DNA of 64,000 nucleotides, taken from assembly GCA_963707915.1 (NCBI GenBank), contig OY970178.1, forward strand, positions 3,321,599 to 3,385,598, in the 5' to 3' direction. Each line of letters opens with the position of its first letter. Within the stretch, counting starts at the first letter, position 1. The notes under the pieces were generated by a model. That model worked only from the letters and a program-made list of their open reading frames with translations, had not been told where the DNA came from and made no database searches. The translations under genes and the position numbers were made by a program. Below are positions 1 through 64,000 of the stretch, piece by piece. The stretch is from Candidatus Eiseniibacteriota bacterium. Lineage in GTDB: Bacteria > Eisenbacteria > RBG-16-71-46.

Positions 1-1
1 C

Positions 2-382
2 CTGGTCGGCTTTGACGATAGCAACGCCGAAGAAGGTACCGTCATCCACTACTCGCTCTATGACACCAGGGAGCGAAGTGAGGACCCCCTCGACACTCTG
101 ATTGTCGCCATACCAGGCGAAGCGCCGGTCTCGAAGCCGGCGCTTGCACCGAATCCCACCTCTGGCACCGTGCGGCTACGACTCCCAGCGCAGTCCGCCG
201 GGCCGGTGTTCGCGGAGTACTTCGACCCGCGTGGACGGCATCTTGGCCGAGAGCGTGTCTACGCGGACCGCGGCGGGGGTGCAACGCTGCACGGATTGGA
301 CGGCCTCCCCAGCGGTAGCTACCTCGTCCGCGTTGTTCGCCCGGATACGAGCTACATCCAGAAGGTCATCGTGCTACGCTAA
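2..382 (+). CDS. C-terminal fragment of a secreted protein with a T9SS/FlgD-Ig-like C-terminal sorting domain (5' end outside the window)
   Basis: The frame is open from the window edge. The tail 'PNPTSGTVRLRLP...GLPSGSYLVRVVRPDTSYIQKVIVLR' is typical of Por/T9SS-type C-terminal domains. Confidence 0.5.
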   Translation: MVGFDDSNAEEGTVIHYSLYDTRERSEDPLDTLIVAIPGEAPVSKPALAPNPTSGTVRLRLPAQSAGPVFAEYFDPRGRHLGRERVYADRGGGATLHGLDGLPSGSYLVRVVRPDTSYIQKVIVLR

Positions 383-390
383 TTCGCTGG

Positions 391-810
391 GTGGTCCCGT
401 CCAGGCAATGCGGCTCTTCACGCTCGGCGATGTCCCCATTGACTGACCTTCCCCCCGGACGGTGCCTCGTCCCCGTCGAAGTGACGCTGGGCGGGCGGTA
501 CGCTGTCGATGCAGTGCTTCCTTCCGATATCACGTGGGTGGGACCCCCTACTACACCATGGCGTATGTACCGGAATACCCGCATCCGGCCGGCGTATCGG
601 CAGGGCGTGGCGCGGCCGTACGTGGCGCACGTGCTGGTCGGGCGGGACGGGCGGGTGCTCGACGTGCGGATCGACCAGGGCCACAGCGTCCCGATGCTGG
701 ACGAGGCGGCGGTCCGCGCGGCGCGACAGTGGGTGTTCACGCCCGCGTTCGCCAACGGCAAGCCGGTCGCCGTGTGGGTGGCGGTGCCGTTCAATTTCAG
801 CCTGCAGTAG
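391..810 (+). CDS. TonB C-terminal domain protein
   Basis: C-terminus 'HVLVGRDGRVLDVRIDQGHSVPMLDEAAVRAARQWVFTPAFANGKPVAVWVAVPFNF' matches the TonB-C fold signature. A 'PEYPHPA' (P-x-Y-P..A) motif sits in an alternative frame at about 560-590, hinting at two compensating 1-nt indels. The start is uncertain (GTG). Confidence 0.55.
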   Translation: MVPSRQCGSSRSAMSPLTDLPPGRCLVPVEVTLGGRYAVDAVLPSDITWVGPPTTPWRMYRNTRIRPAYRQGVARPYVAHVLVGRDGRVLDVRIDQGHSVPMLDEAAVRAARQWVFTPAFANGKPVAVWVAVPFNFSLQ

Positions 811-891
811 GACGGTCGCGCCCGCGGCCGCCGCGAAACCGGACGCCCGCGCCGGGTCCGGCGCGGGCGTCGGCGCGGTGCGGCGGGGGAC

Positions 892-1380
892 TCAGGCGGC
901 CTTGGATGCCTCGAGGGCCGCGAGCGCGTCCGCGGCCGGGCCGACCTTGACCTCGCGTGCGGCGTGGGTCAGCACGTAGGCCCGCAGGTTGTTGCTCGAC
1001 GGATCGGCGGGGGTCATGAAGAAGCCGCTGCGGTCCGGCATGTAGGTGAGCGTGTAGCCGAAGACCAGTTCGCCGTCCTTGAAGCGGATCGCGATCTTCT
1101 TGCCACGGCTGATGTCGCTCGTCGCACAGGCGAACCCGCGCACCTCGTGCCGGCTTCGATCGCCGGCGAAGTCCTTGACGAAGAACACCGCCTTCAGGTC
1201 TTTGCAGTGGATGTCCCTGGCCTCGCTGGATCCGGCGGGCCGCAGGTGGAAGGTCGGCCGGTTGGGGAAGAAGTCCTCGGTCGTGCCCTTCAGCAGGTGA
1301 CCGTCCAGGAACCTCACGACAACCTTGTTGGTTTCGCTCACGATGACGCCTCCGAGGAACGGGCTCGCACTCGGGTCCAT
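892..1380 (-). CDS. Conserved hypothetical protein with an internally duplicated beta module
   Basis: ATG at 1380. Two repeats are visible: 'VVVRFLDGHLLKGTT' and 'IAIRFKDGELVFGYT'. The longer 236-aa ORF upstream looks like high-GC read-through. Confidence 0.5.
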   Translation of the reverse strand: MDPSASPFLGGVIVSETNKVVVRFLDGHLLKGTTEDFFPNRPTFHLRPAGSSEARDIHCKDLKAVFFVKDFAGDRSRHEVRGFACATSDISRGKKIAIRFKDGELVFGYTLTYMPDRSGFFMTPADPSSNNLRAYVLTHAAREVKVGPAADALAALEASKAA

Positions 1381-1543
1381 GGGGTGATCGGGCGCACGGT
1401 GACAGAACTCGGACCACCGGGGTTGTCGGCAGGTCGGGGGGCGGGCTTGAGCGGGACCGCCCCGGGGGGCCAAGCCCGCGCCCCGCGGCCGGAAGGGCCC
1501 GCGGGGCGCGGGGGCAATGCCAGGTTCGCCGCCTGGCGGAGCG

Positions 1544-2751
1544 CTAGAAGCCGAGATCCAGCCGTGCGGTGGCGAAGTCCTCGGCCGGATCGTCGGCCGC
1601 ATGCGTGTCGATCACCCGGCGCGAGTACTCCAGGTGCAAGCGCCAGGTTGTCGGCGAAGTAGTAGCGTCCGCCGCCGGTCAGGCGGGTGACGTCCTCGCC
1701 GAGCCAGGTGGGGACCTGGACCAGGTCGTAGCGGGCGAAGGCCACGCACTGGACCTGCGGCTGCCAGCTCAGCTCCGCGAAGAAGCCGTTCCAGCAGACG
1801 TCATCCGGCCGGCCCCAGAGCGTCCGGTTGTCGTTGCCGTAGAGCCACTGTGCGGCGAGGTTCACCTGCGCCAGGTTGAGGCTCGCGTCCACGCCGACCC
1901 GGGTGAAGCTCTCGAGCGCGCCGGGGACGGCATCCGGGTCGGCACGCCCCGGCCGGGCCCTGCCGACGTAGCCGGTCACGCCGATCCGTTGGCCCGCCGA
2001 CTGCCCCTCGCCCTCGCCGATCACCATCGACGCGCGCGCGTAGACGTCGGCCGGACCGTCGTCGGGCAGGTTGGTGGCGGAGCCGTTGACCAGGCCGGCG
2101 GCGTAGGCGAAGCCGCGACCGCTGCCGGTGAGCTCGACGCCCTCCCGGGTCTCCGAGAACGGCGAGCCGCCGGGGAAGGCGTACTCGTAGACCTCGTAGG
2201 GAGTGATGCCCAGGTGGCGCTTGACGCTGAAGGCCGCGTACGCGGGCTCGAAGCGCCCGGCCCGCAGGTTCAGCCACGGCGAGCCCAGGCCGCTGAAGAC
2301 GACGCTCGCCATCTCGATCGTCCCTTCCTGCTCCTCGACCCCGCGCGAGCCGGCGAGCTGCGGCGGGTAGACCAGCAGGTAGCTGACGTGCGGGCGCGAG
2401 GACGCCGGCCGACAGGACGTCCAGGCCGTGCACGCGGAACCCGCTGGTGTTCGTGCCCACGGCGCCGTGCTCGAACTGCTGGTGCGTGTAGCCGTGGCTG
2501 GTCCGCAGGGCGAACGGGGGCGGGCTGTCGAGGACGGTCTTCTCCTCGTTCTCGCGGCCCGGCAGCCGGTAGCCGTTGGCGCGGAAGCGCTGGCCCCAGT
2601 CGTTCAGGCGCGGGAAGCCCGAGTGGCAGGTGGTGCAGTTGAGACCGTACTTGCGCGCGAACACCGGCACGGCGCCGGCCGGCGCCGGCCGCAGGGCGAG
2701 CAGCGTCGCGGTCGCGAGCACGGCCGCCAGAGCGATGCGGAGGGTCTTCAT
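1544..2751 (-). pseudogene. Outer-membrane beta-barrel protein with an N-terminal CxxCH haem motif; two apparent 1-nt frameshifts
   Basis: Signal peptide 'MKTLRIALAAVLATATLLA', then 'FARKYGLNCTTCHSGFPRLNDWGQRF'. The reading frame must shift near 2395 (CCC run) and near 1645 (TT run) to reach the classic barrel terminus '...ATARLDLGF*'. Confidence 0.6.
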
Positions 2752-3793
2752 CGCGGGCCTCCTCCCTGCGCGTGGTCGCCCTCGGGCAGCGCCGGGGGCG
2801 TCGATCTTCGGCTGGGTCCCGGTGAGCGCCTCGAGGAACGCGACCAGGTCCGCCTTCTCGCGCGTCGTCAGCCGGAGCGGCAGCATCAGCGGGTCGAGGT
2901 TCGGGTTCGCGGATCCCGCCGCGGTCGTAGTAGTCGACCACGTCCGCCAGGGTCTTCTCGGATCCGTCGTGCAGGTAGGGGGCGGTCAGCGCGATGTTGC
3001 GCAGGCCCGGCGTCTTGAAGCGGCCGCGGTCGCGCGGGTCCTTCGAGATCGCCTCGCGGCCGAGGTCGGGCTTGGGCTTGTCCATCCCGACCCCGATGTT
3101 GTGGTAGCCCTGGTCGGAGAAGGCGGGCCCGCTGTGGCAAGGCGTGCAGTGGCCCTTGCCGTTGAAGAGGTTCATGCCGCGGACCGCGGCGGGCGTCATG
3201 GCCGACTTCTCGCCCGCGAGCCAGCGGTCGTAGGGCGCGGGGCCGGTCACGACCGTGCGCTCGAAGGCGGCGATCGCCTTGGCGATGCCGTCGGTCGTGA
3301 CGTCGGTGCCGAAGACCGTGTTGAACTGCGCCCGGTAGCCCGGGATGGCGTTGAGCTTGCGCACCACGTTCTCGAGCGTCTCGCCCATCTCGATCGGGTT
3401 GTGGATGGGCCCGAGCGCCTGCTCCTCGAGCGAGGCGGCGCGGCCGTCCCAGAACTGCACGCGCATGTAGGCGGCGTCGAGGATGGTGCCCGAGTTGCGC
3501 CCGCCGACCTGCCCGCGGATGCCGGTGTCGGTCGGGTGGTGGTTCGCCCACCCGGTCTTCGGGGCGTGGCAGGTCGCGCAGCTGATGGTGTTGTCCGCGG
3601 AGAGCCGCGTGTCGAAGTAGAGCTGCGCGCCGAGCCGGACCTTCGCGTCGGTCTGCGGGTTGTCCGCCGGCACCGGCACCGGCGGCAGCGGACCGTTCGC
3701 GAGGTTCTGACCCAGGGCGCCGGGGGACCACGGCATGACCAGCCCTGCGAGGGCCGTGGCCAGGAGGAGCGAGGTCCAGCGTGCTCTCATCAT
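2748..3793 (-). CDS. Di-haem cytochrome c peroxidase (CCP/MauG family); 3' end needs two frame corrections
   Basis: RBS AGGAG precedes ATGATG. Two haem sites are present: 'CATCHAP' and 'CTPCHSGP'; 'LTAPYLHDGS' is also conserved. The conserved tail 'NPNLDPLMLPLRLTTREKADLVAFLEALTG' lies in another frame (shift near 2905). A further shift near 2790 (C5 run) gives a TGA overlapping the next ATG (ATGA at 2748-2751). Confidence 0.7.
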
Positions 3794-3891
3794 GCGGCTC
3801 CTTTCGGTGGAAGGGGTGACCGTCACCGGGACCGCGCGAGAGTGCCGCCGCGCCCGCCCGGCGTCAATCGGCTTCTGAGGTAGTCCCTGGT

Positions 3892-3933
3892 GGCCCAAAA
3901 GGCGGCGACCACCCCCCGAGGGGAGTGGTCGCC
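3892..3933 (-). terminator. Rho-independent terminator after the 3963-4685 gene
   Basis: Hairpin GGCGACCAC(3904-3912)...GTGGTCGCC(3925-3933), followed on the minus strand by TTTTGGG. Confidence 0.5.
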
Positions 3934-3962
3934 GTTGACCGGGGCCTGTCGGTCGCTGCGAA

Positions 3963-4685
3963 CTAGCGGTAAATGGACTTGAGCGAACCCCAGGTGGTGG
4001 TCTTGCTCGGGGTGGCGCAGTCCGACGTCAGCGTGAGCGAGATGGACGTGAAGTCCCACCACGCGCCCAGCGTCCGGGTCGGGGTGCAGCTGGTGCTGAG
4101 CAGGGCCGGGTAGTTGGCCGGCATGACGTTGCCGAGGTCCGTGGTGCCCACGCGGGTGCCGTTGCCGATCGAGAAGCCCATGCAGAGCGTCGGGTAGTTG
4201 TTGAAGTGCGCCGCCGCCTGGACGTTCGTGATCGCCGCGTAGGGAACGAAGTTGGAATACATCACGGTCTCGTACTCGACGTAGCTGTCGAAGACGCCCG
4301 GGTAATCGGCATCGCCGTTCGCCCACGGGCCGGTTCCGCTCAGCCAGAAGATGCCGCCGCTATAGACCTTCATGAAGGTGCGCTGGCCGTTGCCCTGCGG
4401 GGTGACGTAGCCGCCGATCTGGATCCCCGGCGTCAACTCGGTGCCACAGGTGTACCGCCAGACGCCGCCCAGCACGCTGCCGTCCCAGGACCCGCAGTTC
4501 TGCGTGGTGTTGATCCCCATCGCGTTGCCGCCCGCGTCCCAGCCCTCGGTGTAGCGTCCGGCCGGGATCGTGCCGCCGATGTCCGTGCTCTGGTAATTGC
4601 CGGACAGGGGCGCGGCGGCCAGGGAGACCGTCGCCGAGAAAGCCATCGCCGCCAGGACCAACAGAATCGTAACCGTTCTCTTCAT
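3963..4685 (-). CDS. Secreted hypothetical protein (Gly/Thr-rich, signal peptide)
   Basis: AGGAGG RBS, ATG at 4685, signal peptide 'MKRTVTILLVLAAMAFSATVSLAAA'. No recognisable catalytic motif. Confidence 0.6.
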   Translation of the reverse strand: MKRTVTILLVLAAMAFSATVSLAAAPLSGNYQSTDIGGTIPAGRYTEGWDAGGNAMGINTTQNCGSWDGSVLGGVWRYTCGTELTPGIQIGGYVTPQGNGQRTFMKVYSGGIFWLSGTGPWANGDADYPGVFDSYVEYETVMYSNFVPYAAITNVQAAAHFNNYPTLCMGFSIGNGTRVGTTDLGNVMPANYPALLSTSCTPTRTLGAWWDFTSISLTLTSDCATPSKTTTWGSLKSIYR

Positions 4686-4923
4686 CTGCAACCTCCTTCG
4701 AAGGGGGAGCTGCTGCGTGGCCCGAGGAGTCTGTGGGTGCGGTCGACGTCGCGACCGCGACCAGGTGCTGCCCCGATTCATTTCCTCCCAGGCGACATCG
4801 TGAGATGCGCGGCCCATCGCGTGGATCCAGCCAGAATCCGAGCGTCTACCCTGACTCGCAGGGATTATGGAATCGACCCGGCAAGGCCGCCATGCCGCAG
4901 ATCAAGTCCGGACTTGACCGCGG

Positions 4924-5646
4924 TCAAGTCGTCGGGGGCGTGACTTCCCCGGCGGCCTTGAGGAGCAGGGCGCGGTCCCGGATGCCGATGCGGTCGCGGG
5001 CGAGGGTGACGATGCCGCGCTGGGCGAAATCGCGCAGCACCCGCGAGAGCGTTTCGGGCGTGGTGCCGATCATCCGCGCCATGTCCAGCCGGCGCAGGTG
5101 CTGCGACAACAGGACCGCGGGCTCGGCCGCGCGGCGGCCGTCCTCGAGCAGGATGAGCAGCAGGCGCGCCGCACGCTGGCGGACCGGGCGATGGAGGAGG
5201 TCCATCATCAGGTCCTCCGAGAGCCGCAGCTCGCGGGCCAGCTTCGCCAGCAGCTCGAGCGCCGCCGCGGGCTCGTCGCGCAGCAACTCGCGCACGGTCG
5301 CGGCGGGGATGATGCAGATCGTGGAGTCCTCGACGGCCTCGGCGCTGGCGACGTACGGCTCGTTCGCCAGTAGCGGGCGGTAGCCAATGAGCTCGCCCGG
5401 ACCCAGCAGGCGGAGGACCTGCTCCTGGCCGCCTCGCCCGGTGCGGAAGACCTTGACCCGGCCGGAGCGGACGACGTAGAGGGCGTGGGCCGGCGCGCCG
5501 GCGAAGAAGACCACCTGCCCGCGCCGGAAGAGGTGGGTGGCCTTGTCCCGCTCGACGCGGTCCTGGGTCCGGGGGCTCAAGCCGCAGATCAGGCCGGCAG
5601 AACGCGTCTTGCAGACGGCGCAACGATCGGGGGAGGGCTTCACCAT
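4924..5646 (-). CDS. Crp/Fnr-family transcriptional regulator (FNR-like N-terminal Cys cluster)
   Basis: cNMP-binding-like 'LYVVRSGRVKVFR...GPGELIG', C-terminal HTH 'RLDMARMIGTTPETLSRVLRDF', N-terminal 'CAVCKTRSAGLIC'. Confidence 0.75.
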   Translation of the reverse strand: MVKPSPDRCAVCKTRSAGLICGLSPRTQDRVERDKATHLFRRGQVVFFAGAPAHALYVVRSGRVKVFRTGRGGQEQVLRLLGPGELIGYRPLLANEPYVASAEAVEDSTICIIPAATVRELLRDEPAAALELLAKLARELRLSEDLMMDLLHRPVRQRAARLLLILLEDGRRAAEPAVLLSQHLRRLDMARMIGTTPETLSRVLRDFAQRGIVTLARDRIGIRDRALLLKAAGEVTPPTT

Positions 5647-5897
5647 CGCGGCGCAATGGTCCCAGATGCCGGCGCCGGGGCGCAAGGCGCGGCGCGGGGC
5701 GGCCCGGCGTGGGGGGCGCCCCGCCCGGTGGGCCGCGTGCCGGGCCCCGGTTCGCGCCAGCGGACCATTCGTCGCCGCTCCGGCCCCATTCGTCCCCCCG
5801 CGGGGACCATTGGTCGGTTCGCGATGGCAGTGCGTGCCCCGGGTGAGTCAGCGTGACGGGGTCCCGAGCAGGCCTCCCTCTCTCCGGAAGGACCGTC

Positions 5898-8540
5898 ATG
5901 AAGCCGACGACCGCCACCCTGATGTTCCTCGCGCTGGCCCGGGTCGCGGTCGCCGCGGGCCCGGCTCCTGGCGGCGCCGAGGTCCGCGCGGTCCGCGCGA
6001 CTTCCCCCATCGCGATCGACGGCATCGCCTCCGAGAGCGCCTGGCGGTCGGCGCCCGTGGTCCCGGGGCTCCGCCAGCAGCGGCCCAACGAGGGCGCGGA
6101 GCCGACCCAGCGCACCGAGGTCCGCGTGCTCTACGACGACCAGGCGCTGTACGTGGCGGCGCGCATGTTCGACGCGCATCCCGACTCCATCGTCAGGACG
6201 CTGGCGCGGCGGGACTACGGCATGCGGTCGGACGTCTTCACGCTCTTCCTCGACCCGCAGCACGACCGCCGCAGCGGCTACTTCTTCGGGCTCAGCGCGG
6301 CCGGGACGCTCTACGACGGGACGCTGCAGAACGACGTCGAGCGCAGCTCGACCTGGGACGGCGTGTGGGAGGGCCGGGCGAAGGTCGACCGCGAGGGCTG
6401 GACCGCCGAGTTCCGGATCCCGTTCTCGCAGCTCCGCTTCGCCCGGGCCGAGCGGCAGGAGTGGGGCGTCAACTTCGGGCGCTCGCTGGGGCGCGGGTTC
6501 GAGGAGAACTTCCTGGTCTACACCCCGAGCAATGAGAACGGGTTCGTCTCCCGCTTCCCGCTCCTCGCCGGGCTCGAGAACGTGAGCCCCGGCCGCGCCA
6601 TCGAGATCATGCCCTACGGCACCTCCATGGCCGAGTACCTGCAACACGAGCCGCTCGATCCCTTCAACGACGGCTCGCGCCTCTCGCCGAACGCGGGCGG
6701 CGACCTGCGCATGCCGCTCGGCAGCCGGCTGACGCTGAACGCCACGGTGAATCCCGACTTCGGCCAGGTGGAGGTGGACCCGGCCGTCGTCAACCTGAGC
6801 AACGTCGAGACCTTCTTCCCGGAGAAACGCCCGTTCTTCGTCGAAGGCAACTCGGTCTTCAACGCCGGCCAGCAGGGCGCGAGCAACTACTGGAACTTCG
6901 ACCTCCCGCAGCCCACCTTCTTCTACTCCCGCCGCATCGGGCGCGCGCCGGTCGGCAGCCTCCCGGACGACGCCCGCTTCGCCGACGTGCCCAACGGGAC
7001 GACGATCCTCGGCGCGGCGAAGGTGAGCGGCAAGCTCGGGTCGGCCGCCAACTTCGGCATGCTCCACGCCGTCACGGCGCGGGAGCGTGCCGACCTGCTG
7101 GATGGCGGCCTTGCGCGGGTGAACGGCTTCGAGGTCGAGCCGCTGACCTACTACGGCGTCGCCCGCGTGCTCCGGGAGTACCCCGAGCGCCGCCACGGGA
7201 TCGGCGCGATCACCACGCTGGCGGCCCGGAGCTTCGAGTCGCGGCGCCTCGAGGACGAGTTCAACCGCACGTCGCTCACCACGGTCGTGGACGGCTGGCA
7301 CTTCCTCGACCGCGGGCAGGTGTGGGTGCTCTCCGGCTGGGCCGGCGGCACGCGCGTGACCGGCAGCCCGGACCGCATCGCGGCCATCCAGACCAGCTCG
7401 CGGCACTACTTCCAGCGTCCGGACGCGAAGCGCTACGACGTGGACCCGGCGGCCACCTCGATGTCGGGCCTGGGCGGGCGCGTGTGGCTCAACAAGGAGA
7501 AGGGCAGCTGGGCGAGCAACAGCTCCCTCGGCGTCCTGAGCCCGGGACTCGAGATGAACGACCTCGGCTACCTCAGCCAGGCCGACCTCGTCGGCGGTCA
7601 CGTCGCGGGCGGCTACCGCTGGACCAAGCCCACCCGGAACGTCAAGAACCACAGCCTCACGAGCGCGCTGTTCGGGAGCACGAACTTCGACGGCGACCTG
7701 GTCGGTGCCGGCGTCTTCACCGAGGCGTTCTGGTGGTACACGAACAACTGGTGCCTCGACCTGACGGGCGCGTACAACCCGCAGACGGTGAACCCGCGCC
7801 GCAGCTGGGGCGGACCGCTCATGCTGAACCGGCCCGGCTACTCGCTGGGGCTGTTCATGGACACCGACGGGTCGCGGGTCCGCTACTACTACCTCAACCT
7901 GTTCGGCTCGGCGCAGCCCGCGGAGGGCTCGTGGGCCTGGAGCCTCGCGCCGGGCATCGCCTGGAAGCCCGCGGCCAATCTCCAGTTCTCGCTCGGCCCC
8001 GAATTCAACCGCTCGCGCGACGGCGCGTTCTACTTCGGCTCGCTGGACGACGCCTCGGCCGCGGCGACCTACGGGCGCCGCTACCTGTTCACCGAGCTCG
8101 AGCAGACCTCGCTGGGTGCGACGCTGCGGGCCAGCATCTCGTTCACTCCCACCATGAGCCTGCAGTTCTACGGCCAGCCGCTCATCGCGACCGGCGCGTA
8201 CCGGAACGTCAAGGAGCTGGCGCGGCCGCGGAGCCTGGACTTCACCGGGCCCGGCGCGGGCGCGTGGACGTTCGATCCCGCGACCAACCGGTTCGACCCG
8301 GACGGCGCGGGCCCCGACGCCCCGTACTCGCGGGACTTCAACTTCCGATCGCTGCGCGGCAACGCCGTGTTCCGCTGGGAATACCGCCCCGGATCGACGC
8401 TCTACCTGGTCTGGACCCAGCAGCGCACCGACGCGGAAGGGAAGAGCGAATTCGACCTGGGGCCGTCGTTCCGCCGGCTGATGAGCGCCGACGCGGACAA
8501 CATCTTCCTGGCGAAGGTCACCTACTACCTCAACCTGTAG
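5898..8540 (+). CDS. DUF5916 / carbohydrate-binding-family-9-like outer-membrane protein
   Basis: Signal peptide 'MKPTTATLMFLALARVAVA', 'IAIDGIASESAW...VRVLYDDQALYVAARMFD', long beta-rich body ending 'FLAKVTYYLNL'. Confidence 0.65.
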   Translation: MKPTTATLMFLALARVAVAAGPAPGGAEVRAVRATSPIAIDGIASESAWRSAPVVPGLRQQRPNEGAEPTQRTEVRVLYDDQALYVAARMFDAHPDSIVRTLARRDYGMRSDVFTLFLDPQHDRRSGYFFGLSAAGTLYDGTLQNDVERSSTWDGVWEGRAKVDREGWTAEFRIPFSQLRFARAERQEWGVNFGRSLGRGFEENFLVYTPSNENGFVSRFPLLAGLENVSPGRAIEIMPYGTSMAEYLQHEPLDPFNDGSRLSPNAGGDLRMPLGSRLTLNATVNPDFGQVEVDPAVVNLSNVETFFPEKRPFFVEGNSVFNAGQQGASNYWNFDLPQPTFFYSRRIGRAPVGSLPDDARFADVPNGTTILGAAKVSGKLGSAANFGMLHAVTARERADLLDGGLARVNGFEVEPLTYYGVARVLREYPERRHGIGAITTLAARSFESRRLEDEFNRTSLTTVVDGWHFLDRGQVWVLSGWAGGTRVTGSPDRIAAIQTSSRHYFQRPDAKRYDVDPAATSMSGLGGRVWLNKEKGSWASNSSLGVLSPGLEMNDLGYLSQADLVGGHVAGGYRWTKPTRNVKNHSLTSALFGSTNFDGDLVGAGVFTEAFWWYTNNWCLDLTGAYNPQTVNPRRSWGGPLMLNRPGYSLGLFMDTDGSRVRYYYLNLFGSAQPAEGSWAWSLAPGIAWKPAANLQFSLGPEFNRSRDGAFYFGSLDDASAAATYGRRYLFTELEQTSLGATLRASISFTPTMSLQFYGQPLIATGAYRNVKELARPRSLDFTGPGAGAWTFDPATNRFDPDGAGPDAPYSRDFNFRSLRGNAVFRWEYRPGSTLYLVWTQQRTDAEGKSEFDLGPSFRRLMSADADNIFLAKVTYYLNL

Positions 8541-8565
8541 CGGCGCTCGACCCGCCGACGACAAA

Positions 8566-8593
8566 GCGACCACCCCGGTCACGGGGGTGGTCG
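8566..8593. terminator. Bidirectional hairpin between convergent genes
   Basis: Perfect 11-bp stem GCGACCACCCC / GGGGTGGTCGC with the 6-nt loop GGTCAC. Confidence 0.5.
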
Positions 8594-8612
8594 CTCTGAC
8601 GTTGGGGTGGCG

Positions 8613-9713
8613 TTATTCCAAGATCACGAGTCGCTGCACGAGCACGCGGCCGAGGGCCTTCAATCGCGCGAAGTAGACCCCGGAGCCCACGCCGGCCGCA
8701 CCGCGGTCCCAGGTCAGCGTGCGCGGGCCGGCGGGGGAGTCGCCGTCGGCCAGCAGGGCCACCCGCCGGCCCATGGCGTCGTAGATGGCAAGTTCCGCCC
8801 GCGCCGCGACGGGCAGGGTGAACCGCAGGCGCGCCGGCCCGACGACCGGGTTGGGCCCGGCGAGCGCGAGAGAGAGCTCGTCGAGGGGATCCGCCACGCC
8901 GGCCGTGTCGATCGAATCGGCCACGCTCAGGATCACGTCCACCACGCGCTGGGCGAACGACGGCGCCACCTCCGCGGCGAACGTGCTGTTCGGGTGGTCG
9001 TCGCTGGCGGAGGCCGCGTGGGCGGGGTCGAGGTAGATGTCGCCGCCGGTCTCCAGGTTGAAGAAGTCCCACGTGTAGATGTTGTCGCCCGGCTCGTCCC
9101 AGACGTCCCGCACCCAGTCGAAGAACTCCTTGGTGCGCGTGGCCATCTCGGGCGTCGTGTTGACGGCCAGCTTCGCGGCCCCGGTCCAGACGATGAAGCG
9201 CTTCGCCGGGAACGACCTCATCTTGGCCTTGAGCACGTCGTACTGGAGCTTGTAGTTCTCGACGGTCTGGACCGAGGAGGTGACGTCGGGGCTCCCGGTG
9301 TCCGGCCCGATGTTGCTGACCGGGAAGCAGTGCTTGAACACGATGATGTCGTACTGCGCGGTGAGCATCTCGAGCGTGGACTCACCCAGGTAGGGCGCCG
9401 CGCCCGCGTGGTTCACCCAGATGTTCCAGTAGTCGTAGGGGTAGTTGGCGTACGGATAGCCCGCGTCGGCCAGCGGGAACATCTGCTCGGTGACGGCATA
9501 GCTGGTGCCGTGGGCGGCGTTGTACGCAGTGAACCACGCCGGCACGCCACCCTTCCAGATGACATCGCCGGTGCTGTGGTGCAGGAAGACGACCTTCGCG
9601 TTCGGCGCGAGTGGCGTGCGTTCGCCGGCGACGCAGGCCACGGTGAGCGCGCCAGCAAGGACGACCGCCAGGCAGAGGCCGAGCGCGCGTCGGATCGGGG
9701 TTGCCATCGACAT
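8613..9713 (-). CDS. Secreted protein with a T9SS/FlgD-like C-terminal sorting domain
   Basis: Lipoprotein-like signal 'LAVVLAGALTVAC'. C-terminus 'NPVVGPARLRFTLPVAARAELAIYDAMGRRVALL...GVYFARLKALGRVLVQRLVILE'. Confidence 0.6.
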   Translation of the reverse strand: MSMATPIRRALGLCLAVVLAGALTVACVAGERTPLAPNAKVVFLHHSTGDVIWKGGVPAWFTAYNAAHGTSYAVTEQMFPLADAGYPYANYPYDYWNIWVNHAGAAPYLGESTLEMLTAQYDIIVFKHCFPVSNIGPDTGSPDVTSSVQTVENYKLQYDVLKAKMRSFPAKRFIVWTGAAKLAVNTTPEMATRTKEFFDWVRDVWDEPGDNIYTWDFFNLETGGDIYLDPAHAASASDDHPNSTFAAEVAPSFAQRVVDVILSVADSIDTAGVADPLDELSLALAGPNPVVGPARLRFTLPVAARAELAIYDAMGRRVALLADGDSPAGPRTLTWDRGAAGVGSGVYFARLKALGRVLVQRLVILE

Positions 9714-10067
9714 GGTGCGGGTACTCCCGTGCGGCGGGGTGGGCCGGATCCTTCAGTCGCGGCAGCCTAACGATACTGCCCTCGTACCCCGGGCGCCAGA
9801 CCGCGGTCGGGACCCGCCCGCCCGTGCCGAACGGTCCGGGCGCAAGACCTTGGGGCTGGACCACTTGCGGGCCCGGCGCGGGTGGAGCCGCTGCTGCGAC
9901 GCGGCCCCCGACGGGGCGCCCGGCCGGTCGCGTGCGACCCTTCCTGCTGCGCCCGCGGCCCACGAGATCGCTGTGGAGCGGCGCATCCGGTCGCGCGTAG
10001 ACTCCCCGCCACGAGTCCCGGTCCCCGCGATCGCGGGCGACGAAGTCCTCGGCTGGAGGAGAAGGCC

Positions 10068-10532
10068 ATGATGCAGGCAATCGCGTTCCAGTTGAACGGC
10101 AAGCCCACCCGCCTCGAGGTCGACGGCGAGCGCAAGCTGCTGTGGGTCCTGCGCGGCGACCTGGGGCTCACCGGCACGAAGTTCGGCTGCGGGGAGAGCC
10201 TGTGCGGCGCCTGCACCGTGGTGGTGGACCGGGAGCCGGTGCGCTCCTGCCAGCTCTCGATGGCCGACGTGCGCGGCAAGGAGGTCACCACGATCGAAGG
10301 CCTGGCGCGGGACGGGAAGCTCCACCCGCTCCAGGAGATGTTCGTCGAGCACGGCGGGATGCAGTGCGGCTTCTGCACTTCCGGCATGATCATGAACGCC
10401 TACGGCATGCTGCTGCAGAACCCGAAGCTCACGCGCGAGCAGATCGTGGCGGGCATGGACGACAACCTGTGCCGCTGCGCCGCCCACCAGCGCATCCTCC
10501 ACTCGATCGAAGCAGTGGCCGGAAGGAAGTGA
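10068..10532 (+). CDS. (2Fe-2S)-binding small subunit of a xanthine dehydrogenase/aldehyde oxidase-family enzyme (IorA-like)
   Basis: 'GCGESLCGACTV' and 'QCGFCTSGMIM...NLCRCAAHQRI' cluster motifs; GGAGGAG RBS. Confidence 0.85.
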   Translation: MMQAIAFQLNGKPTRLEVDGERKLLWVLRGDLGLTGTKFGCGESLCGACTVVVDREPVRSCQLSMADVRGKEVTTIEGLARDGKLHPLQEMFVEHGGMQCGFCTSGMIMNAYGMLLQNPKLTREQIVAGMDDNLCRCAAHQRILHSIEAVAGRK

Positions 10533-10540
10533 GGCGGACC

Positions 10541-12691
10541 ATGAGAGACACCGGATACGGGCTCGAGGCGCCGGATCGTCGGAACCCGCGGCCATCGCTC
10601 GACCGCCGGGAGTTCATGAAGCTGGTCGGCGCCGGGATCGTCGTCTGCTTCACCATCGCGGACTGGTCGGTGCTCGAGGCCCAGGGGCAGCGGCGCGAGT
10701 ACCCCGCGGACTTCAACGCCTACCTGCGCATCGGCGAAGACGGCCGCGTGACCGTCTTCTCCGGGAAGATCGAGATGGGACAGGGCGTGATCACCTCGCT
10801 GGCCCAGATGGCCGCCGAGGAGCTGGGCGTCGCCGTGGAGTCCATCGACATGGTCATGGGCGACACGCAGAGCTGCCCGTGGGACATGGGCACGTTCGGT
10901 TCGATGAGCACGCGCTTCTTCGGTCCCGCGCTGCGCGGGGCGGCGGCCGAGGCGCGGGCGGTGCTGCTCGAGCTGGCGGCGGAACGGCTCCAGGTCGCGG
11001 CGAAGGAGCTGGCGGTGGCGAACGGCGTCGTCTTCCTCGCCCGGGACCGGAGCCGGCGGGTGACCTTCGGCCAGCTGGCCCGGGGGAAGTCGATCGCGCG
11101 TCACCTGACCGGCAAGCCGGCCCTGCGCCCGCTCGCCGAGTTCACGGTGAGCGGCCGGTCGGTGCGGCGCACGGACGCGCTCGCCAAGGTGACCGGCCAG
11201 GCGAAGTACGCCGGCGACATCCGCGTGCCGGGCATGCTCTACGCCCGGATCCTGCGCCCGCCGGCGCACGGCGCGACCCTGAAGCGCGTGGACACCTCCG
11301 CGGCCGCGGCGCTCCCCGGGGTCACCGTCGTGAACCAGGACGGCATGGTCGCGGTGCTGCACGCGGACCCCGAACAGGCCGCGAAGGCGCTCGCCGTAGT
11401 CAGGGCCGATTTCGACCTGCCTGCGGCCACGGTGGACACCGAGACGATCTTCGACCACCTCCTGCAGGTGGCGCCGCCGCCCCAGGAACGGGACCGCAAG
11501 GGCGACCTGGCCGCGGGGGAGAAGGCCTCGGTCGCGCGGTTCGAGCACCGCTACGAGAACGGCTACGGCGCGCACGCGCCGATGGAGCCCCACGCCGCGC
11601 TGGCCAGCTTCGAAGGCGGCAGGGTGACCGTCTGGGCCGCGACGCAGACCCCGTTCCCCAACCAGCAGCAGATCGCGGACGCCCTCGGTCTGGCGCTCGA
11701 GGACGTGCGCGTCATCACGCCGTTCGTCGGCGGCGGGTTCGGCGGCAAGAGCAGCACGGGGCTCCAGTCGATCGAGGCGGCGCGCCTGTCGCGCATCGCC
11801 GGCAAGCCCGTGCAGGTCGCGTGGACCCGTGCCGAGGAGTTCTTCTACGACGCGTTCCGGCCGGCGGCCGTCGTCAAGATCAAGTCGGGCATGGACGGCG
11901 CGGGGCGGATCGTGCTGTGGGACTACGAGGTGTACTTCGCCGGCGCGCGCAGCGCCGAGCCGTTCTACGACGTGCCCAACCACCTGGTGCGCGCCTACGG
12001 CCAGTGGGGGCGGGACACGACCGGGGCGCACCTCTTCGCCACCGGGCCGTGGCGGGCGCCGGGCGCCAACATCAACGTGTTCGCGCGCGAGTCGCAGATC
12101 GACATCATGGCCGCCCGGGCGAAGCGCGATCCGCTCGAGTTCCGCCTGGCCAACACCTCCGACCCGCGCATGCGCAGCGTGCTGCAGGAGGCCGCCGCGA
12201 AGTTCGGCTGGAAGCCGGCGCCGGGCCCGAGCGGCCGCGGCTACGGCATCGCCTGCGGGATCGACGCGGGCACCTACGTGGCGCTGATCGCCGAGGTGGC
12301 GGTGGACAAGGCCACCGGCGGCGTCCAGGTGAAGCGCGTCGTCTGCGCGCAGGACATGGGCCAGGTCATCAATCCCGACGGCGCGAAGATGCAGATGGAA
12401 GGCTGCATCACCATGGGCCTCGGCTACGCGCTCTCCGAGGAGCTCCGCTTCAAGGGTGGCGAGATCCTCGACCGGAACTTCGACACCTACGAACTGCCGC
12501 GCTTCTCCTGGCTGCCCGAGATCGAAACGGTGCTGGTGAAGAACGACGGACTCGCGCCGCAGGGCGGCGGCGAGCCCGCACTGGTCCCGGTGGGCGCGGT
12601 CATCGCCAACGCCGTCTGCGATGCGACCGGTGCGCGCCTGTTCCGGATGCCGCTGACGGCGGCGAGCGTGAAGCGGGCGCTGACGGGCTAG
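10541..12691 (+). CDS. Molybdopterin-binding large subunit (IorB-like), Tat-type leader
   Basis: 'RREFMKLVGAGIVV' twin-arginine-like leader; 'IEMGQGVITSLAQMAAEELGV', 'GGGFGGKS' and 'GEPALVPVGAVIANAV' motifs. Confidence 0.85.
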   Translation: MRDTGYGLEAPDRRNPRPSLDRREFMKLVGAGIVVCFTIADWSVLEAQGQRREYPADFNAYLRIGEDGRVTVFSGKIEMGQGVITSLAQMAAEELGVAVESIDMVMGDTQSCPWDMGTFGSMSTRFFGPALRGAAAEARAVLLELAAERLQVAAKELAVANGVVFLARDRSRRVTFGQLARGKSIARHLTGKPALRPLAEFTVSGRSVRRTDALAKVTGQAKYAGDIRVPGMLYARILRPPAHGATLKRVDTSAAAALPGVTVVNQDGMVAVLHADPEQAAKALAVVRADFDLPAATVDTETIFDHLLQVAPPPQERDRKGDLAAGEKASVARFEHRYENGYGAHAPMEPHAALASFEGGRVTVWAATQTPFPNQQQIADALGLALEDVRVITPFVGGGFGGKSSTGLQSIEAARLSRIAGKPVQVAWTRAEEFFYDAFRPAAVVKIKSGMDGAGRIVLWDYEVYFAGARSAEPFYDVPNHLVRAYGQWGRDTTGAHLFATGPWRAPGANINVFARESQIDIMAARAKRDPLEFRLANTSDPRMRSVLQEAAAKFGWKPAPGPSGRGYGIACGIDAGTYVALIAEVAVDKATGGVQVKRVVCAQDMGQVINPDGAKMQMEGCITMGLGYALSEELRFKGGEILDRNFDTYELPRFSWLPEIETVLVKNDGLAPQGGGEPALVPVGAVIANAVCDATGARLFRMPLTAASVKRALTG

Positions 12692-12795
12692 CGGAGCGGG
12701 AGACGGACGCGGGGGGCTCGTGTAGTCTGGGCCGATCCCGCATCCCCGCGCGTGGCCGCCGACGGATCACGATCCCTCAATCAGGAGCCACCCCC

Positions 12796-15747
12796 ATGAG
12801 CCTCCCGAAGCTGCTTGCGCTGGTCGGCCTGCTCGCGACCCTCGGCGCGGCGGGCGCACCGCCCGCCGGCGCCGACGCCTTCCGCCCGGACGGTCGCTAC
12901 GATGCGCGCGTCCCCGCGCCGGCAGCGGTGCTGGGCTTCGAGCCCGGCGACCAGCCCGCGCGCTACGAGGCGGTGCTGCGCTACGCCGAGGCGCTGGCCG
13001 CCGCGAGCCCCAACGTGCGGCTCCAGCGCTACGCGCGCTCCCACGAGGGCCGCGACCTGTTCGTCATCGTGGTCTCGAGCGCGGCCAACCTCGCGCGCCT
13101 CGACGGCATCCGCGCCGACCTCGCCCGGCTCGCCGACCCGCGGCCGCCGCTGGCGCCCGAGGCGCTGCAGGCGCTGATCGAGCGCACGCCGGCGGTCGCC
13201 TACCTGGCGTACGCCATCCACGGCGACGAGCTGTCGAGCACCGACGCCGCCCTGCGCGTGGCCTACGAGCTGGCGGCGGGCGAGAACGACGACACGCAGG
13301 CGCTGCGCGAGAACCTGGTGGTGCTCGTCGACCCGATGGAGAACCCCGACGGGCGCGAGCGCATGCTCGGGATGATCACCGCCTACGAGGGTCGGGTGCC
13401 CAACCCGGATCCCGACGCGCTGTCGCACAGCGGCTTCTGGCCGTTCGGCCGCGGCAACCACTACCTGTTCGACCTCAACCGCGACTGGTTCGCGCTCGTC
13501 CACCCCGAGAGCCGCGGGCGGGCCGGCATCCTGCGCGCCTGGCGGCCGCAGCTGGCGGTGGACAGCCACGAGATGGGCCTCGAGAGCACCTACCTGTTCA
13601 GCCCGCCGCGCGATCCGTTCAACCCCAACCTGCCGGGCAAGGCGCGGGAGTGGTCGGAGCGCTTCGCCGCCGACCAGGCGCGGGCCTTCGACCGTCACGG
13701 CTGGAGCTACTTCACCCGCGAGTGGAACGAGGAGATCTATCCCGGCTACGGCTCGTCCATCGCCGCCTACCAGGGCGCGGTCGGCATCCTCTACGAGCAG
13801 AGCGGCACCGACGGGCAGCCGATCCGCAAGCCCTCGGGCCGGGTGGTGAGCTACGAGGAGACCGTGGCCCACCAGTACACCAGCTCGATGGCCAACCTGG
13901 CCACCGCCGCCACGCACCGCCGGGAGCTGCTGCGCTCGTGGCGCGACGCCCGCGCCGAGGCCGTGACCCGCGGCGCCCGCGGCAACGCGCGCGCCTTCTA
14001 CATCGTCCCGCGCCCCGACCCGGCGCGCGCCGAGCGGCTCGCCACCCGGCTGGCATCGCTCGGGGTGGAGGTGGAGCGGCTCGACGCGCCGGGGTCGCTG
14101 CAGGGCGCGCGGTCGCTGTGGGACGACGCCGTGCACGGGGCGGCCCTTCCCGCCGGCACGTTCCGCGTGCGGCTCGACCAGCCCGACGGGTTGCTGGCGC
14201 GGGCGGTGCTCGAGCCGCACACCCCGATGCCCGACTCGTCGCTGGCCGAGGAGCGCGAGCACCTCGAGCGCCAGAAGGAGACGCGCGTCTACGACGTGAC
14301 CGCGTGGTCGCCGCTGCTGGCCTCGGGGCTCGAGGCGTGGTGGACGCCGGCGCTCGACGGCCTGCGCTGGACGCGCGTCGTGCCCGACCAGGCCGCCGCG
14401 CCGCCGGCCGGCGGGATCGCGGCCGGGCCCGCGACCTACGGCTGGCTGTTCGACGGCGGCACCGACGCCGCGCTGGTGCTGGCCGCGCGGCTCTCCGCGG
14501 CCGGCTTCGCGGTGCGCGCCGGCGAGAAGCCGCTGACCGTCAGCGCGCGCGTGCTCCCGCGCGGCAGCTTCCTGCTGCGCGCCGAGGAGAACCCGCCCGC
14601 GGCCGCCGAGTCGCTGCAGGCCATGGCCGCGCGGACCGAGGTGGCCGTGACGCCGGTGGCGAGCGCGCGGATCCCCGACGGCCCGGACCTAGGCGGCGAC
14701 ACCTGGCAACTGCTGCAGCCGGCGCGGATCGCCCTCCTCGCGGGCGCCTCGCTCGACGGCAGCAGCCTCGGCTGGGCCTGGAACCTGATCGACCGCGAGT
14801 CGGCCCTGCGGGTGAGCCTGCTCGACGTCGGCCGCGTCGCGAGCACCGACCTCGCGCGCTACAACGTGGTGGTGATGCCGAACTCGCGCGGCGGGGGCGA
14901 GGCCTACCGGCGCGCGCTCGGCGCGGCCGGCCTGCGCGCGCTGCGGAAGTGGGTCGACGACGGCGGCACGCTCGTCGCCCTCAACGGCGGGGCGGAGTTC
15001 GTGGCCGAGGATTCGACCCGGCTCGGCTCGGTGCGCCTGCGCTCGCAGGCGCTCAAGGACTTTCCGCCCGCCCTGCTCGGGCTCCCGGAGGCCGCGGTGC
15101 GCGGCCTCGAGCGCATGCAGGGCATGGGCCTCGGGCCGGCCGGCCGGGCGGTCAACTCGTGGGGGCTCTACGAGGGCATGGACCGGGCCCGCGCGCTCGG
15201 CATCCCGGGGCCCGGCGCCCCGCTGCTCGGTCCCGGCGCGCGGGCCTGGCTCGGGATCGCGAAGGCGGCGCCGCTTTCACCCGCCGCGCAGGACACCGCC
15301 GCTCGCAAGGATGCGAAGGGGCCGAGCGACGAGGAGCGGCAGAAGGCGCTGGCCAGGGCCGACGCGCGCCTGCGGCGCTTCATGCCGAGCGGTGCGATCC
15401 TGCGCGTGGACCTCGACCCCGAGCACTGGCTGTCCTACGGCTGCGGCGACCGCGCGGCCGCGCTGATGAGCGGCGACGACGCGCTGCTCGCACGCGACCC
15501 GGCGATGACCGCGGGACGCTTCGCCGCGCCCGAGGTGCTGCAGCTCGGCGGGCTGCTGTGGCCCGAGGCCGCCGGGCGCATCGCGCAGACGGCCTACCTC
15601 ACGCGCGAGGCTTCCGGCCGGGGTCAGGTCATCCTGTTCGCGAACGACCCCAATTTCCGCGGCTACTTCTGGGGGACGGAACGGCTGTTCCTGAACGCCG
15701 TGCTGCTCGGCCCGGGCCTGGGGGCGGCGCACACGATCCCGTGGTGA
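12796..15747 (+). CDS. M14-family zinc carboxypeptidase-like protein (large, secreted)
   Basis: AGGAG RBS, signal peptide, 'YAIHGDELSSTDA' (HxxE zinc motif), 'VDPMENPDGRER'. The 1622-aa track ORF is an upstream read-through of this frame. Confidence 0.7.
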   Translation: MSLPKLLALVGLLATLGAAGAPPAGADAFRPDGRYDARVPAPAAVLGFEPGDQPARYEAVLRYAEALAAASPNVRLQRYARSHEGRDLFVIVVSSAANLARLDGIRADLARLADPRPPLAPEALQALIERTPAVAYLAYAIHGDELSSTDAALRVAYELAAGENDDTQALRENLVVLVDPMENPDGRERMLGMITAYEGRVPNPDPDALSHSGFWPFGRGNHYLFDLNRDWFALVHPESRGRAGILRAWRPQLAVDSHEMGLESTYLFSPPRDPFNPNLPGKAREWSERFAADQARAFDRHGWSYFTREWNEEIYPGYGSSIAAYQGAVGILYEQSGTDGQPIRKPSGRVVSYEETVAHQYTSSMANLATAATHRRELLRSWRDARAEAVTRGARGNARAFYIVPRPDPARAERLATRLASLGVEVERLDAPGSLQGARSLWDDAVHGAALPAGTFRVRLDQPDGLLARAVLEPHTPMPDSSLAEEREHLERQKETRVYDVTAWSPLLASGLEAWWTPALDGLRWTRVVPDQAAAPPAGGIAAGPATYGWLFDGGTDAALVLAARLSAAGFAVRAGEKPLTVSARVLPRGSFLLRAEENPPAAAESLQAMAARTEVAVTPVASARIPDGPDLGGDTWQLLQPARIALLAGASLDGSSLGWAWNLIDRESALRVSLLDVGRVASTDLARYNVVVMPNSRGGGEAYRRALGAAGLRALRKWVDDGGTLVALNGGAEFVAEDSTRLGSVRLRSQALKDFPPALLGLPEAAVRGLERMQGMGLGPAGRAVNSWGLYEGMDRARALGIPGPGAPLLGPGARAWLGIAKAAPLSPAAQDTAARKDAKGPSDEERQKALARADARLRRFMPSGAILRVDLDPEHWLSYGCGDRAAALMSGDDALLARDPAMTAGRFAAPEVLQLGGLLWPEAAGRIAQTAYLTREASGRGQVILFANDPNFRGYFWGTERLFLNAVLLGPGLGAAHTIPW

Positions 15748-16099
15748 GGGGGGCGTCATCGTGCGCGGACGAGGCTGAAGCCCCCGCCGGCCCTGGCAGG
15801 GGCTCCGCGCAACGCTCGATGCGGCGCCGACGGAAGACGCCAGCTTGGGGGATGCCCGCGACCGAGCCCCATGATTATGCGGACTCGATCGTCCTGGCGC
15901 AATACCCGCGTTTCGCTGGCCTGGACGGCCCATGGACCGCGTCGCGAAGATGCGAGATGGTCGTGGGATGCAGGGTCCTGTGCCTGGCCGCGACGCAGCC
16001 GGGGTCAAGCACCCCGCCGAGGAGTGGCCAGGTACAGGACCCTGCAGACCGCGGTCAGGTCGCTTTCGCAGCAGCGGGTCATGAATCGTCCAGGTTAGC

Positions 16100-16326
16100 T
16101 CTCGGTTCCTGTAGATCTGCTTCTTGACTTGTTCCTTCTTCAAGCTGCCGAAGAAGGACTCCGCCACCGCGTCGTCCCGGCAGTTCCCCTTCCGGCTCAT
16201 ACTCGGCTCAATGCGATGGGAGCGACAGAATCGCCGCCCTGCATCGCTCCCGAACCGGTTGCCCTGATCGGAATGAATCAACGAATTGGTCAAAGCGGGT
16301 TGACGAAACCTCTCCAAGTCGTGCAT
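16100..16326 (-). pseudogene. IS3-family transposase (rve core) fragment
   Basis: 'LIHSDQGNRFGS...SMSRKGNCRDDAVAESFFGSLKKE' is the DDE-core C-terminal signature. The N-terminal two thirds and the true C-terminus are absent. It is truncated at the tRNA-like repeat. Confidence 0.6.
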
Positions 16327-16333
16327 CTACGCG

Positions 16334-16375
16334 GGCGGAGAGGTGCTGGAGCGGTTGAACAGGACGGTCTCGAAA
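16334..16375 (+). repeat. 42-bp direct repeat, copy 1: 5' half of a tRNA-Ser(CGA)-like gene up to the anticodon loop (att-like)
   Basis: GGAGAGG-TG-CTG-GAGCGGTTGAA-CAG-G-ACGGT-CTCGAAA fits the acceptor, D-arm and anticodon stem/loop. The 3' anticodon stem (ACCGT) is absent. Identical to 19610-19651. Confidence 0.65.
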
Positions 16376-16662
16376 TCTGGAGACCGACATTCTGAGGCAA
16401 TCAAAGAGCGAGCGAGCTAGTAGGCATCGCCTGATGTAGTTAGCAGGGGCCCCAGGGAGTTAGAGATCCTTGGGGCCCTTGTCGTCTGTGGACGCCAGAG
16501 GACGGTGGAGGACGCGTTAGGACGCTGAGACCGTAGCCAAACCGTAGCCACGGCTGAAGCCGTGCTTGTGGGCGGCTGGAGCCGTGGACACGACAGCAAC
16601 GCGTCCGCTAGGGTGTGTCGGGAAGTGATCGGTGCAGGCCATGACCAAGTGCAGGGGTGCCC

Positions 16663-17973
16663 ATGATCATCGAACCGGGTTCGGCAGTCTCGCGGCTGTC
16701 AATCACCAGAATTCAGGTCAAGAGCCTTTTTGGCCTCTATGACTACGACCTCAGCTCTGAGCCGAGCTTCTTCGAGGACGCGTCGCGTCTGGTGATTCTG
16801 TACGGTGACAACGGATCCGGCAAGACAACATTGCTCAAACTGATCTTCCACCTGCTTTCGGCAGCAGAGAACCGAGGCCACAGGTCGGCGCTAGCGAGAA
16901 CTCCATTCAGACTGTTCAGTCTTACATTGGGCGGCGATCTGACGATAAGCGTGGAGAAGACCGAAGAAAGCCTGACTGGTTCATATGTACTGACGGTCCG
17001 TCGAGGCCCTGAGGCGGAGCTAGAGGTGCCTGTGGCCGTCGACCCTGAGGGAGTGGTTAGGCAGGGCACAGAGCTATACAGCAAGTACATCGAACGCCTC
17101 GGGATTGCACTACAGTACTTGTCGGATGACAGGAAGCCGATATCGGGCGACACAGAGGACCAAGACTCAGAATACATGGAGTACCGGCGCAGGTTGGTTC
17201 TCCACTCTCAGCCTGCGATCCGTGACGTCGGGGATGTGTTGACGGCCGCCATTAAGAAGCTTGAGTCGTGGTTCAGGGGCCAGGCGCTTCGTGGGTCGAG
17301 TCGGGGCGAGTTAGACTCGAATGCAATTTACGCGGAGGTTGCCCGGCGAATCGCTCGGGCAGACGACCCGAATCGCCCTGCCGACACGGACGCCATGACG
17401 TTGATTGAGCGATTGGAGAGCCTCGAAGTCAGGAGCGAGGCTTTCGCTGCGTTCGGGCTGCTAAGCAGACTCGACGCTGCTCCAATCATAGAGAGCTTGC
17501 GGGGGAGTGGGGCGCATAGTGGGCTCATCGCGAGAGTGGTTGGACCCTACCTAGACGGCGTCGAAGCACGCATGACAGCACTGCAAGAAGTTCAAGTGTT
17601 GGCGAACAGATTCGTGACGCATCTGTCACAGTACTTATCAGACAAGACGGTCTCATTCACCTTGCGTGATGGCCTGGTGATTCGGTCCACGACGGGGAGA
17701 GTGCTGGAGCCGGAACATCTGTCCTCCGGTGAACGACAATTGCTTCTGCTCTGCTGCGACACAATAGTTGTCCGAGACGAGCCGACACTTGTGATCATTG
17801 ATGAGCCAGAACTGTCGCTGAACATCAAGTGGCAACAGCAGTTGCTTGAGACGTTGCTTGACCTTACAAGAAGCGCTCCAGTGCAATTTGTAATTGCTAC
17901 GCATTCTGCAGAGGTCATGGGCGAGCATAGGGAGAGTGTGCGTCATCTCGTCGCCACGCACAAAGAGGTGTGA
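16663..17973 (+). CDS. ariA: ABC/AAA15-type ATPase, PARIS AriA-like
   Basis: Walker A 'GDNGSGKTTLLK', ABC signature 'LSSGERQLLLL', Walker B 'LVIIDEPELSL', H-loop 'ATHS'. Immediately followed by a DUF4435-like gene. Confidence 0.6.
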   Translation: MIIEPGSAVSRLSITRIQVKSLFGLYDYDLSSEPSFFEDASRLVILYGDNGSGKTTLLKLIFHLLSAAENRGHRSALARTPFRLFSLTLGGDLTISVEKTEESLTGSYVLTVRRGPEAELEVPVAVDPEGVVRQGTELYSKYIERLGIALQYLSDDRKPISGDTEDQDSEYMEYRRRLVLHSQPAIRDVGDVLTAAIKKLESWFRGQALRGSSRGELDSNAIYAEVARRIARADDPNRPADTDAMTLIERLESLEVRSEAFAAFGLLSRLDAAPIIESLRGSGAHSGLIARVVGPYLDGVEARMTALQEVQVLANRFVTHLSQYLSDKTVSFTLRDGLVIRSTTGRVLEPEHLSSGERQLLLLCCDTIVVRDEPTLVIIDEPELSLNIKWQQQLLETLLDLTRSAPVQFVIATHSAEVMGEHRESVRHLVATHKEV

Positions 17974-17979
17974 TAGAAG

Positions 17980-18858
17980 ATGAATGGCGCTGCTCGGCAG
18001 AGCCTGGCCGGAATCGTAGCGAAGTACGAGCTGGAACCAACGCTACGCGAGGTCTACGTCGAGGGCTGTTGCGACAGGCGCGTGTTGCGATGGGTCTTGA
18101 ATGAAGTAGGACTGTCGCGCGTGCGCGTGTACGAGGTTGACCAAGTGGAGGTGCCGGCAGGGACGGTTCTGGCGCTGGGGTTGGCGGACAACATGCGTGG
18201 GCGGGTGATTGCGCTGGCGGGCGAGCTTGACCGACTGTCGGATGTTGACCTTCGTGGACGTGTTGTGTGCTGGGCGGACCGCGATCTCGATTCGATCTTG
18301 AATGTTGAGCACTCGTGCGGCCTGGTGCTGTTGACGGATTATCCAGCGATGGAGTCGTACTGCCTTACTGAGCGAACGCTAGGGAAGGTGGTGGCGGTCA
18401 CGTTTGCGATTGCTGGCCTCGGGGGAGCGGACGTTGCCGAGGGTATTGGGGACGTGATGAAGGAGATGTTCCTAATACGGGCGGCGAGCGCAAGTTTGAG
18501 CACGGCGTGGCGGATAGTCAGTTGTGTGGGTCAATGCGGACTGGTCGGGACGCGCATCGCATTCCGCCGGGGAGAGTATGTCCGTGTGTTGCTCGACGCG
18601 AATCAGGCGAGGCAGGACGAGGAGTTGCTTGAAGATGAAGTGGAGCGGCTGAGGGATAGATTGGGTGAGGACCGGAGGGAGTGGGCGCACGGGCATGACC
18701 TTGTGCGGCTGCTCAGATGGTATCTAAGGCACTGGAACGCTGAACTCGGGAGAGTCTCGGAGAGCGTCTTTGGTGGCGCTTTGTTGGGCGCTGTGGAACG
18801 CGCAGATCTCCTTGATGAGCAGGCGTTTCGGGAGCTGGTTAGACGGTTGACGCAGTAA
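17980..18858 (+). CDS. ariB: DUF4435/TOPRIM-like nuclease, PARIS AriB-like
   Basis: 'YVEGCCDRRVL' (TOPRIM Glu), 'CWADRDLD' (DxD), 'LLTDYPAMESYCL'. A 6-nt gap separates it from the ATPase gene. Confidence 0.55.
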   Translation: MNGAARQSLAGIVAKYELEPTLREVYVEGCCDRRVLRWVLNEVGLSRVRVYEVDQVEVPAGTVLALGLADNMRGRVIALAGELDRLSDVDLRGRVVCWADRDLDSILNVEHSCGLVLLTDYPAMESYCLTERTLGKVVAVTFAIAGLGGADVAEGIGDVMKEMFLIRAASASLSTAWRIVSCVGQCGLVGTRIAFRRGEYVRVLLDANQARQDEELLEDEVERLRDRLGEDRREWAHGHDLVRLLRWYLRHWNAELGRVSESVFGGALLGAVERADLLDEQAFRELVRRLTQ

Positions 18859-19609
18859 GGTGTGAGCTTGACAGGATCTAGGTCAAGTGATTGGATGTCG
18901 CTGCCGCAATCCGCGCAATCTCGTTTCACTAGGAATGAGCCGAGTCCAGGGCTCCACCAGACGCGCTGCGGCGCGTAGTCCCGCGTGGGCGGGCGGTGTG
19001 TCGTAAAGAGGGGCGGAGCGGCACGGAGGGCGCCAATGCGTGCCCTGGGAGGCGGTAGGGGGAGGGTGGCGGGCCGATAGGCGGGGTGATTCCCCGCCGG
19101 TTCATCCACTAGCGCAGATCGAAGGGCAGGACTCTGCCTCGTTGGCCAGTTGCCAGCGGGGCTATCGGCGTTGGTGTCGGCGGGCTGCCCGCTGGCCGCT
19201 GGGGCCGGGGTGCCCTTCCGGGCGACGGGGTCGGTCGCCCCCTTGGTCTGTTGGTGTCTGGCTGTGCGGTTGGAGCCGGATGGCTGGGCTCTCAGCTGGA
19301 TGGTCGGGCGCACGCGCAGACGGCCATCATGGGGCTGATGTTCCTCCTCGTCGTCATTGGGGGCATGGGACTGCTGGCAGCCGCGTACTTGGCAGTGCGA
19401 GGTGCCTTCCGAAACTCGTCGTATGACCCCGAAGCGGTCCGACTCGCGGACGAGGAGAAGCTAGCGGTCCGCGAGGGTTCTGACGGCGGCTAGGGTGGCG
19501 AGGCTGAGAGGTAGGCGCAGGGGAGGACAGTAGCCAAGACCGTAGCCAAAACCGTAGCCACTCGGCTGCGGGCACTTGCACGGCGGCCCGTAAGTCGTGT
19601 AGAAACAGA

Positions 19610-19651
19610 GGCGGAGAGGTGCTGGAGCGGTTGAACAGGACGGTCTCGAAA
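19610..19651 (+). repeat. 42-bp direct repeat, copy 2: tRNA-Ser(CGA) 5' half (att-like)
   Basis: Identical to 16334-16375. Diverges right after CTCGAAA. Confidence 0.65.
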
Positions 19652-19862
19652 GCCGCTCGGAGATCAATCGCCTCCCAACCTGGGAAGTCCGCCAGCAGCA
19701 CCTATTTGCTTGTGGCCTCAGCGAGTTACGCGCGCTGGGGCCGGTTTGTTTTCATGGCCTGGAGTGGTCACGAAGGGCCACGAGAGGACTTTCACGGGGT
19801 CACAAAGGGGTCACCTTGCGGCCAGGCTTGGGGGGCGGTCATCGACTCCGGTTGTCTGTCAT

Positions 19863-19892
19863 TTGCTGTCATTTGGTGTCGTGTGGTATCAT
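19863..19892 (+). promoter_or_regulatory. Possible sigma70-like promoter giving a leaderless helicase mRNA; tandem 10-mer operator-like repeat just upstream
   Basis: TTGCTG, 18 nt, TATCAT, ending 6 nt before ATG 19899. CTGTCATTTG occurs twice in tandem at 19856-19875. Confidence 0.25.
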
Positions 19893-19898
19893 GGTCCC

Positions 19899-21917
19899 AT
19901 GAGCCACGATTGGATCACAACTGAAGAGGCCGCCAAGTACCTCGGCATCGGCAAGACGACCCTGTACAGCCTCACCCGGGCCGGAAAGATTCCTGCAACG
20001 CGCCTGGGCAAGAAGTGGGTGTACGACAAGCAGGCTCTCGCCCAGTGGATTAGGAAGGGCAGGAAACTGGAGCGCTTCTTCGTCGAGACCGTGGCGGAGA
20101 TCGAGAACAACTCCAGCCTCCGCGAGCCCCAACGGGATGCCTACCTCCTCGCACTTGAGTTCTTCCAGGGCGGCGGCAAGAAGGCGATCATCCAGCTCCC
20201 GGTCGGGTGCGGAAAGTCCGGCCTGGCCGCGATCCTACCGTTCGGTATCGCCAATGGGCGCGTGCTCATCATCGCCCCGAACCTGACGATCAAGGACGAA
20301 CTCTTCAAGTCGCTGGACATCACGAATCGGCAGAAGTGCTTCTGGCGGCGGATGCGAGTCCTTGAGGACGCGGACATGACGAGCGGTCCATACGTCGCCA
20401 CTCTTGAGAGCGGCAACCTGTCAGTCTGTGCCAAGTCGCACATCGTGCTGACGAACATCCAGCAACTGGCGGCGAACGTCGACAAGTGGCTGAACAAGTT
20501 CCCCGAAGCCTTCTTCGACCTGATCATTGTCGACGAGGCTCACCACGGTGCGGCATCCAGCTGGAAGCGGGTGTTCGAGAAGTTCCCGCAGGCCAAGGTA
20601 GTCAACCTGACGGCCACGCCGTTCCGCAGCGACCGCCAGGAACTCGATGGCGACCTGATCTACCGCTACCCCTTCAAGAGCGCCAGCATCAAGGGCTTCA
20701 TCAAGAAGCTCAAGGCCAGCTATGTCGCGCCAACCGAACTCACCTTCACGATCGAGGGCGAGACGCGGACGTTTGGGCTGAAGGAAGTCTTGGCGATGAA
20801 GGATGAGGAGTGGTTCAGCCGAGGCGTGGCACTTTCAGAGCCCTGCAACGTCAGCATCGTCGACAACAGCTTGGAGAAGTTGGAGCTCTTGCGGCAGTCG
20901 GGCACGAAGCATCAGATCATCGCGGTGGCTTGCTCGATCAACCACGCGCAGCGCATTCGCTCGCTGTACCAGGAGCGTGGATATGACGCCGCCATCATCC
21001 ACAGCAAGCTGGATGAGGCGGAGCAGGAAGAAGTCCTTCGTGACCTGTACAACGGTACCCTCGATTGCATCATCCAGGTGCAGATGCTCGGGGAAGGGTT
21101 CGATCACCCGAAGCTTAGCGTGGCCGCGATCTTCCGGCCGTTCCGGACCCTTGCGCCATACATCCAGTTCGTGGGCCGCATCCTTCGCGTTGTCGTCCAG
21201 AACGACCCGACTCACCCGGACAACTACGGACACATCGTCACGCATGTCGGGCTCAATCTCGACGAGCTACTGCAGCAGTTCAAGCAGTTCGAGAACGACG
21301 ATCAGAAGTTCTGGGAGATGGTCACGGGCGGGAAGGAGCCCGAGCCGCCGCACGAGGTCATCGACGGCGAGGCTCGGATGAAGCTCCAAGAGGACATGGT
21401 CGTCAGCCGAGAGATCGTCGACCGGCTCTTCGAGGAGGACTTCTCCACGGCCGAGGATACCGACATCGTCCAGGAGCTCGAGAAGAAGCTCGAAAGCCTC
21501 GGCCTGGACTCCACGCTCGCACGGCAGATGCTCGAGCAGAGCCGGTCTCAGCCGAAGGGGCGACGAACCGCGGCCGCGGCCGCGCCTTTCAGCGTGATTC
21601 CCGCAAAGAAGTGGCAGGAGCTGCGCAAGCGTCTAGACGAAGAAGCCAAGCGCACAGCGAAGCTCGTGCTGAACCGAACCGGACTCAAGCCTGAGGGCGT
21701 CGACCTGCCGTTCAAGTTGAAGCCCGGGATCGGTGGCAAGAACAACTTCATCGCGGCATTCCAGATGGTCAACGAAGGGATCAGCAAGCGAGTCGCCGCC
21801 GGCCGAAAGCGGCCGGAGTGGACAATCGAGGAGTTCGAATCAGCGATGAAACTGCTCCCAGAGGTGCTCGACGGGCTCGTTCGAGAAGTGAAGAAACTCC
21901 AACATGCCAAAGGGTAA
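19899..21917 (+). CDS. Excisionase-type HTH fused to an SF2 (ResIII/DEAH) helicase
   Basis: 'ITTEEAAKYLGIGKTTLYSLTRAGKIPATRLGKKWVY', motif I 'PVGCGKSG', motif II 'IIVDEAHH', motif III 'LTATPFR', motif VI 'QFVGRILR'. Confidence 0.8.
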   Translation: MSHDWITTEEAAKYLGIGKTTLYSLTRAGKIPATRLGKKWVYDKQALAQWIRKGRKLERFFVETVAEIENNSSLREPQRDAYLLALEFFQGGGKKAIIQLPVGCGKSGLAAILPFGIANGRVLIIAPNLTIKDELFKSLDITNRQKCFWRRMRVLEDADMTSGPYVATLESGNLSVCAKSHIVLTNIQQLAANVDKWLNKFPEAFFDLIIVDEAHHGAASSWKRVFEKFPQAKVVNLTATPFRSDRQELDGDLIYRYPFKSASIKGFIKKLKASYVAPTELTFTIEGETRTFGLKEVLAMKDEEWFSRGVALSEPCNVSIVDNSLEKLELLRQSGTKHQIIAVACSINHAQRIRSLYQERGYDAAIIHSKLDEAEQEEVLRDLYNGTLDCIIQVQMLGEGFDHPKLSVAAIFRPFRTLAPYIQFVGRILRVVVQNDPTHPDNYGHIVTHVGLNLDELLQQFKQFENDDQKFWEMVTGGKEPEPPHEVIDGEARMKLQEDMVVSREIVDRLFEEDFSTAEDTDIVQELEKKLESLGLDSTLARQMLEQSRSQPKGRRTAAAAAPFSVIPAKKWQELRKRLDEEAKRTAKLVLNRTGLKPEGVDLPFKLKPGIGGKNNFIAAFQMVNEGISKRVAAGRKRPEWTIEEFESAMKLLPEVLDGLVREVKKLQHAKG

Positions 21918-22143
21918 GACGCCATCTCTCATCGGGTCATCACTGGGGCGGCCTCGGGCAGCCATGGCGGGGAAGCTCTGTCACTGCAGTCGGTGCAGTG
22001 CGGACATCACGATGGGAGCAAAGTGCTATGACGTCCCGCAACCCTCGAAGTCTTTTCCGAGGCCGCGACGCTTCTGCGCGACGTGCTTCGAGGCGGTCTT
22101 GGTGCAAACTCGGCAGGACCTGGCTGAGCTCAAAGATCTTTGA
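21904..22143 (+). CDS. Small four-Cys zinc-ribbon protein
   Basis: 'CHCSRC...FCATC'. It overlaps the helicase stop by 14 nt. Confidence 0.5.
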   Translation: MPKGKTPSLIGSSLGRPRAAMAGKLCHCSRCSADITMGAKCYDVPQPSKSFPRPRRFCATCFEAVLVQTRQDLAELKDL

Positions 22144-22158
22144 TGGCCGGAGATTTCG

Positions 22159-23406
22159 ATGGGGCCAATCCTCGTTTTCGACAAGTCGTTCTTGCAGAGC
22201 ATCAATCCTGATGAAGCGGTGTGGCTTGACCACTTCTTCCTGACCAACATCACACCACTGTTCTTCATCGAGACCCTCGCGGATCTTGAGAAGGAGGTGC
22301 GCAAGGGACGTACTCCCGAGCAAGTGGTTGGGAATCTCGCCTACAAGACCCCCGACTTGAACTCGAAACCAAGCGTTCACCACACGCGGTTGTTGAGCGG
22401 CGAACTCAGCGGGCGGGCGCCTGTACCCATGGGCGAGGGACAGATCATCGTGCCGGGTGGGAAGCAGACCGTGCTCGATGGGAAGAGCGGCGTGTTCTTC
22501 GAGCAGTCGCCCGAGGAAGAGGCGCTGAGCCGCTGGCAGAAGGGGCAGTTTCTTGATCTCGAGCGCCAGCAAGCCAAGCAATGGCGCCGCGGCCTCTCGC
22601 TTCTTACTCCCGAGAAACAGCGCGAACTCTTCTCGCCGTGGTTTCAAACAGGGACACCGAATACGCTGGCAGACGTGAAGCTTGCGGCAGACGGGTTCAT
22701 TGACCAATCGGACCAGGAGCGATCCCTCTCGTTTGGCTTGGCACTTGTTGGGGTGAACCCTGCGGGACAAGCCGAAATCCTCGGACGCTGGCGCGCCTCC
22801 GGACGACCGTCAATCGCTGTCTTCGCCCCGTACTTCCGGCATGTGTACGGCGTGGAGCTGTTCTTCTACCTTGGGCTCGCCGCGCGGCTGATCTCCGAGC
22901 GTCGGACAAATCACGTTGACCTTGCCTACCTCTTCTACCTGCCGTTCTGCATGGTCTTCACGTCCTCCGACGACCTGCACGCTGCGACGGTGCCCCTCTT
23001 CCTGCGCGACAACCAGACATTCGTCCCGGGTGCCGAGTTGAAGGCCGACCTCGGAGCACTGGATCGTCACTACAGTGCCTTCCCGGACGAAGCGAAGGCT
23101 CGCGGGTTGTACGAGCTCGCAGCCTGGCCGCCGGTGGATGATGCGTTTCTCGTGTCGAGACTGTGGGACGCCCACATGCGACCCGACTGGAGGGAGATCG
23201 CCGTCAAACCAGAGCCAGCGCCGGATAAGACGCGGGATGCGAAGCTCGTCGAGAGGCTCCGCGACCAATGGGAGGCGGGACGAGCGGCCCCAGAAGCCTC
23301 CTCGGGCAACTCGGGCGATGTCGACTACATGGTGGTCACGCGCAGAGTGGATATGAAGAAGGGAAAGTGGAATCGTTTTCCGCCAGAGGTGAAGCCCGAC
23401 CCCTGA
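22159..23406 (+). CDS. Hypothetical protein, possible split PIN-like nuclease
   Basis: N-terminal 'ILVFDKSFL' plus 'FFIETLADL', and distal 'CMVFTSSDDLH', resemble PIN acidic residues. No other motif recognised. Confidence 0.4.
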   Translation: MGPILVFDKSFLQSINPDEAVWLDHFFLTNITPLFFIETLADLEKEVRKGRTPEQVVGNLAYKTPDLNSKPSVHHTRLLSGELSGRAPVPMGEGQIIVPGGKQTVLDGKSGVFFEQSPEEEALSRWQKGQFLDLERQQAKQWRRGLSLLTPEKQRELFSPWFQTGTPNTLADVKLAADGFIDQSDQERSLSFGLALVGVNPAGQAEILGRWRASGRPSIAVFAPYFRHVYGVELFFYLGLAARLISERRTNHVDLAYLFYLPFCMVFTSSDDLHAATVPLFLRDNQTFVPGAELKADLGALDRHYSAFPDEAKARGLYELAAWPPVDDAFLVSRLWDAHMRPDWREIAVKPEPAPDKTRDAKLVERLRDQWEAGRAAPEASSGNSGDVDYMVVTRRVDMKKGKWNRFPPEVKPDP

Positions 23407-23529
23407 TGCCCGCCGTCGACAACCTTCTGAGAGTGCCACGCTCTCTAGATGATGCCGTGACCTGTTGGTTTGCGCAGCGTAGGCTTCGTCCGGGTGTCTT
23501 GACCTCAGCCCCTCATCGAGGTGGATCCA

Positions 23530-24498
23530 ATGATCTCTGCACTAGATGCAGTGTATCCCGAAGACGGCCTCTGCCGCATCCTCGCGTTGGACGGTGGTGG
23601 GGCGAAGGGCTTCTATACCCTCGGGGTGCTCAAGGAAGTGGAGGGGTTGCTCGGGTGTCATCTCCACAAACGCTTTGATCTCGTCTTCGGGACGAGCACC
23701 GGTGCCATCATCGCCTCCCTGATCGCGCTTGGACACAGCATTGACGAGATCCACGCGTTGTACAAAGCCCACGTTCCTCGCGTCATGGCCGAGCGCTCCC
23801 CCCGGGGTAGGGCAGCGGCCCTCGAGCGCTTGACCAAGGAGGTCTTTGGAACGAAGTCGTTCGAAGACGTCAGGACGGGTGTCGGGGTCATCGCGACGAA
23901 GTGGTCGATCGAAAGACCGATGATCTTCAAGGGAAGCGTTGCGCAAGCCCACGGCCGTAGAGGGACATTCACGCCAGGGTTTGGGGTGACGATCGCCGAC
24001 GCGGTCAAAGCTTCCTGCTCTGCCTATCCGTTCTTCGATCGCACCACCTTGGTGACGTCTTCGGGGGATAGGGTCGAACTCATCGACGGAGGATATTGCG
24101 CGAACAACCCGACGCTCTACGCGATCGCGGATGCGGTTGCCGCGCTGGGGAGAGACACCAAGGACCTGCGGGTTGTGAGCGTGGGGGTGGGAAGTTACCC
24201 CGAGCCAAAGCCGGGATTGAAGATGTGGCTGGCGAAGAAATACCTTGTTAGCGTCCAGCTGCTGCAGAAGACACTCGAGATCAACACGCAATCAATGGAT
24301 CAGCTCCGAGCGATTCTGTTCCGCGAGGTCCCCACTATTCGGATCAGTGACGCATTCGAGCACCCGGAGTTGGCCACGGACCTCTTGGAGCATGACCTCG
24401 CAAAGCTCAACCTCTTGCACCAACGTGGGAGGGAGTCATTTGCGTCGAGAGAAGACCAGCTGAAGGCCTTTCTCCTACCTAGCGGGACGACAGCATGA
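23530..24498 (+). CDS. capV: Patatin-like phospholipase (CBASS CapV-like effector)
   Basis: 'LALDGGGAKG', 'GTSTGAIIA' (GxSxG), 'DGGYCANNP' (DG dyad). A 4-nt ATGA overlap links it to the next gene. Confidence 0.75.
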   Translation: MISALDAVYPEDGLCRILALDGGGAKGFYTLGVLKEVEGLLGCHLHKRFDLVFGTSTGAIIASLIALGHSIDEIHALYKAHVPRVMAERSPRGRAAALERLTKEVFGTKSFEDVRTGVGVIATKWSIERPMIFKGSVAQAHGRRGTFTPGFGVTIADAVKASCSAYPFFDRTTLVTSSGDRVELIDGGYCANNPTLYAIADAVAALGRDTKDLRVVSVGVGSYPEPKPGLKMWLAKKYLVSVQLLQKTLEINTQSMDQLRAILFREVPTIRISDAFEHPELATDLLEHDLAKLNLLHQRGRESFASREDQLKAFLLPSGTTA

Positions 24499-25388
24499 CA
24501 ATCCCAGAAGCGCAGTTTGAAACCTGGGCGCATCAAGGCTCAATCGCACAGTCACGCGACACCTATGCCTCAGTGGGTCGTGTATTGCGCGCGTCGGACA
24601 CCCCGTACTCCGGGAAGGCGTACCGTGTGTTCCTGCAGGGATCTTATGGCAACGACACCAACATCTATGCGGAGAGCGACGTCGACGTCGTGATCTGCCT
24701 GGACGAGTGCTGGGGCAGCGATCTCTCGGAGTTGTCAGGGCCGGAAAAGGCCGCGTACGAGAGCTCTCACGTGACGGCGACGTATTCTCATGTGGACTTC
24801 AAGCGCGATGTGCTGGATGTCCTCAGGGCGCAGTACGATGACGACGTTGAGGCTGGGGACAAGGCCATTGCGATTGCCGCTAACGGCAACCGCAGAAGAT
24901 CGGACGTCATTGTCTCTACGGAGTTCAGGCGCTACAGGCGTTACGTGAACGCCACCGACCAGGACTACGTGACCGGAATCTGCTTCTTCAACAAGTCCGG
25001 AGCGCGCATCGAGAACTACCCCCGGCAGCATTCAGAGAACCTGACACGTAAGCATCAAAGCGCGGGAAATGGGCTGAAGCCAATGATTCGGGCCCTTAAG
25101 AACCTCAGGGGGAGGCTGGTCGACGACGGCGTGATTGAGTCAGATCGTGCGCCGTCCTACTACCTCGAGGGACTGCTGTACAACGTGCCAGACGAACTGT
25201 TTGTCACAAGCCTCCAGCAGACGTTCGTAAACAGCGTCAACTGGCTACAGTCTGAGGCGGACAAGGCGAAGCTCTTGTGCGCGCATGAGTTGTACTATCT
25301 CCTCTGGGATGACTCTCCGACATCGTGGCCAAGAACTCATTGCGACGAGTTTCTTTCGGCCGCGACTGACCTGTGGAACGAGTGGTGA
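24495..25388 (+). CDS. SMODS/CD-NTase-type nucleotidyltransferase (copy 1)
   Basis: 'LQGSYGNDTNIYAESDVDVVICL' (GS...DxD), third acidic 'RRSDVIVSTE', 'ENYPRQHSENL...IRALKNLR'. Confidence 0.7.
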   Translation: MTIPEAQFETWAHQGSIAQSRDTYASVGRVLRASDTPYSGKAYRVFLQGSYGNDTNIYAESDVDVVICLDECWGSDLSELSGPEKAAYESSHVTATYSHVDFKRDVLDVLRAQYDDDVEAGDKAIAIAANGNRRRSDVIVSTEFRRYRRYVNATDQDYVTGICFFNKSGARIENYPRQHSENLTRKHQSAGNGLKPMIRALKNLRGRLVDDGVIESDRAPSYYLEGLLYNVPDELFVTSLQQTFVNSVNWLQSEADKAKLLCAHELYYLLWDDSPTSWPRTHCDEFLSAATDLWNEW

Positions 25389-25424
25389 GCAAGTACTCGG
25401 GCCGGTAGTCTCGGACTTCCGTCA

Positions 25425-25510
25425 TTGTCCGTTTCGATCTTCAAGTCCGGCAGGTAGAAGTCCGTGGTCTCGAAGAGCCAAGTTCGAAGACGGACGCAAG
25501 TGGTCCGCCA
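25425..25510 (-). pseudogene. Relic 0 of a serine-recombinase 3' end
   Basis: Minus-strand 'CVRLRTWLFETTDFYLPDLK' versus the intact 'DDVRTWLKKDKWLPLPRLD'. The 14-nt GAGCCAAGTTCGAA (25475-25488) is identical to relic A. Confidence 0.45.
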
Positions 25511-25827
25511 CTCACAGGAGAGTTTGGGCCAAGCGAATACATGTCGCCCCCGTGGGTTACGACCCGCGGGGGCGATCTTGTGTCTTGGCAGATCTGGGCG
25601 CCTTGGGGAGCGTTCGGGCAGCCGAAGGAACCGCAGAATGGGACAAGAACGGTGACAAGAATCAGAGATCACTTGCGCCGCGATCGACGGCCGTGCGCTA
25701 GGCCGGGTGCCCGGCGTTCGTCGAGGACTCGGGGCATGGGATTCCGGCGGGTGGCGTCTTCTGGTGGTCACGGATGGACACGAGAGAACAGCGAAGGACC
25801 CGTTAGGCCGCCAAAGTAGCAACCATT

Positions 25828-25850
25828 TGGTAGCCAGAATCCGGCTACCA
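25828..25850. promoter_or_regulatory. Perfect palindrome, candidate operator of the LexA-like repressor
   Basis: TGGTAGCC-N7-GGCTACCA, located 36 nt upstream of a TTGACG -35 element. Confidence 0.35.
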
Positions 25851-25885
25851 GAGCAGCGGTCTAGGCGACCGCGTGGCCGCAACCC

Positions 25886-25913
25886 TTGACGAGCCCGCTG
25901 GGGGGTGTATGCT
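25886..25913 (+). promoter_or_regulatory. Sigma70-like promoter of the LexA-CBASS-Ubl operon
   Basis: TTGACG, 16 nt, TATGCT. ATG 25924 lies about 10 nt downstream (short or no leader). Confidence 0.3.
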
Positions 25914-25923
25914 GCTGTATGCG

Positions 25924-26556
25924 ATGACTCTCCGACCTCTCACCCCCAAGGAATTCCAAGCTCTCCGGCACATCCGGAACTGCCTGGCACATGGCCAACC
26001 CGCGCCCACCGTTCGCGAGCTAAAGGACCTGCTGGAGTACCGGTCACCACGCTCCGCGGCGGTAATTCTGGAGCGGCTTGCTGCCCATGGGTTCATCCGC
26101 CGCCGTCCGGATGGCCAGCTCCAGCTGCTCCGCGATCTGCCGGAGGGAGCCGCCCATGCGCGTACCGTGCCCGTGCCGCTCGTGGGCGCGATCGCCTGCG
26201 GCGCGCCGCTTCTGGCCGAACAGAACATCGAGGCGATGATTCCGGTCTCGCTCTCTCTCGCCCGTCCGCCGCACAACTACTTCATGCTTCGCGCGAAAGG
26301 CAACTCTATGAACCGCGCGGGCATCCAGGATGGTGATCTCGTGCTCGTCCGACAGCAGCCAACTGCCCAGGACGGCGACCGGGTGGTCGCCCTGATCGAT
26401 GACGAGGCTACGGTCAAGGTGCTGCGACGAGCGGGCGATGCGATTGCTCTCGAACCGCGTTCAACGAACAAGCGGCACGAGCCCATCCTCGTGACTACGG
26501 ATTTTCAGGTCCAGGGCGTTGTCGTCGGAACTATTCGTGCCCCGCGTATGAGGTAA
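25924..26556 (+). CDS. LexA-like repressor (wHTH + S24 autopeptidase)
   Basis: 'LTPKEFQALRHIRN...PTVRELKDLL', 'VPLVGAIACGAPL' (cleavage-site region, Cys-Gly in place of Ala-Gly), 'GNSM' Ser and 'EATVKVL' Lys. The start was chosen downstream of the predicted promoter; the track ORF starts at 25873. Confidence 0.75.
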   Translation: MTLRPLTPKEFQALRHIRNCLAHGQPAPTVRELKDLLEYRSPRSAAVILERLAAHGFIRRRPDGQLQLLRDLPEGAAHARTVPVPLVGAIACGAPLLAEQNIEAMIPVSLSLARPPHNYFMLRAKGNSMNRAGIQDGDLVLVRQQPTAQDGDRVVALIDDEATVKVLRRAGDAIALEPRSTNKRHEPILVTTDFQVQGVVVGTIRAPRMR

Positions 26557-26565
26557 TCTTGCACC

Positions 26566-27438
26566 ATGGCCATTTCCGAACAACAACTCGCGAGCTGGGC
26601 CAAGGGGCCGGGTGCCACCGAGCAGGAGCGTTGCGACACGACTGTGCGCCGCATCACTGAGGCCCTGCGTCCGTTCTACGGTAGCCGAGTGACCATCTTC
26701 CCGCAGGGCTCGTATCGGAACCGGACGAACGTGCGGCAGGACAGTGATGTAGACGTGGCGGTGGTCGAGAGCTCCGCCTACATTGGCGATACGTCGCGGA
26801 TGGGACCTGAGGCTTTGGCGCGGTGGAACGCGATGTCTCCAGCCAGCTACACATTCGCGCAGTTGAAGGCGGACGTGCACCAACAACTCACCGCCGCCTT
26901 CGGGCCACGTGTTGAACGCCGTAATAAGTGCATCTTCGTACCTGAGACCGCCAGCGGCGTTGACGGTGACGTTGTCCCCGCCTTCGAGTACCGGCTGTTC
27001 GACTACAACGGCTACAAGACGGCCAGCGGCATCGCTTTCTACGCTGACCGGGGCGGATTGTTCACCAGCTTTCCGCAGCAGCACTACGATAACGGGGTGG
27101 CGAAGAACGACCGGACGCAGCGGATGTACAAGCGAGCGGTGCGCATCCTCAAGAATGCTCGGAACACCCTCGTAGAGAACGGGCAGCTGGGGGACACGTT
27201 CGCGCCGTCATTCTTCCTTGAATGCCTTACGTACAACGCGGCCGACCGAGTGTTCTTGGCAAGCACCTATACCCAAAGCATCAAGCAGGTGATCGAGGAC
27301 CTTTGGGAAGCAACCAAGCCCAGTCGCAGCGGGAGCCTCGTGGAAGTTAGCGAAGTGAAGCCGCTCTTCACGGCCGAGCACACCGCGGACGAGGCACGCA
27401 CGTTCCTGCGAACCGCCTACACGTTCATCGGGTTCTGA
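26566..27438 (+). CDS. SMODS/CD-NTase-type nucleotidyltransferase (copy 2)
   Basis: 'FPQGSYRNRTNVRQDSDVDVAVVE', 'GVDGDVVPAFEY', 'SFPQQHYDNGVAKN...VRILKNARN'. Confidence 0.7.
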   Translation: MAISEQQLASWAKGPGATEQERCDTTVRRITEALRPFYGSRVTIFPQGSYRNRTNVRQDSDVDVAVVESSAYIGDTSRMGPEALARWNAMSPASYTFAQLKADVHQQLTAAFGPRVERRNKCIFVPETASGVDGDVVPAFEYRLFDYNGYKTASGIAFYADRGGLFTSFPQQHYDNGVAKNDRTQRMYKRAVRILKNARNTLVENGQLGDTFAPSFFLECLTYNAADRVFLASTYTQSIKQVIEDLWEATKPSRSGSLVEVSEVKPLFTAEHTADEARTFLRTAYTFIGF

Positions 27439-27440
27439 GC

Positions 27441-28070
27441 ATGGGCATTCAACTCCATCGCGCAAGCCATTTCGTCCTCTTCATCTTAGTGCTGCCGCTC
27501 CTCAGCTTGGCGTTGGCTTGGGAATGCAGCCGAGTCGTGGCGATGGTGGTTCCCCCTGGCTGGGCATTTGCCGTCGATTCGGTCGGCACGATCGGCGCCT
27601 ACGGTCTTCTGTTCAAGGCCTTTGACCTCTGGCTTTGGCGGTGGCCGGCCTTTCGCTCCCTGGGCATCGTTCAGCCCCCTCTCATGGCAGGCCGGTGGGT
27701 CGGTTCATTGCGTTCCTCCCATGACAATCATGAGACCCGCCACGAGGCCGTGGTGGAAGTACGCCAGAGCTTCACTTCTGTGCGCGTGGCCATGTACTTC
27801 GCGGGCTCGCGATCGGCCAGCCTGATCGCGGGGTTTGCGCAGGAGGCGGATGGTGGCGTGGCGCTCCACTACGAGTACCAGAACGTGCCGTCCGTTGATG
27901 CTTCGCGGACCATGCACATTCACTACGGCACGGCCACGCTCCAGTGCGTCCCGGGACGGCCGCGGATGGAGGGGCACTACTACAACTGGGGACGTGACGA
28001 GAGAGGGCACTACGGAGTGATGGAGTTCTCCTTCGAGAGCGCTAAACTACTGGGCCGGTTCTCCCAGTGA
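27441..28070 (+). CDS. 2TM + beta-rich effector (Cap15 / S-2TM-beta-like)
   Basis: Two N-terminal hydrophobic helices ('FVLFILVLPLLSLALAW', 'VGTIGAYGLLFKAFDLWLW'), then a beta-strand-rich 130-aa domain. It starts 2 nt after the NTase stop. Confidence 0.55.
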   Translation: MGIQLHRASHFVLFILVLPLLSLALAWECSRVVAMVVPPGWAFAVDSVGTIGAYGLLFKAFDLWLWRWPAFRSLGIVQPPLMAGRWVGSLRSSHDNHETRHEAVVEVRQSFTSVRVAMYFAGSRSASLIAGFAQEADGGVALHYEYQNVPSVDASRTMHIHYGTATLQCVPGRPRMEGHYYNWGRDERGHYGVMEFSFESAKLLGRFSQ

Positions 28071-28124
28071 CGCTCACGAACTGAGTCCACAACGCATTAA
28101 CTAACTAAGAGAAGGAGATAACGT

Positions 28125-28382
28125 ATGGACACGCAGGACAAAGTAAAGACCGTCACGATCATCGTGGAAGGCACTCCGCACGAGTGGCCCAAGGGTGAGA
28201 TCACCTACGCGGAGGTCGTCACTCTTGAAGTGCCGGACTACGCGCAGCACCCGGAGATCACGTACTCGGTGACCTACAAGCGCGGGCACGGCGAGAAGCC
28301 CGAAGGGATTCTCGTGAAAGGCGGCTCGGTCAAGGTAAAGGACGGGATGATCTTCCGTGTTTCAGAAACTGGTCAGTCATAA
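28125..28382 (+). CDS. Ubiquitin-like beta-grasp protein (multiubiquitin-domain type)
   Basis: AAGGAG RBS. 'VTIIVEGTPHEWPKGEITYAEVVTL' and 'GSVKVKDGMIFRVSETGQS' resemble the multiubiquitin family found with prokaryotic E1/E2. Confidence 0.55.
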   Translation: MDTQDKVKTVTIIVEGTPHEWPKGEITYAEVVTLEVPDYAQHPEITYSVTYKRGHGEKPEGILVKGGSVKVKDGMIFRVSETGQS

Positions 28383-29544
28383 CGACGACTTGGGTCGTTT
28401 GGTCGACAAGGGTTATGCCGTCGGCTTCGACCCGGGGCTTCTGATTGTTCGTGATATCCCGTACCTGGATGACCAGAAACGACTGCAGATTGGTGCGATT
28501 GTCGCGAAGCTGGTTCTCATCGACGACGACCGAGTCAGCCAGGACGATCACCAGATCTACTTCGCTGGCTCTGCCCCTTGCGACGTCAACGGCTCGGCGA
28601 TCCCCAATCTCGCTGGCGGCTCCGCCAGCATCCCGATGAGCGACGCAAACAAGGACGTGGTCGTTCAGCGGTCGTTCTCTAACAAGCCTCGTGCCACGGG
28701 GAAGTTCGACAACTTCTTCGACAAGATCGAGAGCTACGTAGCGATCATTTCGGGTCCAGCCATGGAGCTGTACCCCGATGCGACTCCCTTTACGTTCCAC
28801 GTCGTGACGACCTATCCCGGGTCGGTATTCAAGTTCCACGACACCCTTACAAGCAGAGCTGAAATCGGAGATCTGTCCGGGAGGTTCAAGGACGACATCA
28901 TCGCGGTCATTGGACTTGGTGGCACCGGCGCGTACCTGCTGGATCTTCTGACGAAGACGCAGGTGCGCGAGATCCGCGCGTTCGACCACGACCACTTCTA
29001 CGTGCATAACGCCTTCCGGTCTCCAGGGCGACTTCAATCAGGAGAACTCGGAAGGCTGAAAGCGGACGTGTACCGGGACCGCTACGACTCGTTTCGAACC
29101 GGGCTCTCGATCGAGAGGAGACTGATTGACGCCTCCTCGGTGGACGCGTTGGACGGCGTGACCTTCGCGTTCGTGTGCGTCGACAAGGGCTCGTCGCGGG
29201 CGGGCGTATTCGATGCCCTTCTTTCCAAGCGCATCCCGTTCATTGACGTCGGGATGGGCCTGAAACGCAGAGACGGCAGCCTGAACGGAATGCTGCGCGT
29301 CACCTACTTCTCGTCGGAGGATGGTGGGCAGGTGCGCGCGAAGGGACTCGCTGAACTGGCCGACACGCCGGACGACCTCTATCGAACCAACATCCAGACC
29401 AGCGAGTTGAACGCGCTGAACGCTGCCTTGGCCGTCGTGAAGTTCAAGAAGCTCCGAGGCTTCTACTTCGAGGAAACGCCCTACTACCATCTTCTCCACG
29501 ACGTTGGAGACTCCACGATGGTCGGGGAATCGGAGCTGACATGA
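28357..29544 (+). CDS. E2-like domain fused to a ThiF/E1 adenylation domain (6E/Bub-type)
   Basis: N-terminal 'HQIYFAGSAPC' E2-like His..Cys. C-terminal Rossmann 'VIGLGGTGAYLLDLL', 'FDHDHFYVHNAFR' and 'FVCVDKGSSR'. Overlaps the Ubl gene by 26 nt. GTG start is uncertain. Confidence 0.6.
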   Translation: MFQKLVSHNDDLGRLVDKGYAVGFDPGLLIVRDIPYLDDQKRLQIGAIVAKLVLIDDDRVSQDDHQIYFAGSAPCDVNGSAIPNLAGGSASIPMSDANKDVVVQRSFSNKPRATGKFDNFFDKIESYVAIISGPAMELYPDATPFTFHVVTTYPGSVFKFHDTLTSRAEIGDLSGRFKDDIIAVIGLGGTGAYLLDLLTKTQVREIRAFDHDHFYVHNAFRSPGRLQSGELGRLKADVYRDRYDSFRTGLSIERRLIDASSVDALDGVTFAFVCVDKGSSRAGVFDALLSKRIPFIDVGMGLKRRDGSLNGMLRVTYFSSEDGGQVRAKGLAELADTPDDLYRTNIQTSELNALNAALAVVKFKKLRGFYFEETPYYHLLHDVGDSTMVGESELT

Positions 29545-29942
29545 GGTTCAGGCTCCAGCGAGTTGAGTACATGCCCAAGACCCTGGAGCCGGGGGTCCTG
29601 TACGTCTCAGAAGCTTTCGGCACAGCAGCGCACCTCTGCGCCTGCGGTTGCGGCTCCAAGATCAGGACACCACTCGGCCCCACTGAGTGGCACGTCGAGG
29701 TTACGAAGCGGGGACCAAGCCTGTATCCCTCCGTCGGGAACTGGCAGAAGCCCTGTCAGTCGCACTACTGGATTCGCGAGGGCAACGTGCGGTGGGCAGC
29801 GAAATGGACATCGGAGGAGATTGCCACGGGTCGCAGGCACGAGGAGGAACGCCGACACGCGTACTACGACTCCGGTCGTCCAGCGCCCGGGAATATCCTG
29901 GCGAGATTCTGGTGCTGGCTGAAGCGTCTGCTTGCTCGCTGA
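29541..29942 (+). CDS. DUF6527-like protein (candidate Ubl protease of Bub-type operons)
   Basis: 'LYVSEAFGTAAHLCACGCGSKIRTPL...YPSVGNWQKPCQSHYWIREGNVRW'. ATGA overlap with the E1 gene. Confidence 0.5.
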   Translation: MRFRLQRVEYMPKTLEPGVLYVSEAFGTAAHLCACGCGSKIRTPLGPTEWHVEVTKRGPSLYPSVGNWQKPCQSHYWIREGNVRWAAKWTSEEIATGRRHEEERRHAYYDSGRPAPGNILARFWCWLKRLLAR

Positions 29943-29986
29943 CCCAGCTTGTCCACAGAAGGTGCCACTCTAGTGTCGTACCCCCT

Positions 29987-30295
29987 CTAGGCAGCTTCGC
30001 TGCTTCGTGGCACACTGACTTCACCCTTGAGCCGGTCGAGCTTCGGCAGCGGAATCCACGCGTGTTTCTTGAGCCAAGTTCGAACGTCGTCCCTCATGGC
30101 GCACCAGCGTCGTTTTGGTGCATCCACCCCCACGAAAAGTGGATAACGAGCAGACCGACCGCCAATCAAGGCGGTTTTGTTGTTTGCGGTAGGGGGGTGG
30201 ACGTGACAACAGAGACGCGAAACGGTGAGTTATACCCAGAAGCGAGGACGTTCGAACTCGCGGCAAGAGTTCGAAGCGACTACTTGACCAGCCCC
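29987..30295 (-). pseudogene. Relic A of a serine-recombinase 3' end
   Basis: Minus strand 'QVVASN...' and 'WCAMRDDVRTWLKKHAWIPLPKLDRLKGE' parallel the intact 'QAVASNF...WCALRDDVRTWLKKDKWLPLPRLDRLVES'. It is interrupted by a stop and frameshifts. A 21-nt stretch is identical: 30074-30094 = 32087-32107. Confidence 0.7.
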
Positions 30296-30409
30296 TGAGG
30301 ACATGGTTGGGTGACTAAGTGGATTGTTCGTTTCGCACAACATTCAATTCGTTCCTCCCTTGCCTGATGCTCGCACGCATGGTGTGCGCAGCAGTCCAGG
30401 GGAGGAACG

Positions 30410-30676
30410 ATGCGCAGGTTGCGGTTGCTTCCGATAACGTTCGGGCCGTCCTATGAGGTCGCACCGACCCCCGGCACGAAAGCTGCTGCCACCTGTACGG
30501 TCGTCGTCGCGGCGGTCGTGCTGGTAGCGGTTGCAGTTGCCGTGGTGAGATGGCCGTGGGTCGCCATGCTCGCAGGTGCCGTGGCCGCATTCACCTGGGG
30601 ACGGAAACACTACGGTGGTGACGCAATCATCGTGGGTATCGTGCTCCTTGTCGCGGGGTTGTCTCTGCTGAGGTAG
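30410..30676 (+). CDS. Small multi-TM membrane protein (hypothetical)
   Basis: GGGGAGGA RBS 4 nt before the ATG. Two or three hydrophobic helices. Confidence 0.35.
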   Translation: MRRLRLLPITFGPSYEVAPTPGTKAAATCTVVVAAVVLVAVAVAVVRWPWVAMLAGAVAAFTWGRKHYGGDAIIVGIVLLVAGLSLLR

Positions 30677-30759
30677 GTGCAATCGCACCTTCCAGAGTTA
30701 TCGCTCGCGGGTCGATCTCTTCGGAGTTCGACCCGCTTCTTCTTGTCTCATCAACTCAG

Positions 30760-30987
30760 ATGACGGCCATGGAACATGACCAACGTTTTGCTCTGGGGCT
30801 GACCCAGGCTGAGGTGGATCGACTGCGCGACATTATCCATCGGACTCGTGGCGTCACGTTATCGGAGCAAGAAGCGTGGGTGTGTGCAATCCGGCTTCTC
30901 AGTCTCGGACTGACGACTCTGAAAGCGACCGCGCCGAAGGAAGACATCCACAAGGATGAGACATGCGTGGTGCGTCCGCCCCTCTAG
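30760..30987 (+). CDS. Small hypothetical protein, paralogue of 33628-33834
   Basis: 'QRFALGLTQAEVDRLRDIIHRTRGVTLSEQEAWVCAIRLLSLGLTTLKAT' versus 'QRFALGLTEAEVDRLRDILRRTRGLELTREEAWAKAIQLLSLGWTILQAT'. Confidence 0.5.
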   Translation: MTAMEHDQRFALGLTQAEVDRLRDIIHRTRGVTLSEQEAWVCAIRLLSLGLTTLKATAPKEDIHKDETCVVRPPL

Positions 30988-31110
30988 GCAGCAACGCCTT
31001 TTCGTGGCAAACTATCTTCGCTCTTCAAACGATCAAGCTTGGGCAGCGGAAACCATGGAGTTTTCTTGAGCCAGGTTCGAACGTCCTCCACGATGGAGCA
31101 CCAAGAACGA
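30984..31110 (-). pseudogene. Relic B of a serine-recombinase 3' end
   Basis: 'WCSIVEDVRTWLKKTPWFPLPKLDRLKSE...AA*'. Core GAGCCAGGTTCGAACGTCC at 31068-31086. Confidence 0.65.
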
Positions 31111-31169
31111 ATCTTCGAACAAAAACACAAATCCAGCTTGATTCCATTAATCAGAGCTGAGTTCGAACT

Positions 31170-32033
31170 ATGAGACACAAGTTTCCAGACAACTTTGTAA
31201 CTATTGGCCATTTTGGCTTAGAGCAGCATTACTCAAAACATGCTCCACACGACATTCTTACAAAGTTACGCCATACATTAGGTTCCCTGATTGGATCTGA
31301 AGGAGACGTGGTGTATGTTTTTATCCTCATAAGAAAGCTTCTAGAGTTAGATAAACATAAACGAGTCTTTCCGACGTTGTCGCTGATATGTGATTGGATA
31401 GCACATGTGCGGCTCGATAGAAATAGCACTGGTTACAAAATCATCGAGAATATAGATCGGGAACTCTATTTCAAATACGCCGTGCTTGATAAACGACCGT
31501 ATGATCGGAATAGGACAAAAGCACAGGAGCGGCATATAGAACGTCAACTTGCGGGCTTATGGACATTGCGTGGCGAGTTGAGATTCTTCTTACGCCATTA
31601 TCATCTCCCGATTACGATTGTAAATAAAACCCCATCATGGAACCGATTACGTCGTTTTCTGTTTAATGCTCTCGCGAATAGTCCCCTCACAGTTCAAACA
31701 GCTGACGATCTATTAGTAATAAAAAGCATCTCATTCACTTCTGTTTGGCACGAAGCTCAACCCCAATCATCCAGGGCAAGAAATCTATTTAACGATCCGC
31801 CATACCCCAGATGTAGAATTCTAGTTAAGGATGGGATAATGCTGCCAGGAACTGAGCATATGAATCCAGAAGATGAGCAGATTATAGAGGTCTCATTAAA
31901 GACTGTAGACATTCGCGACTTTATTTCCGAGGAGGAGTTTGTTAAACTTCAAAAGACGATGAAGGATCTTCCAGAACATTTCTTCAAAGACGATCCCAAA
32001 ACTACCGGAACCACCCGAACCAAATCATCTTAG
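31170..32033 (+). CDS. Orphan hypothetical protein in an AT-rich (about 40% GC) cassette
   Basis: 287-aa ORF with Lys/Ile/Phe-rich composition that differs sharply from its neighbours. Its stop overlaps the recombinase stop. No motif recognised. Confidence 0.55.
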   Translation: MRHKFPDNFVTIGHFGLEQHYSKHAPHDILTKLRHTLGSLIGSEGDVVYVFILIRKLLELDKHKRVFPTLSLICDWIAHVRLDRNSTGYKIIENIDRELYFKYAVLDKRPYDRNRTKAQERHIERQLAGLWTLRGELRFFLRHYHLPITIVNKTPSWNRLRRFLFNALANSPLTVQTADDLLVIKSISFTSVWHEAQPQSSRARNLFNDPPYPRCRILVKDGIMLPGTEHMNPEDEQIIEVSLKTVDIRDFISEEEFVKLQKTMKDLPEHFFKDDPKTTGTTRTKSS

Positions 32034-33589
32034 CTTTCAACGAGACGATCCAACCGAGGTAGTGGCAACCACTTATCTTTCTTTAACCAAGTTCGAACGT
32101 CGTCCCTTAAGGCGCACCAATTGCTAATGAGCCCTTGTCCTTCGATGAAGGAGAAGGGTTCGTTGGCTTTGTAGAGCGGTTCCTTGCCTTCGACCGCGAA
32201 GTTCGAAGCGACGGCCTGGACAATTTCCCGTCGTTGAACTCCGACCCCGCGCTCGAAGGCCGCCGCGCAGCGGTTCGTGAACTGGAAGAGCTCGGTCGCG
32301 CGCTGGAGGTACTCCTCCGGCTCGGTCGGCGGAACCTCGAGCTGCAGCTTGAGCTTTGCCTGTCGCTCCAAGATCTCAAGCCTTCGCTTCTCGAAGAGGT
32401 CCTCGTCTACCTGCCCGCGCAGCCGAAGCGTGAGCAGCGTTTCGCCCTCACGCAGGGACGCGCCGAGGGCCTCCTGGAGCGAGCGGTGTGAGGCTGTGTC
32501 GGTCACGGTCTCCGCCTCCAAAGTGTGCTTCAGGTTCTCCGTCACCCATCCGACCACTTCCTCCGGCACGGCCACGGCATGCAGGGTCTTCTGGATCGCC
32601 GTCTCGAAGTCCGGCTCCGGAATGCAGGTCGCATGCGGACAGGGCGTGCTTCTCCCAAGGCCATGACAGCGGTAGTACACGTAGGTTCGACCTGACTGCT
32701 TGCGGTGCTGCTCGCCGGTCAGAAGTCCGCCACACTTGCAACGCAGTAGCCCGCCGTAGGGGAACTCGTGACGCGCCGGGCGGGCGCGCCCTGGCCGACC
32801 AAGGATACCGGCCGCACGCTCGAACTCCGCCGGGGTGACCATCGGCTCATGGCCGCCGCGGTAGCTCTCACCGCTGCGCAGCTGGATGAGCCCCATGTAG
32901 TAGGGATTCTGGAACATCCGGTAGAGCATCGTGATGCACATCGGCCGGCCGCCCAGTCGCGCCGTCTTGCGCGTGCGGAAGCCCCACTCCTCGGTTGCCA
33001 GCTTGAGGATCTGCTTGGGGCGGAGGCTATCGGTGAGCACGAGGTCCCACATCTTGCGCACGAGCGTGAACCGCTCGGGGTCTTTCACGACGGTCTTGGT
33101 CGCATGGTCCTCGATGTACCCCAGGGGCGGGCGGAAGTTCGGCCAGCCGCGCTGGAACCGCGCACGGTTGCCGCGCCGCACGTTTTGCCGCAGATCGTCG
33201 ATGAACTTGGTGGCGATGCCGAGCTCGAAGTTGCCCATGAAGCGGTCATTGCCGTCAGCGGTGTACGTCCGATCCGAGGTGATGACGGTGAGCTTGTGGT
33301 CGGCCAGCGCTTGCAGGACCCGGCCGGTGTCGGCGTGGTTGCGCGCCAGCCGGTCGAGCTTCCAGCACAGCACGGTCGCGATCTCGCCCTGGGACACGCG
33401 GCGCATCAGTTGATCGAAGACCACGCGGCCCGGAGCTTTAGCCGAGCGCGACTCGGAGAGGATCTCCGCGACCTGGTGCCCATGGCGCAGCGCCAGGAGT
33501 TTGAGCTCTTGGACTTGGGAGTCGATGGAGAGGACCTGCCGATCCTCGGATTCGCTGGATTTCCTAGCGTAGATGACACATTGCGGCAT
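32030..33589 (-). CDS. Large serine recombinase
   Basis: 'CVIYARKSSESEDRQVLSIDSQ' (catalytic Ser), 'LCWKLDRLARN', recombinase domain, Zn-ribbon 'LRCKCGG...YYRCHG', coiled-coil tail. Confidence 0.9.
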   Translation of the reverse strand: MPQCVIYARKSSESEDRQVLSIDSQVQELKLLALRHGHQVAEILSESRSAKAPGRVVFDQLMRRVSQGEIATVLCWKLDRLARNHADTGRVLQALADHKLTVITSDRTYTADGNDRFMGNFELGIATKFIDDLRQNVRRGNRARFQRGWPNFRPPLGYIEDHATKTVVKDPERFTLVRKMWDLVLTDSLRPKQILKLATEEWGFRTRKTARLGGRPMCITMLYRMFQNPYYMGLIQLRSGESYRGGHEPMVTPAEFERAAGILGRPGRARPARHEFPYGGLLRCKCGGLLTGEQHRKQSGRTYVYYRCHGLGRSTPCPHATCIPEPDFETAIQKTLHAVAVPEEVVGWVTENLKHTLEAETVTDTASHRSLQEALGASLREGETLLTLRLRGQVDEDLFEKRRLEILERQAKLKLQLEVPPTEPEEYLQRATELFQFTNRCAAAFERGVGVQRREIVQAVASNFAVEGKEPLYKANEPFSFIEGQGLISNWCALRDDVRTWLKKDKWLPLPRLDRLVES

Positions 33590-33610
33590 AGAGGTCTAGG
33601 TAGTGATGCC

Positions 33611-33655
33611 TCAAGTTCGAAACGCAGTCAAGAGGGAGGACCTTCGAACTCGCGG
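33611..33655 (-). repeat. Relic D: collapsed recombinase-3'-end-like sequence just upstream of the intact recombinase start
   Basis: TCAAGTTCGAAACG (33611-33624) resembles the core CCAAGTTCGAACG. 33636-33655 matches 30244-30263 at 19 of 20 positions (GAGGAC[C/G]TTCGAACTCGCGG). Confidence 0.5.
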
Positions 33656-33834
33656 GGTTTCCTTGAAGAGGTGGCCTGGAGGATGGTCCAGCCGAGGGAG
33701 AGAAGTTGAATCGCCTTGGCCCACGCCTCCTCGCGCGTGAGCTCCAGCCCGCGCGTGCGCCGCAAGATGTCGCGGAGGCGGTCCACCTCCGCTTCGGTCA
33801 GGCCAAGCGCGAAGCGTTGCGTTCGAGCATCCAT
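33628..33834 (-). CDS. Small hypothetical protein, paralogue of 30760-30987
   Basis: ATG at 33834 ('MDARTQRFALGL...'). The C-terminal 'PREFEGPPS' is encoded by relic D sequence. Confidence 0.5.
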   Translation of the reverse strand: MDARTQRFALGLTEAEVDRLRDILRRTRGLELTREEAWAKAIQLLSLGWTILQATSSRKPREFEGPPS

Positions 33835-33998
33835 GCAACCATGATCGCGCAGGAGTAGCGACCGGCGTAGGGGGGAGGACGTCCACAGGGCGAGCTTCGC
33901 TGTGCATAGCGACAATCGAATCCCTCTTCCACAGACATGCACAGTTTGCGCACCTCCACCCCCCTACAACGATTCCCTGGCAGGACTATCGTGGAAGC

Positions 33999-34280
33999 AT
34001 GTTGGTGCAATACACCAAGCGAACGTGGCGAAACCGGCCGCGCTTCCCCAACAAGATCCGCGAGTACCGCCTCAAGGCCGGCATCTCGCAGAGCAAGCTC
34101 GCCGCCCTGCTCGGCCGCGGCCGCAACGCGGTCTCGTCCTGGGAGCGTGGACTGTCGCTGCCAAACGTGCCGCGTCTCCTACGCATGGCGAAGATCCTCG
34201 GCACACTCTCCGAGGCGCTCTACTTCCAGTTCTACTCCACCCAGGGAGCAGATGGTGAGCTCAGCGGCACTGCGGCATGA
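33999..34280 (+). CDS. XRE-family HTH regulator
   Basis: 'IREYRLKAGISQSKLAALLGRGRNAVSSWERGLSLPNVPRLLRMAKIL'. Confidence 0.75.
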   Translation: MLVQYTKRTWRNRPRFPNKIREYRLKAGISQSKLAALLGRGRNAVSSWERGLSLPNVPRLLRMAKILGTLSEALYFQFYSTQGADGELSGTAA

Positions 34281-34762
34281 GGGAGCGTCTCTTGCGCTGG
34301 TTCATGGCCCACGCCAACGGTCGCGGCGTGGTGCTGGGCCGAAGCGAGGTCATGGAGGCGGAGCTGGACGCAGCGTCTGACGTGCTTCAACAGGAGCTCA
34401 CAGCATTGGAGCGGGAGGGAGTCGTCGAGATCATCGCCCCGCTACCGTTCCTTGTCCTTCGACTCAAGAAATGGTCTGGCAGGGGCCAACAAAGCACCTT
34501 TGCCTATAGCTCTCTGCTATCAAACAATCAATTGATTGAAAGCAACAGCCATAGGCACGATCCACTCCTCCACGAGATCCTCGAGACACTCGGGGAGACG
34601 GACGTGAAGGCGTTCGCCCCGGTGCTCGAGCACTACTCCCCGCAGATCATTCGCACCGCTCTGAGAAGGGTCCGCCGCGCCCGCGGCATCCGGAAGAGCC
34701 GCACCGCGCTCTTTCGCCACCTGCTCCCGCGACTCGCGCAAGCCGAACCCGAGCGCAACTAG
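34277..34762 (+). CDS. Hypothetical wHTH-like protein (paralogue 1)
   Basis: ATGA overlap with the XRE gene. C-terminal 'IIRTALRRVRRARGIRKSRTALFRHLL'. Confidence 0.45.
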   Translation: MRERLLRWFMAHANGRGVVLGRSEVMEAELDAASDVLQQELTALEREGVVEIIAPLPFLVLRLKKWSGRGQQSTFAYSSLLSNNQLIESNSHRHDPLLHEILETLGETDVKAFAPVLEHYSPQIIRTALRRVRRARGIRKSRTALFRHLLPRLAQAEPERN

Positions 34763-34770
34763 CCCTCCCC

Positions 34771-35301
34771 ATGTCCTCGCTCCAACCCATCACCCTTACC
34801 CTCGATCGCCGCATCCTCGAGCATCCGCGGGCCTACCACCTGCGACGCATGCGCGCGGGACTCTGGCTCTACCTCGACCTCTTGGCCCGGCTCCCGGCCG
34901 ACGCTGAGACGTTCGAGGTGGAGCCCGCGGCGGTCGGGCGGGACATGGGGCTCCCGGAGGGCACGGTCCGCTCCTGGCTCGGGCACCTGCGAAAGGCCGG
35001 CTACCTCGACGCCGTGCGCCTCAACGGCAAGGTCCGGGTGACGATCAAACGGGCCGCAGCGCCGGAGACCCCGGCAGAACCCCCGACGCCGACACGCTTC
35101 TTCACGGTCGCCAAGCTCCAGCGAGCGCTCGGCGAGCCGGGCAACGCCGAGGCCTTCGAGGCCGCGCTCAGCCTCTACCCGGACGACGGTCGTGAAGCGC
35201 GCCCTCGCCGGCACGCTGGCGGTGCCCGAGACCCAGATCCGTCGCTCACGCACCGCGCTCTTTCTTTACCTCCTACAACACGCCATGCCCAAGAAGACTG
35301 A
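34771..35301 (+). CDS. Hypothetical wHTH-like protein (paralogue 2), apparent frameshift near 35185
   Basis: 'GLPEGTVRSWLGHLRKAGYLD'. The paralogous tail 'VVKRALAGTLAVPETQIRRSRTALFLYLL' lies in the next frame. Confidence 0.4.
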   Translation: MSSLQPITLTLDRRILEHPRAYHLRRMRAGLWLYLDLLARLPADAETFEVEPAAVGRDMGLPEGTVRSWLGHLRKAGYLDAVRLNGKVRVTIKRAAAPETPAEPPTPTRFFTVAKLQRALGEPGNAEAFEAALSLYPDDGREARPRRHAGGARDPDPSLTHRALSLPPTTRHAQED

Positions 35302-35802
35302 CACCATCCTCGCCCTCGATCCCGGTCTCCGCGACCTCGGCTACGCCGTGCTCCACGGCCGCCGCCTCGTGGCCAGCGGCGTGCTCGCGCTGCGGCGCGT
35401 CCCGAAGGCAGAACGTCTCGCGCACAGCGCGCAAGCACGTGCGCACGTGGCTGCGAACGCACCGTCCGCAGCGTCTGGTCGTCGAGAAGACCTACCGCCA
35501 TCCGGTGCCGTGGCTCGATCGAGCTCCACCGGCTCACGCGCAGGCCCGGAACCTCGCCACCCGCCAGCACACCGCCTTCGCCATGTACTCGCCGCAGACG
35601 CGTCCGCGCGACCGTCGCCGGCAACGGCAAGGCCAAGAAGCCCGAGGTCGCCATCGCCGTCGCGCATCCGCTTCCCGCAGCTCCGGGTCTACCTCACGCA
35701 GGACCGGCGCTGGAAGGAAGCGTACTGGCAGAACATGTTCGACGCGTCGCGCTGGCGCTCCATCACCAAGCAGCGACGCAACCGCCCTCCCGCAGCCGGT
35801 GA
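35285..35802 (+). pseudogene. RuvC-like Holliday-junction resolvase, copy 1 (about four frameshifts)
   Basis: Pieces in three frames: 'TILALDPGLRDLGYAVL', 'RPQRLVVEKTY', 'VRATVAGNGKAKKPEVAIAV', 'NMFDA' followed by 'VALALHH'. Confidence 0.55.
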
Positions 35803-35895
35803 TCCGGCCGACCCTGGCGCCTCCGCCTTGCCGAGCGCCACTGTCTCGGAAGGGGTCCGCAAGGGACCTCCGACGAGCAGCCCTCGGGAGGGCAT

Positions 35896-36427
35896 TTGAT
35901 TCACTACACACTCACCCATGAACACACCAAGACCATCCTCGGCATCGACCCCGGCACGAAGGAGATGGGCATCGCCGTGCTTCGCGGCCGAAAGCTGCTC
36001 GCGTACGGCGTGCACACGCTCCGCAACGGCGAGCGGCCCTACGACGTGATCGGCCAGGCCCGGCGGGTCGTCTTGGAGTACCTCGAGCGCTATGCCCCGG
36101 AGGTGGTGGCGATCGAGGCGCCGCTGCATGTTGCCGACCAAGCGCGCGGCGATCCTCTCGGTCATCGCGCAGGAGCTGCGACAGAGGGCGAATGAACTCG
36201 GCCTCGAGGTCCTTGAGCTCACGCCGCAGGAGGTGCGGCAGCGGGTAGTCGGGAACCCGCGCGCGACCAAGATTGACGTCGCGGAGGCGCTGGTGGCACG
36301 GGGGTTCGAGGAGCTCAAGGATCTTGTGCCAAAGCGACCGACCCGGGCAGCCTTGGGACTCAGGCCGGGCCAGAAGTACTGGCTCCACATGTTCGATGCG
36401 CTGGGGCTCGCTTGGGCCATCACCTGA
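35896..36427 (+). pseudogene. RuvC-like resolvase, copy 2 (frameshifts near 35930 and 36130)
   Basis: 'TILGIDPGTKEMGIAVL', 'PEVVAIEAPLHV', then in another frame 'TPQEVRQRVVGNPRATKIDV...HMFDALGLAWA'. Confidence 0.55.
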
Positions 36428-36683
36428 GTGCCCCCACGTGCAGCGCGCGAATGACCTATTGCGGCAGAGCACGATTGCGACTAGTGTACAGTCGTATACG
36501 GTTTGCTCTCAGCCCACTTTGTCGGGATCCGCTGCGCCCCCTATGCCTAAGGGCAACCCTAGTGATCTCACGAGCAACGAGGGCCGCCATGCCTGGTTGC
36601 GTCAGTCCCTTCATGGTTGCGCTCACGCCCTCTAGCCGGGCGGTGGACCGAGTTACGGCGAGCGGCCCGGAGGTTCCCCACCC

Positions 36684-38123
36684 ATGAGCACCGTGATGCT
36701 CGTCGACCTGCCTTACGCGCGCGGCGAGTACAACGAGCCGCTGGCGGTTGAGTTTTTGGCTGCGCAGTTAGTCGAGCGCACGGGGGCAACTACCGCAATC
36801 CTCGCCTTAGATCGGGGCTTCTCGGCCTCCGTCCTGACCGAGGCCATTCTGACTCTGAGGCCGGATCTTGTCGCGCTGTCCACGAAGCTCGATAGTATCA
36901 CGCTGCTCCCCGAAGTTGGCGACGCGGTGCGGCGCAGCGGAATCAGATGCAGTGTGGTCATCGGTGGCATCGCTGCGACAATTGCACCAACCGAAACATT
37001 GGCGGCGCTAGGAATGCCTGAGGCAATCTGTGTTGTTGGAGAAGGCGAGGATGTCCTGTGTCAGGTCGTCCTCGGACTCGGTGCGGAAGGCCCAACGGAT
37101 GGCGGGGAGAGTACCCCCTTGGGGCCCAACAGAGTCATCGGATCACCGCCCTCTTCCAGGTACCCACTCAGCATGCCCGCCGACCGGAGTTTGCTTGGCC
37201 GTACCATCGCCTCGCGCGGCATCGCGCGTTGCGAAGCAAGCAGAGGTTGTCCGTGGGGCAAGTGCACTTTTTGCGTCATCGGGCGGAAGTACGGTGCGAC
37301 CACTTGGCGACCCCGTCCCCCAATCAGAGTAGTAGAAGAACTTGACCGAATTGCCGCGATGGGGGTGGAGATGGTGTACTTCACCGACGAGGACTTCATC
37401 GGCGGTGATGCCGAACGCGCGCTGTGGATTGCTGAACATGTACTAGAGCGCAAGGCCGAGGGACGCATCCCCGAGACCTTCCGACTTTGGTGTTCGACTA
37501 GCGTGCTGAACATCCTCGGTCGCTATGACGACCCTGCACGCGTTCGCGCGGCACTCGTCAGGCTCAAGACCGCCGGACTCGCGGGTGTGTTCCTCGGCGT
37601 CGAATCGGGTAGCCCCACCCAACTCAAGCGCTATGCAAAGGGTGCAACCGTCGCCCAGAACGAAATGGCCCTCTGCATACTTGAGGAGATGGGGTTGGAA
37701 GCGGACGTCGGCTTCATCATGTTCGACCCCTTTGTTACCATCGAGGAGCTTGCGGAGAACACGGCCTTTATTCGCCGAACCAGTCTCAAGGATGGGTTCT
37801 CTCGCTTGGGGAAGCCGGTTCGGCTCACGCCGTATACGAGCCTTACGTCCCGTGCGATACGGCATGGGCTTTGTCGAAGTCAACTCTCCATTGATACGCT
37901 ATCGTACCCGTACCACTTCGCTGACGCACGCACCGCGGCGGTCTTCGAAGAGTTCTCGACTTGGGAGCAACGCACGGCACCTCGGGCCTATGACCTCCAA
38001 TCGGTTCTTCGCGCAAACGGCTACACCACCGAGGGCGCATATAAAGCCAGGAGCGACCTCGTGGCAATGCGTAGGGAGCAGCTCGACAAACTCGCTGAGC
38101 TTATCGAGCTGGCCAAGCGCTAG
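36684..38123 (+). CDS. B12-binding-domain radical SAM enzyme
   Basis: N-terminal cobalamin-binding-like fold ('DLVALS...VVIGG'). 'SRGCPWGKCTFC' cluster motif. Confidence 0.7.
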   Translation: MSTVMLVDLPYARGEYNEPLAVEFLAAQLVERTGATTAILALDRGFSASVLTEAILTLRPDLVALSTKLDSITLLPEVGDAVRRSGIRCSVVIGGIAATIAPTETLAALGMPEAICVVGEGEDVLCQVVLGLGAEGPTDGGESTPLGPNRVIGSPPSSRYPLSMPADRSLLGRTIASRGIARCEASRGCPWGKCTFCVIGRKYGATTWRPRPPIRVVEELDRIAAMGVEMVYFTDEDFIGGDAERALWIAEHVLERKAEGRIPETFRLWCSTSVLNILGRYDDPARVRAALVRLKTAGLAGVFLGVESGSPTQLKRYAKGATVAQNEMALCILEEMGLEADVGFIMFDPFVTIEELAENTAFIRRTSLKDGFSRLGKPVRLTPYTSLTSRAIRHGLCRSQLSIDTLSYPYHFADARTAAVFEEFSTWEQRTAPRAYDLQSVLRANGYTTEGAYKARSDLVAMRREQLDKLAELIELAKR

Positions 38124-38326
38124 CGATGCCACCTCGGCCGCAACAAGCCAACCCCGTAGGCCTCGGGGGCAGCAACCTCGATCACCTTGTTCGACGCATG
38201 CGGTGTGCGGTACGGTATGCAGTTGCCGTTGAGGGAAATGACTGGGGCGCGGCGACTTCGCTGCAAGACGCCAGGTTCGTCCGAGCAATCGGACCCCCAG
38301 CCTAGACTGCGGAACGCAAGCAAGAC

Positions 38327-38719
38327 TCACTCTAAGTACGTGATCTCTCCCTCTTTGTAGCCAGGGGCGAGCACGGTGAAGAAGCACAAATCCGAATCGC
38401 CTAGATTTCGGATGCTCAGCGCGTCACCAGATTTCACATAGATAAAGACTGGATGCTCTGGATCAGCAGTGAATGGGCCGCTCACTGAAGTCGCGGTCCT
38501 TACCTCGAACTGGCCACCGAAAAGGAAGAGGACTTCGTCGCCGCTATTGGGTCTATTCTGAAAGTGGTGACTTTGTTGCTCTCTCGGTCGAACCCGAGCA
38601 AAGACAGCTGTCGCATTAGGCGTATCACTCAGAATTCTACCGTGGAGGTTCTCCTCCTGAAAGAACTCCTCGGGTCGCTCGGTGACTCTGATGATTTGTG
38701 TTTCGATCATTTCGCTCAT
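38327..38719 (-). CDS. Cupin-fold protein
   Basis: 130 aa, 'HHFQNRPNSGDEVLFLFGGQFEV...IYVKSGDALSIRN'. Confidence 0.5.
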   Translation of the reverse strand: MSEMIETQIIRVTERPEEFFQEENLHGRILSDTPNATAVFARVRPREQQSHHFQNRPNSGDEVLFLFGGQFEVRTATSVSGPFTADPEHPVFIYVKSGDALSIRNLGDSDLCFFTVLAPGYKEGEITYLE

Positions 38720-38826
38720 ATAGCGCCCACCGGGTTATTGGCTAAAGTGGCCTGTACAGGAGAAGGCTAGCACAAACGCTCTCGCGCCGCCACTCGGCAA
38801 TCACGGTCAGAGGAGGATGACAGCTT

Positions 38827-39654
38827 ATGCGCCCAGCCGATATCGAACAAGTCCTCGCACTGAACCGCGCCCATTGGGAGGCAGCCAGCAAGGTCCACGC
38901 ATCATCTCCATATTATCAAGTGGATGCCGTTCGTGCTGGAGGCTGTAGCCTAAGTGAGGTCGAACTCGCCGAACTCGGCAGCGTTGCTGGCCAGAGAGGT
39001 CTCCACGTCCAATGCGGCATTGGCTTGGAGACAATCTCGCTTGTTCGGCTCGGAGCTGCGATGACGGGGGTCGACTTCGCACCGTCGGCCGTCGAGCAAG
39101 CTCAGATGCTAGCTAACGAATGCGGTGTGTCGGCTGAGTTCCGTGTGGCCGACGTACTTGATCTTAAGAACATATCACCTGAACCGTTTGACTTCATCTA
39201 CACGTCCCACGGAGTGCTTAGATGGCTACCAGCACTTGGCACGTGGGCGGCGGGACTCTATCGCCACTTACGGCCGGGAGGGCTACTGTATGTGTTCGAG
39301 ATACACCCGTTGGTGTACCGAATTCGCAAGCTCGATGCGACGAGTGTCGTGTTAGGAGGCAACTACTTTCTTGAGAGCCCCCGGGTCGTCAGACTTGCCT
39401 CTACGCATGCGGGTAATATAGCCCTTGGCGATGCCATGCGTGTGGTTCACACGGATTGGTCCATAGGTACGCTTCTGACGCACCTCCTCGACGCGGGGCT
39501 CTGCCTTCAGAGCTACCATGAGCATGGGGGATGCAGCTATAATAGGAACGGGTGGTTTCCAAGGCGGGTTGGAGGACTGTGGCACCCCGTAGCCGAGACA
39601 CTGCCAATGCCGTTGTCGTTCTCCCTGAGACTCCGCAGACCAACGGCCGTCTAG
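38827..39654 (+). CDS. Class I SAM-dependent methyltransferase
   Basis: 'LHVQCGIGLETISLVRLGAAMTGVDFAPSAVEQA' motif I / post-I. Confidence 0.7.
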   Translation: MRPADIEQVLALNRAHWEAASKVHASSPYYQVDAVRAGGCSLSEVELAELGSVAGQRGLHVQCGIGLETISLVRLGAAMTGVDFAPSAVEQAQMLANECGVSAEFRVADVLDLKNISPEPFDFIYTSHGVLRWLPALGTWAAGLYRHLRPGGLLYVFEIHPLVYRIRKLDATSVVLGGNYFLESPRVVRLASTHAGNIALGDAMRVVHTDWSIGTLLTHLLDAGLCLQSYHEHGGCSYNRNGWFPRRVGGLWHPVAETLPMPLSFSLRLRRPTAV

Positions 39655-39727
39655 GCTGCGGACGCCCGCGTGACGGAGTCTCAGATGTTGCCGGGCATGG
39701 TCGAGCGTTACATAGGAGGTGCGCTAC

Positions 39728-40459
39728 GTGACCTCAGCACGAGATGAATTGTTCGTGGTGACGGGAGGGACTCAAGGGATTGGCCTTGCCATAGCGCAGG
39801 CGGCAGCTGCCAGTGGCCGGTCCGAGAGCGTTATCGTGGTCTCAAGGCATCCGGGGGTCGAGGGAGATGGTTCCTGGGAACATGTGGCTGCGGACCTGTC
39901 GACGCGTCCCGGTATTGATGCGGCGATAGCAGGCATACGCTCCTATCAGCGCCCGGTGCGCGTCCTCGTGAACAACGCCGGGGCCATATTGGAGAACAAC
40001 GCGTTTAGCGCGCTCACCTGGGAGACGATGTTGGCGAGTATTGTCCTGCATTCGATCGCGCCCGTCCTCTTGACGCGAGGTCTCGAGAAGGAGCTCAGGG
40101 CTGCTCAGGATGCGAGCGTGATCAATATCGGGTCAATTTATGGCGGAATACCAGATCCGGAGGTGTTCGCCTATGTGTGCGGGAAGGCGAGCCTTCCTAT
40201 TGTGACGGAAATGATGGCGAGAGCACTTGCTCCAGACGTCCGCGTCAACTGCGTCCAGCCTGGGCATATTGAGACCGCCATGACACGGGCGGCCACCGCT
40301 GAATTCCGGCAACACGTGATTGCGCATACTGATGTGCAGAGGCTTGGGGAGCCATCTGAAGTCGCGGCCGTCGTGATGTTTCTAGCGTCGGCAGCGTCAG
40401 GGTTTATTAACGGGACGAGTATACGCCTGGATGGCGGGTATTGGGGCGGGGTGTCGTGA
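39728..40459 (+). CDS. Short-chain dehydrogenase/reductase
   Basis: 'VTGGTQGIGLA', 'NNAG', 'YVCGKAS' (YxxxK). AGGAGG RBS 8 nt upstream of GTG 39728. Confidence 0.75.
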   Translation: MTSARDELFVVTGGTQGIGLAIAQAAAASGRSESVIVVSRHPGVEGDGSWEHVAADLSTRPGIDAAIAGIRSYQRPVRVLVNNAGAILENNAFSALTWETMLASIVLHSIAPVLLTRGLEKELRAAQDASVINIGSIYGGIPDPEVFAYVCGKASLPIVTEMMARALAPDVRVNCVQPGHIETAMTRAATAEFRQHVIAHTDVQRLGEPSEVAAVVMFLASAASGFINGTSIRLDGGYWGGVS

Positions 40460-42798
40460 GCGCCGACACGCTTGGCGCTACGCTGTCGAAGGTAGTGGAC
40501 ACCTTGCGTGTCGCGGCCACAACCGACTCCTCTGGGGGGGCGGCATGGTGGGGGCTCGCCGAGAGAGCGGCAGCTGTGATTGGCGTGACCGCAATGGGTG
40601 TGCTCGCCGGGGCATGGCTGGGTGTGAAGTGGGTGATAAGGAAGTTGGCGGAGAGGTCGGATAGGAAGGTGTTCGGCGGCGACTACTTGATACTGCGTCG
40701 GGACGCTCAGCGAGATGGGAGCTTCGATACCAAGGGGCTTACGAGTCTTCGGACCGCCATCCGGGTTCGATCTGACGAACTCTCACAGATGGTTCGGAGG
40801 AGCGTGCAGGAAGAGATGCGGCAGGAGACCAGTCGCTTGGCAGCTGGTTCCGCGTCCGTGTCATATGGGGAGATCTTGGCCGGGGCGCCTCTCTTGATGC
40901 CATGCGGAACCGTGACACTAGATGGCACGCCGCGTCTCGAGGTGGCGGGCCTCGTTAAGGAGTCAGCGGAAGCCAGGATTCCAATCGACCGATCCGCCCC
41001 AGGATATCAGCGAACGCTTCTCCTCGGAAAAGCTGGGGAAGGTAAGAGCCTATTGTGCCTTCAGGCCAAATACAAGCTTATGAACTCCCAGTCAGGGCAA
41101 GCACCATGGTGCCTAGTGATCTCTGCTCGCGACTTTGAGGGTGATCGCCCACACGACTCGGATATTGGGTCAAGAGAGTGGTGTGGGCGTCGGATAGCCG
41201 ACCGATACGTGGGGGGGGAGCCATCGCCCCTTGAGGTGCGGTTGCTAAGCGAATTGGCGGATAGCAGTGCCGTGCTGATTGTCGATGGATTGGACGAGAT
41301 CGGCCAGCTTCTCACCTATGCAGAGTTGCAGTCGCTATTGTCGTCGTGGCTGTTTGCGCGAGTGGCGATTGCCACCGCGCGGTTGTCGTTCTACTATTCC
41401 CACCTGCTTTCGGCGCGACCTCTTGACGGCATGAGACTCCTGCTTCTCGGCACTCCCACCGAGGCCTCGCGAAAGGCGTTTGTTAGAGCACTCTGTGGGC
41501 GGCAAAGGAACGCGGACCCGGGCAAGGTTTGCGCGCTGGTGTTGGACATGCTAGGCCGGCTGCCGAGTATGGCGGAGTTGACGAAGACGCCTCTGCTCCT
41601 GCTGATGGCTGCAGAGGTAGCCGCGCAGGCACCGGAAGGGCCACCGTTCCTTGACGCGATAGGTGTCTACGAGCGGTTTGTTCAGGAATTCGTGACGAAG
41701 GAAGTTGAGAGGAGCCACAAACGAATCTCCCCTACCCTAATGAACCATCTCGTGGAGGATGTCGCGTGGCTTGCCTTTAGCAGTCGGAATACTCAGGCAG
41801 GGCTGCCGCGGGTTGGTCAGGCGGGTCTCAGGGCGTGTATTGCCCAGACGTTCGGCTCAGGCGATCAAGACGCGCTCGATCACATCGCCAATGCCCTGTC
41901 CACGTCTGCATTGCTCTCTGTGCCTCCCAGCGATCGCCGTGGTGGAGGTGTTGTCTTCAACCATGAGACGTTCGCTGAATTCCTTATTGCGCGGCGCCTC
42001 TACGCGTGGCTATTGGGAGACCGCAGTACGGGATCGGACTTCTTTGAACACATCGAAACGCCTGAGATTTCGTTCTACGTCAAAGAATATCTCGCGAGAC
42101 TCCGTGCAGAGAGCGAGGCCCTTCGGGCTGGGCGCGTCCGTCTGTCGCAGCTAGTGGAAGACTTGTCGCGCGCTCGACAGAGTGCGACAGATGAGACGAA
42201 GGCGCGCTTGGCTGCGTTTGCACTTGGGCAAGCCGCGTACTATCTGGGCATGGTAGCCGGCCCAGAGGAGCGGAAGACGCTGAGGGAGTTCGCTCACGGG
42301 GAAACAGACTTCTGGGTGAGGAGGGCGGCGGCGATAGGTCTGGCCATGGGAGGCGACGCATCTGACTACCATGCTTTGATTGATGAGATGCGCGGCGGGA
42401 TTGAAGCGGGCGACTACACCTTGTCTCGAAAGAGCATAGCAATGGACCTTGGGTTCTACGGTGACCAGCCATTTGATCGCCTTGACCCGAGCCGCGATTG
42501 TGGTGGGGAGGCCTGTAGGCGGCTGGTGACTCGAGTTGCGCACCAGGCGCGATTCGCCGTGGAATTCGCGAACTGGCGGAGCGATCTCTTTGACCTCGTC
42601 TATCTAGGCAAATACCGATCTGAGTCAAAGAGAGAGTTTGAATCCGTTCTCCGAGAAGTACGCGGAAGTCTGGAAGAGTCGCTTGCTGTTATTGAGGCGA
42701 CTTCTGAGAACTCCAAGTATCCTGAGATCAGGGAAGTGCGCGAGATGCTCGCTTGCTTCGATGTAGTGCCGGGGGCAGCTGGCGGAGACTTACCTTAG
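40456..42798 (+). CDS. STAND NTPase: N-terminal TM helix + NACHT + C-terminal HEAT-like repeats (bacterial NLR-like)
   Basis: 'VIGVTAMGVLAGAWLGV' TM helix, Walker A 'GKAGEGKSLL', Walker B 'LIVDGLDEI', 'WVRRAAAIGLAMGGD' HEAT-like. GTGA overlap with the SDR stop. Confidence 0.65.
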   Translation: MSADTLGATLSKVVDTLRVAATTDSSGGAAWWGLAERAAAVIGVTAMGVLAGAWLGVKWVIRKLAERSDRKVFGGDYLILRRDAQRDGSFDTKGLTSLRTAIRVRSDELSQMVRRSVQEEMRQETSRLAAGSASVSYGEILAGAPLLMPCGTVTLDGTPRLEVAGLVKESAEARIPIDRSAPGYQRTLLLGKAGEGKSLLCLQAKYKLMNSQSGQAPWCLVISARDFEGDRPHDSDIGSREWCGRRIADRYVGGEPSPLEVRLLSELADSSAVLIVDGLDEIGQLLTYAELQSLLSSWLFARVAIATARLSFYYSHLLSARPLDGMRLLLLGTPTEASRKAFVRALCGRQRNADPGKVCALVLDMLGRLPSMAELTKTPLLLLMAAEVAAQAPEGPPFLDAIGVYERFVQEFVTKEVERSHKRISPTLMNHLVEDVAWLAFSSRNTQAGLPRVGQAGLRACIAQTFGSGDQDALDHIANALSTSALLSVPPSDRRGGGVVFNHETFAEFLIARRLYAWLLGDRSTGSDFFEHIETPEISFYVKEYLARLRAESEALRAGRVRLSQLVEDLSRARQSATDETKARLAAFALGQAAYYLGMVAGPEERKTLREFAHGETDFWVRRAAAIGLAMGGDASDYHALIDEMRGGIEAGDYTLSRKSIAMDLGFYGDQPFDRLDPSRDCGGEACRRLVTRVAHQARFAVEFANWRSDLFDLVYLGKYRSESKREFESVLREVRGSLEESLAVIEATSENSKYPEIREVREMLACFDVVPGAAGGDLP

Positions 42799-43592
42799 TC
42801 GCGGCGCGTTCTGCGTGAGAGAGCCGGAAGCCACTGATTGAACTCGTCGACTTGCTCTTGAGTGGCCCCCATATCCGCGAGCCGACTCACAAAGCTCGCG
42901 AACATGGAGAGGACGGTGTCTATGGAAGGCGGCGTGCTCAAATAGTCGGCACCAGGCAATACGATGTCCGCCTTGAGGAGGACCTTGGTGAGCTTCGTCT
43001 CGACAAGATGCGGATCAAAAGGGGCGATGTTGACGCAGTGAAGGTCAAGAGCGATCATGATAGTGCGGAATCTGCTGAGATAGGTGTGAAAGCCCGTGGC
43101 TTCGTGGCGGTGAATGCATTTCACCATATTGCGGAGGATGGGGAACGTCTCGTAGAAGATGAGGTTGATAAGGTCCCGACGCCAGGATGAGTTGGTGGCT
43201 ACAAAGTCTGGGAAGTGCTGGGCGAAGTATGCCGCACCGGCCTCGTTTAGAAAGACCATCTTGCGAGCCATTGGCAGGGGCGCAAAGGTAAAGGGACTGT
43301 TGAAGAACACTTCAGCCGACGAGCTGCTGCGTTGAAGAACGGTAATGCGGAGGCCGAACCCACGCGAGAGATACGGAGCAGGGACGACAGCATCCGGCAT
43401 GGCGATGCTAACATGTTGACAGAACGCCTTCATGACGAGGATGAGGTCGGCATCGTCTGAGAATGCAAATAGATCGAGGTCCGACAGGGGGTCAGTTTCA
43501 GCCCGAGCGGAGGAGCCGCCCACTGCGACTGCCTGCACCTGAGGAATGGTGGTTAGGCAGTGAAGAAGTGAATCGAAAAACGGTGTGTGCAT
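42795..43592 (-). CDS. Pol-beta-superfamily nucleotidyltransferase
   Basis: 'VAVGGSSARAETDPLSDLDLFAF' (GS...DxD). Its 3' end overlaps the NACHT gene stop. Confidence 0.6.
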   Translation of the reverse strand: MHTPFFDSLLHCLTTIPQVQAVAVGGSSARAETDPLSDLDLFAFSDDADLILVMKAFCQHVSIAMPDAVVPAPYLSRGFGLRITVLQRSSSSAEVFFNSPFTFAPLPMARKMVFLNEAGAAYFAQHFPDFVATNSSWRRDLINLIFYETFPILRNMVKCIHRHEATGFHTYLSRFRTIMIALDLHCVNIAPFDPHLVETKLTKVLLKADIVLPGADYLSTPPSIDTVLSMFASFVSRLADMGATQEQVDEFNQWLPALSRRTRRD

Positions 43593-43829
43593 GGTATCCG
43601 TGCCCTCAGTGGAAGAGTGCCTCAAGAGTATATGCCACGCTGGGCCTCGTGGGTGGGTAGCCTAGACGCGGGCCTGTTCAAGTAGGCCCGCAAGGAGATG
43701 TTCGCCCGAGGCCACAGCGTGATCCTCCAGCCCCCACGGGGAGGACGGTCGCCTAGGCAGGGTCAAACGCGAGATAGACACGTCGAAAGGCGTCGTCGAT
43801 GGCATCGGCGACGAGGTGCTCGAGTGTTC

Positions 43830-43862
43830 GAGACCCGGGCGAAGGCCCGCGCCCTCCGTGAC
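43830..43862 (+). repeat. 33-bp direct repeat (copy 1), relic encoding ETRAKARALRD
   Basis: GAGACCCGGGCGAAGGCCCGCGCCCTCCGTGAC matches 45653-45685 at 32 of 33 positions. Confidence 0.7.
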
Positions 43863-43882
43863 TTAGCCAAAGTCGGCCCCAT

Positions 43883-45340
43883 CTACCGAACCAACTGAGA
43901 TAGAAGGACGGCCTGTGGTTCACCTCGCTGCCAACATTCCTGCAAAGCGAGCAACTGCTCCCGACCGATGATATGGATTCTGTGCTCGCGGGCGAACCGC
44001 AGGGTTGCGCTCGGGACATGGCTCTGAGGCTTCGGATGAAAGAACGCGAGGTAAGTCCCGAGGAACCCGGGCGTGACAACTGAACTCGCAATCGACCGCG
44101 CCCGCGCCGTTAAGACCTCGAGCATCTCGGTAGTGGGGGCGATGACCTTGCACTCCGCGACGAGGATGGCGTCCTCGCTCAACTCCGCGACAATGTCGGG
44201 GGCGTGGTCGGGGCTCCTGAAACCATAGCGAACTGCGGGAATGCCGCAGAGTTGCAGGAGTGTCACCACGTAGTGCTCAAACCCATCAGCGCCCCGATGC
44301 TGCTTGGCGCCATCTAGCAGCCCGGTTAGCCACTTCCCATCGGGGTCAATGAGTGCGTAAGCTTGGCTGCTAAGCTTCGGAATCCCAACGCGGGTCTCGT
44401 CCACGGTGTCTTCGCCCACCATCAGCCTGAGCTCCCAGACACCCTCAAGCCGTTCTAGGGTCGTGTCGAGACGCCAGCAATCACCATGGTTTGTGAAGTC
44501 GCCTCGGCTAAATCCGAGCGGCCGGTCCGAGGAGTCATGGATTGCGTAGAGTTGAATCGGCAAACTGGAGTCGGTTGTACTCAGCTCGACCTGTAGCCGG
44601 GCATCCAGAAGGCCCAGGCTGGCCGACTGGATACGGCAGTAGGTCGGGATGAGGACCTCGAGGAGAGCAGGGTCATTGCCAGGCAAGGCGAATGGAGCGT
44701 CGGGATTGCCCAGGAACCTACACAACTGCCGGTAACTACCCAGCTTTCCATCAGACCATGCCAATAGCCGTCGGTCGAGGGCCGCACGTACGTCCTCGCC
44801 AGCAACCGTGATTATGTTCTCACCTGAGCCCAGTAGGCTGTGAGTCGGCCAACCGGTCGTTTCCCGGCCGGGCCGGAAGTACTCGAAGAAGCTCCAATGG
44901 TACGGCGTACCGTCGGGGCGGACGAGGCGTAGATCGGAGCCGCGGAGCGGCATCCTCCCGTCGGCGAGCCCAAGAAGAGCTTCATCAAGTTCTCGTAGCG
45001 AGAACCACCTCCGACAGGCGAAGTACTGCCCAACATCGAGGTTGGCGCTCCAGCTTGCATCCGGGGCGGCGGGAGAGAGCACGATGCGGCAGTGGAGGTT
45101 TCGAAGCTCCAAGCCATTCCGAGCGGCGAGGCAGGACACCCGGGCTCCTTCGTAGGAGCGCTTCGCCATCTCGGTCGATAGTTGGTCAAACACCGATGGA
45201 CTCACCCCAAGCACCCCCTGCTCATGTGGCGGTCTCACTTTCCACAGCACGTCAGCCGTACGCGCCTCCACCCATCTTCCTGTGCCCGCACAGAGTTCTA
45301 TGCTGACACAGGCTGGATCAACTGTCACCGATAGCCCCAC
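43883..45340 (-). CDS. Hypothetical protein with a C-terminal PD-(D/E)XK (Mrr-cat-like) nuclease domain
   Basis: 'FEHYVVTLLQLCG...APDIVAEL...AILVAECKV' D...E.K motif. The roughly 330-aa N-terminal region is unrecognised. GTG start is uncertain. Confidence 0.55.
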   Translation of the reverse strand: MGLSVTVDPACVSIELCAGTGRWVEARTADVLWKVRPPHEQGVLGVSPSVFDQLSTEMAKRSYEGARVSCLAARNGLELRNLHCRIVLSPAAPDASWSANLDVGQYFACRRWFSLRELDEALLGLADGRMPLRGSDLRLVRPDGTPYHWSFFEYFRPGRETTGWPTHSLLGSGENIITVAGEDVRAALDRRLLAWSDGKLGSYRQLCRFLGNPDAPFALPGNDPALLEVLIPTYCRIQSASLGLLDARLQVELSTTDSSLPIQLYAIHDSSDRPLGFSRGDFTNHGDCWRLDTTLERLEGVWELRLMVGEDTVDETRVGIPKLSSQAYALIDPDGKWLTGLLDGAKQHRGADGFEHYVVTLLQLCGIPAVRYGFRSPDHAPDIVAELSEDAILVAECKVIAPTTEMLEVLTARARSIASSVVTPGFLGTYLAFFHPKPQSHVPSATLRFAREHRIHIIGREQLLALQECWQRGEPQAVLLSQLVR

Positions 45341-45366
45341 CCGCCCCCTGACAAAGGAGCCTTCCC

Positions 45367-46092
45367 ATGAAGGCTCAAGAACACACCCGCACGGTCGAAG
45401 TCCACGACCGCGCGGGCAACGTCGTCGGCTCCAAGGAGGTCGTGCTCTACGCTGGCCTGCTCAACCAGGCCCACGAGGAGGGACTCTCCAAGGTCCGCAC
45501 CTCGATCCTCCAGATCCCCACGGAGGAGAACGGCCGCCTCGCCATCGTCAAGGCCGAGGTCGAGACCGCCGAAGGGCCTCTTCGAAGCGCTCGGCGATGC
45601 CTGTCCCGAGAACGTCGATGAGTTCCTCGCCCCGCACCTGATCCGCGTGGCCGAGACCCGGGCCAAGGCCCGCGCCCTCCGTGACGCCGTCAACGTCGGC
45701 GTCGTCTCCTTCGAGGAGTTGGACGGCGTCAGCCTGGACCGGGACTCAAGCCCCGGATCGGGTGCCCGACCGCCGCCGCGCTCCCCGCGCCACGCCGAGC
45801 AACGGCTCCGGCTCCCGCGCGCCCGCGCAGCAACGGCCACGAGCCGACCGCCCCGGTCGGCAACGGCACCGAGCCCATGACCGAGGCCCAGCGCCGCTAC
45901 CTGTTCCGCCTCATGGCGGGGCAGGGCTACCAGAAGGAAGCCGCCGAGGACCGCCTGAAGGACCTCTTCGAGGTCTCGGCACTCACCGAGATCACGAAGG
46001 TGGCCGCGACGAAGATGATCGACGAACTCCTGAACTCCGCCCCCGGCAACGGGGATGGCGGGAATGGAGCCGACGCGCGTCCTCTCCGTTAG
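45367..46092 (+). pseudogene. Conserved mobile-element protein (function unknown), frameshifted
   Basis: AAGGAG RBS. 'LYAGLLNQAHEEGL', then in another frame 'GDACPENVDEFLAPHLIRVAETRAKARALRDA', then 'MTEAQRRYLFRLM...LTEITKVAATKMIDEL'. Confidence 0.4.
45653..45685 (+). repeat. 33-bp direct repeat (copy 2)
   Basis: See 43830-43862. Confidence 0.7.
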
Positions 46093-46908
46093 CCAGGTCA
46101 ACGCCTACCTCGGCTGTCCCGCTCAAGTACCGCTTCCAGTACGTGGACAAGATCCCGAGACCCTGGCGGGTCGCCGCCATGGCCTTCGGCACGTCGGTCC
46201 ATGCCGCCGTCGAGTGGTTCCACCGGGAACGGCTCGCCGGCCGGCACGCCCGGAGCTGACCGAGGTCCTCCAGGTCTTCGACGCCGACTGGTACGCGCAG
46301 AACGTGGAGCCGCTCGTCTTCTCGGAACGGGAGTCCGAAGGACTCTCTCGCCGAGAAGGGCCGCGCGATGCTCCAGCTCTACGTCGAGTCCGCGAACGGG
46401 ACGAAGCCGGTCGCGGTCGAGCAGCCATTCGAGCTGGACCTCGCCGATCCCGAGACCGGCGAACTGCTCGACGTGCGGCTCCGCGGCATCATCGACCTCG
46501 TGGAGGAGGGGGAGACGCTGGTCGATCTCAAGACCGCCGGCCGGACCCTCGAGCAAGGGGGCCTCGAACGGCACCTGCAGCTCTCCACGTACGCGCTCGC
46601 GTTCCTCCTCCTCCACGGCTCGCATCCCCAAGCTCCGGCTCGACATGTTGCTCAAGACCGCGAAGCCGCGGCTCGAGCGGCACGCCACCACCCGCACCGT
46701 CGAGGATCTCGGCTGGACCGCCCGGCTCATCCACGAGGTCGCGCCCGCGATCGAGACCGAGCACTTCTTCCCCAACCCGAGCTGGCGCTGCACCGAGTGC
46801 GAGTACTTCGCCCACTGCCAACAGTGGCGAGGGACCTGGCCTCGGCCTAGCGAGCAGCTCGTGACCGTCAGTGACGGGGAAGGTGTCGGCGAGTCCGCAG
46901 GCGCGTAG
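46055..46908 (+). pseudogene. Cas4/RecB-like PD-(D/E)XK exonuclease with a C-terminal Cys cluster, at least three frameshifts
   Basis: 'LSVSQVNAYLGCP', then 'LKYRFQYVDKIP', 'IIDLVEEGETLVDLKT', 'LQLSTYA', 'CTECEYFAHCQ', spread across three frames. Confidence 0.55.
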
Positions 46909-47027
46909 GCCCTCAGGGGTCGTTGCGTGCTATCGGGGGCCACGGACGGCTTCTGAACCCGAGCGTCTGCGGCTCGTCGCACCTTCTCCTGTCTATCTCT
47001 CCAGTTCCTTCCATCCATCGGGGCTCC

Positions 47028-47505
47028 ATGCGTTCGCGCCTGGAGCCCTTCTTCTTTCCCGCCCCTGCATGGAGTCGTCCCGTGTACGTCTGCGAACTGA
47101 CGAAGCGCCAGTATCGCGGCAAGAAACCGAGGGAGATCCGCGGGCCCGACGACGTCGTCGCGTTCGTCGGCCCGAAGCTCCGCCGCGAGCAGCGCGAGCA
47201 CTTCCTCGTGCTGCTGTTGAACGCCCGGCATGAGGTCGTGGCCCGCGAGACCGTCTCGGTCGGGAGTCTCAACGCCTCGATCGTCCACCCGCGGGAGGTG
47301 TTCCGGCCGGCGGTCCTCGCTTCGGCCGCCGCGCTCGGTGCTCGTTCACAACCACCCCTCGGGTGACCCCGAACCCAGCGAGGAGGACCTCTCGATCACC
47401 AAGCGGCTCGTCGAGGCCGGGGAACTGCTCGGCATCGGCGTGCTCGATCACGTCATCGTCGCCAGCCGGGGTGTCGTCTCGCTCCGCTCGCGGCAACTGC
47501 TCTGA
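47028..47505 (+). pseudogene. radC: RadC-like JAB domain protein, one frameshift near 47335
   Basis: '[39 protein letters not shown]', then '[23 protein letters not shown]...[10 protein letters not shown]'. Confidence 0.6.
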
Positions 47506-47532
47506 ACCCGTCCACGAAGAAGGAAGTCCGTC

Positions 47533-48301
47533 ATGTCTGCAACGCTCGTCGTCCACCGCGGCGGATGGGAGGCCTCCAAGGCCGACCTGGCCGCCGTCCC
47601 CGTGCCTGAGCCCACCGAGAGCTACCACCCGGTGCCGTACGGCCGCTTCGTCGAGGAGGTCGAGCTGCACGTTCCGCGCTTCGGCCTCACGGTCCAGTCG
47701 TCAGCGTTCGCGCTCGCGCGGGAGGGAGGCCAGATGTTCGGCGTCCTGACCTGCGCGAACGGGCAAGCCGCCGCCGACTACGCTCTCGCGATCGGCGTTC
47801 GCAACAGCTACGACCGGAGCCTGGCGGTCGGACTCACGCTGGGCAGTCGCGTGTTCTGCTGCGATAACCTCGCCTTCTCGGGCGAGGTGACCATGCACCG
47901 CAAGCACACGGTCAACGTCTTCCGCGACCTGCCCGACCTGATCTACCGGATGCTCTTCGCAGGTCTCGTCGATGCGGGAGCGGACTGACGGCGAGATCGC
48001 GGCGATGAAGGTTCGCGAATTGCCGCCGGCGCAGGCGCACCACCTGATGGTCGAGGCGATCCGGGCGAACGTCCTGCCCGCGTCGCGACTGCCGAAGGTG
48101 ATCGAGGCGTGGGAGGAGCCGAGGCACGAGGAGTTCGTGCCTCGCACGGCCTGGTCGCTCTTCAACGCCTTCACCGAGGTGCAGAAGGCGCACACGCCCG
48201 CGGGCGCAGATGGAAGGGAGCCTCCGGCTCTCATCGCTCTTTCGGAGGGAGTTGTCCCTCAACTGACCCAAGTGGGCCGTCCAAGCGCGGACGGCCCATG
48301 A
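47533..48301 (+). pseudogene. DUF932-like protein, one frameshift near 47960
   Basis: 'IGVRNSYDRSLAVGLTLGSRVFCCDNLAFSGEVTMHRKHT'. The C-terminal part continues in the 47972 frame. Confidence 0.5.
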
Positions 48302-48521
48302 TTCTTGCTCCGAGATTCGCCTCAAGAGAGAGACCGCTAAGGAGCTCCTGCTGGCCATCTTGCCCTCGTTGAACTCCGGCAGCATGTCGGCCCCGGCTCG
48401 GTTGAGCGGGCTGGTCGCAAACTGTTACTGTAACCAGTAAGGCGTACCTCGCCGGGCCGCTCGTCGTAGGAGGCAAGCTGCAGCAGCGGCCCGTCGGCTT
48501 CTTGCGACGGGAGGGAACCCC

Positions 48522-49412
48522 GTGCCGGGCAGCACCGTTCACACCGTTGGAGAGCCGCAGCGGCTTGGCGCAAAGCCGGTACTCCGCTGGGCAGGTAGCA
48601 AGCGCAAGCAGCTGGCCCGATTGAGGACCTTCTGGTCGGCGGACCACGTCCGATACGTCGAGCCATTCGTTGGCTCTGCTTGCCTGTTCTTTGAACTGGC
48701 CCCCACCAGCGCGATCTTGGGTGACACAAATGCCCAGCTAGTGGAGTTCTACACCGTCCTCCGCACCGACCCGCGCCGATTGCACCGACGCTTGGCGCAC
48801 ATCCCCAGAGATGTCGCGTCCTACTACAAGTGGCGCGAGATGGTCCCCGCGAGGTTGGACAAGGAAACGCGGGCCCTGAGGTTCCTCTATCTCAACCGCA
48901 ACTGCTTCAACGGGATCTACCGAACCAACGTCAAGGGCGAGTTCAATGTTCCGTTTGGCAAGAAAGTGGGAGCATACCCAACCGCAATTGACTTCGCGCG
49001 CTGCGCCGATCTGCTGAAGCACGTCAAGCTGGTTGCTCAGGACTTCGAGAAGACTCTGGAAGGAGTTGGCTCGGGTGACTTCGTTTACCTGGATCCCCCC
49101 TACGCGCTGGACTCGCGAAGGGTGTTTCGTCAGTACGGACCAGGATCATTCAAGACGACGGACGTAGCTCGGCTCGGCAAGTCCCTCAAGCGGGCGCATG
49201 CACGAGGTGCGCATTTCCTCGTTTCCTACGCAGACTGTACGGCCTCTCGCGTCCTGGCGAGGGAGTGGGTCTCGGTTCGCCTGCCGATCCAACGCCATGT
49301 CGCGGGTTTCGCGGACGAACGCAGGCGGGCCTATGAGTGGCTCATCTCCAACCAGCCGATACCTTCGGGAGTTGGAAGTAAGACTCCAAAGCGAACGGAG
49401 CCCAGGGCATGA
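48522..49412 (+). CDS. dam: Dam-family (D12 class) DNA N6-adenine methyltransferase
   Basis: 'LRWAGSKRKQL', 'EPFVGSACLFF', 'NRNCFNGIYRTNVKGEFNVPFG', 'YLDPPY'. Confidence 0.85.
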   Translation: MPGSTVHTVGEPQRLGAKPVLRWAGSKRKQLARLRTFWSADHVRYVEPFVGSACLFFELAPTSAILGDTNAQLVEFYTVLRTDPRRLHRRLAHIPRDVASYYKWREMVPARLDKETRALRFLYLNRNCFNGIYRTNVKGEFNVPFGKKVGAYPTAIDFARCADLLKHVKLVAQDFEKTLEGVGSGDFVYLDPPYALDSRRVFRQYGPGSFKTTDVARLGKSLKRAHARGAHFLVSYADCTASRVLAREWVSVRLPIQRHVAGFADERRRAYEWLISNQPIPSGVGSKTPKRTEPRA

Positions 49413-50374
49413 GCAAGAAACCACATGACTATGGGGTACGGGTGATCGGCGTGAAGGAGATCGCGACGGCGAGCCTGTATGCGAATCCTCACAACCCCCG
49501 TCGTCTCTTCGACAGGCAGGACATGGACGCCCTGCGCGACTCCATTGACAAGCTTGGCATCCTCGTGCCCCTTACGGTCTATAGGGAAGCCCGGTCTGGT
49601 CACTACGTAATCCTCGATGGACAACGTCGATGGATGTGCGCGACCGAGCTGAAATTGAAGGTCGTTCCTGTCAACGAAGTTGCCGAGCCTGATCTTGTCC
49701 AGAATATTGTGACGATGTTCCAGATTCATCGGCTTCGAAGAGACTGGGAGCTAATGCCGACGGCGCTCAAACTCCAACTGCTCATGAATGAGCTGGATGA
49801 GAAGAACCCCCGGCGCTTGGCCGAACTCACAGCCCTCGATGAAGCAGTGGTCGTGCGCTGCAAGAAGCTCTTGTCCTACCCCAAGCGCTACCAGGACATG
49901 ATGCTAACCGCGGAGCCGAGCAGCCGGATCAAGGCGGATTTCTTCATCGAACTATATGTGGTTCGAAATGATCGTTTCGTGAACGGGCTTGAGTGGTACG
50001 ACCGGAACAACTTCACGGACGCCATGCTAGAGAAGATCGAGGTCGGCGGCCTGAAGTCTGTGACCGACTTCCGCAAGGTAAAACAGCACATAAACAACGC
50101 AGTCAAGGCAAACAAGAATGTGGTCATCGCACGTCGACTTCGGGAATTCGCGCAGGATCCAGTTCTTACCACAGACCATCTTGACATCGACTCGGCCAGA
50201 ATCGCGACGGGCGCGCGAAAGATGATTGCCGCGGTCGAGAAACTCCACGCGCAGATTGATTCTATTGAGCTCGAGGAGTATGTCGGCGAGAACGAGATGT
50301 GGGAGGGCCTGAAGAAACTATCTGAGCTGATCCGCAAGCGCCTTCGTGCTCTGGGCTGGAGGCTTGATCAATGA
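49409..50374 (+). CDS. ParB-N/DGQHR-like domain protein
   Basis: 'NPHNPRRLFD...LRDSIDKLGILVPLTVY...YVILDGQRRWMCA'. ATGA overlaps on both sides. Confidence 0.65.
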   Translation: MSKKPHDYGVRVIGVKEIATASLYANPHNPRRLFDRQDMDALRDSIDKLGILVPLTVYREARSGHYVILDGQRRWMCATELKLKVVPVNEVAEPDLVQNIVTMFQIHRLRRDWELMPTALKLQLLMNELDEKNPRRLAELTALDEAVVVRCKKLLSYPKRYQDMMLTAEPSSRIKADFFIELYVVRNDRFVNGLEWYDRNNFTDAMLEKIEVGGLKSVTDFRKVKQHINNAVKANKNVVIARRLREFAQDPVLTTDHLDIDSARIATGARKMIAAVEKLHAQIDSIELEEYVGENEMWEGLKKLSELIRKRLRALGWRLDQ

Positions 50375-51198
50375 GGGTGCCTCGGCCGCCCGGCGCCTCT
50401 ATCGACAAGAAACGCATGGCCAGGTGGAAGAACGAATTCACCGCCTACAGGAGCTCGGTGACCGAATTCTCCATCTCCAGCTGGCTTGACCAGTTCAAGG
50501 CGCATGAACGGGACACTGCCGCAAGAGTGCTCGACGCGGTCGAGTTCTATGGTGACGAGCGCATTGCCACGGCATTTCGGAAGGGGCTCGAAGCGATCCC
50601 GGGGTGGAGCAGCACGCAGAGCGAACGCTCAGGCCGTTGGAGGTTCGCACCCTTTTCCCGCACCCCAGGCGAGAGTGGCGATGCAATGATGCACCGCTTC
50701 CGGATGGCCAACAGGCTGACCGGCAAGGCGCACGATGGCATGTTCAAGTACGCAAGCGAACTGATGGACGAGAAGCTCGGACCGGAAGACACGGTAATTC
50801 TGGTCGACGACTTCGTGGCAACTGGGGACTCGGTGTGCTCGAAGTGGGCCGACGGGTTCGAGGAATTGGTCGGAGAGGCTGGGTCGGTGTTTCTGGTGCT
50901 CGTGGCGGCCGTAACTTCTGCTCAGAAGCGGATCATGAAAGAGACTGGGCTGACCGTGCTCGCCGCCCATGATCTTGGCAAGGCTGACAACGTATTTGAG
51001 GATGGCTGTCGGCACTTCAAGCCGGCCGAGAAGGCGTGCCTGCTGCGCTACGGAGCAATCGCAGATAAGAAGCGGCCAAAGGGCTACGGGGACTGCGGGC
51101 TGGTCGTTGTATTTCAGCACCGGTGCCCTAACAACTCATTGCCGATCCTGCACGCGGAACACAAGAAATGGACGGCGCTGTTCCCTCGGAACAGCTAG
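50371..51198 (+). CDS. Phosphoribosyltransferase-like protein
   Basis: PRPP-loop-like 'TVILVDDFVATGDSV'. The rest is unrecognised. Confidence 0.5.
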   Translation: MRVPRPPGASIDKKRMARWKNEFTAYRSSVTEFSISSWLDQFKAHERDTAARVLDAVEFYGDERIATAFRKGLEAIPGWSSTQSERSGRWRFAPFSRTPGESGDAMMHRFRMANRLTGKAHDGMFKYASELMDEKLGPEDTVILVDDFVATGDSVCSKWADGFEELVGEAGSVFLVLVAAVTSAQKRIMKETGLTVLAAHDLGKADNVFEDGCRHFKPAEKACLLRYGAIADKKRPKGYGDCGLVVVFQHRCPNNSLPILHAEHKKWTALFPRNS

Positions 51199-51550
51199 CT
51201 GGGCTAGTTATGTCCAGCCACTGCCATTCGAATGGGGCTGTCCCTCGACTGAATCACCCACAGGGCTGTCGGATTCTCGATGGCCCCGTCTTCACTTTCG
51301 ACGCCCAAGGCCGCTCGGATGCAGTTGACGAATGCCTCAAGACGTGGCTAAATAACTGTATCATCTAGGCTTACTGCATCTCTGGATTGCCGTTCATCTG
51401 CCTTCAGTTGTTTCGGTCGCTCGCGCGCACGGTCCTCTCCGGAAGCCGCGCGCCGGGCAGAACCACGGCTTGATCCATGACGCGACGCCTCCGACGTCGA
51501 CTTCGCGCAGGGGTGCAGGTCTGCCACCTGAGACCTGCCCACTACCTTCT

Positions 51551-53923
51551 ATGACCTTGAGCGAATCCGATACCCGCGCCAAACTGATCGATCCCGCCCT
51601 CCACGCCCGTGGCTGGACGGAGGATTTGATTCGCCGTGAGGAAACAGCCGGCGCAATCGAAATCATCGACGGTCGCCCACGCCGGCAGGCCAAAGGCCGC
51701 GTGGACTACACCCTGCGGATCAAGGTGAACCCGGACACACAGCCTGTCGCAGTAGCCCTCATCGAGGCGAAGGCCGAGCACCTGCACCCTGGCCATGGCC
51801 TCGAGCAGGGTAAGGGCTACACCGCCGGGAAGCGGCTCAACGTGCCCTTCGTGTTTTCGTCCAATGGGCACCTGTTCGTGGAGTTCGACAACTTCACGGG
51901 CCTGACGAGTGATCCCCGCCAGCTGAGCGCGTTCCCAACGGTTGAGGATCTCCGTGCCCGTTACGAGCAGGGCATGGGCTTCAGCCTTGGCTCACCCGCG
52001 GCGCGTCCGCTCATCACGCGCTACGTCGGCGGCGAAGCTACCCGCCGCTACTACCAGGACGCGGCAATCCGCGCTGTCTTCGAGAAGATCGCCCGCGGCG
52101 AGAAGAAGGCGCTGCTGTCGCTGGCGACTGGCGCGGGCAAGACCTTCATTGCCGTGAATCTGCTCAAGCGTATCGCCGACGCCGGCATGCTCCGTCGGGC
52201 GCTCTTCGTCTGCGATCGCGACGAGCTCCGCAGCCAGGGGCTCGGAGCGTTCCAGAATGTCTTTGGCTCCGACGCCGCCCCGGTATCGGCCGGCAAGCCG
52301 CAGAAGAACGCCCGCATCCTCGTCGCCACCTATCAGACCCTCAACGTCGACTCGGTGGATGCGGACGCGAACTTCCTGACCAAGAACTACCCCGAGAACT
52401 ACTTCAGCCACATCATCATCGACGAGTGCCACCGCTCCGCGTGGGGCAAGTGGTCCCTGGTGCTGACCCGCAACCCAGACGCCGTCCAAGTCGGACTCAC
52501 CGCGACGCCGCGGACGATCCAGTTCACTGAGAAGAGCAAGGAAGCTGAAGCCGACGCACAAGTTTCGGCTGACAACCTCCGCTATTTCGGTGAGCCGGTC
52601 TACGAGTACGACATGAGTCAGGGTATCGAGGATGGCTACCTCGCGGCGTGCGAGATCGTGCGCCGGGACATCTTCTTCGACACGAAACAGACGAGCGAGC
52701 GCGAGGCTGGCCTCACTCAGGAGGATCTTGCCGGCAAGGCAATCGTTGACGCCAAGACGGGAGAGACCCTGTCCATCGGCGAGGCCCGTGCCCGCTACGA
52801 CGCCACGAGCTTCGAGGATAGGCTCCTCCTGCCAGAGCGCGTGAAGGCGATGGCCGAGGACTTCTTCGCACACCTACTCGCCACCGGCGGCCCAGAGCAG
52901 AAGACAATCATCTTTTGCGCCCGCGACCGGCACGCCGACGACATCGCGACTGCCCTGAACAACCTCTACGCGACCTGGTGTAGCCGGGAGGGGCGCGAGC
53001 GACTGGACTCGTACGCCTTCAAGTGCACCGCTACGAGCAACGGCGGTGACTACCTACCAGACCTGCGTGGCGGATCACGCCATCACTTCATCGCGACCAC
53101 GGTGGACCTGTTGACCACAGGCGTCGACGTGCCGAACGTGCGAAACATCGTCTTCTTCAAGTACGTCCGTTCACCGATCGCGTTCTACCAGATGGTCGGT
53201 CGCGGCACCCGCCTGGACCCCGCCACCGGCAAGCTCATGTTCCGCGTCTACGACTACACCGACGCGACGCGGCTGTTTGGCGAGGAGTTCATCACGAAGC
53301 TCCCGACCCCGCGTGGCCCGATCGGACCGGGCCCGGAACCACCAGAGCCCCCTGAGCGCACGCTGCTCGTCGAGGGATTCGACGTTCGGGTCACTGACGC
53401 CGGCCGCTACATCCTGACCATGGTTGACGGGAAGGCAGTGCCCGTGACGGTTGAGGAGTACAAGGAACGCGTCGCTGCCCGCCTCGTGGAGGAGGCGAAG
53501 ACGCTCGACGAGTTCCGCAAGCGCTGGATCGCACCGGAGGAGCGCAGGGAGATGCTGGGGCGTCTGCCTGATGCTGGTCGTTCGGCCATGTTGGTGCGCG
53601 CTCTTGAGGACATGGCGGACTACGACCTCTACGACGTACTCGCGGATCTTGGATACGGGATGGCGCCACGCACGCGCCTCGAGCGCGCAGACTCGTTTGC
53701 CTACAAGCATCAGGAGTGGCTTGCGCAGCTTCCGGACAAGGCGTCCGCGACTCTCAAGGCGATCGCTGGGCAATTCGCCGACGGCGGAACGGATGGGCTC
53801 GAGAATCCGCAGGTATTCCAGACTCCTGCCGTCGTGCGTGCCGGCGGCCTGCCGGCACTCCGGGTGATTGGTCGCCCCGCTGAGGTTCTGCGCGAGACTA
53901 AGCAGAGGATGTTCGCCGCATGA
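51551..53923 (+). CDS. hsdR: Type I restriction enzyme R subunit
   Basis: 'SESDTRAKLIDPALHARGW', PD-(D/E)XK 'VDYTL...ALIEAK', 'ATGAGKT', 'IIIDECHRS', 'LTATP', EcoEI-R-C-like tail. Confidence 0.9.
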   Translation: MTLSESDTRAKLIDPALHARGWTEDLIRREETAGAIEIIDGRPRRQAKGRVDYTLRIKVNPDTQPVAVALIEAKAEHLHPGHGLEQGKGYTAGKRLNVPFVFSSNGHLFVEFDNFTGLTSDPRQLSAFPTVEDLRARYEQGMGFSLGSPAARPLITRYVGGEATRRYYQDAAIRAVFEKIARGEKKALLSLATGAGKTFIAVNLLKRIADAGMLRRALFVCDRDELRSQGLGAFQNVFGSDAAPVSAGKPQKNARILVATYQTLNVDSVDADANFLTKNYPENYFSHIIIDECHRSAWGKWSLVLTRNPDAVQVGLTATPRTIQFTEKSKEAEADAQVSADNLRYFGEPVYEYDMSQGIEDGYLAACEIVRRDIFFDTKQTSEREAGLTQEDLAGKAIVDAKTGETLSIGEARARYDATSFEDRLLLPERVKAMAEDFFAHLLATGGPEQKTIIFCARDRHADDIATALNNLYATWCSREGRERLDSYAFKCTATSNGGDYLPDLRGGSRHHFIATTVDLLTTGVDVPNVRNIVFFKYVRSPIAFYQMVGRGTRLDPATGKLMFRVYDYTDATRLFGEEFITKLPTPRGPIGPGPEPPEPPERTLLVEGFDVRVTDAGRYILTMVDGKAVPVTVEEYKERVAARLVEEAKTLDEFRKRWIAPEERREMLGRLPDAGRSAMLVRALEDMADYDLYDVLADLGYGMAPRTRLERADSFAYKHQEWLAQLPDKASATLKAIAGQFADGGTDGLENPQVFQTPAVVRAGGLPALRVIGRPAEVLRETKQRMFAA

Positions 53924-54558
53924 CCAGGCACAAGCCACTCTTGCCAAAGGCGCTCCCTACTGCTCATGATCTCCCAAAGGGCTGGTGGTGGGCTGATCTC
54001 GGAAAGGCCCTGGAGCAGCGCAAGCAGTTCATCCTCGTCGAGGACGAAGAGCGCTATCAGCGCGTCACGGTGCAGTTGCACGGCCGCGGCATCTTGCCCC
54101 GAGATCATGTGCTTGGAAAGGCCATCAAGACAAAGAAGCAACAGGTCGTTGCGGCTCATGACTTCCTTGTCGCAGAGATCGACGCGAAGATGGGCGGCTT
54201 TGGAATTGTCCCGGCTTCTCTCGCGGGAGGAATCGTCAGCAGCCACTACTTCACCTTCGCGATCAACACTGACCTCCTTTTGCCGGCCTTCTTGGAGGTC
54301 TTCATTCGAACGGGGTTCTTGACGCGTGCCATTCTCGTCCATGTTCGTGGCTCGTTGAACTACGCCGCGATCCGGCCTCGCCACGTCCTTGGCATACAGT
54401 TTCCTTTTGCAGAGCCAACGACTCAAGAAACGCTTATCGCCCAGATCAAGCAGGTGGATCTAGCGCGCGCCGCCCTCAACGAACAACTAGGCATCCTGGA
54501 TGCGATGCCTGCCGCCTTCATTAGAGCCGCCCTCGGTGGCGCTGTTCCGAACCCATGA
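53920..54558 (+). CDS. hsdS: Type I restriction S subunit, half-size (single target-recognition domain)
   Basis: 212 aa, 'LPKGWWWADLGKAL...' and a conserved C-terminal helix. ATGA overlaps with hsdR and hsdM. Confidence 0.7.
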   Translation: MTRHKPLLPKALPTAHDLPKGWWWADLGKALEQRKQFILVEDEERYQRVTVQLHGRGILPRDHVLGKAIKTKKQQVVAAHDFLVAEIDAKMGGFGIVPASLAGGIVSSHYFTFAINTDLLLPAFLEVFIRTGFLTRAILVHVRGSLNYAAIRPRHVLGIQFPFAEPTTQETLIAQIKQVDLARAALNEQLGILDAMPAAFIRAALGGAVPNP

Positions 54559-56084
54559 CGACCTACCCCATCAACGGCAAGACGCCAGTGGACCAGGCGG
54601 CAGTCAATGCCGCCATCAAGGCGATTTGCGACATCATGCGCAGATCCAACTGTGCAGGTGCCCTGCAATACGTCCCTGAGCTTACCTGGATTCTCTTCCT
54701 GCGAATCCTCGATGAGCGTGAGCTTCGCGAGACAGAAGAAGCAGAAGCCCTCGACGTTCCTTTTGAGCCGTCACTAGAGGCTCCATACCGCTGGCAGGAT
54801 TGGGCGGCGCCTAACGGAAGGAAGCGCCAAGAACTTCAGAATGGCGCTCTCGGTGAGTTCTTTGGATTTGTGAACGGCAAGCTCCTGCCACATCTTCGGG
54901 GGCTGAAGGACCGAGCCGGAGCGACGCCTCGTCAGAAGGTCATCAGTGAAGTCATGTCCGGCGTCGAGCGGACGCGGATTGACACCGAGCGCAACTTCCT
55001 CGATGTGCTGGACAAGGTAAACGAGATCAGTTCCGAAACCGCTGATCCGACCCACATGTTCACTCTGTCGCAAGTGTATGAGGGGTTGCTTCTGAAGATG
55101 GGGGAGAAGGGTAACGACGGCGGTCAGTTCTTCACCCCACGGGAAGTCATTCGCGCAATGATCCAGGTTGTTGACCCCAAGGTTGGCGAGACGATCTACG
55201 ACCCAGGCTGCGGCACTGGCGGCTTTCTTGCGCAGTCGTATGAGTACATGCGCGCACATCTGGGATCAAAGGCAACGGCCGCGCAGCTTACAGCGCTCAA
55301 GCGGAGGACGTTCTTCGGGCGGGAGAAGGACGACGCCATCTTCCCGATTGCCCTGGCGAACTTGGTGCTTCACAACATCGATGAGCCGCACATCTGGCAC
55401 GGCAACACATTGACCGGCGCTGAGACATACGGTGGCCTGTACGCTGACGCGCCCTCAACGTATGACGTGATCTTGATGAATCCACCGTTCGGCGGGAAGG
55501 AGGGCCAAGAGGCTCAGACGCGCTTTGCCTATAAGACCGGCGCAACGCAGGTGCTCTTCCTTCAACACGTCATCGACAGCCTGAAGCCTGGCGGTCGGTG
55601 TGGCATCGTGCTGGATGATGGCGTCTTGTTTCGTGTCGATCAGATGGCATTCATTCAGACAAAGCGCAAACTGCTCGACGAGTGCGAGGTACGCTGTGTA
55701 GTCAGTCTGCCCGCTGGCGTGTTCACTGCGGCAGGGGCGGGCGTCAAGACTGATCTGGTCTTCTTCACGAAAGGCCAGCAAACCAAGAAGATCTGGTACT
55801 TCGACCTCTCGGAAATGAAGGTCAACAAGACTGCGCCACTAACGCTCGACATGTTTGATGACTTCTTCAAGCTCCTGCCCAGCCAAGCGGACAGCGATCA
55901 CAGTTGGACTATCTCGCGCAAGCAAGTAGAGGCTAACAACTTTGACCTGAAGGCGATCAATCCACGGATCAAGGCGCAAGTGGACATTCGGACGCCCGGG
56001 GAGCTACTTGGACTGTTCGATGAAGAGGGGCAGGAGGTGGCGGAGGCCATCGCGGAGCTGCGGCGCCTGAAACGTGGGAAGTAG
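54555..56084 (+). CDS. hsdM: Type I restriction M subunit (N6-adenine methyltransferase)
   Basis: HsdM-N 'YVPELTWILFLRILDE', 'YDPGCGTGGFL', 'NPPFGG'. Confidence 0.9.
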   Translation: MTTYPINGKTPVDQAAVNAAIKAICDIMRRSNCAGALQYVPELTWILFLRILDERELRETEEAEALDVPFEPSLEAPYRWQDWAAPNGRKRQELQNGALGEFFGFVNGKLLPHLRGLKDRAGATPRQKVISEVMSGVERTRIDTERNFLDVLDKVNEISSETADPTHMFTLSQVYEGLLLKMGEKGNDGGQFFTPREVIRAMIQVVDPKVGETIYDPGCGTGGFLAQSYEYMRAHLGSKATAAQLTALKRRTFFGREKDDAIFPIALANLVLHNIDEPHIWHGNTLTGAETYGGLYADAPSTYDVILMNPPFGGKEGQEAQTRFAYKTGATQVLFLQHVIDSLKPGGRCGIVLDDGVLFRVDQMAFIQTKRKLLDECEVRCVVSLPAGVFTAAGAGVKTDLVFFTKGQQTKKIWYFDLSEMKVNKTAPLTLDMFDDFFKLLPSQADSDHSWTISRKQVEANNFDLKAINPRIKAQVDIRTPGELLGLFDEEGQEVAEAIAELRRLKRGK

Positions 56085-56097
56085 GCGCACAGGGACA

Positions 56098-57618
56098 CTA
56101 ACGGAGGCGTGGCAACGGGGTCCGCACCCGGTAGTACCGTTGATTCCCGCGGCGCACTTCGATGAGGTCTTCTCTGATGGCGCCCCGCAGTCGACCAATC
56201 CGTTTTCGTGCCGCCTCCAGACTGCGGATCCCCTTCAGGTCGTGCTTGACATCGTAGCTGCGAGCTTCGTGTTGGCCGTCGGCCTGACGATCGAGTAGAT
56301 ACCGAAGCAGCTCGACCTCTGAGCGACGGATCTTGCTTACGGCCTCTCCCGTGCTCAGGTCGCAGACGGTCCCGCTCTGTGGACGGACCAAGTGGCTCGC
56401 CAGCTGTATCTCCGGCTCCTGCAAGTTGCGGAGTTGAAGCACTAAGTCCGTCACGGCCCGCTGGAAGTCCTTGAGCCGGAATGCCTGCTGGTATGGATGC
56501 GGGCCCGTGAGCTCCACAACACGGTGGAGTGCTTTCTCCAACTTCTCGCGCGTTGAGTAGAGCATGCGCCTGCTGAGGTAGCGGGGCTCCCTGAGCAGGT
56601 CCTCAGCCAGTTGCCGGTAGAGGATCGCTTGGGGCGGGTCGAGGGACACGATCAGCGCCATGGCGCGGCCGAAGAACTCCCGTGCTTTCTCGAGGTCCCC
56701 CTCGTGACCGCGCTCAAGGTGCAGCCGGGCCAAATCCTTCAGCGGGTAGACCATCATCCTCTTCATGGACATCTGCTCGGCGATGGCGAGCGCAGCCCGG
56801 AAGTCCTCCTCGGCGCCGCGCAAGTCGCCGCGAGCGAATCGAAGGTCAGCGCGGCCCATGTAGGCAGCGTGCAACGTTCCCGGCATCGGTTCCTCGAGAC
56901 AGCCTGCAATCACGGCCTCGTAGATTGCGGCGGCTTCATCGAGCTTACCGAGCGTCTTGAGCACACCGGCGCGACGCTCATCGATCGTGCGCACCAAGCG
57001 GGGAGCGTTCAGCGGTAGCGCCAGTTCGCGGGCGCGCCGCTGCCACTCCAGGGCCTCGTCCGGGCGCTCAAGGACTGCCGACAGCCGCCCGACGTCCGAC
57101 GCCGTCGTCGCGGCGCGGCGCCACTGTTCGGTTTCGATGGCGCGACGGTGTGCCTCCACCATCCTCGCACGGGCGCGTTCAAAGTCGCCCTCAAGCTCGT
57201 AGCGGTGGGCGAAGAGCGCCTCCACGTCAGCCCCGCGACTGGCAAGCTTGGGACTCTTCTGAATCAGGCGTTGCAGTTCCTCCAGCGCCTGGCCGCCTTC
57301 AGCGAAACGAGCCTGCTGGTGAAGCATGAAGGCGCGGTGGTGGTAGGACGTGTAGATCTGCCAGGCCGGCGCGCGCTTCGCGGCGCTGTGACGCTCAAAC
57401 GCCCCGAACAAGCGCAGAGCATCTGTGTATTCCCCGCGCTGGTATGCCCCTTCCGCTCGCACCCACAGCTCGTCGGCGGACGGTCCCGGCGGTTCCCCGG
57501 CCGACAGCGTGGACGCCAAGCGCATCACGGCGTCCGAGTCGCCGCGGTGGGCGGCGGCCAGAGCCTTCGTGATGGTGGCCTTGGGGCTGGTGGGCATGGT
57601 CAGTATCTCCACATCCAT
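56098..57618 (-). CDS. TPR-repeat protein with a C-terminal OmpR/PhoB-type winged helix
   Basis: AGGAGAGG RBS before ATG 57618. Multiple 34-aa TPR-like repeats. C-terminus 'EVELLRYLLDR...RKRIGRLRGAIREDLIEVRRGNQRYYRV'. Confidence 0.6.
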   Translation of the reverse strand: MDVEILTMPTSPKATITKALAAAHRGDSDAVMRLASTLSAGEPPGPSADELWVRAEGAYQRGEYTDALRLFGAFERHSAAKRAPAWQIYTSYHHRAFMLHQQARFAEGGQALEELQRLIQKSPKLASRGADVEALFAHRYELEGDFERARARMVEAHRRAIETEQWRRAATTASDVGRLSAVLERPDEALEWQRRARELALPLNAPRLVRTIDERRAGVLKTLGKLDEAAAIYEAVIAGCLEEPMPGTLHAAYMGRADLRFARGDLRGAEEDFRAALAIAEQMSMKRMMVYPLKDLARLHLERGHEGDLEKAREFFGRAMALIVSLDPPQAILYRQLAEDLLREPRYLSRRMLYSTREKLEKALHRVVELTGPHPYQQAFRLKDFQRAVTDLVLQLRNLQEPEIQLASHLVRPQSGTVCDLSTGEAVSKIRRSEVELLRYLLDRQADGQHEARSYDVKHDLKGIRSLEAARKRIGRLRGAIREDLIEVRRGNQRYYRVRTPLPRLR

Positions 57619-57916
57619 TCTACCTCTCCTGCCGTTCGGCTCCATGTGGACAAGACATGCGTGTAGGTCCGTTGTCCAGTCGAGCCGCCGTACACCCCGA
57701 CACTGGATCTCGGAGGGCAAGACACCGAGGTCCAGCTCAAGCCGGGGTGAGCTCCCGCGACGGCGTGACGCACACGACCGTCCGCAGCACCGCGAAGACG
57801 CGCTTCAGAAGTCCCACACGAGGGTCACGACCATGAACGCGAACAGGGTGCTGGTGGGCGACGACCGGGATCTGATTCCGGCTGGCGGCTTCCACTAGCA
57901 GTAGCTCCCGGGCCGG

Positions 57917-58348
57917 GTGGCGGCACTCCGCCGTCGCCCGGCGGCCCGGGAACCTGGGCGCGGTTCTAATCGGGAGGGCATTGAGTTGTGGTGGCTGATC
58001 GGTCTGCTAGCGGCGCTGGCGGCATCCACCCAAGACAGCACCCGGAACACGGGGGTCAGCGCAGCGAGAAGCCCAGTGTCTGATAACTCGCGCCTGTTGA
58101 CCTACCGCTCCCGCGACGGCCGCTCCTTCTTCCGGTTCCGCTTCTCGCCATTTGGCGCCGGCGTGCGGATCTTCATCCTCGAGTTCCCAAATCCACAGAT
58201 CGGCTCCTGCCACGTGCTGCACGACGACCGCGGCGCGGCCTACATCTGCTGGTCACGGGCCATCAACTCCCTGTCTGACGCGAAGGCGGTCGCAGCGCTC
58301 TGGGCCGAGGCAACGCTCGTCTACCAGCGCACCGGCCACGTCTTCTAA
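57917..58348 (+). CDS. E2 (UBC-fold)-like protein
   Basis: 'FRFRFSPFGAGVRIFILEFPNP...HVLHDDRGAAYICW' mimics the HPN...G.IC catalytic loop. The start is uncertain (GTG 57917, or TTG 57986 after GGGAGGG). Confidence 0.45.
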   Translation: MAALRRRPAAREPGRGSNREGIELWWLIGLLAALAASTQDSTRNTGVSAARSPVSDNSRLLTYRSRDGRSFFRFRFSPFGAGVRIFILEFPNPQIGSCHVLHDDRGAAYICWSRAINSLSDAKAVAALWAEATLVYQRTGHVF

Positions 58349-59880
58349 TGGAGGCTACCAACTTGATCAAGTTGAGCATCGTTTCGCACGGCCTCGTCTT
58401 GAAGGAGGGGGGATTCGGCCCTGCTGTGGCAGAGCCCGCCCAGGTGATGCGGTTCACCGCATCCGCGCACCGTCAGATCATGGGCGCGATCGGCACGAAG
58501 GAGCCCGAGAACGGGATGCCGCTCGGTGGCGACCCGGGCGACGGCATCGTCCGCCACGTCATCTTCGACGACAGCGGCGAGCGGTCCAGCGGCACCTACT
58601 CGCCCGACCATGTCCGCCTGACCGCACTGCTGGACGATTGGTGGAGGCCTTCGGGGATCCGCCTGCTGGGGTTTGTCCACTCGCATCCGGGCCGATTCGC
58701 GCGCCCTTCCGACGGGGATCTGAAGTACGCCGGCGAGATCCTCGAGGCCAACCCGCACCTCAACCGGTTCCTGATGCCCATCGTGACCGTTGAGCCAAAG
58801 CCGGTCGTGCACCCGTTCGTCGTGGTCCGGACTGCCAGGGGCGTCGTGGTGAAGCCGGCTGTGCTGGAGGTCCTCGACGAGGTGCTGGTCGCGCCGGGGG
58901 AGAAGGCCACGCCGCCGGTGAAGACCGTGACCAAGACGGAGTCGCCCCGTGCCATCCGTGAGGCGACCTTCCAGCGGGTGGTTAGGGCTTACGACCTCCC
59001 GCACCTGCGCTACTGCCGCGTGGTCGTTCCTGGTGATGGGGGTGCTGCTGGCTACGTCGAGGATCTCGTGCGGGCGGGCATCCACGACCTAGTGCTCATT
59101 GATCCCGATGTTGTCACTGCCACGAACCTCGCCACCCAGCAGGTCTACCGCCGAGACCTGGGCCGGCCAAAGGTCGAGGCGCTCGCCGACCGACTGCGTG
59201 ACATCAACCCTGCCGTCGAAGTGCTGGCCATCCAGCGGGACTTTAATGAGTTCACCGACGCCGAGATCGAATCGTTGCTCGGGCTCGACTGCGCCCGACC
59301 CCCGATCCGCACGCTCGTGTGCGGCTGCACCGACAACTTCTACGCCCAGGCGCGCGTCAACCGCGTCGGCCTGCAGTTCGGCGTGCCCACGCTCTGTGCG
59401 CAGGTCTACGCCGAGGGCCGGGGCGTCGAGATCACCTTCACCTACCCGGGCATCACCCCGGCATGCCATCGCTGCGTCCTGCGGTCGCGCTACGACGCCT
59501 ACCTGAAGGAGGGCTACACCAACACCGTGACGTCCGACGGCACGCCGGTCGGCTGCACGACACGGCTGAACGCGACCAAGTTCTTCGTGGCCATGGCCTT
59601 GCTGCACCACGGCACGGCGCATCCGCGCTGGGGCCGGACGCTGGAGCGCATCGGGAACCGCAACCTGGTGCAGCTGCGGCTTGACCCCGACTTGGAACTC
59701 CCGGTGTTCGACCGCGTGCTGGCCGGAGACAGGGCTCGCATCTTCACGGACGAGGCCGTGTGGCTCCCGCAGTTGCCCGAAGGCCGGGCTACCGGGCGCG
59801 CCCCTTGTCCCGACTGTGGCGGTACGGGCGACCTGCGTGCGGCCATCGGCTCAATCCCGGACACCCGGCTGCCCCGATGA
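58348..59880 (+). CDS. JAB/MPN metalloprotease fused to a ThiF/E1 adenylation domain
   Basis: 'GFVHSHPGRFARPSDGDL' JAMM motif. 'VVVPGDGGAAGYVEDL', 'LIDPDVVTATNLATQ', Zn sites 'CHRC' and 'CPDCGG'. TAATG overlap with the E2-like gene. Confidence 0.75.
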   Translation: MEATNLIKLSIVSHGLVLKEGGFGPAVAEPAQVMRFTASAHRQIMGAIGTKEPENGMPLGGDPGDGIVRHVIFDDSGERSSGTYSPDHVRLTALLDDWWRPSGIRLLGFVHSHPGRFARPSDGDLKYAGEILEANPHLNRFLMPIVTVEPKPVVHPFVVVRTARGVVVKPAVLEVLDEVLVAPGEKATPPVKTVTKTESPRAIREATFQRVVRAYDLPHLRYCRVVVPGDGGAAGYVEDLVRAGIHDLVLIDPDVVTATNLATQQVYRRDLGRPKVEALADRLRDINPAVEVLAIQRDFNEFTDAEIESLLGLDCARPPIRTLVCGCTDNFYAQARVNRVGLQFGVPTLCAQVYAEGRGVEITFTYPGITPACHRCVLRSRYDAYLKEGYTNTVTSDGTPVGCTTRLNATKFFVAMALLHHGTAHPRWGRTLERIGNRNLVQLRLDPDLELPVFDRVLAGDRARIFTDEAVWLPQLPEGRATGRAPCPDCGGTGDLRAAIGSIPDTRLPR

Positions 59881-59963
59881 AGCTGTCCACCTCGACCCTG
59901 GACTCGTGCGCCGTCGCGACGGCGGTCTCCCTGTCGGTCGCGCCCGGGAGGACCTCGAGCTAG

Positions 59964-60569
59964 ATGCGCCGCCAGTACGCCCTCATCTATGCCGACCCGC
60001 CGTGGCGCTACAACAGCAAGCGCCACGGCTACGGTGGCGCCGAGGACCATTACCCGACGATGGCCTTGGAGGACATCAAGGCCATCCGGGTACCGGCGGC
60101 TGATGACTGCGCGCTGTTCCTTTGGGCCACCATGCCCTTGCTCCGACAGGCGTTCGAGGTCATCGACGCCTGGGGCTTCAAGTACAAGACCACGGCGTTC
60201 TGCTGGATGAAACAGACGAAGTCCGGCGTCGGCCTGGTCACGGGCCTTGGCTTCTGGACCAGGTCGAACGCCGAGGTCTGTCTGTTGGCGACACGGGGAC
60301 GGCCGCGCCCCGTGTCCCACCGAGTCCACTCGGTCGTGATTGGTCCACGTCGACGTCACAGCCAGAAGCCAGACGAGGTCCGGGAGCGGATCGTGGAGCT
60401 GATGGGCAACGTGCCGCGGCTGGAGATGTTCGCCCGGTCGCGGACGCCCGGCTGGGACGCCTGGGGCAATGAGGTCAAGAGCTCAGTCCAGATCCAGGTG
60501 CCCGGGCTGGACAGCGCCGGGCGCACGGAGTCTGAACGGAGGTGGCGCCGGTGCTCGATCGCCTCCTGA
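59964..60569 (+). CDS. MT-A70-family DNA methyltransferase
   Basis: 'LIYADPPWRY', 'LFLWAT', 'WGFKYKTTAFCWMK', 'HSQKPDEV'. Confidence 0.8.
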   Translation: MRRQYALIYADPPWRYNSKRHGYGGAEDHYPTMALEDIKAIRVPAADDCALFLWATMPLLRQAFEVIDAWGFKYKTTAFCWMKQTKSGVGLVTGLGFWTRSNAEVCLLATRGRPRPVSHRVHSVVIGPRRRHSQKPDEVRERIVELMGNVPRLEMFARSRTPGWDAWGNEVKSSVQIQVPGLDSAGRTESERRWRRCSIAS

Positions 60570-60922
60570 AGCTGATCGTCACCCTGACCCTGCTGTTCTT
60601 CCTGCTGCAGGCGGTCATCGGAGTCCTGGTCCGCGTCCTTGACGCGGCCCTCCATGGGGCCGCCTCCGCCCTCGGGCACGCTGGGAACTTCCTCGGCAAC
60701 GTTCTGGTGATCGTAGTGGAGGTCATCTTCTTGGTCGGGCTCATCGTCCGAGGGGCGCAGTTCGTTGCCAACCGGGATCCTCGTGCAGCTCGGGAACGAG
60801 CGACACGAGATCGAGCCGTTCGCCAGCGTGTCCGCCGTCCGACCGAAGGCGTGCCGCCGGTCGAGAGTCACGCCGAGGTGCTGGACGACCCCGACCCGGC
60901 TATCGGGGAGGAGCGCGAATGA
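60542..60922 (+). CDS. Small membrane protein (hypothetical)
   Basis: Two hydrophobic helices. ATGA overlap with the downstream ATPase. Confidence 0.4.
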   Translation: MAPVLDRLLKLIVTLTLLFFLLQAVIGVLVRVLDAALHGAASALGHAGNFLGNVLVIVVEVIFLVGLIVRGAQFVANRDPRAARERATRDRAVRQRVRRPTEGVPPVESHAEVLDDPDPAIGEERE

Positions 60923-62472
60923 TGGTCGAGCATCTCGCCGCCCAGCTGCGCCGGCTCCTCAAGGGCTCCGAAGCGGACACCGCGAGGCGTTGGCACGCCA
61001 CCACCGAGCGCGCGCGGAACGCCGACGCTCACGCCCGCCGCGACGCGTTTCTTCGCCAGATGCGCGCCACGCCCGGGGACGGGAAGGTGCTGCTCGGCCG
61101 CGCGCAAGCGCGCGAGGGCGAGTTCCAGTGGTGCGGCATGCCGCTGCCGACACTCTGCTCCATGCACCTCGGCATCTCTGGCGCGACTGGCACGGGCAAG
61201 AGCTTCATGGTCGCATCGCAGCTCTTTCAGCTCGTCACGCTCGGCGTGCCGGTCATCCTCACGGACATGAAGTCTGAACTCGCCGACCTGATGTTGAACG
61301 TGGTCGTCCCCGCGGTCGTTGCCCGCGGTATGGAAGATCTGATCGACCGGGTGCGCGTCGTTCGTCCATTCGATGCAGGGCGCGTGCCCTTGCTCCGTCT
61401 GACTGAGCCTGAGCCTCGAGTCTCTCGGCAGATCCAGAGCATGAACATCGCCCAGGGCCTGAGCGAATCCGTCGGCGAGGGGCTGGGTGTGCGCATGTTG
61501 CGGGCGATGTTGCCCATGGCGGGCTTGGCCGTGGAGCGCAACTTGCCGCTCCCGGTGTTGACGGACTGGCTGCGCTCGCCTGAGGTATTCGCGCGGGCGG
61601 CAGCCTCGTCTTCCGATCCGATCGTCCGCTCGTATGCTCTTCACGAACTGCCGCGAGAGAACCGTAGCTCGCTGGACGCGCTTCGGGCCCGGCTCGACCT
61701 GCTCTTCCACCTGCCCGAAGTGCGCGATGCGTTGTCCGCTCCGCGCTGCCTGTCGTTCGATGACGCTCTCGACTCGGGCGTGACCATCCTGGACTTCGGC
61801 TCGCCTCCGGGCGGCGCCGAGGACGCCATGAAGTTCATCGCCGGTCCGGTCGCGGGCCGGTTAGGGCGCGCTATCCTCTCGCGGCAGGTGTCGGATAACA
61901 CGCCCCCCGCGGTCGTCGCGTTCGAAGAATTCCAGCAACTCCTCAGCTCGTATCAGGTCGAGATGTACAAGCGTCTACTGGCGCTTTGCCGTTTCAAACG
62001 CGTCTGTCTGTGGTTCTCGAACCAGCAGCCGGCCCAGATCGCTGAGGCAGACCGGACGCTGCTGCGCATCCTGCGCACCAACCTCGGAGCCGAGTGCATC
62101 TTCCGCTCGTCGGTCGAGGACGCCCGCACTCTGTCCGAGGGGCTCTCGACGCGTTCCGCCGACGAGACGTTGACGCAGGCGCGCAGCCGAGTCGTCGAAG
62201 AGATCGCAACGCTCCCGAAGCGTTCGTTCTTCTTCTGGTTGCGAGATTCCGCGTTCGGGCCACAGCGGCTACAGAGCCCGCGCGTCAACATCGGTGCGCT
62301 CAAGGCGTCTGCGGCGTCGCTCACGCCCGAGCAACGCGAGCGCATTCGCCTCGGCACCGTCTCGATCGAGCGGCCGGTGGACAACCCGTCGCCTACGCCC
62401 GCGCCCGAACCGGATCCCCGGGTTGCGCCACTTCCCCCACAGAAGCGCCGCCGGGCGCCGCGGCTGGGGTAG
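60919..62472 (+). CDS. TraD/VirD4-like (T4CP / DUF87-type) P-loop ATPase
   Basis: Walker A 'GISGATGTGKS', Walker B-like 'PAVVAFEEFQ'. It sits beside the relaxase-like gene. Confidence 0.55.
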   Translation: MMVEHLAAQLRRLLKGSEADTARRWHATTERARNADAHARRDAFLRQMRATPGDGKVLLGRAQAREGEFQWCGMPLPTLCSMHLGISGATGTGKSFMVASQLFQLVTLGVPVILTDMKSELADLMLNVVVPAVVARGMEDLIDRVRVVRPFDAGRVPLLRLTEPEPRVSRQIQSMNIAQGLSESVGEGLGVRMLRAMLPMAGLAVERNLPLPVLTDWLRSPEVFARAAASSSDPIVRSYALHELPRENRSSLDALRARLDLLFHLPEVRDALSAPRCLSFDDALDSGVTILDFGSPPGGAEDAMKFIAGPVAGRLGRAILSRQVSDNTPPAVVAFEEFQQLLSSYQVEMYKRLLALCRFKRVCLWFSNQQPAQIAEADRTLLRILRTNLGAECIFRSSVEDARTLSEGLSTRSADETLTQARSRVVEEIATLPKRSFFFWLRDSAFGPQRLQSPRVNIGALKASAASLTPEQRERIRLGTVSIERPVDNPSPTPAPEPDPRVAPLPPQKRRRAPRLG

Positions 62473-62485
62473 GGAGGACTCTTGC

Positions 62486-62803
62486 GTGCGAGAACTCCAA
62501 ACTGTGCTCCGGCTTCTGCGAGCCGTCTTGGGGATTGCCCTGTGGTGCGCGGGCACGGCGTGGCTCGGTGTCACGACGCTCTGGCGTGCGGGCATGTTGC
62601 TTTCGCGATTCAAGGCCATCTCCGCCCAGGTACGGCTCTGCCCCCGTGGGCACGAGGTGCCGGTCTACAGGCTGTGGGACTGCCACTGCGGCAGCCGAGT
62701 CGAGGGCTGGGCATTCGCGCCCTGCTCGATCTGCCGCGAGACGGCCGGCTACGTCCCATGCCCGACCTGTGGCCTGCCCGTGAGGAATCCACTCCTGCCA
62801 TGA
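62486..62803 (+). CDS. TM + zinc-ribbon small protein
   Basis: AGGGAGGA RBS 8 nt before GTG 62486. 'CPRGH...CHCG...CSIC...CPTCG'. Confidence 0.4.
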   Translation: MRELQTVLRLLRAVLGIALWCAGTAWLGVTTLWRAGMLLSRFKAISAQVRLCPRGHEVPVYRLWDCHCGSRVEGWAFAPCSICRETAGYVPCPTCGLPVRNPLLP

Positions 62804-63588
62804 CCCCGCTCGTCCGTCGTCAGCCCCGCCATCACCGTCGCCGCGGCGTCGCCGTTCAGCTCACTGAGCGAGACGGAGCGGTGCTCCACGCCCTTGGTCG
62901 CTTCAGGCTTGCCCGGACGTCAGACCTCGTGGCCTACGCCTTCGCCGGAGTCCGGAAAGACACGGCCGCAGTCCGGCTCCGGCGGCTGTTCGACGGCCGC
63001 TTCCTGGCCGTGCTGCCGCCCGAGCAGGGCAAAGAGAACGTCTACCGCTTGGGGCCGGCCGGGAAGGTCCACCTCGCCGAGGAGGGAGTCGGTGTCGGTC
63101 GTGTTCCCCGTGGAGGACTCGAGCACCACCTCGCCATCGTCGAAACCTGGGTCGCCGTCGCCGGGCTCGACCGCCTCGAACTCGAGCGCGCTCTGCCCGA
63201 CTGGGAGCTTCGCGAGCAGTTCAATACCGCCGAGCTGCACGTCGTGCCTGACCTCTTCCTTCTCGTCCGCGTTGGCGAACGGCAACACGCCGTCGCCGTC
63301 GAGGTCGACCGTGGCACCGAGTCGCTGGCCGTCCTCAACCGAAAGCTGGAGGCATATCGCTCGCTCTGGGGGCAGGCGCCTGGGCTGTTCGGCTACCGGC
63401 AGTTCGGCATCGCGCTCGTCTGCCACACCCCGGCCCGTCGTGCCCAGCTCGCCTCCGCACTCAAGAGAGCATGGGTTGTTCCGCATGTGTTGTGGACGTG
63501 TTCTGAAGGGCCGAATACCGCTGTGCATCAGCTCATTCAGGGATTGCTGGCTCCCCTTGAGGCCTCCCCTTACCCCAAGGGGACCTGA
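62800..63588 (+). CDS. Replication-relaxation (Replic_Relax) family protein
   Basis: 'LTERDGAVLHALGRFRLARTSDL', 'LEHHLAIVETWVAV', 'PDLFLLV...AVAVEVDRGTES'. Confidence 0.6.
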   Translation: MTPLVRRQPRHHRRRGVAVQLTERDGAVLHALGRFRLARTSDLVAYAFAGVRKDTAAVRLRRLFDGRFLAVLPPEQGKENVYRLGPAGKVHLAEEGVGVGRVPRGGLEHHLAIVETWVAVAGLDRLELERALPDWELREQFNTAELHVVPDLFLLVRVGERQHAVAVEVDRGTESLAVLNRKLEAYRSLWGQAPGLFGYRQFGIALVCHTPARRAQLASALKRAWVVPHVLWTCSEGPNTAVHQLIQGLLAPLEASPYPKGT

Positions 63589-63594
63589 CCAGTC

Positions 63595-63834
63595 ATGCGA
63601 TCCGAGCGAGCAGAGCCTAACGACGAAGGTCGTGCTCTTGATCCGGCTGAAGCCGAGCGCGAACGAACTCTGCCGCACCTCCTCACGCTACCCGAGGTGG
63701 CGGTGTTCCTGAGCGTCAGCCCAAAGACCGTCCGGCGGTTGGTCAGTCGCGGTCTGCCGTGCGTACGTCTGGGCCGGGTGGTACGTTTCCGGCAGGCGGA
63801 CCTTCTCCGGTTCGTGGAGGCACGGAAGGAATAG
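63595..63834 (+). CDS. xis: Excisionase-family HTH protein
   Basis: 'LLTLPEVAVFLSVSPKTVRRLVSRGLPCVRLGRVVRFRQADLLRFV'. Confidence 0.7.
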   Translation: MRSERAEPNDEGRALDPAEAERERTLPHLLTLPEVAVFLSVSPKTVRRLVSRGLPCVRLGRVVRFRQADLLRFVEARKE

Positions 63835-63837
63835 CCG

Positions 63838-64000
63838 ATGCCAAAACGAATTCGGAACTTGGTCAAGCGCGGGAAGACGTACGTCTACCGCTACAAGGTG
63901 AACGGCAGGACGGTCAGGCGAGTCCTCGGGGATGACTACGAGGAAGCTTGCCGACTGCTGCGCTCATTGAAAACCGATGTGACCCAGCCCGGTCCGGACG
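63838..64000 (+). CDS. int: Tyrosine integrase, N-terminal fragment (continues beyond the window)
   Basis: 'MPKRIRNLVKRGKTYVYRYKVNGRTVRRVLG' is an arm-binding-type N-terminus. Its position directly after xis supports the call. Confidence 0.5.
   Translation, partial: MPKRIRNLVKRGKTYVYRYKVNGRTVRRVLGDDYEEACRLLRSLKTDVTQPGPD

Follow-up and report, generated by a model that had tools for sequence, protein, structure and literature searches.

The assembly of SCC-like defence cassettes in tandem, and of SCC composite islands, has already been described for staphylococci (PMC11470126). SCC/SCCmec elements (CcrAB/CcrC) use a large serine recombinase (LSR) that targets the 3′ end of a gene. Direct repeats of this gene end stand between their tandem cassettes, many of which have no recombinase and depend on mobilization in trans, and the cargo is rich in anti-phage systems. 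The same features characterize the locus analysed here, which lies in a stretch of 64,000 nucleotides from a Candidatus Eiseniibacteriota bacterium (the window) and in which mobilization in trans is putative. SCC differs in targeting rlmH, whereas the window has the recombinase gene itself as target (in relatives, a tRNA gene) and its repeat, a ~125-bp module, gives the recombinase a rewritten C-terminus. Islands in tRNA genes (tDNA islands; Islander/TIGER; PMC4383910) lie between an intact tRNA gene and its displaced 3′ fragment, with the integrase beside the tRNA gene, as in one complete island of the present family (L049; L numbers denote loci). They also share the T-loop/T-stem sublocation and the tandem arrays with one fragment per island, but carry tyrosine integrases; serine integrases are not known to target tDNAs according to the same source. 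The window, in contrast, holds no tRNA, and its repeats resemble tRNA ends but are ~5 nt too long.

Recombination sites within a recombinase gene have precedents in the rumA-targeting serine-integrase ICEs of Streptococcus, with a repeat in the integrase 3′ end (PMC4701971), and in Mx8 IntP and the SSV-type integrases, with attP inside their own gene (cited in PMC4383910; PMC7253208). In the rumA ICEs, however, the exchange alters frame and sequence arbitrarily, whereas here the incoming DNA provides a conserved in-frame tail and stop codon, and cassette stacks are not reported for any of these elements. Since SCC composite defence islands and integrase-3′-end ICEs exist, the statement of the initial annotation that no described equivalent was known had to be withdrawn. 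Accretion of ICEs and CIMEs is reportedly known from ICESt1/3 of Streptococcus thermophilus (work attributed to Pavlovic, 2004, and Bellanger, 2011). As in the window, decayed elements there keep att sites, have lost the recombination module and stand in tandem with an integrase-bearing element, but the integrase is of the tyrosine type, the target is the fda 3′ end and the elements are conjugative. Integrons (IntI, attI, attC) likewise have a cassette stack beside a recombinase gene and a repeated recombination site between cassettes, and chromosomal integrons carry defence cargo; their enzyme, however, is a tyrosine recombinase, their attC sites act as folded single strands, and their cassettes are co-oriented, lack promoters and depend on Pc for expression, features that are all absent here. 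The reading preferred here, with a probability of roughly 0.6, is tandem accretion of small LSR defence islands or cassettes at an att site inside the recombinase gene (rec), followed by loss of all recombinases but one.

The recombinase gene and the repeat modules are as follows.

32030..33589, minus strand: rec, intact LSR of 519 aa with the Pfam domains Resolvase, Recombinase and Zn_ribbon_recom
32030..32119, minus strand: module C, att module within the rec 3′ end (TGG of W491, 22 nt, TTCGAA at 32092-32097, tail ending in WLKKDKWLPLPRLDRLVES and the stop codon)
30976..31103, minus strand: module B (relic B), complete, tail-profile match; full-length tail ending in LDRLKSEDSLPRKGVAA and the stop codon, then TAGAGGGG
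29979..30106, minus strand: module A (relic A), complete, tail-profile match; tail ending in LDRLKGEVSVPRSSEAA and the stop codon
25385..25510, minus strand: module 0 (relic 0), type-0 module beginning W-RTTCVRLRTWLFETTDFYLPDL (TGG, 22 nt, TTCGAA at 25483)

rec, with its three Pfam domains, is the single intact LSR gene, as first annotated. Its product is ~10 aa short of the 529-530 aa of relatives, the catalytic and invariant residues are kept in an alignment of 35 sequences, and more than 2146 homologues were found. Orthology to Ccr was ruled out (NCBIfam scores of 31-43 bits against cut-offs of 700-900).

The six-frame fragments of the window, 1470 in all, were screened with a tail profile built from 35 full-length family members only. 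Four matches resulted, each of them on the minus strand (E values: relic B, 1e-14; relic A, 4.6e-11; relic 0, 3.1e-8; intact gene, 3.3e-8), with no fifth tail copy among these fragments, the next-best match having E=0.1. At the nucleotide level, direct repeats of the rec 3′ end occupy 29982-30106, 30979-31103 and 32042-32119 (76-78% identical), with a weaker one at ~25433-25510 within relic 0. Thus the same-strand direct repeats of the initial annotation are real, but there are four instead of five, and they span ~29-39 codons, not up to 100. The supposed collapsed relic D (33611-33655) is an inverted core only, in promoter-proximal position, and relic A, placed at 29987-30295, ends at 30106 (29979-30106), the remainder to 30295 holding a second inverted core (30236-30268). 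The matches reported between 30074-30094 and 32087-32107 (identical over 21 nt) and between 30244-30263 and 33636-33655 (19/20) both hold. Relic 0, taken for merely an older diverged copy, belongs to a different module subtype, its tail type being the genuine C-terminus of the P0124 subfamily (recombinases P0124 and P0127).

Each copy is a sharply bounded module of ~125 nt that begins with TGG, the codon of W491, and ends shortly after the stop codon. The C-terminal profile match starts at W491 in 5/5 relics from three genomes, recombinase homology 5′ of W491 is absent in all five, and a common right end, TAGAGGGG, is found in window modules A and B and in L003, L005, L008, L092 and L093. The junction shared by all copies in the initial annotation is thereby confirmed. 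That the relics are independently decayed recombinase pseudogenes from unrelated insertions, with no shared junction, is scarcely credible: one extra divergent recombinase each in L002 and L045 would suit such an origin, but the common left and right ends contradict it.

The DNA of the core itself is under constraint. Five matches to the core pattern CCARGTTCGAACGTCSTCC compare with an expectation of 0.08, and 11 of the 24 TTCGAA sites of the window lie within 25483-33643. For the Arg of the VRT motif, 42/44 family members use CGA or AGA, compared with 27% for the other Arg codons of the same genes, a bias which indicates constraint on the core as DNA, and a GA.GA.G-TTMGAA-CYT motif is kept over 54 sites. 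In each of 16 distant family members, a real tRNA gene lies on the opposite strand and is overlapped by the 3′ end of rec; TGG corresponds to the CCA end and TTCGAA to the T-loop. L049 is a complete island of 9.6 kb, bounded by a tRNA-Lys fragment of 23 nt and by the intact tRNA; its LSR is the only recombinase of the island, and a LexA-led cargo operon converges on the left junction. No tRNA gene was found in the window itself. From the 16 relatives and L049, the site is better read as the core of a tRNA-targeting island than, as first proposed, as the product of a lineage that evolved to target itself.

On the promoter side of rec the following features were found.

33627..33661, no strand: inverted core copy in the orfX 3′ end, directly upstream of a -35-like TTGAC in the rec promoter region
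33628..33942, minus strand: orfX, small conserved ORF immediately 5′ of rec, with gene calls at this place in L003-L011
33999..36404, plus strand: conserved backbone adjoining rec, with an HTH_3 repressor-like gene, genes for 161 aa and 176 aa, and a segment homologous to RuvC-annotated backbone genes of relatives

This backbone is common to the window and its relatives, in contrast to the cargo side. orfX has no Pfam or NCBIfam match and is a candidate regulator or directionality factor. The promoter-side inverted core is kept at the equivalent place in L001, L002, L003, L005, L008, L013, L017, L019, L020, L024, L025 and L037 and is probably an operator; both inverted core copies of the window are probably promoter-proximal binding sites for autoregulation. 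The core is present in inverted orientation on either side of rec, in relatives as well as in the window, and these copies could alternatively allow the rec body between 33635-33653 and 32087-32105 to flip as in Hin/Gin, uncoupled from its tail, for which the orfX of cassette E3, apparently split by a local inversion, might also speak. Such a switch is very improbable given that all relatives show one orientation, that the upstream copy abuts the conserved -35-like TTGAC as would an operator, that the enzyme is a 519-aa LSR and no small invertase, and that the direct repeats would be left unexplained.

Between and beyond the modules lie four cargo segments.

31104..32029, plus strand: cassette E2, a single orphan gene (31170-32033, 287 aa, 40% GC) with no family match
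30107..30975, no strand: cassette E3, with a hydrophobic ORF, an orfX 5′ part, an inverted core copy and a hairpin
30410-30676, plus strand: E3, hydrophobic ORF of 88 aa
30760-30987, plus strand: E3, second copy of orfX, 5′ part (54-aa match to orfX at 67% identity, E=4e-24)
30236-30268: E3, inverted core copy
30230-30270, minus strand: E3, orfX-type 3′ end ending in SCREFERPRFWV and a stop codon, holding the inverted core copy
30157-30186: E3, terminator-like hairpin
25511..29978, plus strand: cassette E4, operon converging on module A, with a LexA-like repressor, CD-NTase, Cap15-type 2TM effector, Multi_ubiq, E1-like (DUF6791/ThiF) and DUF6527 genes
23521..25388, plus strand: type I CBASS with patatin effector and CD-NTase, the distal cargo, which converges on module 0

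The gene-family annotation confirms defence genes between the copies, and the cargo layout of the initial annotation stands: the type I CBASS ends at 25388, the LexA-CBASS-Ubl operon (E4) at 29942 and the small-gene pair at 30987, and the stops of the E2 orphan gene and rec overlap. The cassettes are antisense to rec and have their own promoters (a promoter-like site lies at 25886-25913 in E4) and LexA-type regulators. E2 consists of one gene and a module with hardly any other DNA, and the sole homologue of its gene, P0122 (60% identity), sits in another module array, L092. E3 keeps an orfX copy and an operator-like site without a recombinase.

Relatives with 96% and 75% identical recombinases share the backbone and carry wholly different cargo directly past the module, in line with what the initial annotation had expected of related genomes. 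On the L004 contig, which carries the 96%-identical recombinase, orthologues of the type-0 module follow that gene downstream at distances of 24.6 and 26.3 kb; the distal type-0 module is thus common to the window and L004, and all DNA between it and rec differs (6.5 kb vs 24.6 kb). Positions 25415-25761 of the window are 82% identical to 8054-8399 of L093. Among ~35 loci with at least 3 kb of sequence downstream, at least 10 further loci repeat the 3′ end of rec downstream. These repeats mostly bracket genes of the defence/conflict type (AbiE, NYN, MzaB-like, LexA with TPR-GreAB-PIN, type III CBASS); the left repeat edges lie 15-22 nt from TTCGAA, about one half-site. The second unit of L002, with an orfX of its own and a recombinase (38% identical) still in place, shows an intermediate state. 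Among the compared contigs, those with identical recombinases always had the same arrangement, and neither circular forms nor empty sites nor polymorphism within a population came to light. A shared junction and variable cargo are the opposite of two observations that the initial annotation had named as speaking against it.

The L004 comparison would also fit rec-proximal insertion into a cassette-capture platform, a serine-recombinase analogue of the integron in which a resident recombinase inserts circular one-module cassettes, never autonomous islands, at the rec 3′ end. Under this scheme the newest cassette lies nearest rec. The compactness of E2, the two sharp conserved ends of the modules with a stop codon always able to complete rec, and L092, a CALIN-like module array without a recombinase within 16.5 kb, point the same way. 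This explanation is nevertheless rather unlikely, and the locus is not, as first annotated, integron-like in mechanism or layout: the enzyme is a serine recombinase, no attC-like folding was found in the modules, the cassettes are antisense with promoters and regulators of their own, no circular cassette was observed, and complete family members such as L049 are ordinary integrative islands. Moreover, the orfX-operator remnant of E3 and the recombinase of the second L002 unit indicate that some units were islands, and both fit tandem island accretion and decay.

Decidedly unlikely is a fossil array, left by an ancient tandem integration of complete islands and their decay on the spot; its relics would be inert scars, and cargo differences between relatives would arise by homologous recombination and deletion between conserved flanks. 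No evidence of mobility was found, rec genes are mosaic (mid-gene identity to L003 falls to 83-88%), the unusually conserved block of rec immediately 5′ of the module could act as a recombination anchor, and the module cores of L092 read TTCTAA or TTCTCA. Relics A, B and 0, however, retain perfect TTCGAA and the exact geometry (TGG, 22 nt, core) between sharp ends, boundaries that coincide in five relics are not expected of neutral scars, and the repeats in L002 are 94-95% identical across ~190 nt, which indicates a recent event.

The tandem accretion reading has difficulties of its own. Neither the left end of the unit that bears the recombinase nor a further site was located anywhere in the window. 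A simple core-crossover model predicts a hybrid module at the type-1/type-0 boundary; the modules are instead homogeneous, type-1 P with type-1 tail and type-0 with type-0. Canonical LSRs recombine attP with attB, not like with like, so that like-with-like recombination would need a directionality factor or unusual properties. Recombinase deletions that always spare the 22-nt P arm are a further difficulty, unless recombinase-less units were selected for mobility, and the palindromic centre CG of TTCGAA gives no polarity, if TTCGAA is the crossover. Compared with the L003 gene, rec is 100% identical over the 63 nt before TGG, then 18/22 and thereafter ~60%, and the module C tail, beside the 40% GC orphan gene, has a low, atypical GC of 0.45. 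The module B tail is 91% identical to the intact L003 tail, and its P arm just 16/22 (73%). These profiles suggest breaks at the TGG edge between the window and L003 and at the core between relic B and L003. The anatomy, the common junctions, the conservation of the core at the DNA level, the tRNA overlap and delimited island of relatives, and the cargo turnover among them are thus observed directly. We infer that the array was made by recombination at the core, with a crossover within or next to TTCGAA, possibly at GA; present-day mobility of the cassettes is likewise presumed.

In the proposed accretion, the family att site would be element-borne, inside the last ~30 codons of the recombinase gene, and the ancestral target, still so in many relatives, would be a tRNA gene 3′ end read antisense. 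In the window subfamily this site would have become a self-contained module of ~125 bp (TGG, 22-nt P arm, GTTCGAAC core and a tail that encodes the last ~25 residues and the stop codon). A tandem-array junction would then comprise the P arm of the left unit, the core and the tail of the right unit, which would leave a full gene-end copy with unrelated DNA upstream, as in relics B, A and 0, and rec would obtain its C-terminal tail and stop codon from whichever unit adjoins it. The units each carry a defence operon that runs towards the junction. The recombinase persists in the first unit alone; the others would be decayed or naturally recombinase-less and at most mobile through the resident enzyme in trans, like SCC-like cassettes and CIMEs; one inverted core copy may be a leftover in the decayed unit E3. 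The relic array is thus similar to an SCC or CIME accretion and not to an integron, and the site in the window most plausibly represents the attP/attB core of a family of LSR islands that target tRNA genes.

The window holds a single intact large serine recombinase (LSR) gene, rec (32030-33589, minus strand), whose product carries Resolvase, Recombinase and Zn-ribbon domains. The catalytic Resolvase domain was matched by PF00239 at E=2.6e-20, the residues Y7 A8 R9 K10 S11 and D79 R80 R83 were invariant in an alignment of 35 rec homologues, and the protein, with 519 aa and matches to PF07508 and PF13408, exceeds the 400 aa used as LSR criterion. By domains, length and catalytic residues rec is classified as an LSR, for which attP x attB activity with a 2-nt crossover is predicted. 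Among solved proteins the TP901-1 and SPbeta integrases were nearest, with weak similarity. The family comprises at least 2146 homologues at E<=1e-20; no named equivalog was matched in NCBIfam, CcrA/B/C scoring 31-43 bits against cut-offs of 700-900. Close relatives at E<=1e-30 were found neither among 72,556 plasmids nor among 50,697 phages, and IMG/VR contained one distant family member and no exact module match.

The window copy of rec is the odd one out, measuring 519 aa where close relatives measure 529-530 aa. Identity of its tail to theirs is only about 60%, the tail GC content is 45%, similar to the adjoining orphan gene of 40% GC, and the 63 nt preceding the TGG of codon W491 are 100% identical to a related locus, L003. 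This identity falls within a block (32120-32185, rec codons ~470-490) in which nucleotide conservation is far above that of the rest of rec (63/63 positions with L003; 42/45 with L005, whose rec is 75% identical overall), and a conserved extra TTCGAA lies nearby at 32202. It may serve as a recombination anchor or form an extended arm of the site.

Copies of the rec 3' end were searched with a tail profile built, as a safeguard against circularity, from 35 full-length homologues only and compared with 1470 six-frame fragments of the window. The profile matched at exactly four places, each of them on the minus strand, namely relic B at E=1e-14, relic A at 4.6e-11, relic 0 at 3.1e-8 and the intact gene at 3.3e-8, followed by a runner-up at E=0.1. 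A repeat search returned direct repeats of the rec 3' end at 29982-30106, 30979-31103 and 32042-32119 and a 14-nt core match at 25475-25488. The core pattern occurred 5 times in the window versus 0.08 expected, 3 times directly and twice inverted (30243-30261 and 33635-33653). The stacked repeats described in the initial annotation are thus real and far beyond chance, although the five gene-end copies claimed there are reduced to four. The supposed collapsed fifth copy, relic D, is an inverted core copy of operator type, and of the stretch assigned to relic A (29987-30295) the gene-end copy was recovered whereas the right-hand part is a second inverted core copy. The elements are as follows.

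32030-32119, minus strand, module C, end of the intact rec gene
30976-31103, minus strand, module B (relic B)
29979-30106, minus strand, module A (relic A)
25385-25510, minus strand, module 0 (relic 0)
33627-33661, inverted core copy in the last codons (...PREFEGPPS, stop) of the small ORF orfX, directly upstream of TTGAC
30236-30268, inverted core copy in cassette E3, encoding an orfX-type end (...SCREFERPRFWV, stop)

In gene orientation every gene-end copy consists of the TGG of W491, 22 nt (the P arm), TTCGAA and the tail WLK..PW.PLPKLDRL....PR...AA with a stop codon. The right module edge lies about 8 nt past this stop codon, at TAGAGGGG, and beyond both edges the sequences of the copies are unrelated. 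A family profile of the last 120 residues aligned to five relics (A, B and 0 of the window and those of loci L001 and L002) only from W491 minus 3, and the PFSF region, strongly conserved 12-15 codons upstream, was missing from all five (3 genomes). Since the relics start at a shared W491 junction and do not contain PFSF, independent decay of whole recombinase genes is ruled out; no in-frame recombinase remnants were found upstream of the relics. The tail of relic 0 (WRTTCVRLRTWLFETTDFYLPDL) also terminates real recombinases of another subfamily (P0124, P0127). Relic 0 is therefore a different module subtype (type-0) rather than merely an older copy.

Structured RNA or tRNA within the relics was considered and dismissed, as ARAGORN and Rfam returned nothing in the window (gathering thresholds; E<=1 over 14.5-34.5 kb). 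A likeness to a tRNA 3' end is seen in the P arm, where TGGTGCGCC is identical to the end of a tRNA-Arg of locus L074, but TTCGAA lies about 5 nt too far away for such an end. Two nhmmer site models and the tail profile revealed no further site and no left end (attL) of the rec-bearing unit in the 64 kb; right of 34 kb no TTCGAA context resembles a site, and none is present where the conserved backbone ends, near 47.5-48.5 kb. Five more TTCGAA hexamers (30270, 31114, 31162, 32202 and 33616; about 1.2 expected in this 8 kb) lie 30-190 nt from modules and in the rec promoter spacer, and may be accessory sites or remnants.

The core was further analysed at the codon level. For the Arg of the (D/E)DVRT(W/F) motif, 42 of 44 distinct family members use CGA or AGA, while these codons make up 27% of the Arg codons elsewhere in the same 44 genes. 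An alignment of 54 sites gave GA.GA.G-TT(C/A)GAA-C(C/T)T, in which the positions T, G, A, A and C carry full information content. Codon choice and alignment argue that the core is constrained as a DNA site, beyond the peptide motif, and the non-palindromic GA common to TTCGAA and TTAGAA is a candidate crossover dinucleotide. The direct repeat of locus L049 terminates exactly at ...TTCGAA. Identity between the window and L003 breaks at the TGG edge, and that between relic B and L003 (tail 91%, P arm 16/22) at the core. A crossover at the TGG edge seems unlikely and was not retained as the main model, since the sequence to the left of TGG shows no conservation from one relic junction to the next, including those of L093, which belongs to the array of a relative with a 96%-identical rec.

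In 16 relatives of 35-40% identity, ARAGORN called a tRNA gene on the opposite strand with its 3' end inside the rec reading frame. These tRNAs are of many kinds (Leu, Gln, Trp, Ala, Lys, Ser, Val, Glu, Arg, Asn and His), and the overlap yields rec C-termini of the form W..RDSNPRP, in which TGG complements CCA and TTCGAA corresponds to the T-loop. At L049, the 23-nt TGGAGGGCCAGGTGGGATTCGAA at 1917 repeats the end of an intact tRNA-Lys at 11471; the 9.6 kb between the repeats contain the LSR as sole recombinase and a LexA-led operon converging on the left junction, and the genes outside are MurT and GatD. By this layout L049 is a complete island of the tRNA-overlapping type.

Downstream repeats were surveyed at about 35 loci whose sequence extends 3 kb or more past the end of rec: 7 overlap a tRNA, and in 10 the gene end recurs downstream as a direct repeat, as in the window. 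Between the repeats lie mostly defence or conflict genes (AbiE in two cases, NYN nuclease, MzaB-like ATPase, LexA with TPR-GreAB-PIN, LexA-led type III CBASS), and the left edges of the repeats lie 15-22 nt from the core, which equals one recombinase half-site. The bracketed segment of L002 keeps its own orfX-like gene and a second recombinase, 38% identical, and its two repeats share 94-95% identity over about 190 nt, which implies a recent event. At L005, a sequence like a tRNA 5' half (GGCCCCGTAGCTCAGACGGATAGAGCAGCGG) at ~20560-20615 (minus strand) points towards rec, about 9 kb downstream; it was called by neither ARAGORN nor Rfam and could be a remnant of the original tRNA target.

The closest relatives (P0001, 96%; P0003 and P0004, 75%) have the DNA 5' of rec in common with the window, namely orfX, an HTH repressor-like gene, two conserved hypotheticals and RuvC-like genes, with PDDEXK_1 and RadC further on. 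From the module onward, their defence cargo is wholly different. The three loci carry:

DUF3644, TIR protein, HNH and helicase
HEPN_AbiV, OLD-like and two SMODS
SMC-like, DUF4411 with M78 peptidase, and ThiF

The contig with the 96%-identical rec (L004), whose array was extended past 10 kb via a relic called as a gene (P0125), contains two type-0 modules in the same orientation, 24.6 and 26.3 kb downstream of rec. Window positions 25415-25761, which take in 250 nt of flank, match the first of these modules with 82% identity, so rec and the distal module are shared by descent. The interval between them differs entirely, with 6.5 kb in the window versus 24.6 kb in the relative, as would be expected if turnover occurs between rec and the distal module; this is no proof of rec-proximal insertion. 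The earlier proposal that cassettes are stacked at the conserved rec 3' end held up, the relics sharing a junction and the cargo varying between relatives.

The array lies in a low-GC island (~0.57-0.65 GC, roughly 16-45 kb) surrounded by host DNA of 0.69-0.78 GC. Relative to rec the cargo is entirely antisense and, as the initial annotation correctly described, lies on the plus strand, each unit converging on the next module.

Plus strand, converging on module 0: patatin/CD-NTase CBASS
25511-29978 (E4), plus strand: LexA-like/CD-NTase/Cap15-2TM/multiubiquitin/E1-like/DUF6527 operon
30107-30975 (E3), plus strand: two small ORFs
31104-32029 (E2), plus strand: 40% GC orphan gene

E4 has its LexA-like regulator and a promoter-like site at 25886-25913. 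A trio of Multi_ubiq, E1-like (DUF6791 and ThiF) and DUF6527 genes (28125-29942) directly follows the CD-NTase/Cap15 pair in one operon; a CBASS is here fused with a module for ubiquitin-like conjugation. For the orphan gene a single homologue was found, with different neighbours, in the module array of L092, where two modules (minus strand) are approached by converging plus-strand cargo with no recombinase within 16.5 kb. Terminator-like hairpins with T-runs at 25543-25586 and 30157-30186 (plus strand) lie 35-50 nt beyond modules 0 and A; cargo transcripts would thus read through the module and stop just beyond.

LexA-like genes (LexA_DNA_bind and Peptidase_S24) open the cargo operon in many cassettes of the rec family, ahead of CBASS, TPR-GreAB-PIN, DUF5677/SEC-C or Hypoth_Ymh cargo, pointing to DNA-damage control of cargo expression.

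Window, 25873-26556: LexA-like first gene
L001, 12618-13373: LexA-like first gene
L002, 15782-16456 and 18988-19632: LexA-like first genes
L049, 4280-4915: LexA-like first gene

Several features of the surroundings were also recorded. At 19632-19814, just upstream of an HTH_17/ResIII helicase gene, lies a non-coding element of about 200 nt (GTGACCCCTTTGTGACCCC...GGCCCCAGCGCG...CTGAGGCC...) that is conserved, with two further copies in the array of the 96%-identical relative (L093, 1364-1540 and 7860-8043; 79-88% identity). The element may act as a small RNA or as a regulatory region of cassettes. A second variable region within the conserved backbone (36404-45336; radical SAM/B12, methyltransferase, SDR, NACHT-like STAND NTPase, NTP_transf_2) is replaced by unrelated genes between the same conserved flanks in L003, L005 and L008. 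Past the backbone, a defence block of 0.58 GC (48522-56084) comprises D12 adenine methylase, ParB_N, PRTase-CE and type I restriction-modification (HsdR, HsdM) genes. A C-terminal fragment of an IS3-type transposase (DDAVAESFFGSLKK; ~16140-16181, minus strand) lies exactly at the GC drop from ~0.75 to 0.58 and probably marks the outer edge of the whole island.

The inverted core copy at 33627-33661 adjoins TTGAC, a -35-like element before rec that is conserved even in distant relatives, and the same arrangement was found upstream of rec in L001, L002, L003, L005, L008, L013, L017, L019, L020, L024, L025 and L037. Resolvases repress their own promoters at res, and by analogy we infer a putative promoter-proximal binding site here. 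The inverted copies might also recall a Hin/Gin-type serine invertase switch, which we consider unlikely, as the enzyme is an LSR and all of at least 12 relatives inspected are in one orientation. orfX itself (33628-33942, minus strand) is a candidate directionality factor; an ORF in L092 looked alike by eye, but the similarity was unsupported on testing.

A second orfX is present in E3. Its 5' 61 codons (30760-30943, plus strand) are 67% identical to orfX (E=4e-24), and its 3' end with the inverted core (30230-30270, minus strand) lies about 500 nt away on the opposite strand, which implies a local inversion with one breakpoint beside the TTCGAA at 30270. E3 therefore holds rearranged orfX-operator remains beside its P arm, without a recombinase, and is by its composition a decayed island. 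An origin of recombinase-less units by deletion or inversion between operator copy and core was rejected, since the predicted junctions fail to match relic A.

tDNA islands classically form tandem arrays in which each island has one target fragment. Their intact tRNA with a displaced fragment as direct repeat is absent from the window, which has no tRNA, and present in L049. Serine integrases have been stated as not known to target tDNAs (PMC4383910), and no later literature report of such integrases was found. Sites within the integrase's own gene have precedents: rumA-targeting serine-integrase ICEs carry the site in the integrase's 3' end and exchange the C-terminus upon integration (PMC4701971), and own-gene sites with C-terminus exchange are described for the Mx8 and SSV tyrosine integrases (PMC4383910; PMC7253208). 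SCC composite islands consist of tandem cassettes, rich in defence genes and often lacking a recombinase, which lie between rlmH 3'-end repeats and are mobilised by Ccr serine recombinases (PMC11470126). The window likewise has tandem units split by target-gene 3'-end repeats, with four modules separating E2-E4 and one recombinase, but the target is the 3' end of rec itself instead of rlmH and the enzyme is not of the Ccr family. The SCC composite island is the closest functional counterpart of the array.

The integron-like character proposed in the initial annotation, together with the absence of a described equivalent, was not borne out, SCC/CIME-like analogues being available and integron membership failing on three counts. 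The only recombinase of the window is of the serine type, in contrast to the tyrosine recombinase IntI. DNA folding gave z-scores of +0.2 to +1.4 for modules A, B and that of L003 on both strands, unlike attC sites; module 0 alone reached -2.1, on the minus strand. Finally, integron cassettes are promoterless, co-oriented and expressed from Pc, whereas the cargo here is antisense, with its own regulator and promoter-like site and hairpins after the modules. The array is of interest for its defence cargo, for a module that completes the gene itself and for the apparent clade of serine integrases that target tRNA genes.

The best-supported model is SCC/CIME-like tandem accretion by a tRNA-derived LSR island family. 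A circular island of the family would carry P-core-P', in which P lies within rec and P' supplies the end of the gene. If it integrated beside a resident copy, internal junctions P(i)-core-P'(i+1) would arise, that is, full modules with foreign DNA upstream, and the rec tail would be donated by the adjoining unit. Loss of the recombinases from all units but one would leave module-bounded cassettes that could remain substrates in trans. Against the model stand the absence from the window of the far end of the rec-bearing unit, the discordant breaks in the two comparisons with L003 (TGG edge versus core) and the type-homogeneous modules where a hybrid is expected; canonical LSRs, moreover, are not known to recombine like sites unless a directionality factor is present. 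Contigs with identical recombinases showed one arrangement only, and at contig level no circles or empty sites were seen.

Tentatively, with a probability of roughly one in three, we propose a working cassette system in which the site lies in the last 30 codons of rec and each defence cassette brings a module of about 125 bp comprising site, in-frame tail and stop codon. With each capture rec would be rewritten, recombinase-less cassettes would be shuffled in trans, and the system would have originated from a large, previously unrecognised clade of tRNA-targeting serine integrases.

The sequence handle TGG-N19-GTTMGAAC ... TAGAGGGG offers a means to mine new defence cassettes, such as the 40% GC orphan gene and the LexA-led operons, and a site of 30-50 bp that tolerates like-with-like stacking, with a C-terminus swapped per event, could interest serine-integrase engineers. 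The relatives reveal a large LSR clade in tRNA gene 3' ends, with at least 2146 homologues and 16 sampled loci overlapping a tRNA. If the proposed system is true, bacteria would have, next to integrons and SCC, a third way of stacking and exchanging anti-phage systems at a single locus; the lineages concerned are uncultivated bacteria of soil and sediment with high GC (Eisenbacteria-like MAGs).

What the first reader, a model, noticed from the sequence alone, without database searches (positions are those of the whole stretch)
25828..29942. Single operon fusing a LexA-like switch, a CD-NTase/Cap15-like CBASS core and a Ubl + E2-E1 + DUF6527 (Bub/6E-type) conjugation module
Six genes are packed with gaps of 9, 2 and 54 nt and overlaps of 26 and 4 nt. 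In order they are an S24 LexA-like repressor, a SMODS/CD-NTase, a 2TM beta-rich effector, an 85-aa beta-grasp Ubl, an E2-ThiF fusion and a DUF6527-like protein.

Canonical type II CBASS uses Cap2 (E2-E1) plus Cap3 (JAB) and no free Ubl; there the CD-NTase itself is conjugated. Here the accessory module has the composition of the separately described Bub/6E ubiquitination-like operons: a free Ubl, and a DUF6527-type putative protease instead of JAB. That points to either a new CBASS regulatory variant or two systems welded into one transcription unit.

The LexA-like gene has GNSM and TVK catalytic motifs, with Cys-Gly at the cleavage position. A perfect TGGTAGCC-N7-GGCTACCA palindrome lies upstream. 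Together these would give a one-protein DNA-damage trigger, analogous to CapH/CapP.
Basis: partly seen in the sequence, partly recalled or inferred. Interest (0 to 1): 0.85.

Follow-up and report, generated by a model that had tools for sequence, protein, structure and literature searches.

The report
LexA-headed CBASS plus Bub defence cassette
Six tightly packed genes place two normally separate anti-phage modules, a small cyclic-nucleotide alarm system (CBASS) and a bacterial ubiquitin-like tagging system (Bub), behind one LexA-type DNA-damage switch. Comparison with about 170 related loci shows a lineage-specific splice of known parts, not a new kind of system, but the LexA-type switch recurs in front of many different defence cargos.

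Summary
All six genes, their spacings and their family assignments are confirmed. They are a LexA-family S24 repressor, a clade-E CD-NTase, a Cap15 effector, and a complete Type II Bub module (BubA Ubl, BubBD E2-E1, BubE DUF6527 protease) with all published catalytic residues.

Bub is a self-contained, highly conserved three-gene unit:
- 78-80 of 80 related loci keep the same order and overlap.
- Most of these are headed by CapH/CapP.
- A CD-NTase lies within 10 kb in only 4 of 80.

None of 85 loci fetched through the closest CD-NTase relatives carries Bub, apart from one 87%-identical metagenomic contig. The locus is therefore two systems welded together, not a new CBASS type.

The conserved element is a TTGACG-N16-TATGCT promoter with a tandem GTATGC repeat. 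It abuts a leaderless ATG at 25924.

The most interesting result goes beyond the finding. This LexA clade, with an invariant Cys-Gly cleavage site, heads defence cargo in all 12 sampled loci: CBASS-Cap15, CBASS-Cap5, TIR-caspase, TIR-8xMP, and in one locus an uncharacterised protein. These often sit in the cargo slot of serine-recombinase elements. I found no description of this in the literature I could search.

The parts
25543..25576 (+). Strong terminator-like hairpin (15-bp stem followed by a T-rich tail). It closes the upstream patatin-CdnE CBASS operon and marks the left limit of the unit.
   Evidence: I1.
25828..25850 (.). It is real but not conserved, and it lies 36 bp upstream of the -35 hexamer.
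   Evidence: I2. It is absent from L081. The chance of one as good is 0.13.
25886..25913 (+). Promoter-like TTGACG-N16-TATGCT. The -35 hexamer sits at a fixed distance from the LexA-like ATG in every sampled member of the clade.
25907..25922 (+). Tandem GTATGC-N4-GTATGC overlapping the -10 hexamer and the predicted transcription start. This is the candidate operator.
   Evidence: The extended 18-nt form, TGTATGCTGNTGTATGCG at 25906-25923, occurs once in the window against 0.04 expected. The core motif occurs 9 times in 2.14 Mb of fetched loci, 7 of them immediately before a LexA-like ATG.
25924..26556 (+). LexA-family repressor (wHTH plus S24 autoprotease), 210 aa, apparently leaderless. The Cys92-Gly93 cleavage site, Ser128 and Lys165 are invariant in its clade.
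   Evidence: Start codon.
26566..27438 (+). Clade-E CD-NTase (CdnE). The G48-S49, D61, D63 and D135 catalytic signature is conserved.
27441..28070 (+). Cap15-type effector: two TM helices plus a cyclic-dinucleotide-binding beta-barrel.
28125..28382 (+). BubA, a single-beta-grasp Ubl with a conserved TGQS C-terminal tail. A strong AAGGAG ribosome-binding site precedes it in the 54-nt spacer.
28357..29544 (+). BubBD, an E2 (DUF6791)-E1 (ThiF) fusion. Ser106, Arg221 and Tyr342 are invariant.
   Evidence: Residue roles come from PMC11601596.
29541..29942 (+). BubE, a DUF6527 serine protease. The C33/C35/C37/C72 zinc site and the S64/H75 dyad are conserved, and there is an amphipathic C-terminal extension.
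   Evidence: Roles come from PMC11601596.
29982..30106 (-). Remnant of the 3' end of a serine-recombinase gene. It is copy 1 of 3 and starts 39-40 nt after the BubE stop, which marks the right edge of the cargo slot.
   Evidence: (D1, D2) and the translations.
30157..30176 (+). First terminator-like hairpin downstream of BubE on the + strand.

Best explanation
The locus is a DNA-damage-inducible defence cassette inside a defence island. The island runs from about 16 to 45 kb at roughly 60% GC, in a host of roughly 70% GC. The cassette fills the cargo slot of a decayed large-serine-recombinase mobile element.

**Regulation (inferred).** A LexA-family repressor sits at the head of the cassette. 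It is probably made from a leaderless transcript. It is inferred to bind the tandem GTATGC element that overlaps its own -10 hexamer and transcription start, keeping itself and the five downstream genes at low level. DNA damage or phage replication would generate RecA-ssDNA filaments. These would stimulate self-cleavage at Cys92-Gly93 by the Ser128/Lys165 dyad and de-repress the unit.

**Cargo.** The cargo consists of two complete modules that are normally autonomous.
1. A minimal type I CBASS. CdnE makes a cyclic dinucleotide on sensing infection. Cap15 binds it and disrupts the inner membrane, giving abortive infection.
2. A Type II Bub pathway. BubBD adenylates BubA and passes it through Tyr342 and Ser106 oxyesters to target lysines. 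BubE deconjugates.

**How the two came together.** They sit in one probable transcription unit because a Bub unit without its usual CapH/CapP regulator came to lie directly after cap15 in this lineage. Bub thereby borrows the LexA-type switch. Nothing indicates that Bub regulates this CBASS.

**Shown here:** gene content, catalytic residues, conservation patterns and the promoter/operator motif.

**Inferred:** repression, RecA dependence, co-transcription and all biochemical activities. The activities are taken from characterised homologues.
For: **Components.** establish the six gene families.

**Bub is autonomous.**
- In 80 species-representative loci with BubBD at 58-70% identity, BubA is present in 78 and BubE in 80. 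The order is always the same and the overlap is 23 nt.
- S106, Y342 and R221 are invariant. S106 and Y342 carry the same numbers as the E. coli BubBD catalytic residues; R221 is read as the counterpart of its adenylation arginine R219.
- BubE keeps its C4 zinc site and Ser/His dyad.
- CapP lies upstream in 44 of 78 loci, with CapH-like HTH genes alongside. The window has neither.

**CBASS is autonomous.**
- Loci for CD-NTase relatives at 56-60% identity carry Cdn+Cap15 without Bub.
- None of 80 metagenome loci with a CD-NTase at 35-46% identity has Bub.

**The link is lineage-specific.**
- Only L081 repeats the order. It is 87% identical in DNA over 3.1 kb and has the same 54-nt spacer.
- A CD-NTase lies within 10 kb of Bub in 4 of 80 loci, with varied order, strand and CBASS type.

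**LexA clade as a defence-operon head.**
- 12 of 12 sampled loci have defence-type cargo directly downstream.
- C92-G93, S128 and K165 are invariant.
- The -35 hexamer, -10 hexamer and repeat are conserved and abut the ATG, in otherwise unrelated flanks.

**One transcription unit.**
- No terminator-like site lies in the cap15-bubA spacer. The only + strand matches between 25576 and 30157 are three weak intragenic hairpins of 5-7 pairs (27590, 28423, 29202), and the scan's total of 8 is not far above the 4.3 expected from shuffles.
- GC3 is uniform at 0.73-0.78 across the six genes.

**Mobile-element setting.**
- A recombinase 3'-end remnant starts 39-40 nt after bubE.
- Homologous recombinases sit convergently just after the cargo in L168, L176 and the P0311 locus.
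Against: - No transcription, binding or cleavage data exist.
- The promoter consensus scan is not significant on its own: 1 site found against 0.9 expected. The case for the promoter rests on conservation.
- The candidate operator is a direct repeat, whereas LexA dimers classically bind inverted repeats. A second operator class occurs in some clade members.
- The conserved sequence lies near the presumed end of a mobile element, so it could partly reflect a recombination site.
- A second, independent co-directional Bub-CBASS operon (L017) leaves room for a functional link.
- The CD-NTase screen of the Bub loci used six query sequences and could miss other clades.
Confidence: 0.72

Rival explanations
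1. Functional integration. Bub acts as a regulatory or effector arm of this CBASS, analogous to Cap2/Cap3 in type II CBASS. BubA might be conjugated to CdnE, to Cap15 or to a phage trigger. That would make this a new CBASS subtype and give Bub a biological role.
For: - The arrangement is co-directional with a 54-nt spacer, no predicted terminator in the spacer and a strong ribosome-binding site.
- It is maintained across 13% DNA divergence in L081.
- An independent composite exists in L017: capP/capH, then Bub, then Cap5-CD-NTase-E2, all on one strand.
- Bub alone has not been shown to protect against phage (PMC13373217).
Against: - 76 of 80 Bub loci have no detectable CD-NTase within 10 kb.
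- None of the 85 loci found through other CD-NTase relatives has Bub.
- In the few co-occurrences, gene order, strand and CBASS effector type all differ.
- BubBD matches Cap2 models only through its Rossmann core (E about 1e-4).
- CdnE ends in ...FIGF.
Confidence: 0.12
2. Adjacent but transcriptionally independent. Bub has its own promoter within the end of cap15 or in the 54-nt spacer. The LexA-like protein then controls only itself and the CBASS pair.
For: - The 54-nt spacer is the only real gap in the cluster.
- Bub is elsewhere an independent unit with its own upstream regulator.
- Consensus scans cannot exclude non-canonical promoters.
Against: - No promoter-like or terminator-like site was found in the spacer.
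- No regulator gene accompanies Bub here, unlike at least 44 of 78 related loci.
- The spacer is conserved in length in L081.
Confidence: 0.12
3. The LexA-like protein is chiefly the mobile element's own SOS-responsive repressor, in the manner of SetR or CI. It would time excision or transfer, and the defence genes would be passengers inserted behind it, not its evolved targets.
For: - Clade members sit at the edge of serine-recombinase elements.
- S24 repressors classically control prophage and ICE induction.
Against: - In all 12 loci the gene directly downstream, separated by 10 nt or less or overlapping, is cargo, not a recombination or transfer gene.
- The recombinase is convergent, not downstream in the same unit.
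- Some clade loci have no recombinase nearby (L087, L173, L180).
Confidence: 0.15

Closest known systems
Type II Bub (6E.2/DUF6527) operons: BubA, BubBD and BubE (Ye et al., PMC11601596; Gong et al., PMC11601603)
   Same: - Same three genes in the same order, with the bubA/bubBD overlap.
- E2 Ser106 and E1 Tyr342 carry the same numbers as the E. coli BubBD catalytic residues; Arg221 is the likely counterpart of its adenylation Arg219.
- BubE has the C4 zinc site and the Ser-His dyad.
- There is no JAB peptidase.
- The locus lies in a mobile element or defence locus.
   Different: - None of the published regulator sets (CapW, CapH+CapP, CapK+CapS) lies upstream.
- Instead the unit sits 54 nt behind a CBASS effector gene, in a LexA-headed operon.
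- BubA is the single-beta-grasp form.
Type I CBASS with a Cap15 effector (CdnE + Cap15; PDB 7n34, 6e0m)
   Same: - A two-gene core of a clade-E CD-NTase followed by a 2TM beta-barrel effector.
- The catalytic GS...DxD...D signature is present.
- The same pair occurs without accessories in relatives.
   Different: - It is preceded by a co-transcribed LexA-family repressor and followed by Bub.
- The small DUF2188 gene found between the regulator and cdnE in several relatives is missing here.
Type II CBASS (Cap2 E1-E2 plus Cap3 JAB)
   Same: A ubiquitin-like conjugation enzyme with E2 and E1 domains is encoded next to a CD-NTase.
   Different: - There is a free Ubl.
- Catalysis is by Ser/Tyr oxyester, not by Cys.
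- A DUF6527 protease takes the place of JAB.
- There is no evidence that the CD-NTase is the substrate.
- The module is not conserved with the cyclase.
CapH+CapP, CapW/BrxR and CapK+CapS: DNA-damage-responsive regulators of defence operons
   Same: - It sits at the head of diverse defence operons.
- It is expected to respond to DNA damage.
- It is modular with respect to cargo.
   Different: - It is a single polypeptide that combines DNA binding with a self-cleaving S24 protease.
- It presumably needs host RecA-ssDNA, rather than a dedicated metalloprotease, WYL domain or kinase.
LexA, UmuD, and the SetR/CI repressors of ICEs and prophages
   Same: - Full-length alignment to E. coli LexA at 2.4e-26, passing the TIGR00498 cut-off.
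- The Ser-Lys dyad is present.
- The Cys-Gly cleavage site matches that of UmuD (from general knowledge).
   Different: - It is encoded on a mobile defence cassette, not at the host SOS locus.
- Its clade is 57-86% identical across hosts named as different phyla (Eisenbacteria, Planctomycetota).
- The operator candidate is not a known SOS box.

Membership tests
Type II Bub operon | A free Ubl (BubA) with a ubiquitin-like beta-grasp (Multi_ubiq) domain | tested here: met
   PF14452 at 2e-17. It aligns to the third beta-grasp of E. coli ZDHYS365 Ubl3, PDB 9cd2, at 2.6e-06. It is 61-86% identical to BubA in 78 loci.
Type II Bub operon | An E2-E1 fusion (BubBD) with a conserved E2 serine, an E1 crossover-loop tyrosine and an adenylation arginine, and no catalytic cysteines | tested here: met
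   DUF6791 plus ThiF. S106, Y342 and R221 are invariant in 26 sequences; S106 and Y342 are the published E. coli residues, and R221 is read as the counterpart of R219. The E1 domain matches Citrobacter BubCD, PDB 9eav.
Type II Bub operon | A DUF6527 protein (BubE) with a C4 zinc finger and a Ser-His dyad | tested here: met
   PF20137 at 1.6e-24. C33, C35, C37, C72, S64 and H75 are at least 97% conserved across 81 sequences.
Type II Bub operon | Ubl-target conjugation activity | not testable with these tools
   This needs biochemistry.
Type I CBASS (Cap15 effector) | A CD-NTase with an intact active site | tested here: met
   PADLOC cyclase at 1.2e-82. PDB 6e0m (CdnE) at 1.7e-64. G48, S49, D61, D63 and D135 are invariant.
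Type I CBASS (Cap15 effector) | An adjacent nucleotide-activated effector and no Cap2/Cap3 or Cap6-8 accessory genes | tested here: met
   Cap15_CD_rec at 3.5e-22 and the 2TM effector model at 2.8e-53. PDB 7n34. No JAB, HORMA or TRIP13 hits appear in the cluster.
Type II CBASS | Cap2 (a cysteine-dependent E1-E2) and Cap3 (a JAB deconjugase) conserved with the cyclase | tested here: not met
   BubBD hits the PADLOC E1-E2 models only at about 1e-4, and only over the Rossmann core. There is no JAB. The module is absent from all other relatives of this cyclase.
LexA family (S24 self-cleaving repressors) | An N-terminal LexA-type wHTH, a cleavage-site (Ala/Cys)-Gly, and a Ser-Lys dyad | tested here: met
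   The TIGR00498 score is 154 bits against a cut-off of 111.
LexA family (S24 self-cleaving repressors) | RecA-stimulated self-cleavage and operator binding | not testable with these tools
   Only a conserved candidate operator can be offered.
CapH+CapP regulator pair | An HTH_3 repressor plus an M78/IrrE metallopeptidase upstream of the operon | tested here: not met
   There is no capH or capP hit in the window cluster. They are present in 44 of 78 other Bub loci.

The most novel reading that the evidence does not exclude
Bub and CBASS are functionally coupled here. BubA conjugation, switched on together with CdnE and Cap15 by the LexA-type repressor, would tune or complement cyclic-nucleotide signalling. 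Two independent co-directional composites, the window lineage and L017, would then be the first natural context revealing what Bub pathways are for. Their biological role is still unknown in the literature held here (PMC13373217, June 2026).
Probability: 0.1. Interest if true: 0.8.

Novelty: new variant of a known kind. Interest (0 to 1): 0.5.

Why it matters
Every component belongs to a described family, so the locus does not define a new system. It matters in two other ways.

1. **A likely additional class of defence-operon regulator.** The LexA-family clade has a Cys-Gly cleavage site and a conserved leaderless promoter/operator. It heads CBASS-Cap15, CBASS-Cap5, TIR-caspase and TIR-membrane-protein cassettes, and one uncharacterised cargo, in hosts named as different phyla. 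These cassettes often sit in the cargo slot of serine-recombinase elements. [quoted passage not shown] I found no description of it in the searchable literature.

2. **A compact test bed for Bub.** Bub pathways have defined biochemistry but no demonstrated biological role. Here a natural 4-kb operon places Bub behind an inducible switch, next to a CBASS whose activity is easy to read out. It can be used to ask whether Bub contributes to phage defence alone or together with CBASS.

Tried and rejected
Rejected. It is not conserved in L081, and about 13% of simulated regions contain one as good.
- **GCGGTC-N5-GACCGC (25856-25872) as operator.** It is conserved only between the window and L081, which share 87% of their DNA anyway. 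It is absent from the other clade loci.
- **GTG 25873 or ATG 25909 as the LexA-like start.** Rejected in favour of ATG 25924. The distant clade members L087, L170 and L176 start there, and the -10 hexamer overlaps ATG 25909.
- **A first tblastn screen with window proteins only.** It under-counted CBASS near Bub, finding 1-2 of 80 loci. A wider panel of six CD-NTase queries and PADLOC scans raised this to 4 of 80.
- **A fixed-spacing motif search.** It found nothing because the spacing was mis-specified. A regular-expression search replaced it.
- **The LexA-like protein against plasmids by tblastn.** No match at 1e-30.
- **A viral-contig scan with the LexA clade alignment.** Only 3 of 80 hits belong to the clade. 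The rest are generic phage S24 repressors.
- **Rfam over the whole window.** Nothing was found. There are also no tRNA genes that could mark an integration site.
- **Literature searches.** Searches for CBASS with LexA-like, S24 or autocleavage, for Bub with CBASS, and for Multiubiquitin with SMODS found no prior description.
- **The 'QS' tail of BubA as a propeptide exposing Gly.** Not adopted. The E. coli Type II Ubl also lacks a C-terminal Gly, yet it is conjugated in vitro.
- **Structure prediction.** Not run. Profile and PDB sequence matches were already decisive.

Full report
**1. The observation**

Profile searches confirm every assignment:
- Peptidase_S24 (1.4e-29) plus LexA_DNA_bind, above NCBI's lexA equivalog cut-off
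- PADLOC oligonucleotide cyclase (1.2e-82)
- Cap15_CD_rec (3.5e-22) and the PADLOC 2TM effector (2.8e-53)
- Multi_ubiq (2e-17)
- DUF6791 (1e-43) plus ThiF
- DUF6527 (1.6e-24)

Sequence matches to solved structures agree:
- E. coli LexA over its full length. Cys-Gly sits at the Ala84-Gly85 position, and the Ser and Lys of the dyad are retained.
- Em-CdnE, 6e0m, at 1.7e-64.
- The Cap15 beta-barrel, 7n34.
- The third beta-grasp of the E. coli Type II Bub Ubl, 9cd2.
- The E1 domain of Citrobacter BubCD, 9eav.

The palindrome TGGTAGCC-N7-GGCTACCA lies at 25828-25850.

**2. The accessory module is a canonical Type II Bub operon**

Ye et al. (PMC11601596) define Type II Bub as BubA (Ubl), BubBD (E2-E1 fusion) and BubE (DUF6527). 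BubE is a Ser-His protease with a C4 zinc site. Catalysis runs through an E2 serine (S106 in E. coli BubBD) and an E1 tyrosine (Y342), not through cysteines.

In an alignment of 26 homologues, S106, Y342 and R221 are invariant. S106 and Y342 carry the same residue numbers as in E. coli; R221 is read as the counterpart of the E. coli adenylation arginine R219. BubE C33, C35, C37, C72, S64 and H75 are at least 97% conserved.

BubBD has more than 6,700 homologues at E <= 1e-10. In 80 species-representative genome loci with BubBD at 58-70% identity, BubA is present in 78 and BubE in 80. The order is always the same and bubA overlaps bubBD by 23 nt. So the Bub part is an ordinary member of a known family. 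The GTG start at 28357, with its 26-nt overlap, is supported by the conserved N-terminus MFQKLVSHNDD.

**3. Is the CBASS-Bub fusion conserved? No**

*From the Bub side.* A panel of six diverse CD-NTase queries plus PADLOC scans finds a cyclase within 10 kb in 4 of 80 loci:
- L003: Cdn+Cap15, convergent, 2.9 kb downstream.
- L017: Cap5-CD-NTase-E2, co-directional, about 200 nt after bubE.
- L032: CD-NTase+4TM, co-directional, 1.4 kb downstream.
- L061: 6.5 kb upstream, on the opposite strand.

Clustering the neighbours of the 78 loci gives regulators as the recurrent partners. These are CapP (M78; PADLOC capP 4e-36) in 44 loci, CapH-like HTH genes, and a few CapK/CapS. This matches the published association. 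The locus of the near-closest BubBD homologue (71% identity) lies next to Wadjet, not CBASS.

*From the CBASS side.* The closest CD-NTase relatives give the following:
- L081 (86% amino-acid identity, 87% DNA identity over 3.1 kb) repeats LexA-Cdn-Cap15-BubA-BubBD, with the same 54-nt spacer.
- The P0125 locus (60%) has LexA-Cdn-Cap15, then an AriA/OLD-like ATPase.
- The P0123 locus (60%) has LexA-DUF2188-Cdn-Cap15, then integrases.
- The P0127 locus (59%) has DUF2188-Cdn-Cap15.
- The P0128 locus (56%) has Cdn-Cap15 alone.

None of 80 metagenome loci with a cyclase at 35-46% identity has Bub.

The juxtaposition is therefore confined to one lineage. Where Bub and CBASS do meet elsewhere, the order, strand and effector type differ.

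**4. One transcription unit?**

- A 15-bp-stem terminator-like hairpin at 25543-25576 closes the upstream patatin-CdnE operon.
- The next + strand terminator-like site outside a gene is at 30157-30176, after bubE. None lies in the cap15-bubA spacer; the only + strand matches in between are three weak intragenic hairpins of 5-7 pairs.
- The spacer carries a strong AAGGAG ribosome-binding site.
- GC3 is uniform at 0.73-0.78 across the six genes.
- Unlike most relatives, Bub has no regulator of its own here.

Co-transcription is thus likely but remains an inference.

**5. The switch**

A perfect 8-bp-arm inverted repeat turns up in 13% of simulated regions.

What is conserved is TTGACG-N15-17-(T)GTATGC-N4-GTATGC-G-ATG. 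It appears across clade members whose flanks are otherwise unrelated and whose cargo differs. In the window it occupies 25886-25923.

The GTATRC-N3-5-GTATRC motif occurs nine times in 2.14 Mb of fetched loci. Seven of those sit directly before a LexA-like ATG. The extended 18-nt form, TGTATGCTGNTGTATGCG, occurs once in the window against 0.04 expected. A second operator class (TTGACG-N15-TWGTACA...TGTCCAATG) is seen in L170, L173 and L176.

The fixed distance from the -35 hexamer to the ATG, with a -10 hexamer ending about 10 nt before the ATG, implies a leaderless or nearly leaderless mRNA. It places the true start at ATG 25924 (210 aa). The distant members L087, L170 and L176 begin at the equivalent codon.

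I infer that the repeat overlapping the -10 hexamer and the transcription start is the operator. Because it is a direct repeat and lies near a mobile-element edge, this needs testing.

**6. The LexA clade is a general head of defence cassettes**

Homologues at 49-86% identity, with invariant C92-G93, S128 and K165, were examined in 12 distinct loci. In every one, the genes directly downstream on the same strand, separated by 10 nt or less or overlapping, are cargo genes, defence-type in eleven loci and uncharacterised in one:
- CdnE+Cap15, with or without DUF2188, in six loci.
- Cap5 (HNH-SAVED), followed in L168 by a CD-NTase and an E2, in two loci (L168, L178).
- TIR plus caspase-like C14 plus TIR in two loci (L170, L176).
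- TIR plus the 8xMP membrane protein in one locus (L180).
- DUF2188 plus an uncharacterised 667-aa protein in one locus (L171).

More distant S24 repressors lie divergently upstream of related cyclases in six further metagenome loci.

In L168, L176 and the P0311 locus, a large serine recombinase lies convergently just after the cargo. The window's recombinase (32030-33589, minus strand) is 47% identical over its full length to that of L168. The window also holds three copies of the recombinase 3' end, at 29982-30106, 30979-31103 and 32042-32119. The first begins 39-40 nt after the bubE stop. The LexA-CBASS-Bub block therefore fills one cargo slot of a now-decayed element, in a tandem array of related elements.

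Searches of the available literature found no description of LexA- or S24-type regulators dedicated to CBASS or other defence operons, nor of a CBASS-Bub operon. Absence from that library is not proof of novelty.

**7. Mechanism, with status**

*Shown by sequence:* intact catalytic residues in all six proteins, the conserved promoter/operator motif, and the operon-like layout.

*From established knowledge of the families:*
- LexA-type self-cleavage on RecA-ssDNA.
- CdnE cyclic-dinucleotide synthesis.
- Cap15 membrane disruption.
- Bub conjugation through oxyester intermediates, and BubE deconjugation (PMC11601596).

*Inferred here:* the repressor holds the whole unit off until DNA damage or phage replication triggers cleavage. 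Bub has swapped its usual CapH/CapP control for this switch by insertion behind cap15. The two modules then act in parallel.

**8. Verdict**

The components are known kinds. The composite is a lineage-specific mosaic within a defence island. The island spans about 16-45 kb, with GC falling from about 70% to about 60%.

It exposes a recurrent LexA-family regulator of defence cargo. Together with L017, it also offers a natural Bub+CBASS operon in which the unknown role of Bub could be tested.

Interest 0.5. Novelty: new variant of a known kind.

Noticed in passing
window 22159-25388 (+): A second, independent CBASS lies immediately upstream. It consists of a patatin phospholipase effector (23521-24498; PADLOC 1e-161) and another CdnE-type cyclase (24495-25388; 4.5e-122). 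A 415-aa ORF with no family hit (22159-23406) precedes them, and a strong terminator at 25543-25576 follows.
   Followed up: partly
window 29982-30106, 30979-31103, 32042-32119: There are three copies, 76-78% identical, of the last 78-125 nt of the serine-recombinase gene at about 1-kb spacing. The small ORF at 30760-30987 is 67% identical to the product of 33628-33942, next to the intact recombinase. This looks like tandem remnants of related integrative elements, each with its own cargo.
   Followed up: partly
window 31170-32033 (+): A 287-aa ORF at 42% GC, against about 60% for the island and about 70% for the host. It has no Pfam, PADLOC or NCBIfam hit and occupies the cargo position next to the intact recombinase. 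It may be an uncharacterised defence gene.
   Followed up: partly
L168, L170, L171, L173, L176, L178, L180, L087: Close homologues of the LexA-like protein (49-79% identity, Cys-Gly cleavage site) head CBASS-Cap5, TIR-caspase, TIR-8xMP and unknown cargos. All share a conserved -35/-10/repeat element abutting a leaderless ATG. This may be an undescribed family of defence-operon regulators.
   Followed up: partly
L017 7846-14996: An independent composite on one strand. capP and capH lie divergently upstream, followed by a PDC-S16 small protein, BubA-BubBD-BubE, and then Cap5-CD-NTase-E2. No terminator is predicted between Bub and CBASS. The order is the reverse of the window's and the CBASS type is different.
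   Followed up: partly
window 28371-28382; BubA homologues in L001-L080: BubA ends in TGQS in 77 of 78 homologues. The tail is encoded inside the overlap with the bubBD start (MFQKLVSHN), so both reading frames are constrained. Whether the Ser carboxylate is used directly or the tail is trimmed is unknown.
   Followed up: partly
P0123, P0127, P0311 loci; L171, L173: A 78-aa DUF2188 gene is frequently inserted between the LexA-like gene and the cyclase or other cargo in relatives. It is absent from the window and from L081. Its role is unknown.
   Followed up: no
L081 1-135 compared with window 25049-25801: The close relative L081 lacks window segments 25126-25550 and 25611-25801. This removes the end of the upstream cdnE gene and most of the intergenic region, so the upstream CBASS is degraded there.
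   Followed up: partly
window 16657-21917 and 36684-42798: Other island cargo:
- an AriA/PtuA-like ABC ATPase (16657-17973) with a 292-aa partner that has no hits
- an HTH_17-ResIII helicase (19710-21917)
- a radical-SAM/B12-binding protein (36684-38123)
- a mad2-like protein (38827-39654)
- a NACHT-like 785-aa protein (40441-42798)
   Followed up: partly
window 1-16000 compared with 16000-45000: GC drops from about 0.70-0.78 to about 0.57-0.65 across the island, and falls to 0.42 at 31-32 kb. No tRNA gene or Rfam family occurs anywhere in the window.
   Followed up: yes

Follow-up and report, generated by a model that had tools for sequence, protein, structure and literature searches.

Can a ubiquitin-like conjugation system consist of one small E2-like protein and one fusion of a JAB (JAMM) peptidase to an E1-like adenylation domain, and what would such a pair conjugate? 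Conjugation of proteins has recently been demonstrated for three bacterial types of such machinery (Cap2/3, Bil and Bub). The question is raised by a locus within a 64,000-nucleotide stretch of DNA from Candidatus Eiseniibacteriota bacterium (contig OY970178.1), the whole of which is hereafter called the window; all positions are counted from its first letter.

The gene pair and its mobile element

Four open reading frames (ORFs) were confirmed at the locus: 57917..58348 (+, 143 aa from GTG), 58348..59880 (+, 510 aa), 56098..57720 (-, 540 aa) and 59964..60569 (+, 201 aa). Together with the flanking features they are arranged as follows:

16298-16375: older copy of the left direct repeat (blastn, 88% over 78 bp)
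19612..19651, + strand: left direct repeat (att-like), 40/40 identical by blastn to the 5' part of the right-end tRNA-Ser
56098..57720, - strand: TPR protein, 540 aa, divergent (Pfam TPR repeats, E 9e-12; context only)
57972..57978, + strand: Shine-Dalgarno-like GGGAGGG, 7 nt 5' of the small-ORF TTG (read from the sequence)
57986..58348, + strand: putative E2-like small protein, 120 aa (homologues, alignments, AF2 model, VIA fold matches)
58346..58350, + strand: TAATG stop/start overlap of the small ORF with the JAB-E1 gene (read from the sequence)
58348..59880, + strand: JAB-E1 (JAB-ThiF) fusion, 510 aa (Pfam, conservation in 117 sequences, AF2, Foldseek)
59964..60569, + strand: MT-A70 DNA methyltransferase, 201 aa (Pfam E 7e-27; PADLOC MTase_II 4e-64)
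60542..60922, + strand: small membrane protein that opens the conserved transfer module (hydrophobic; same-position homologues in window-type elements)
60919..62472, + strand: HerA/FtsK/T4CP-like ATPase, C-terminus LG (DUF87, 1e-8)
62486..62803, + strand: Zn-ribbon protein, start approximate (kept after the ATPase in window-type elements)
62800..63588, + strand: Replic_Relax protein, start approximate, the listed ORF running from 62482 (Pfam 1.4e-20)
63595..63834, + strand: excisionase-like HTH_17 protein, Xis (Pfam 2e-13)

The first-pass annotation gave the small ORF as 143 aa, and an ORF of that length does exist from GTG 57917, but the start is most likely TTG 57986, giving 120 aa, because GGGAGGG stands at 57972-57978 and because the 104 homologues mostly measure 117-119 aa and start with MWWL. 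The TAATG coupling of this ORF to the 510-aa fusion is present as described. The association is general: of 36 related loci, drawn from many phyla, 29 have a small-domain ORF next to the JAB-E1 gene, and the pairing is far above chance. Among the seven loci without one, five are truncated at the 5' end of E1, one (L022) breaks off downstream, in the region where the closest relatives carry their small ORF, and the last is a marginal JAB-only match. A locus scan from a single sequence gave no matches in genome contigs and one marginal fragment in metagenome contigs.

The pair lies near the right end of an integrative element of ~46 kb in tRNA-Ser; a tyrosine integrase (8e-22) and the tRNA-Ser(CGA) itself follow the HTH_17 gene, just past the window. 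In the window's clade, genes for the TM protein, HerA/FtsK-like ATPase, Zn-ribbon protein, Replic_Relax, Xis and Int follow closely downstream of the pair, and this position, bordering the transfer module and remarked on at first reading, recurs in five other elements. Within the phylum the JAB-E1 gene and its partner are sporadic (4 of 206 genomes, and 0 of 7 in the genus), while homologues of the transfer-module ATPase are found in 23 of the same 206 genomes; the pair is therefore accessory, not core, to the transfer module. Its recurrent siting beside T4CP/HerA-type translocases suggests a role in horizontal transfer. A CBASS module that includes a DUF6791-ThiF protein is present in the same island, which agrees with the earlier statement that the pair would be a second ubiquitin-like machinery there. 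Among the genomes searched, DUF6791 was seen in the window's own genome only, and Prok-E2_B in none of the class or control genomes.

The immediate neighbours fared differently. The TPR repeats and the MT-A70 domain named in the first-pass annotation were both found, but neither gene is a conserved partner of the pair. The TPR protein was rejected as one, with homologues in 0 of 44 related loci searched, and the OmpR-type winged helix claimed for its C-terminus was found neither by Pfam (whole protein; last 120 aa at E<=1) nor by a PDB sequence search. The MT-A70 gene was likewise rejected: among window-type elements it occurs in the window and in one other element (L005/L041), and it is variable cargo between the pair and the transfer module. 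Beta-grasp and nucleotide cyclase families are, as had been claimed, missing from the neighbouring ORFs scanned with Pfam and NCBIfam; the cyclases of the island's CBASS lie ~31 kb from the pair, in other cassettes. The LG tail of the HerA-like ATPase was considered as an E1 substrate, in the manner of the CD-NTase for Cap2, and rejected. All five window-type ATPases end in LG, but of 22 closed ATPase rows flanked by Zn-ribbon or Replic_Relax genes, 20 show LG and two IG, and 14 distinct LG-ending genes lack a JAB-E1 within the flank upstream of them (at most 1.5 kb); since the ending is general among such ATPases, it is no evidence for a link between ATPase and E1.

The JAB-E1 fusion and the small protein

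In the 510-aa protein a disordered linker (179-196) joins a JAMM peptidase domain (residues ~30-178) to a ThiF-type adenylation domain (~200-510) carrying two CxxC pairs, much as it had been read at first: Pfam recognizes ThiF at E 1.6e-21 and Prok-JAB at E 2.4e-5, the latter with 24.6 bits, just below the 25-bit cut-off. Across 117 homologues the JAMM and adenylation residues are 96-100% conserved overall. The metal-binding and catalytic residues of the JAMM motif are kept in 98% (E54) or all (H111, H113, S121 and D124) of the sequences, the CxxC pairs 373/376 and 487/490 in 98-100%, and G229, G231, G232, D254, R268, K275 and D329, to which adenylation-site roles can be assigned by analogy, in 99-100%. 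The crossover loop (377-404) holds no conserved Cys of the canonical E1 kind, the window's Cys403 being present in 3 of 117 sequences; conserved in this region are R381 and S396 (100%) and Y382 (98%).

In an AF2 model of the fusion (pLDDT 79.5), Foldseek gave as best matches BubCD entries (E 6e-15), with both domains aligned at TM 0.37-0.42 and ~14% identity. By sequence, MoeB (1e-15), TcdA and UBA5 rank above MccB (1e-10) and PaaA (6e-10) as matches of the E1 domain, and the first three are at least as close to it as Bub or Cap2. PADLOC E1-E2 models match weakly (~1e-12), over the adenylation domain alone. As to the concern that the E1 domain might group with MoeB/ThiF enzymes, its best sequence matches are indeed MoeB/ThiF models, but every NCBIfam score is far below the family cut-off (at best 73.6 against 275 bits).

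After a hydrophobic N-terminal segment (MWWL...) and a Ser/Asn-rich linker, the small protein has a conserved core (residues 33-120), within which lie His76 and Cys88; the loop that had been called HPN-like, HVLHDDRGAAYIC, is present. Its family comprises 927 cluster representatives at 50% identity, from many phyla. His and Cys, both in a loop, are the sole universally invariant polar residues of the domain: an alignment of 41 diverse members keeps both throughout, and among 150 representatives His is retained in 149 and Cys in 148. A conserved Cys downstream of a conserved His flap is the sequence pattern expected of an E2-type domain, and the layout resembles the HPN...Cys arrangement of E2s.

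The AF2 model of the small protein has a core with pLDDT >92, preceded by a low-confidence N-terminus of 32 residues. Among the top 20 VIA matches of this model, 18 are, by entry title, E2 or E2-variant entries, UEV and RWD folds included. The highest were the CBASS E2 of a CdnG-E2 complex chain (Z 6.3), UFC1 (5.2), Ubc13/Mms2 (5.0), Cap2 (4.7) and a Bub complex chain (4.5), and Z values of 4-6.3 fall in the range that, the tool warns, may mean a common arrangement only. The ESM atlas placed a cluster with E2-CBASS members nearby (score 0.89). The proposed UBC fold has evidence on both sides: a minimal UBC-like core is predicted, with a best VIA Z of 6.3, but Foldseek against the PDB returned no match at E<=0.001, and the core of ~85 residues has neither the N-terminal helix (helix 1) nor the C-terminal helices 3-4 of a canonical UBC. 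Sequence searches found no link to any curated E2 family: Pfam at E<=10 assigned 28 of 29 members to no family (the other to a DUF, by chance), and a PDB profile search, NCBIfam and PADLOC gave no match. The modelled fold and the two invariant residues, His and Cys, make it plausible that the small protein is E2-like. Its short hydrophobic N-terminus in the window's clade is possibly a membrane anchor beside the DNA-translocation genes.

Known systems and wider relatives

Table 1 of Iyer et al. 2006 (PMC1779556) lists, as row 6e, a JAB-E1 fusion accompanied by a separate E2/RWD-like protein, so that the architecture of the pair has a precedent, BubCD being in addition the best structural match. 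That row is now Type I Bub (6E.1), composed of BubAB (a Ubl-E2 fusion), BubCD (a JAB-E1 fusion) and BubE (DUF6527), in which the E1 lacks a catalytic Cys and the E2 uses a Ser/His pair and oxyester chemistry (Ye et al., bioRxiv 10.1101/2024.11.21.623953). The pair shares with it the order JAB then E1 in one protein, an E2-like gene immediately upstream, BubCD as the closest solved structure to the fusion, a crossover region with a conserved Tyr and no conserved Cys and, in some relatives, a putative modifier fused before the E2-like domain, as in BubAB. It differs in that Pfam and NCBIfam found no beta-grasp Ubl among the neighbours (and there are but 32 low-confidence residues before the small-protein core), in that Pfam detected DUF6527 neither in 12 neighbouring ORFs nor in 10 related loci, and in that the small family keeps Cys/His where Bub has Ser/His. 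Identity is ~14%, the relatives have an AAA_2 ATPase and a repeat peptide, both missing from Bub, and the pair is sited by a DNA-transfer module. No published description of this family was found in the texts searched.

Like CBASS Cap2/Cap3, the pair combines E1, E2 and JAB functions without a dedicated Ubl gene on a mobile island, and the Cap2 E2 domain and the PADLOC E1-E2 models are among the matches given above; unlike Cap2/Cap3, as the first-pass annotation rightly held, it has its E2 separate, its JAB fused to the E1 and no adjacent CD-NTase. With canonical UBC/E2 proteins and UFC1 the small domain shares a beta-meander, a His-containing flap, a Cys 11-12 residues on and a long helix, but helices 1 and 3-4 are missing and no sequence similarity is detectable.

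The wider relatives offer a candidate for what is conjugated. In 16 of 36 related loci there is an ORF of tandem repeats whose units end GTF[HR], of 11 residues (range 11-17) and numbering 3-8 per ORF; eight of the 16 ORFs stop exactly at GTF[HR], and the others have short extensions. This gene lies upstream of the E2-like domain or is fused to it, as in P0332, P0335 and P0365. One 11-residue unit is encoded by 13 distinct DNA versions in three loci, so the repeats are coding and under selection at the protein level. An AAA_2 ATPase gene follows E1 in 24 of 34 non-window rows. The window's clade, a single tight branch among clades mostly with AAA_2 and often with repeats (quick midpoint-rooted tree), has no AAA_2 gene in its neighbouring ORFs or E1 tree rows, and no repeat peptide was found in window-type elements by a strict pattern or by a loose pattern with a TRF scan; a cryptic modifier near the pair, which had been suggested as worth seeking, was not found in these elements. 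Polyubiquitin precursors and Pup tagging provide an analogy, and by it the repeat peptide likely resembles a polyubiquitin-style modifier: its units are identical and head-to-tail, with a short variable C-terminal extension, and are encoded beside a peptidase, an activating enzyme and an AAA+ ATPase. The units differ, however, in their length, in ending GTF[HR] rather than GG and in having no expected fold, and no proteasome-type partner was seen.

Competing readings and a proposed mechanism

We hypothesize, with a probability of about one half, that the pair is a minimal Bub-like (6e) conjugation module, carried as an accessory unit at the border between the cargo and the transfer module of an integrative element. 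Weighing against it are the absence of any sequence link to E2 families, the VIA Z range, the UBC helices missing from the model, the low TM-scores of the BubCD matches, the E1's lack of a closer sequence tie to Bub or Cap2 and, since scans of the window's clade gave no modifier, DUF6527 or AAA_2 gene, the want of a central substrate. The small protein could instead be the substrate, its C-terminus (TG..F-COOH) being adenylated by the E1 so that it acts as a non-beta-grasp modifier or an auto-modified adaptor. An invariant Phe is the last residue of all 29 window-clade members examined, the C-terminus of 76 of 150 representatives falls no more than one residue from this Phe, the two genes are translationally coupled, repeat scans revealed no other modifier encoded in the window's clade, and CBASS Cap2 is reported to conjugate the C-terminus of a full-size protein. 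We nevertheless consider this unlikely: an invariant His and Cys in a loop form a catalytic pattern, 74 of the 150 representatives run past the Phe, 13 have internal tandem copies and so no free end, and the separate repeat peptide of the relatives is better suited to be a modifier. Multi-core tandem precursors are also typical of RiPPs, and MccB and PaaA, both among the E1-domain matches, modify peptides chemically, so the E1-like domain might modify a peptide C-terminus with the JAB as maturation protease, the window copy being an orphan or having its precursor elsewhere. The tandem repeat genes adjoining the relatives fit such a pathway, which is likewise unlikely on the remaining evidence. 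The 10 related loci annotated showed no exporter, immunity or tailoring genes; what accompanies the E1 is an AAA_2 ATPase and a UBC-like Cys/His protein. As in BubAB, the E2-like domain can carry the peptide as a fusion, no precursor is encoded in the window's clade, and MoeB, TcdA and UBA5 outscore MccB and PaaA.

That the window's clade lost its peptide and AAA_2 genes and retains a functionless pair would agree with its position among clades that mostly have them, yet decay is very unlikely in genes that are both intact, with all catalytic residues, with coupling and Shine-Dalgarno sequence retained, and with the reduced pair recurring in five other elements. Because ~50 window-type E1 clusters (71-90% identity) and 104 small-protein clusters (50-84%) keep all motifs, the reduced clade looks functional from its sequences. 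Least probable of all, and hardly credible, is a sulfur-transfer or cofactor enzyme of the MoeB/ThiF type beside an unrelated small gene: the sequence matches to such models are offset by the NCBIfam scores, by the lack of ThiS/MoaD or rhodanese among the neighbours and of a crossover-loop Cys, by the fusion to JAB and by the gene's sporadic, mobile distribution.

From the observed domains, conserved residues, fold resemblance, gene linkage and coding repeats, we infer how a Bub-like module might work, that is, its chemistry, its target and its role. The ThiF-type domain would adenylate a C-terminal carboxylate, and the activated acyl group would pass to Cys88 of the small UBC-like protein with the help of His76, perhaps by way of the conserved Tyr382 or Ser396 of the crossover loop, a possible route because the E1 has no conserved crossover Cys; from Cys88 the group would be transferred to an amine on a target, and the fused JAMM peptidase would mature the modifier's C-terminus, reverse conjugation, or both. 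In most relatives the modifier would be a non-beta-grasp peptide, encoded as 3-8 tandem 11-residue units ending GTF[HR], and the AAA_2 gene after E1 would supply an unfoldase-type ATPase. More tentatively, and at odds that we put well below those of the general scheme, the JAB would release the 11-residue peptide from its tandem precursor, the E1 would activate it, and the E2-like Cys would carry it until the AAA+ unfoldase reads it; the window's clade would be a derived form that has lost peptide and unfoldase and whose E2-like enzyme, held at the membrane beside the DNA translocase, marks a host or transfer protein in the course of conjugative transfer or establishment. The pair itself may serve transfer, establishment or defence.

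No curated profile captures the minimal E2-like domain, whose family is large and spans many phyla. Were the repeat peptide a modifier, ubiquitin-type conjugation could work with a tag of ~11 residues, which would bear on the evolution of Ubl systems and offer a compact tagging system that is genetically encoded; a transfer role for ubiquitin-like machinery, if true, would stand beside phage defence or replace it.

The E2-like protein and the JAB-E1 fusion

All four ORFs named for this region in the first-pass annotation are present where it placed them, and the small-ORF stop overlaps the ATG of the JAB-ThiF fusion in the TAATG it had described (58346-58350). The fusion and the methylase are as follows:

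58348-59880, JAB-ThiF fusion (JAB-E1, the E1 being the ThiF-type domain), 510 aa; Pfam ThiF E 1.6e-21, Prok-JAB E 2.4e-5 (24.6 bits, against a Pfam cut-off of 25 bits)
59964-60569, MT-A70 methylase; Pfam and PADLOC

The small ORF had been read as 143 aa, which is over-extended: most of 104 homologues have 117-119 aa and begin MWWL, and an in-frame TTG lies at 57986 with GGGAGGG seven bases upstream, so that the protein most likely has 120 aa. Pfam, NCBIfam and PADLOC searches with it matched no family, and a scan of 29 members of its family at E<=10 gave one chance match only. The family is real and large; at E<=0.001 a profile from 41 diverse members retrieved 927 cluster representatives, 640 of them at E<=1e-10. 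The protein begins with a short hydrophobic stretch, followed by a variable linker rich in Ser and Asn and by a core of ~85 residues, which AlphaFold2 models (pLDDT >92) as a three-stranded meander, two short strands flanking a loop, and one long helix.

For the proposed UBC fold the structure matches are of mixed strength. E2-type entries dominate a VIA structure search, led by the CBASS E2 of a CdnG-E2 complex (Z 6.3, rmsd 3.4 over 98 residues) and including UFC1 (5.2), Ubc13/Mms2 (5.0), the Cap2 E2 domain (4.7) and a Bub-complex chain (4.5), Z-scores within the range for which the tool warns that a match may mean a common arrangement only; going by their titles, 18 of the 20 highest-ranking entries are E2s or E2 variants. 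Foldseek, by contrast, gave no PDB match at E<=0.001, and helices 1, 3 and 4 of the canonical UBC fold are missing from the model. We therefore call the protein E2-like and do not assign it to a curated E2 family. Conservation argues for the likeness most strongly: only a strand Phe, His76, Cys88 and a helix Trp are invariant in 41 members from many phyla, and among 150 representatives the His is kept in 149 and the Cys in 148. In the small family the Cys follows the His by 11-12 residues, in the segment that joins the last strand to the long helix; compared by sequence order, this is how the active site of E2 enzymes is laid out. Cys75, beside His76, is confined to the window's clade, that is, to relatives sharing this reduced pair beside the same transfer module. 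A weak lead comes from the ESM atlas, where a neighbouring cluster (score 0.89) carries E2-CBASS on 17% of its members.

The description of the 510-aa protein as a JAMM-ThiF fusion with two CxxC sites is borne out by Pfam and by an alignment of 117 homologues, which keep at 98-100% the JAMM residues (E54, H111, H113, S121, D124), the adenylation site (G229/G231/G232, D254, Q264, R268, K275, D329) and the CxxC pairs 373/376 and 487/490. In the E1 crossover region of these homologues (residues 377-404) no cysteine is conserved, Cys403 of the window being present in 3 of 117; R381 and S396 never vary there, and Y382 is kept at 98%. By sequence, MoeB (1e-15), TcdA and UBA5 are at least as close to the E1 domain as any solved conjugation E1, and its NCBIfam scores all lie far under family cut-offs. 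The top Foldseek matches of the AlphaFold2 model (mean pLDDT 79.5) are Citrobacter BubCD entries (E 6e-15) with both domains aligned, at TM-scores of only 0.37-0.42 and ~14% identity; Cap2, UBA5 and ThiF rank next.

Of the flanking genes, the divergent 540-aa protein has the TPR repeats ascribed to it but no detectable winged helix, whether by Pfam with the whole protein, with its last 120 residues at E<=1, or by PDB sequence search; the MT-A70 identity of the methylase is confirmed. Neither belongs to the system: as candidate partners, the TPR protein has a homologue in 0 of 44 loci searched, and the methylase recurs in only one other element.

Position and distribution of the pair

The pair always lies directly upstream of one shared module in window-type elements, in the order small membrane protein, HerA/FtsK/T4CP-like ATPase, Zn-ribbon, Replic_Relax, HTH_17 excisionase and tyrosine integrase, and the suggested position at the transfer-module border is seen in the window and in all window-type elements listed. 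Just past the right edge of the window its genome carries the integrase and a tRNA-Ser(CGA), and the 5' part of this tRNA is repeated at 19612-19651 (40/40 identical) and, at 88% over 78 bp, at 16298-16375; the pair therefore sits ~6-8 kb from the right end of a ~46-kb integrated element. These two partial tRNA copies (noted together with L047:1451-1540) bound the island at left, and the 3.3 kb between them, holding an AriA/PtuA-like ATPase (16657-17973) and a 292-aa ORF, resembles a small element, either in tandem or a remnant.

The cargo is rich in defence genes, with an AriA-like ATPase, two CBASS cassettes, type I R-M, methylases and a ParB/PRTase-CE pair. The CBASS cassettes are adjacent (23521-30298), one with a patatin and a cyclase, the other with a cyclase, a 2TM (Cap15) effector and a DUF6791-ThiF protein; DUF6791 occurs only in the window's own genome (1/206 of the phylum), and the 203-aa ORF that follows (29687-30298) matches no family. 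At 49409-51198 a ParB-N protein precedes PRTase-CE (Pfam 6e-42; PADLOC PRTase_III-A 1e-34), and at 36684-42798 a B12-binding radical-SAM protein, a methyltransferase, a short-chain dehydrogenase and a 785-aa NACHT-like protein stand in a row.

The pair is sporadic: counting the window's genome, which has a single copy, 4 of 206 genomes of the phylum carry it, and none of 7 other genomes of the genus does. Since the ATPase module is commoner (23/206 genomes), and one element with an ATPase 77% identical to the window's has no JAB-E1 in its flank, we regard the pair as an accessory unit at the border of cargo and transfer genes, not as element core. One same-family genome holds two window-type elements with divergent pairs, L045 (G082:C3) and L046 (G082:C21), the E1 of the latter having a long branch and matching the profile much more weakly (E 1e-148 vs 4e-247). 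A contig labelled Phycisphaeraceae (L001) shares its whole right arm with the window and with L005 and L045 (Eisenbacteria-type); this arm comprises the pair, ATPase, Zn-ribbon, Replic_Relax, Xis and Int, with a JAB-E1 74% identical to the window's, and such sharing between MAGs of different phyla reflects either cross-phylum transfer or binning error. The HerA/FtsK-like ATPases end in Leu-Gly after a variable Pro-rich tail in 20 of 22 rows (62380-62472 of the window's ATPase, 60919-62472); we considered this tail as an E1 substrate and rejected it, the ending being general to the ATPase family with or without JAB-E1.

Relatives with a repeat peptide and an AAA_2 ATPase

A degenerate-pattern scan with the fusion alignment yielded 36 loci from many phyla, with a small-domain ORF beside the E1 gene in 29. 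The other seven comprise five loci whose E1 gene is truncated at its 5' end, one marginal match to JAB alone, and L022, truncated on the downstream side, which is where the small-domain ORF lies in its nearest relatives, L021 and L024. Several loci carry two or three paralogous copies or tandem domains. A ~460-aa AAA+ ATPase, absent from the window, follows E1 in 24 of 34 non-window rows and matches Pfam AAA_2 (Clp/Cdc48 type; E 1e-27 to 1e-37). This AAA_2 partner (L007:9699-11087, L008:9517-10863) also matches the PADLOC candidate-defence model PDC-M37B (~1e-20) and DolB (~1e-14), and its N-terminal ~170 residues match no family.

The window lacks the short ORF that, in 16 of the 36 loci, lies upstream of the E2-like and JAB-E1 genes and repeats a unit of 11-12 residues, patterned GG[DE]x[IV]PxGTF[HR], 3-8 times in tandem:

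L007:7066-7320, repeat ORF
L011:6939-7166, repeat ORF
L015:6917-7255, repeat ORF
L031:2636-3001, repeat ORF
12 further loci, repeat ORF

The ORF ends exactly at GTF[HR] in 8 of 16 and has 2-25 extra residues in the others. Units within a locus share the same amino acids with many synonymous differences, one unit having 13 distinct DNA versions in 3 loci (G+C 38% to 63%), and the ORF is under protein-level selection. Three of 150 small-family representatives (P0332, P0335, P0365) carry the repeats in the same protein, immediately N-terminal to the E2-like domain, matching the Ubl-E2 order of BubAB. By analogy with established systems, the head-to-tail identical units, the short variable C-terminal extension and the adjacent peptidase, activating enzyme and AAA+ ATPase jointly recall the processing of polyubiquitin and the recognition of Pup or ubiquitin by unfoldases.

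Operons of the wider clade often lie beside T4CP-type ATPases and recombinases (L003, L008, L015, L032, L033), other copies among defence-type genes (TIR-NACHT, RT-Cas1, CHAT, SIR2, PRTase-CE); at L007:3682-6402 a 906-aa protein with a PRTase-CE domain adjoins a full operon. Neither the repeat gene nor AAA_2 occurs in the window, L001, L005 (same place as L041), L045 or the long-branched L046; the L042/L044/L051 element, checked for the repeat gene, also lacks it. In a quick E1 tree, midpoint-rooted and with no outgroup, the window's clade forms a single, fully supported group among clades that carry AAA_2, a placement that fits secondary loss; with basal forks that lack resolution, the tree does not show the direction.

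A Bub-like reading and its rivals

Ye et al. (bioRxiv 10.1101/2024.11.21.623953) describe type I Bub operons in which BubCD, a JAB-E1 fusion, cleaves the Ubl-E2 fusion BubAB, and which also encode a DUF6527 protease; the Bub E1 has a tyrosine in place of the crossover cysteine, and the Bub E2 has Ser/His. The same architecture appears as row 6e in Table 1 of Iyer et al. 2006 (PMC1779556). Common to the window's pair and Bub are the order JAB then E1, the placing of the E2-like gene just 5' of the fusion, and a crossover region that has a conserved Tyr but no conserved Cys. Unlike Bub, the pair has neither a beta-grasp Ubl nor DUF6527 among the neighbours scanned, and its E2-like domain keeps a Cys, not a Ser.

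We give about even odds (0.5) to the pair being a minimal Bub-like conjugation module, for which we infer the chemical steps, target and biological role alike. The E1 domain would adenylate a C-terminus; the acyl group would pass to Cys88 of the E2-like protein, perhaps via Tyr382 or Ser396, and from there to a target amine; and the JAB domain would mature the modifier or reverse the conjugate. The repeat peptide is the probable modifier in the relatives, with the AAA_2 ATPase as its probable reader; the window's clade encodes no modifier near the pair. In the small protein a hydrophobic N-terminus (modelled with low confidence) precedes Arg-containing linker residues, a composition compatible with a membrane anchor that would keep the domain cytoplasmic, next to the transfer module's membrane protein and translocase.

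The small protein could instead be the substrate that E1 activates, as its strikingly conserved C-terminus might suggest, but half of its family extends past that end, and the His/Cys pattern looks catalytic. MccB and PaaA, which are E1-like, lend some plausibility to a RiPP-like pathway; no exporter or tailoring genes are seen in the annotated related loci, however, and what accompanies the E1 is a UBC-like protein and an ATPase of unfoldase type. Sulfur transfer of the MoeB/ThiF type is opposed by the absence of a sulfur-carrier partner among the neighbours, by the sub-threshold E1 scores and by the mobility of the JAB-E1 gene, and decay of the pair to a remnant by the intactness and conservation of both genes.

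In a full-text literature search no E2-like/JAB-E1 system turned up that has a repeat peptide, an AAA_2 partner or a conjugative-element link; Burroughs et al. 2009 (E1 superfamily) and Table S1 of the Bub preprint lay outside its scope, and either may hold the clade. Such a system is likewise not described in the available parts of Iyer 2006 (PMC1779556), the Bub preprint (bioRxiv 10.1101/2024.11.21.623953) and the 2023 Bil preprint. The interest of the finding comes mainly from what the relatives show.
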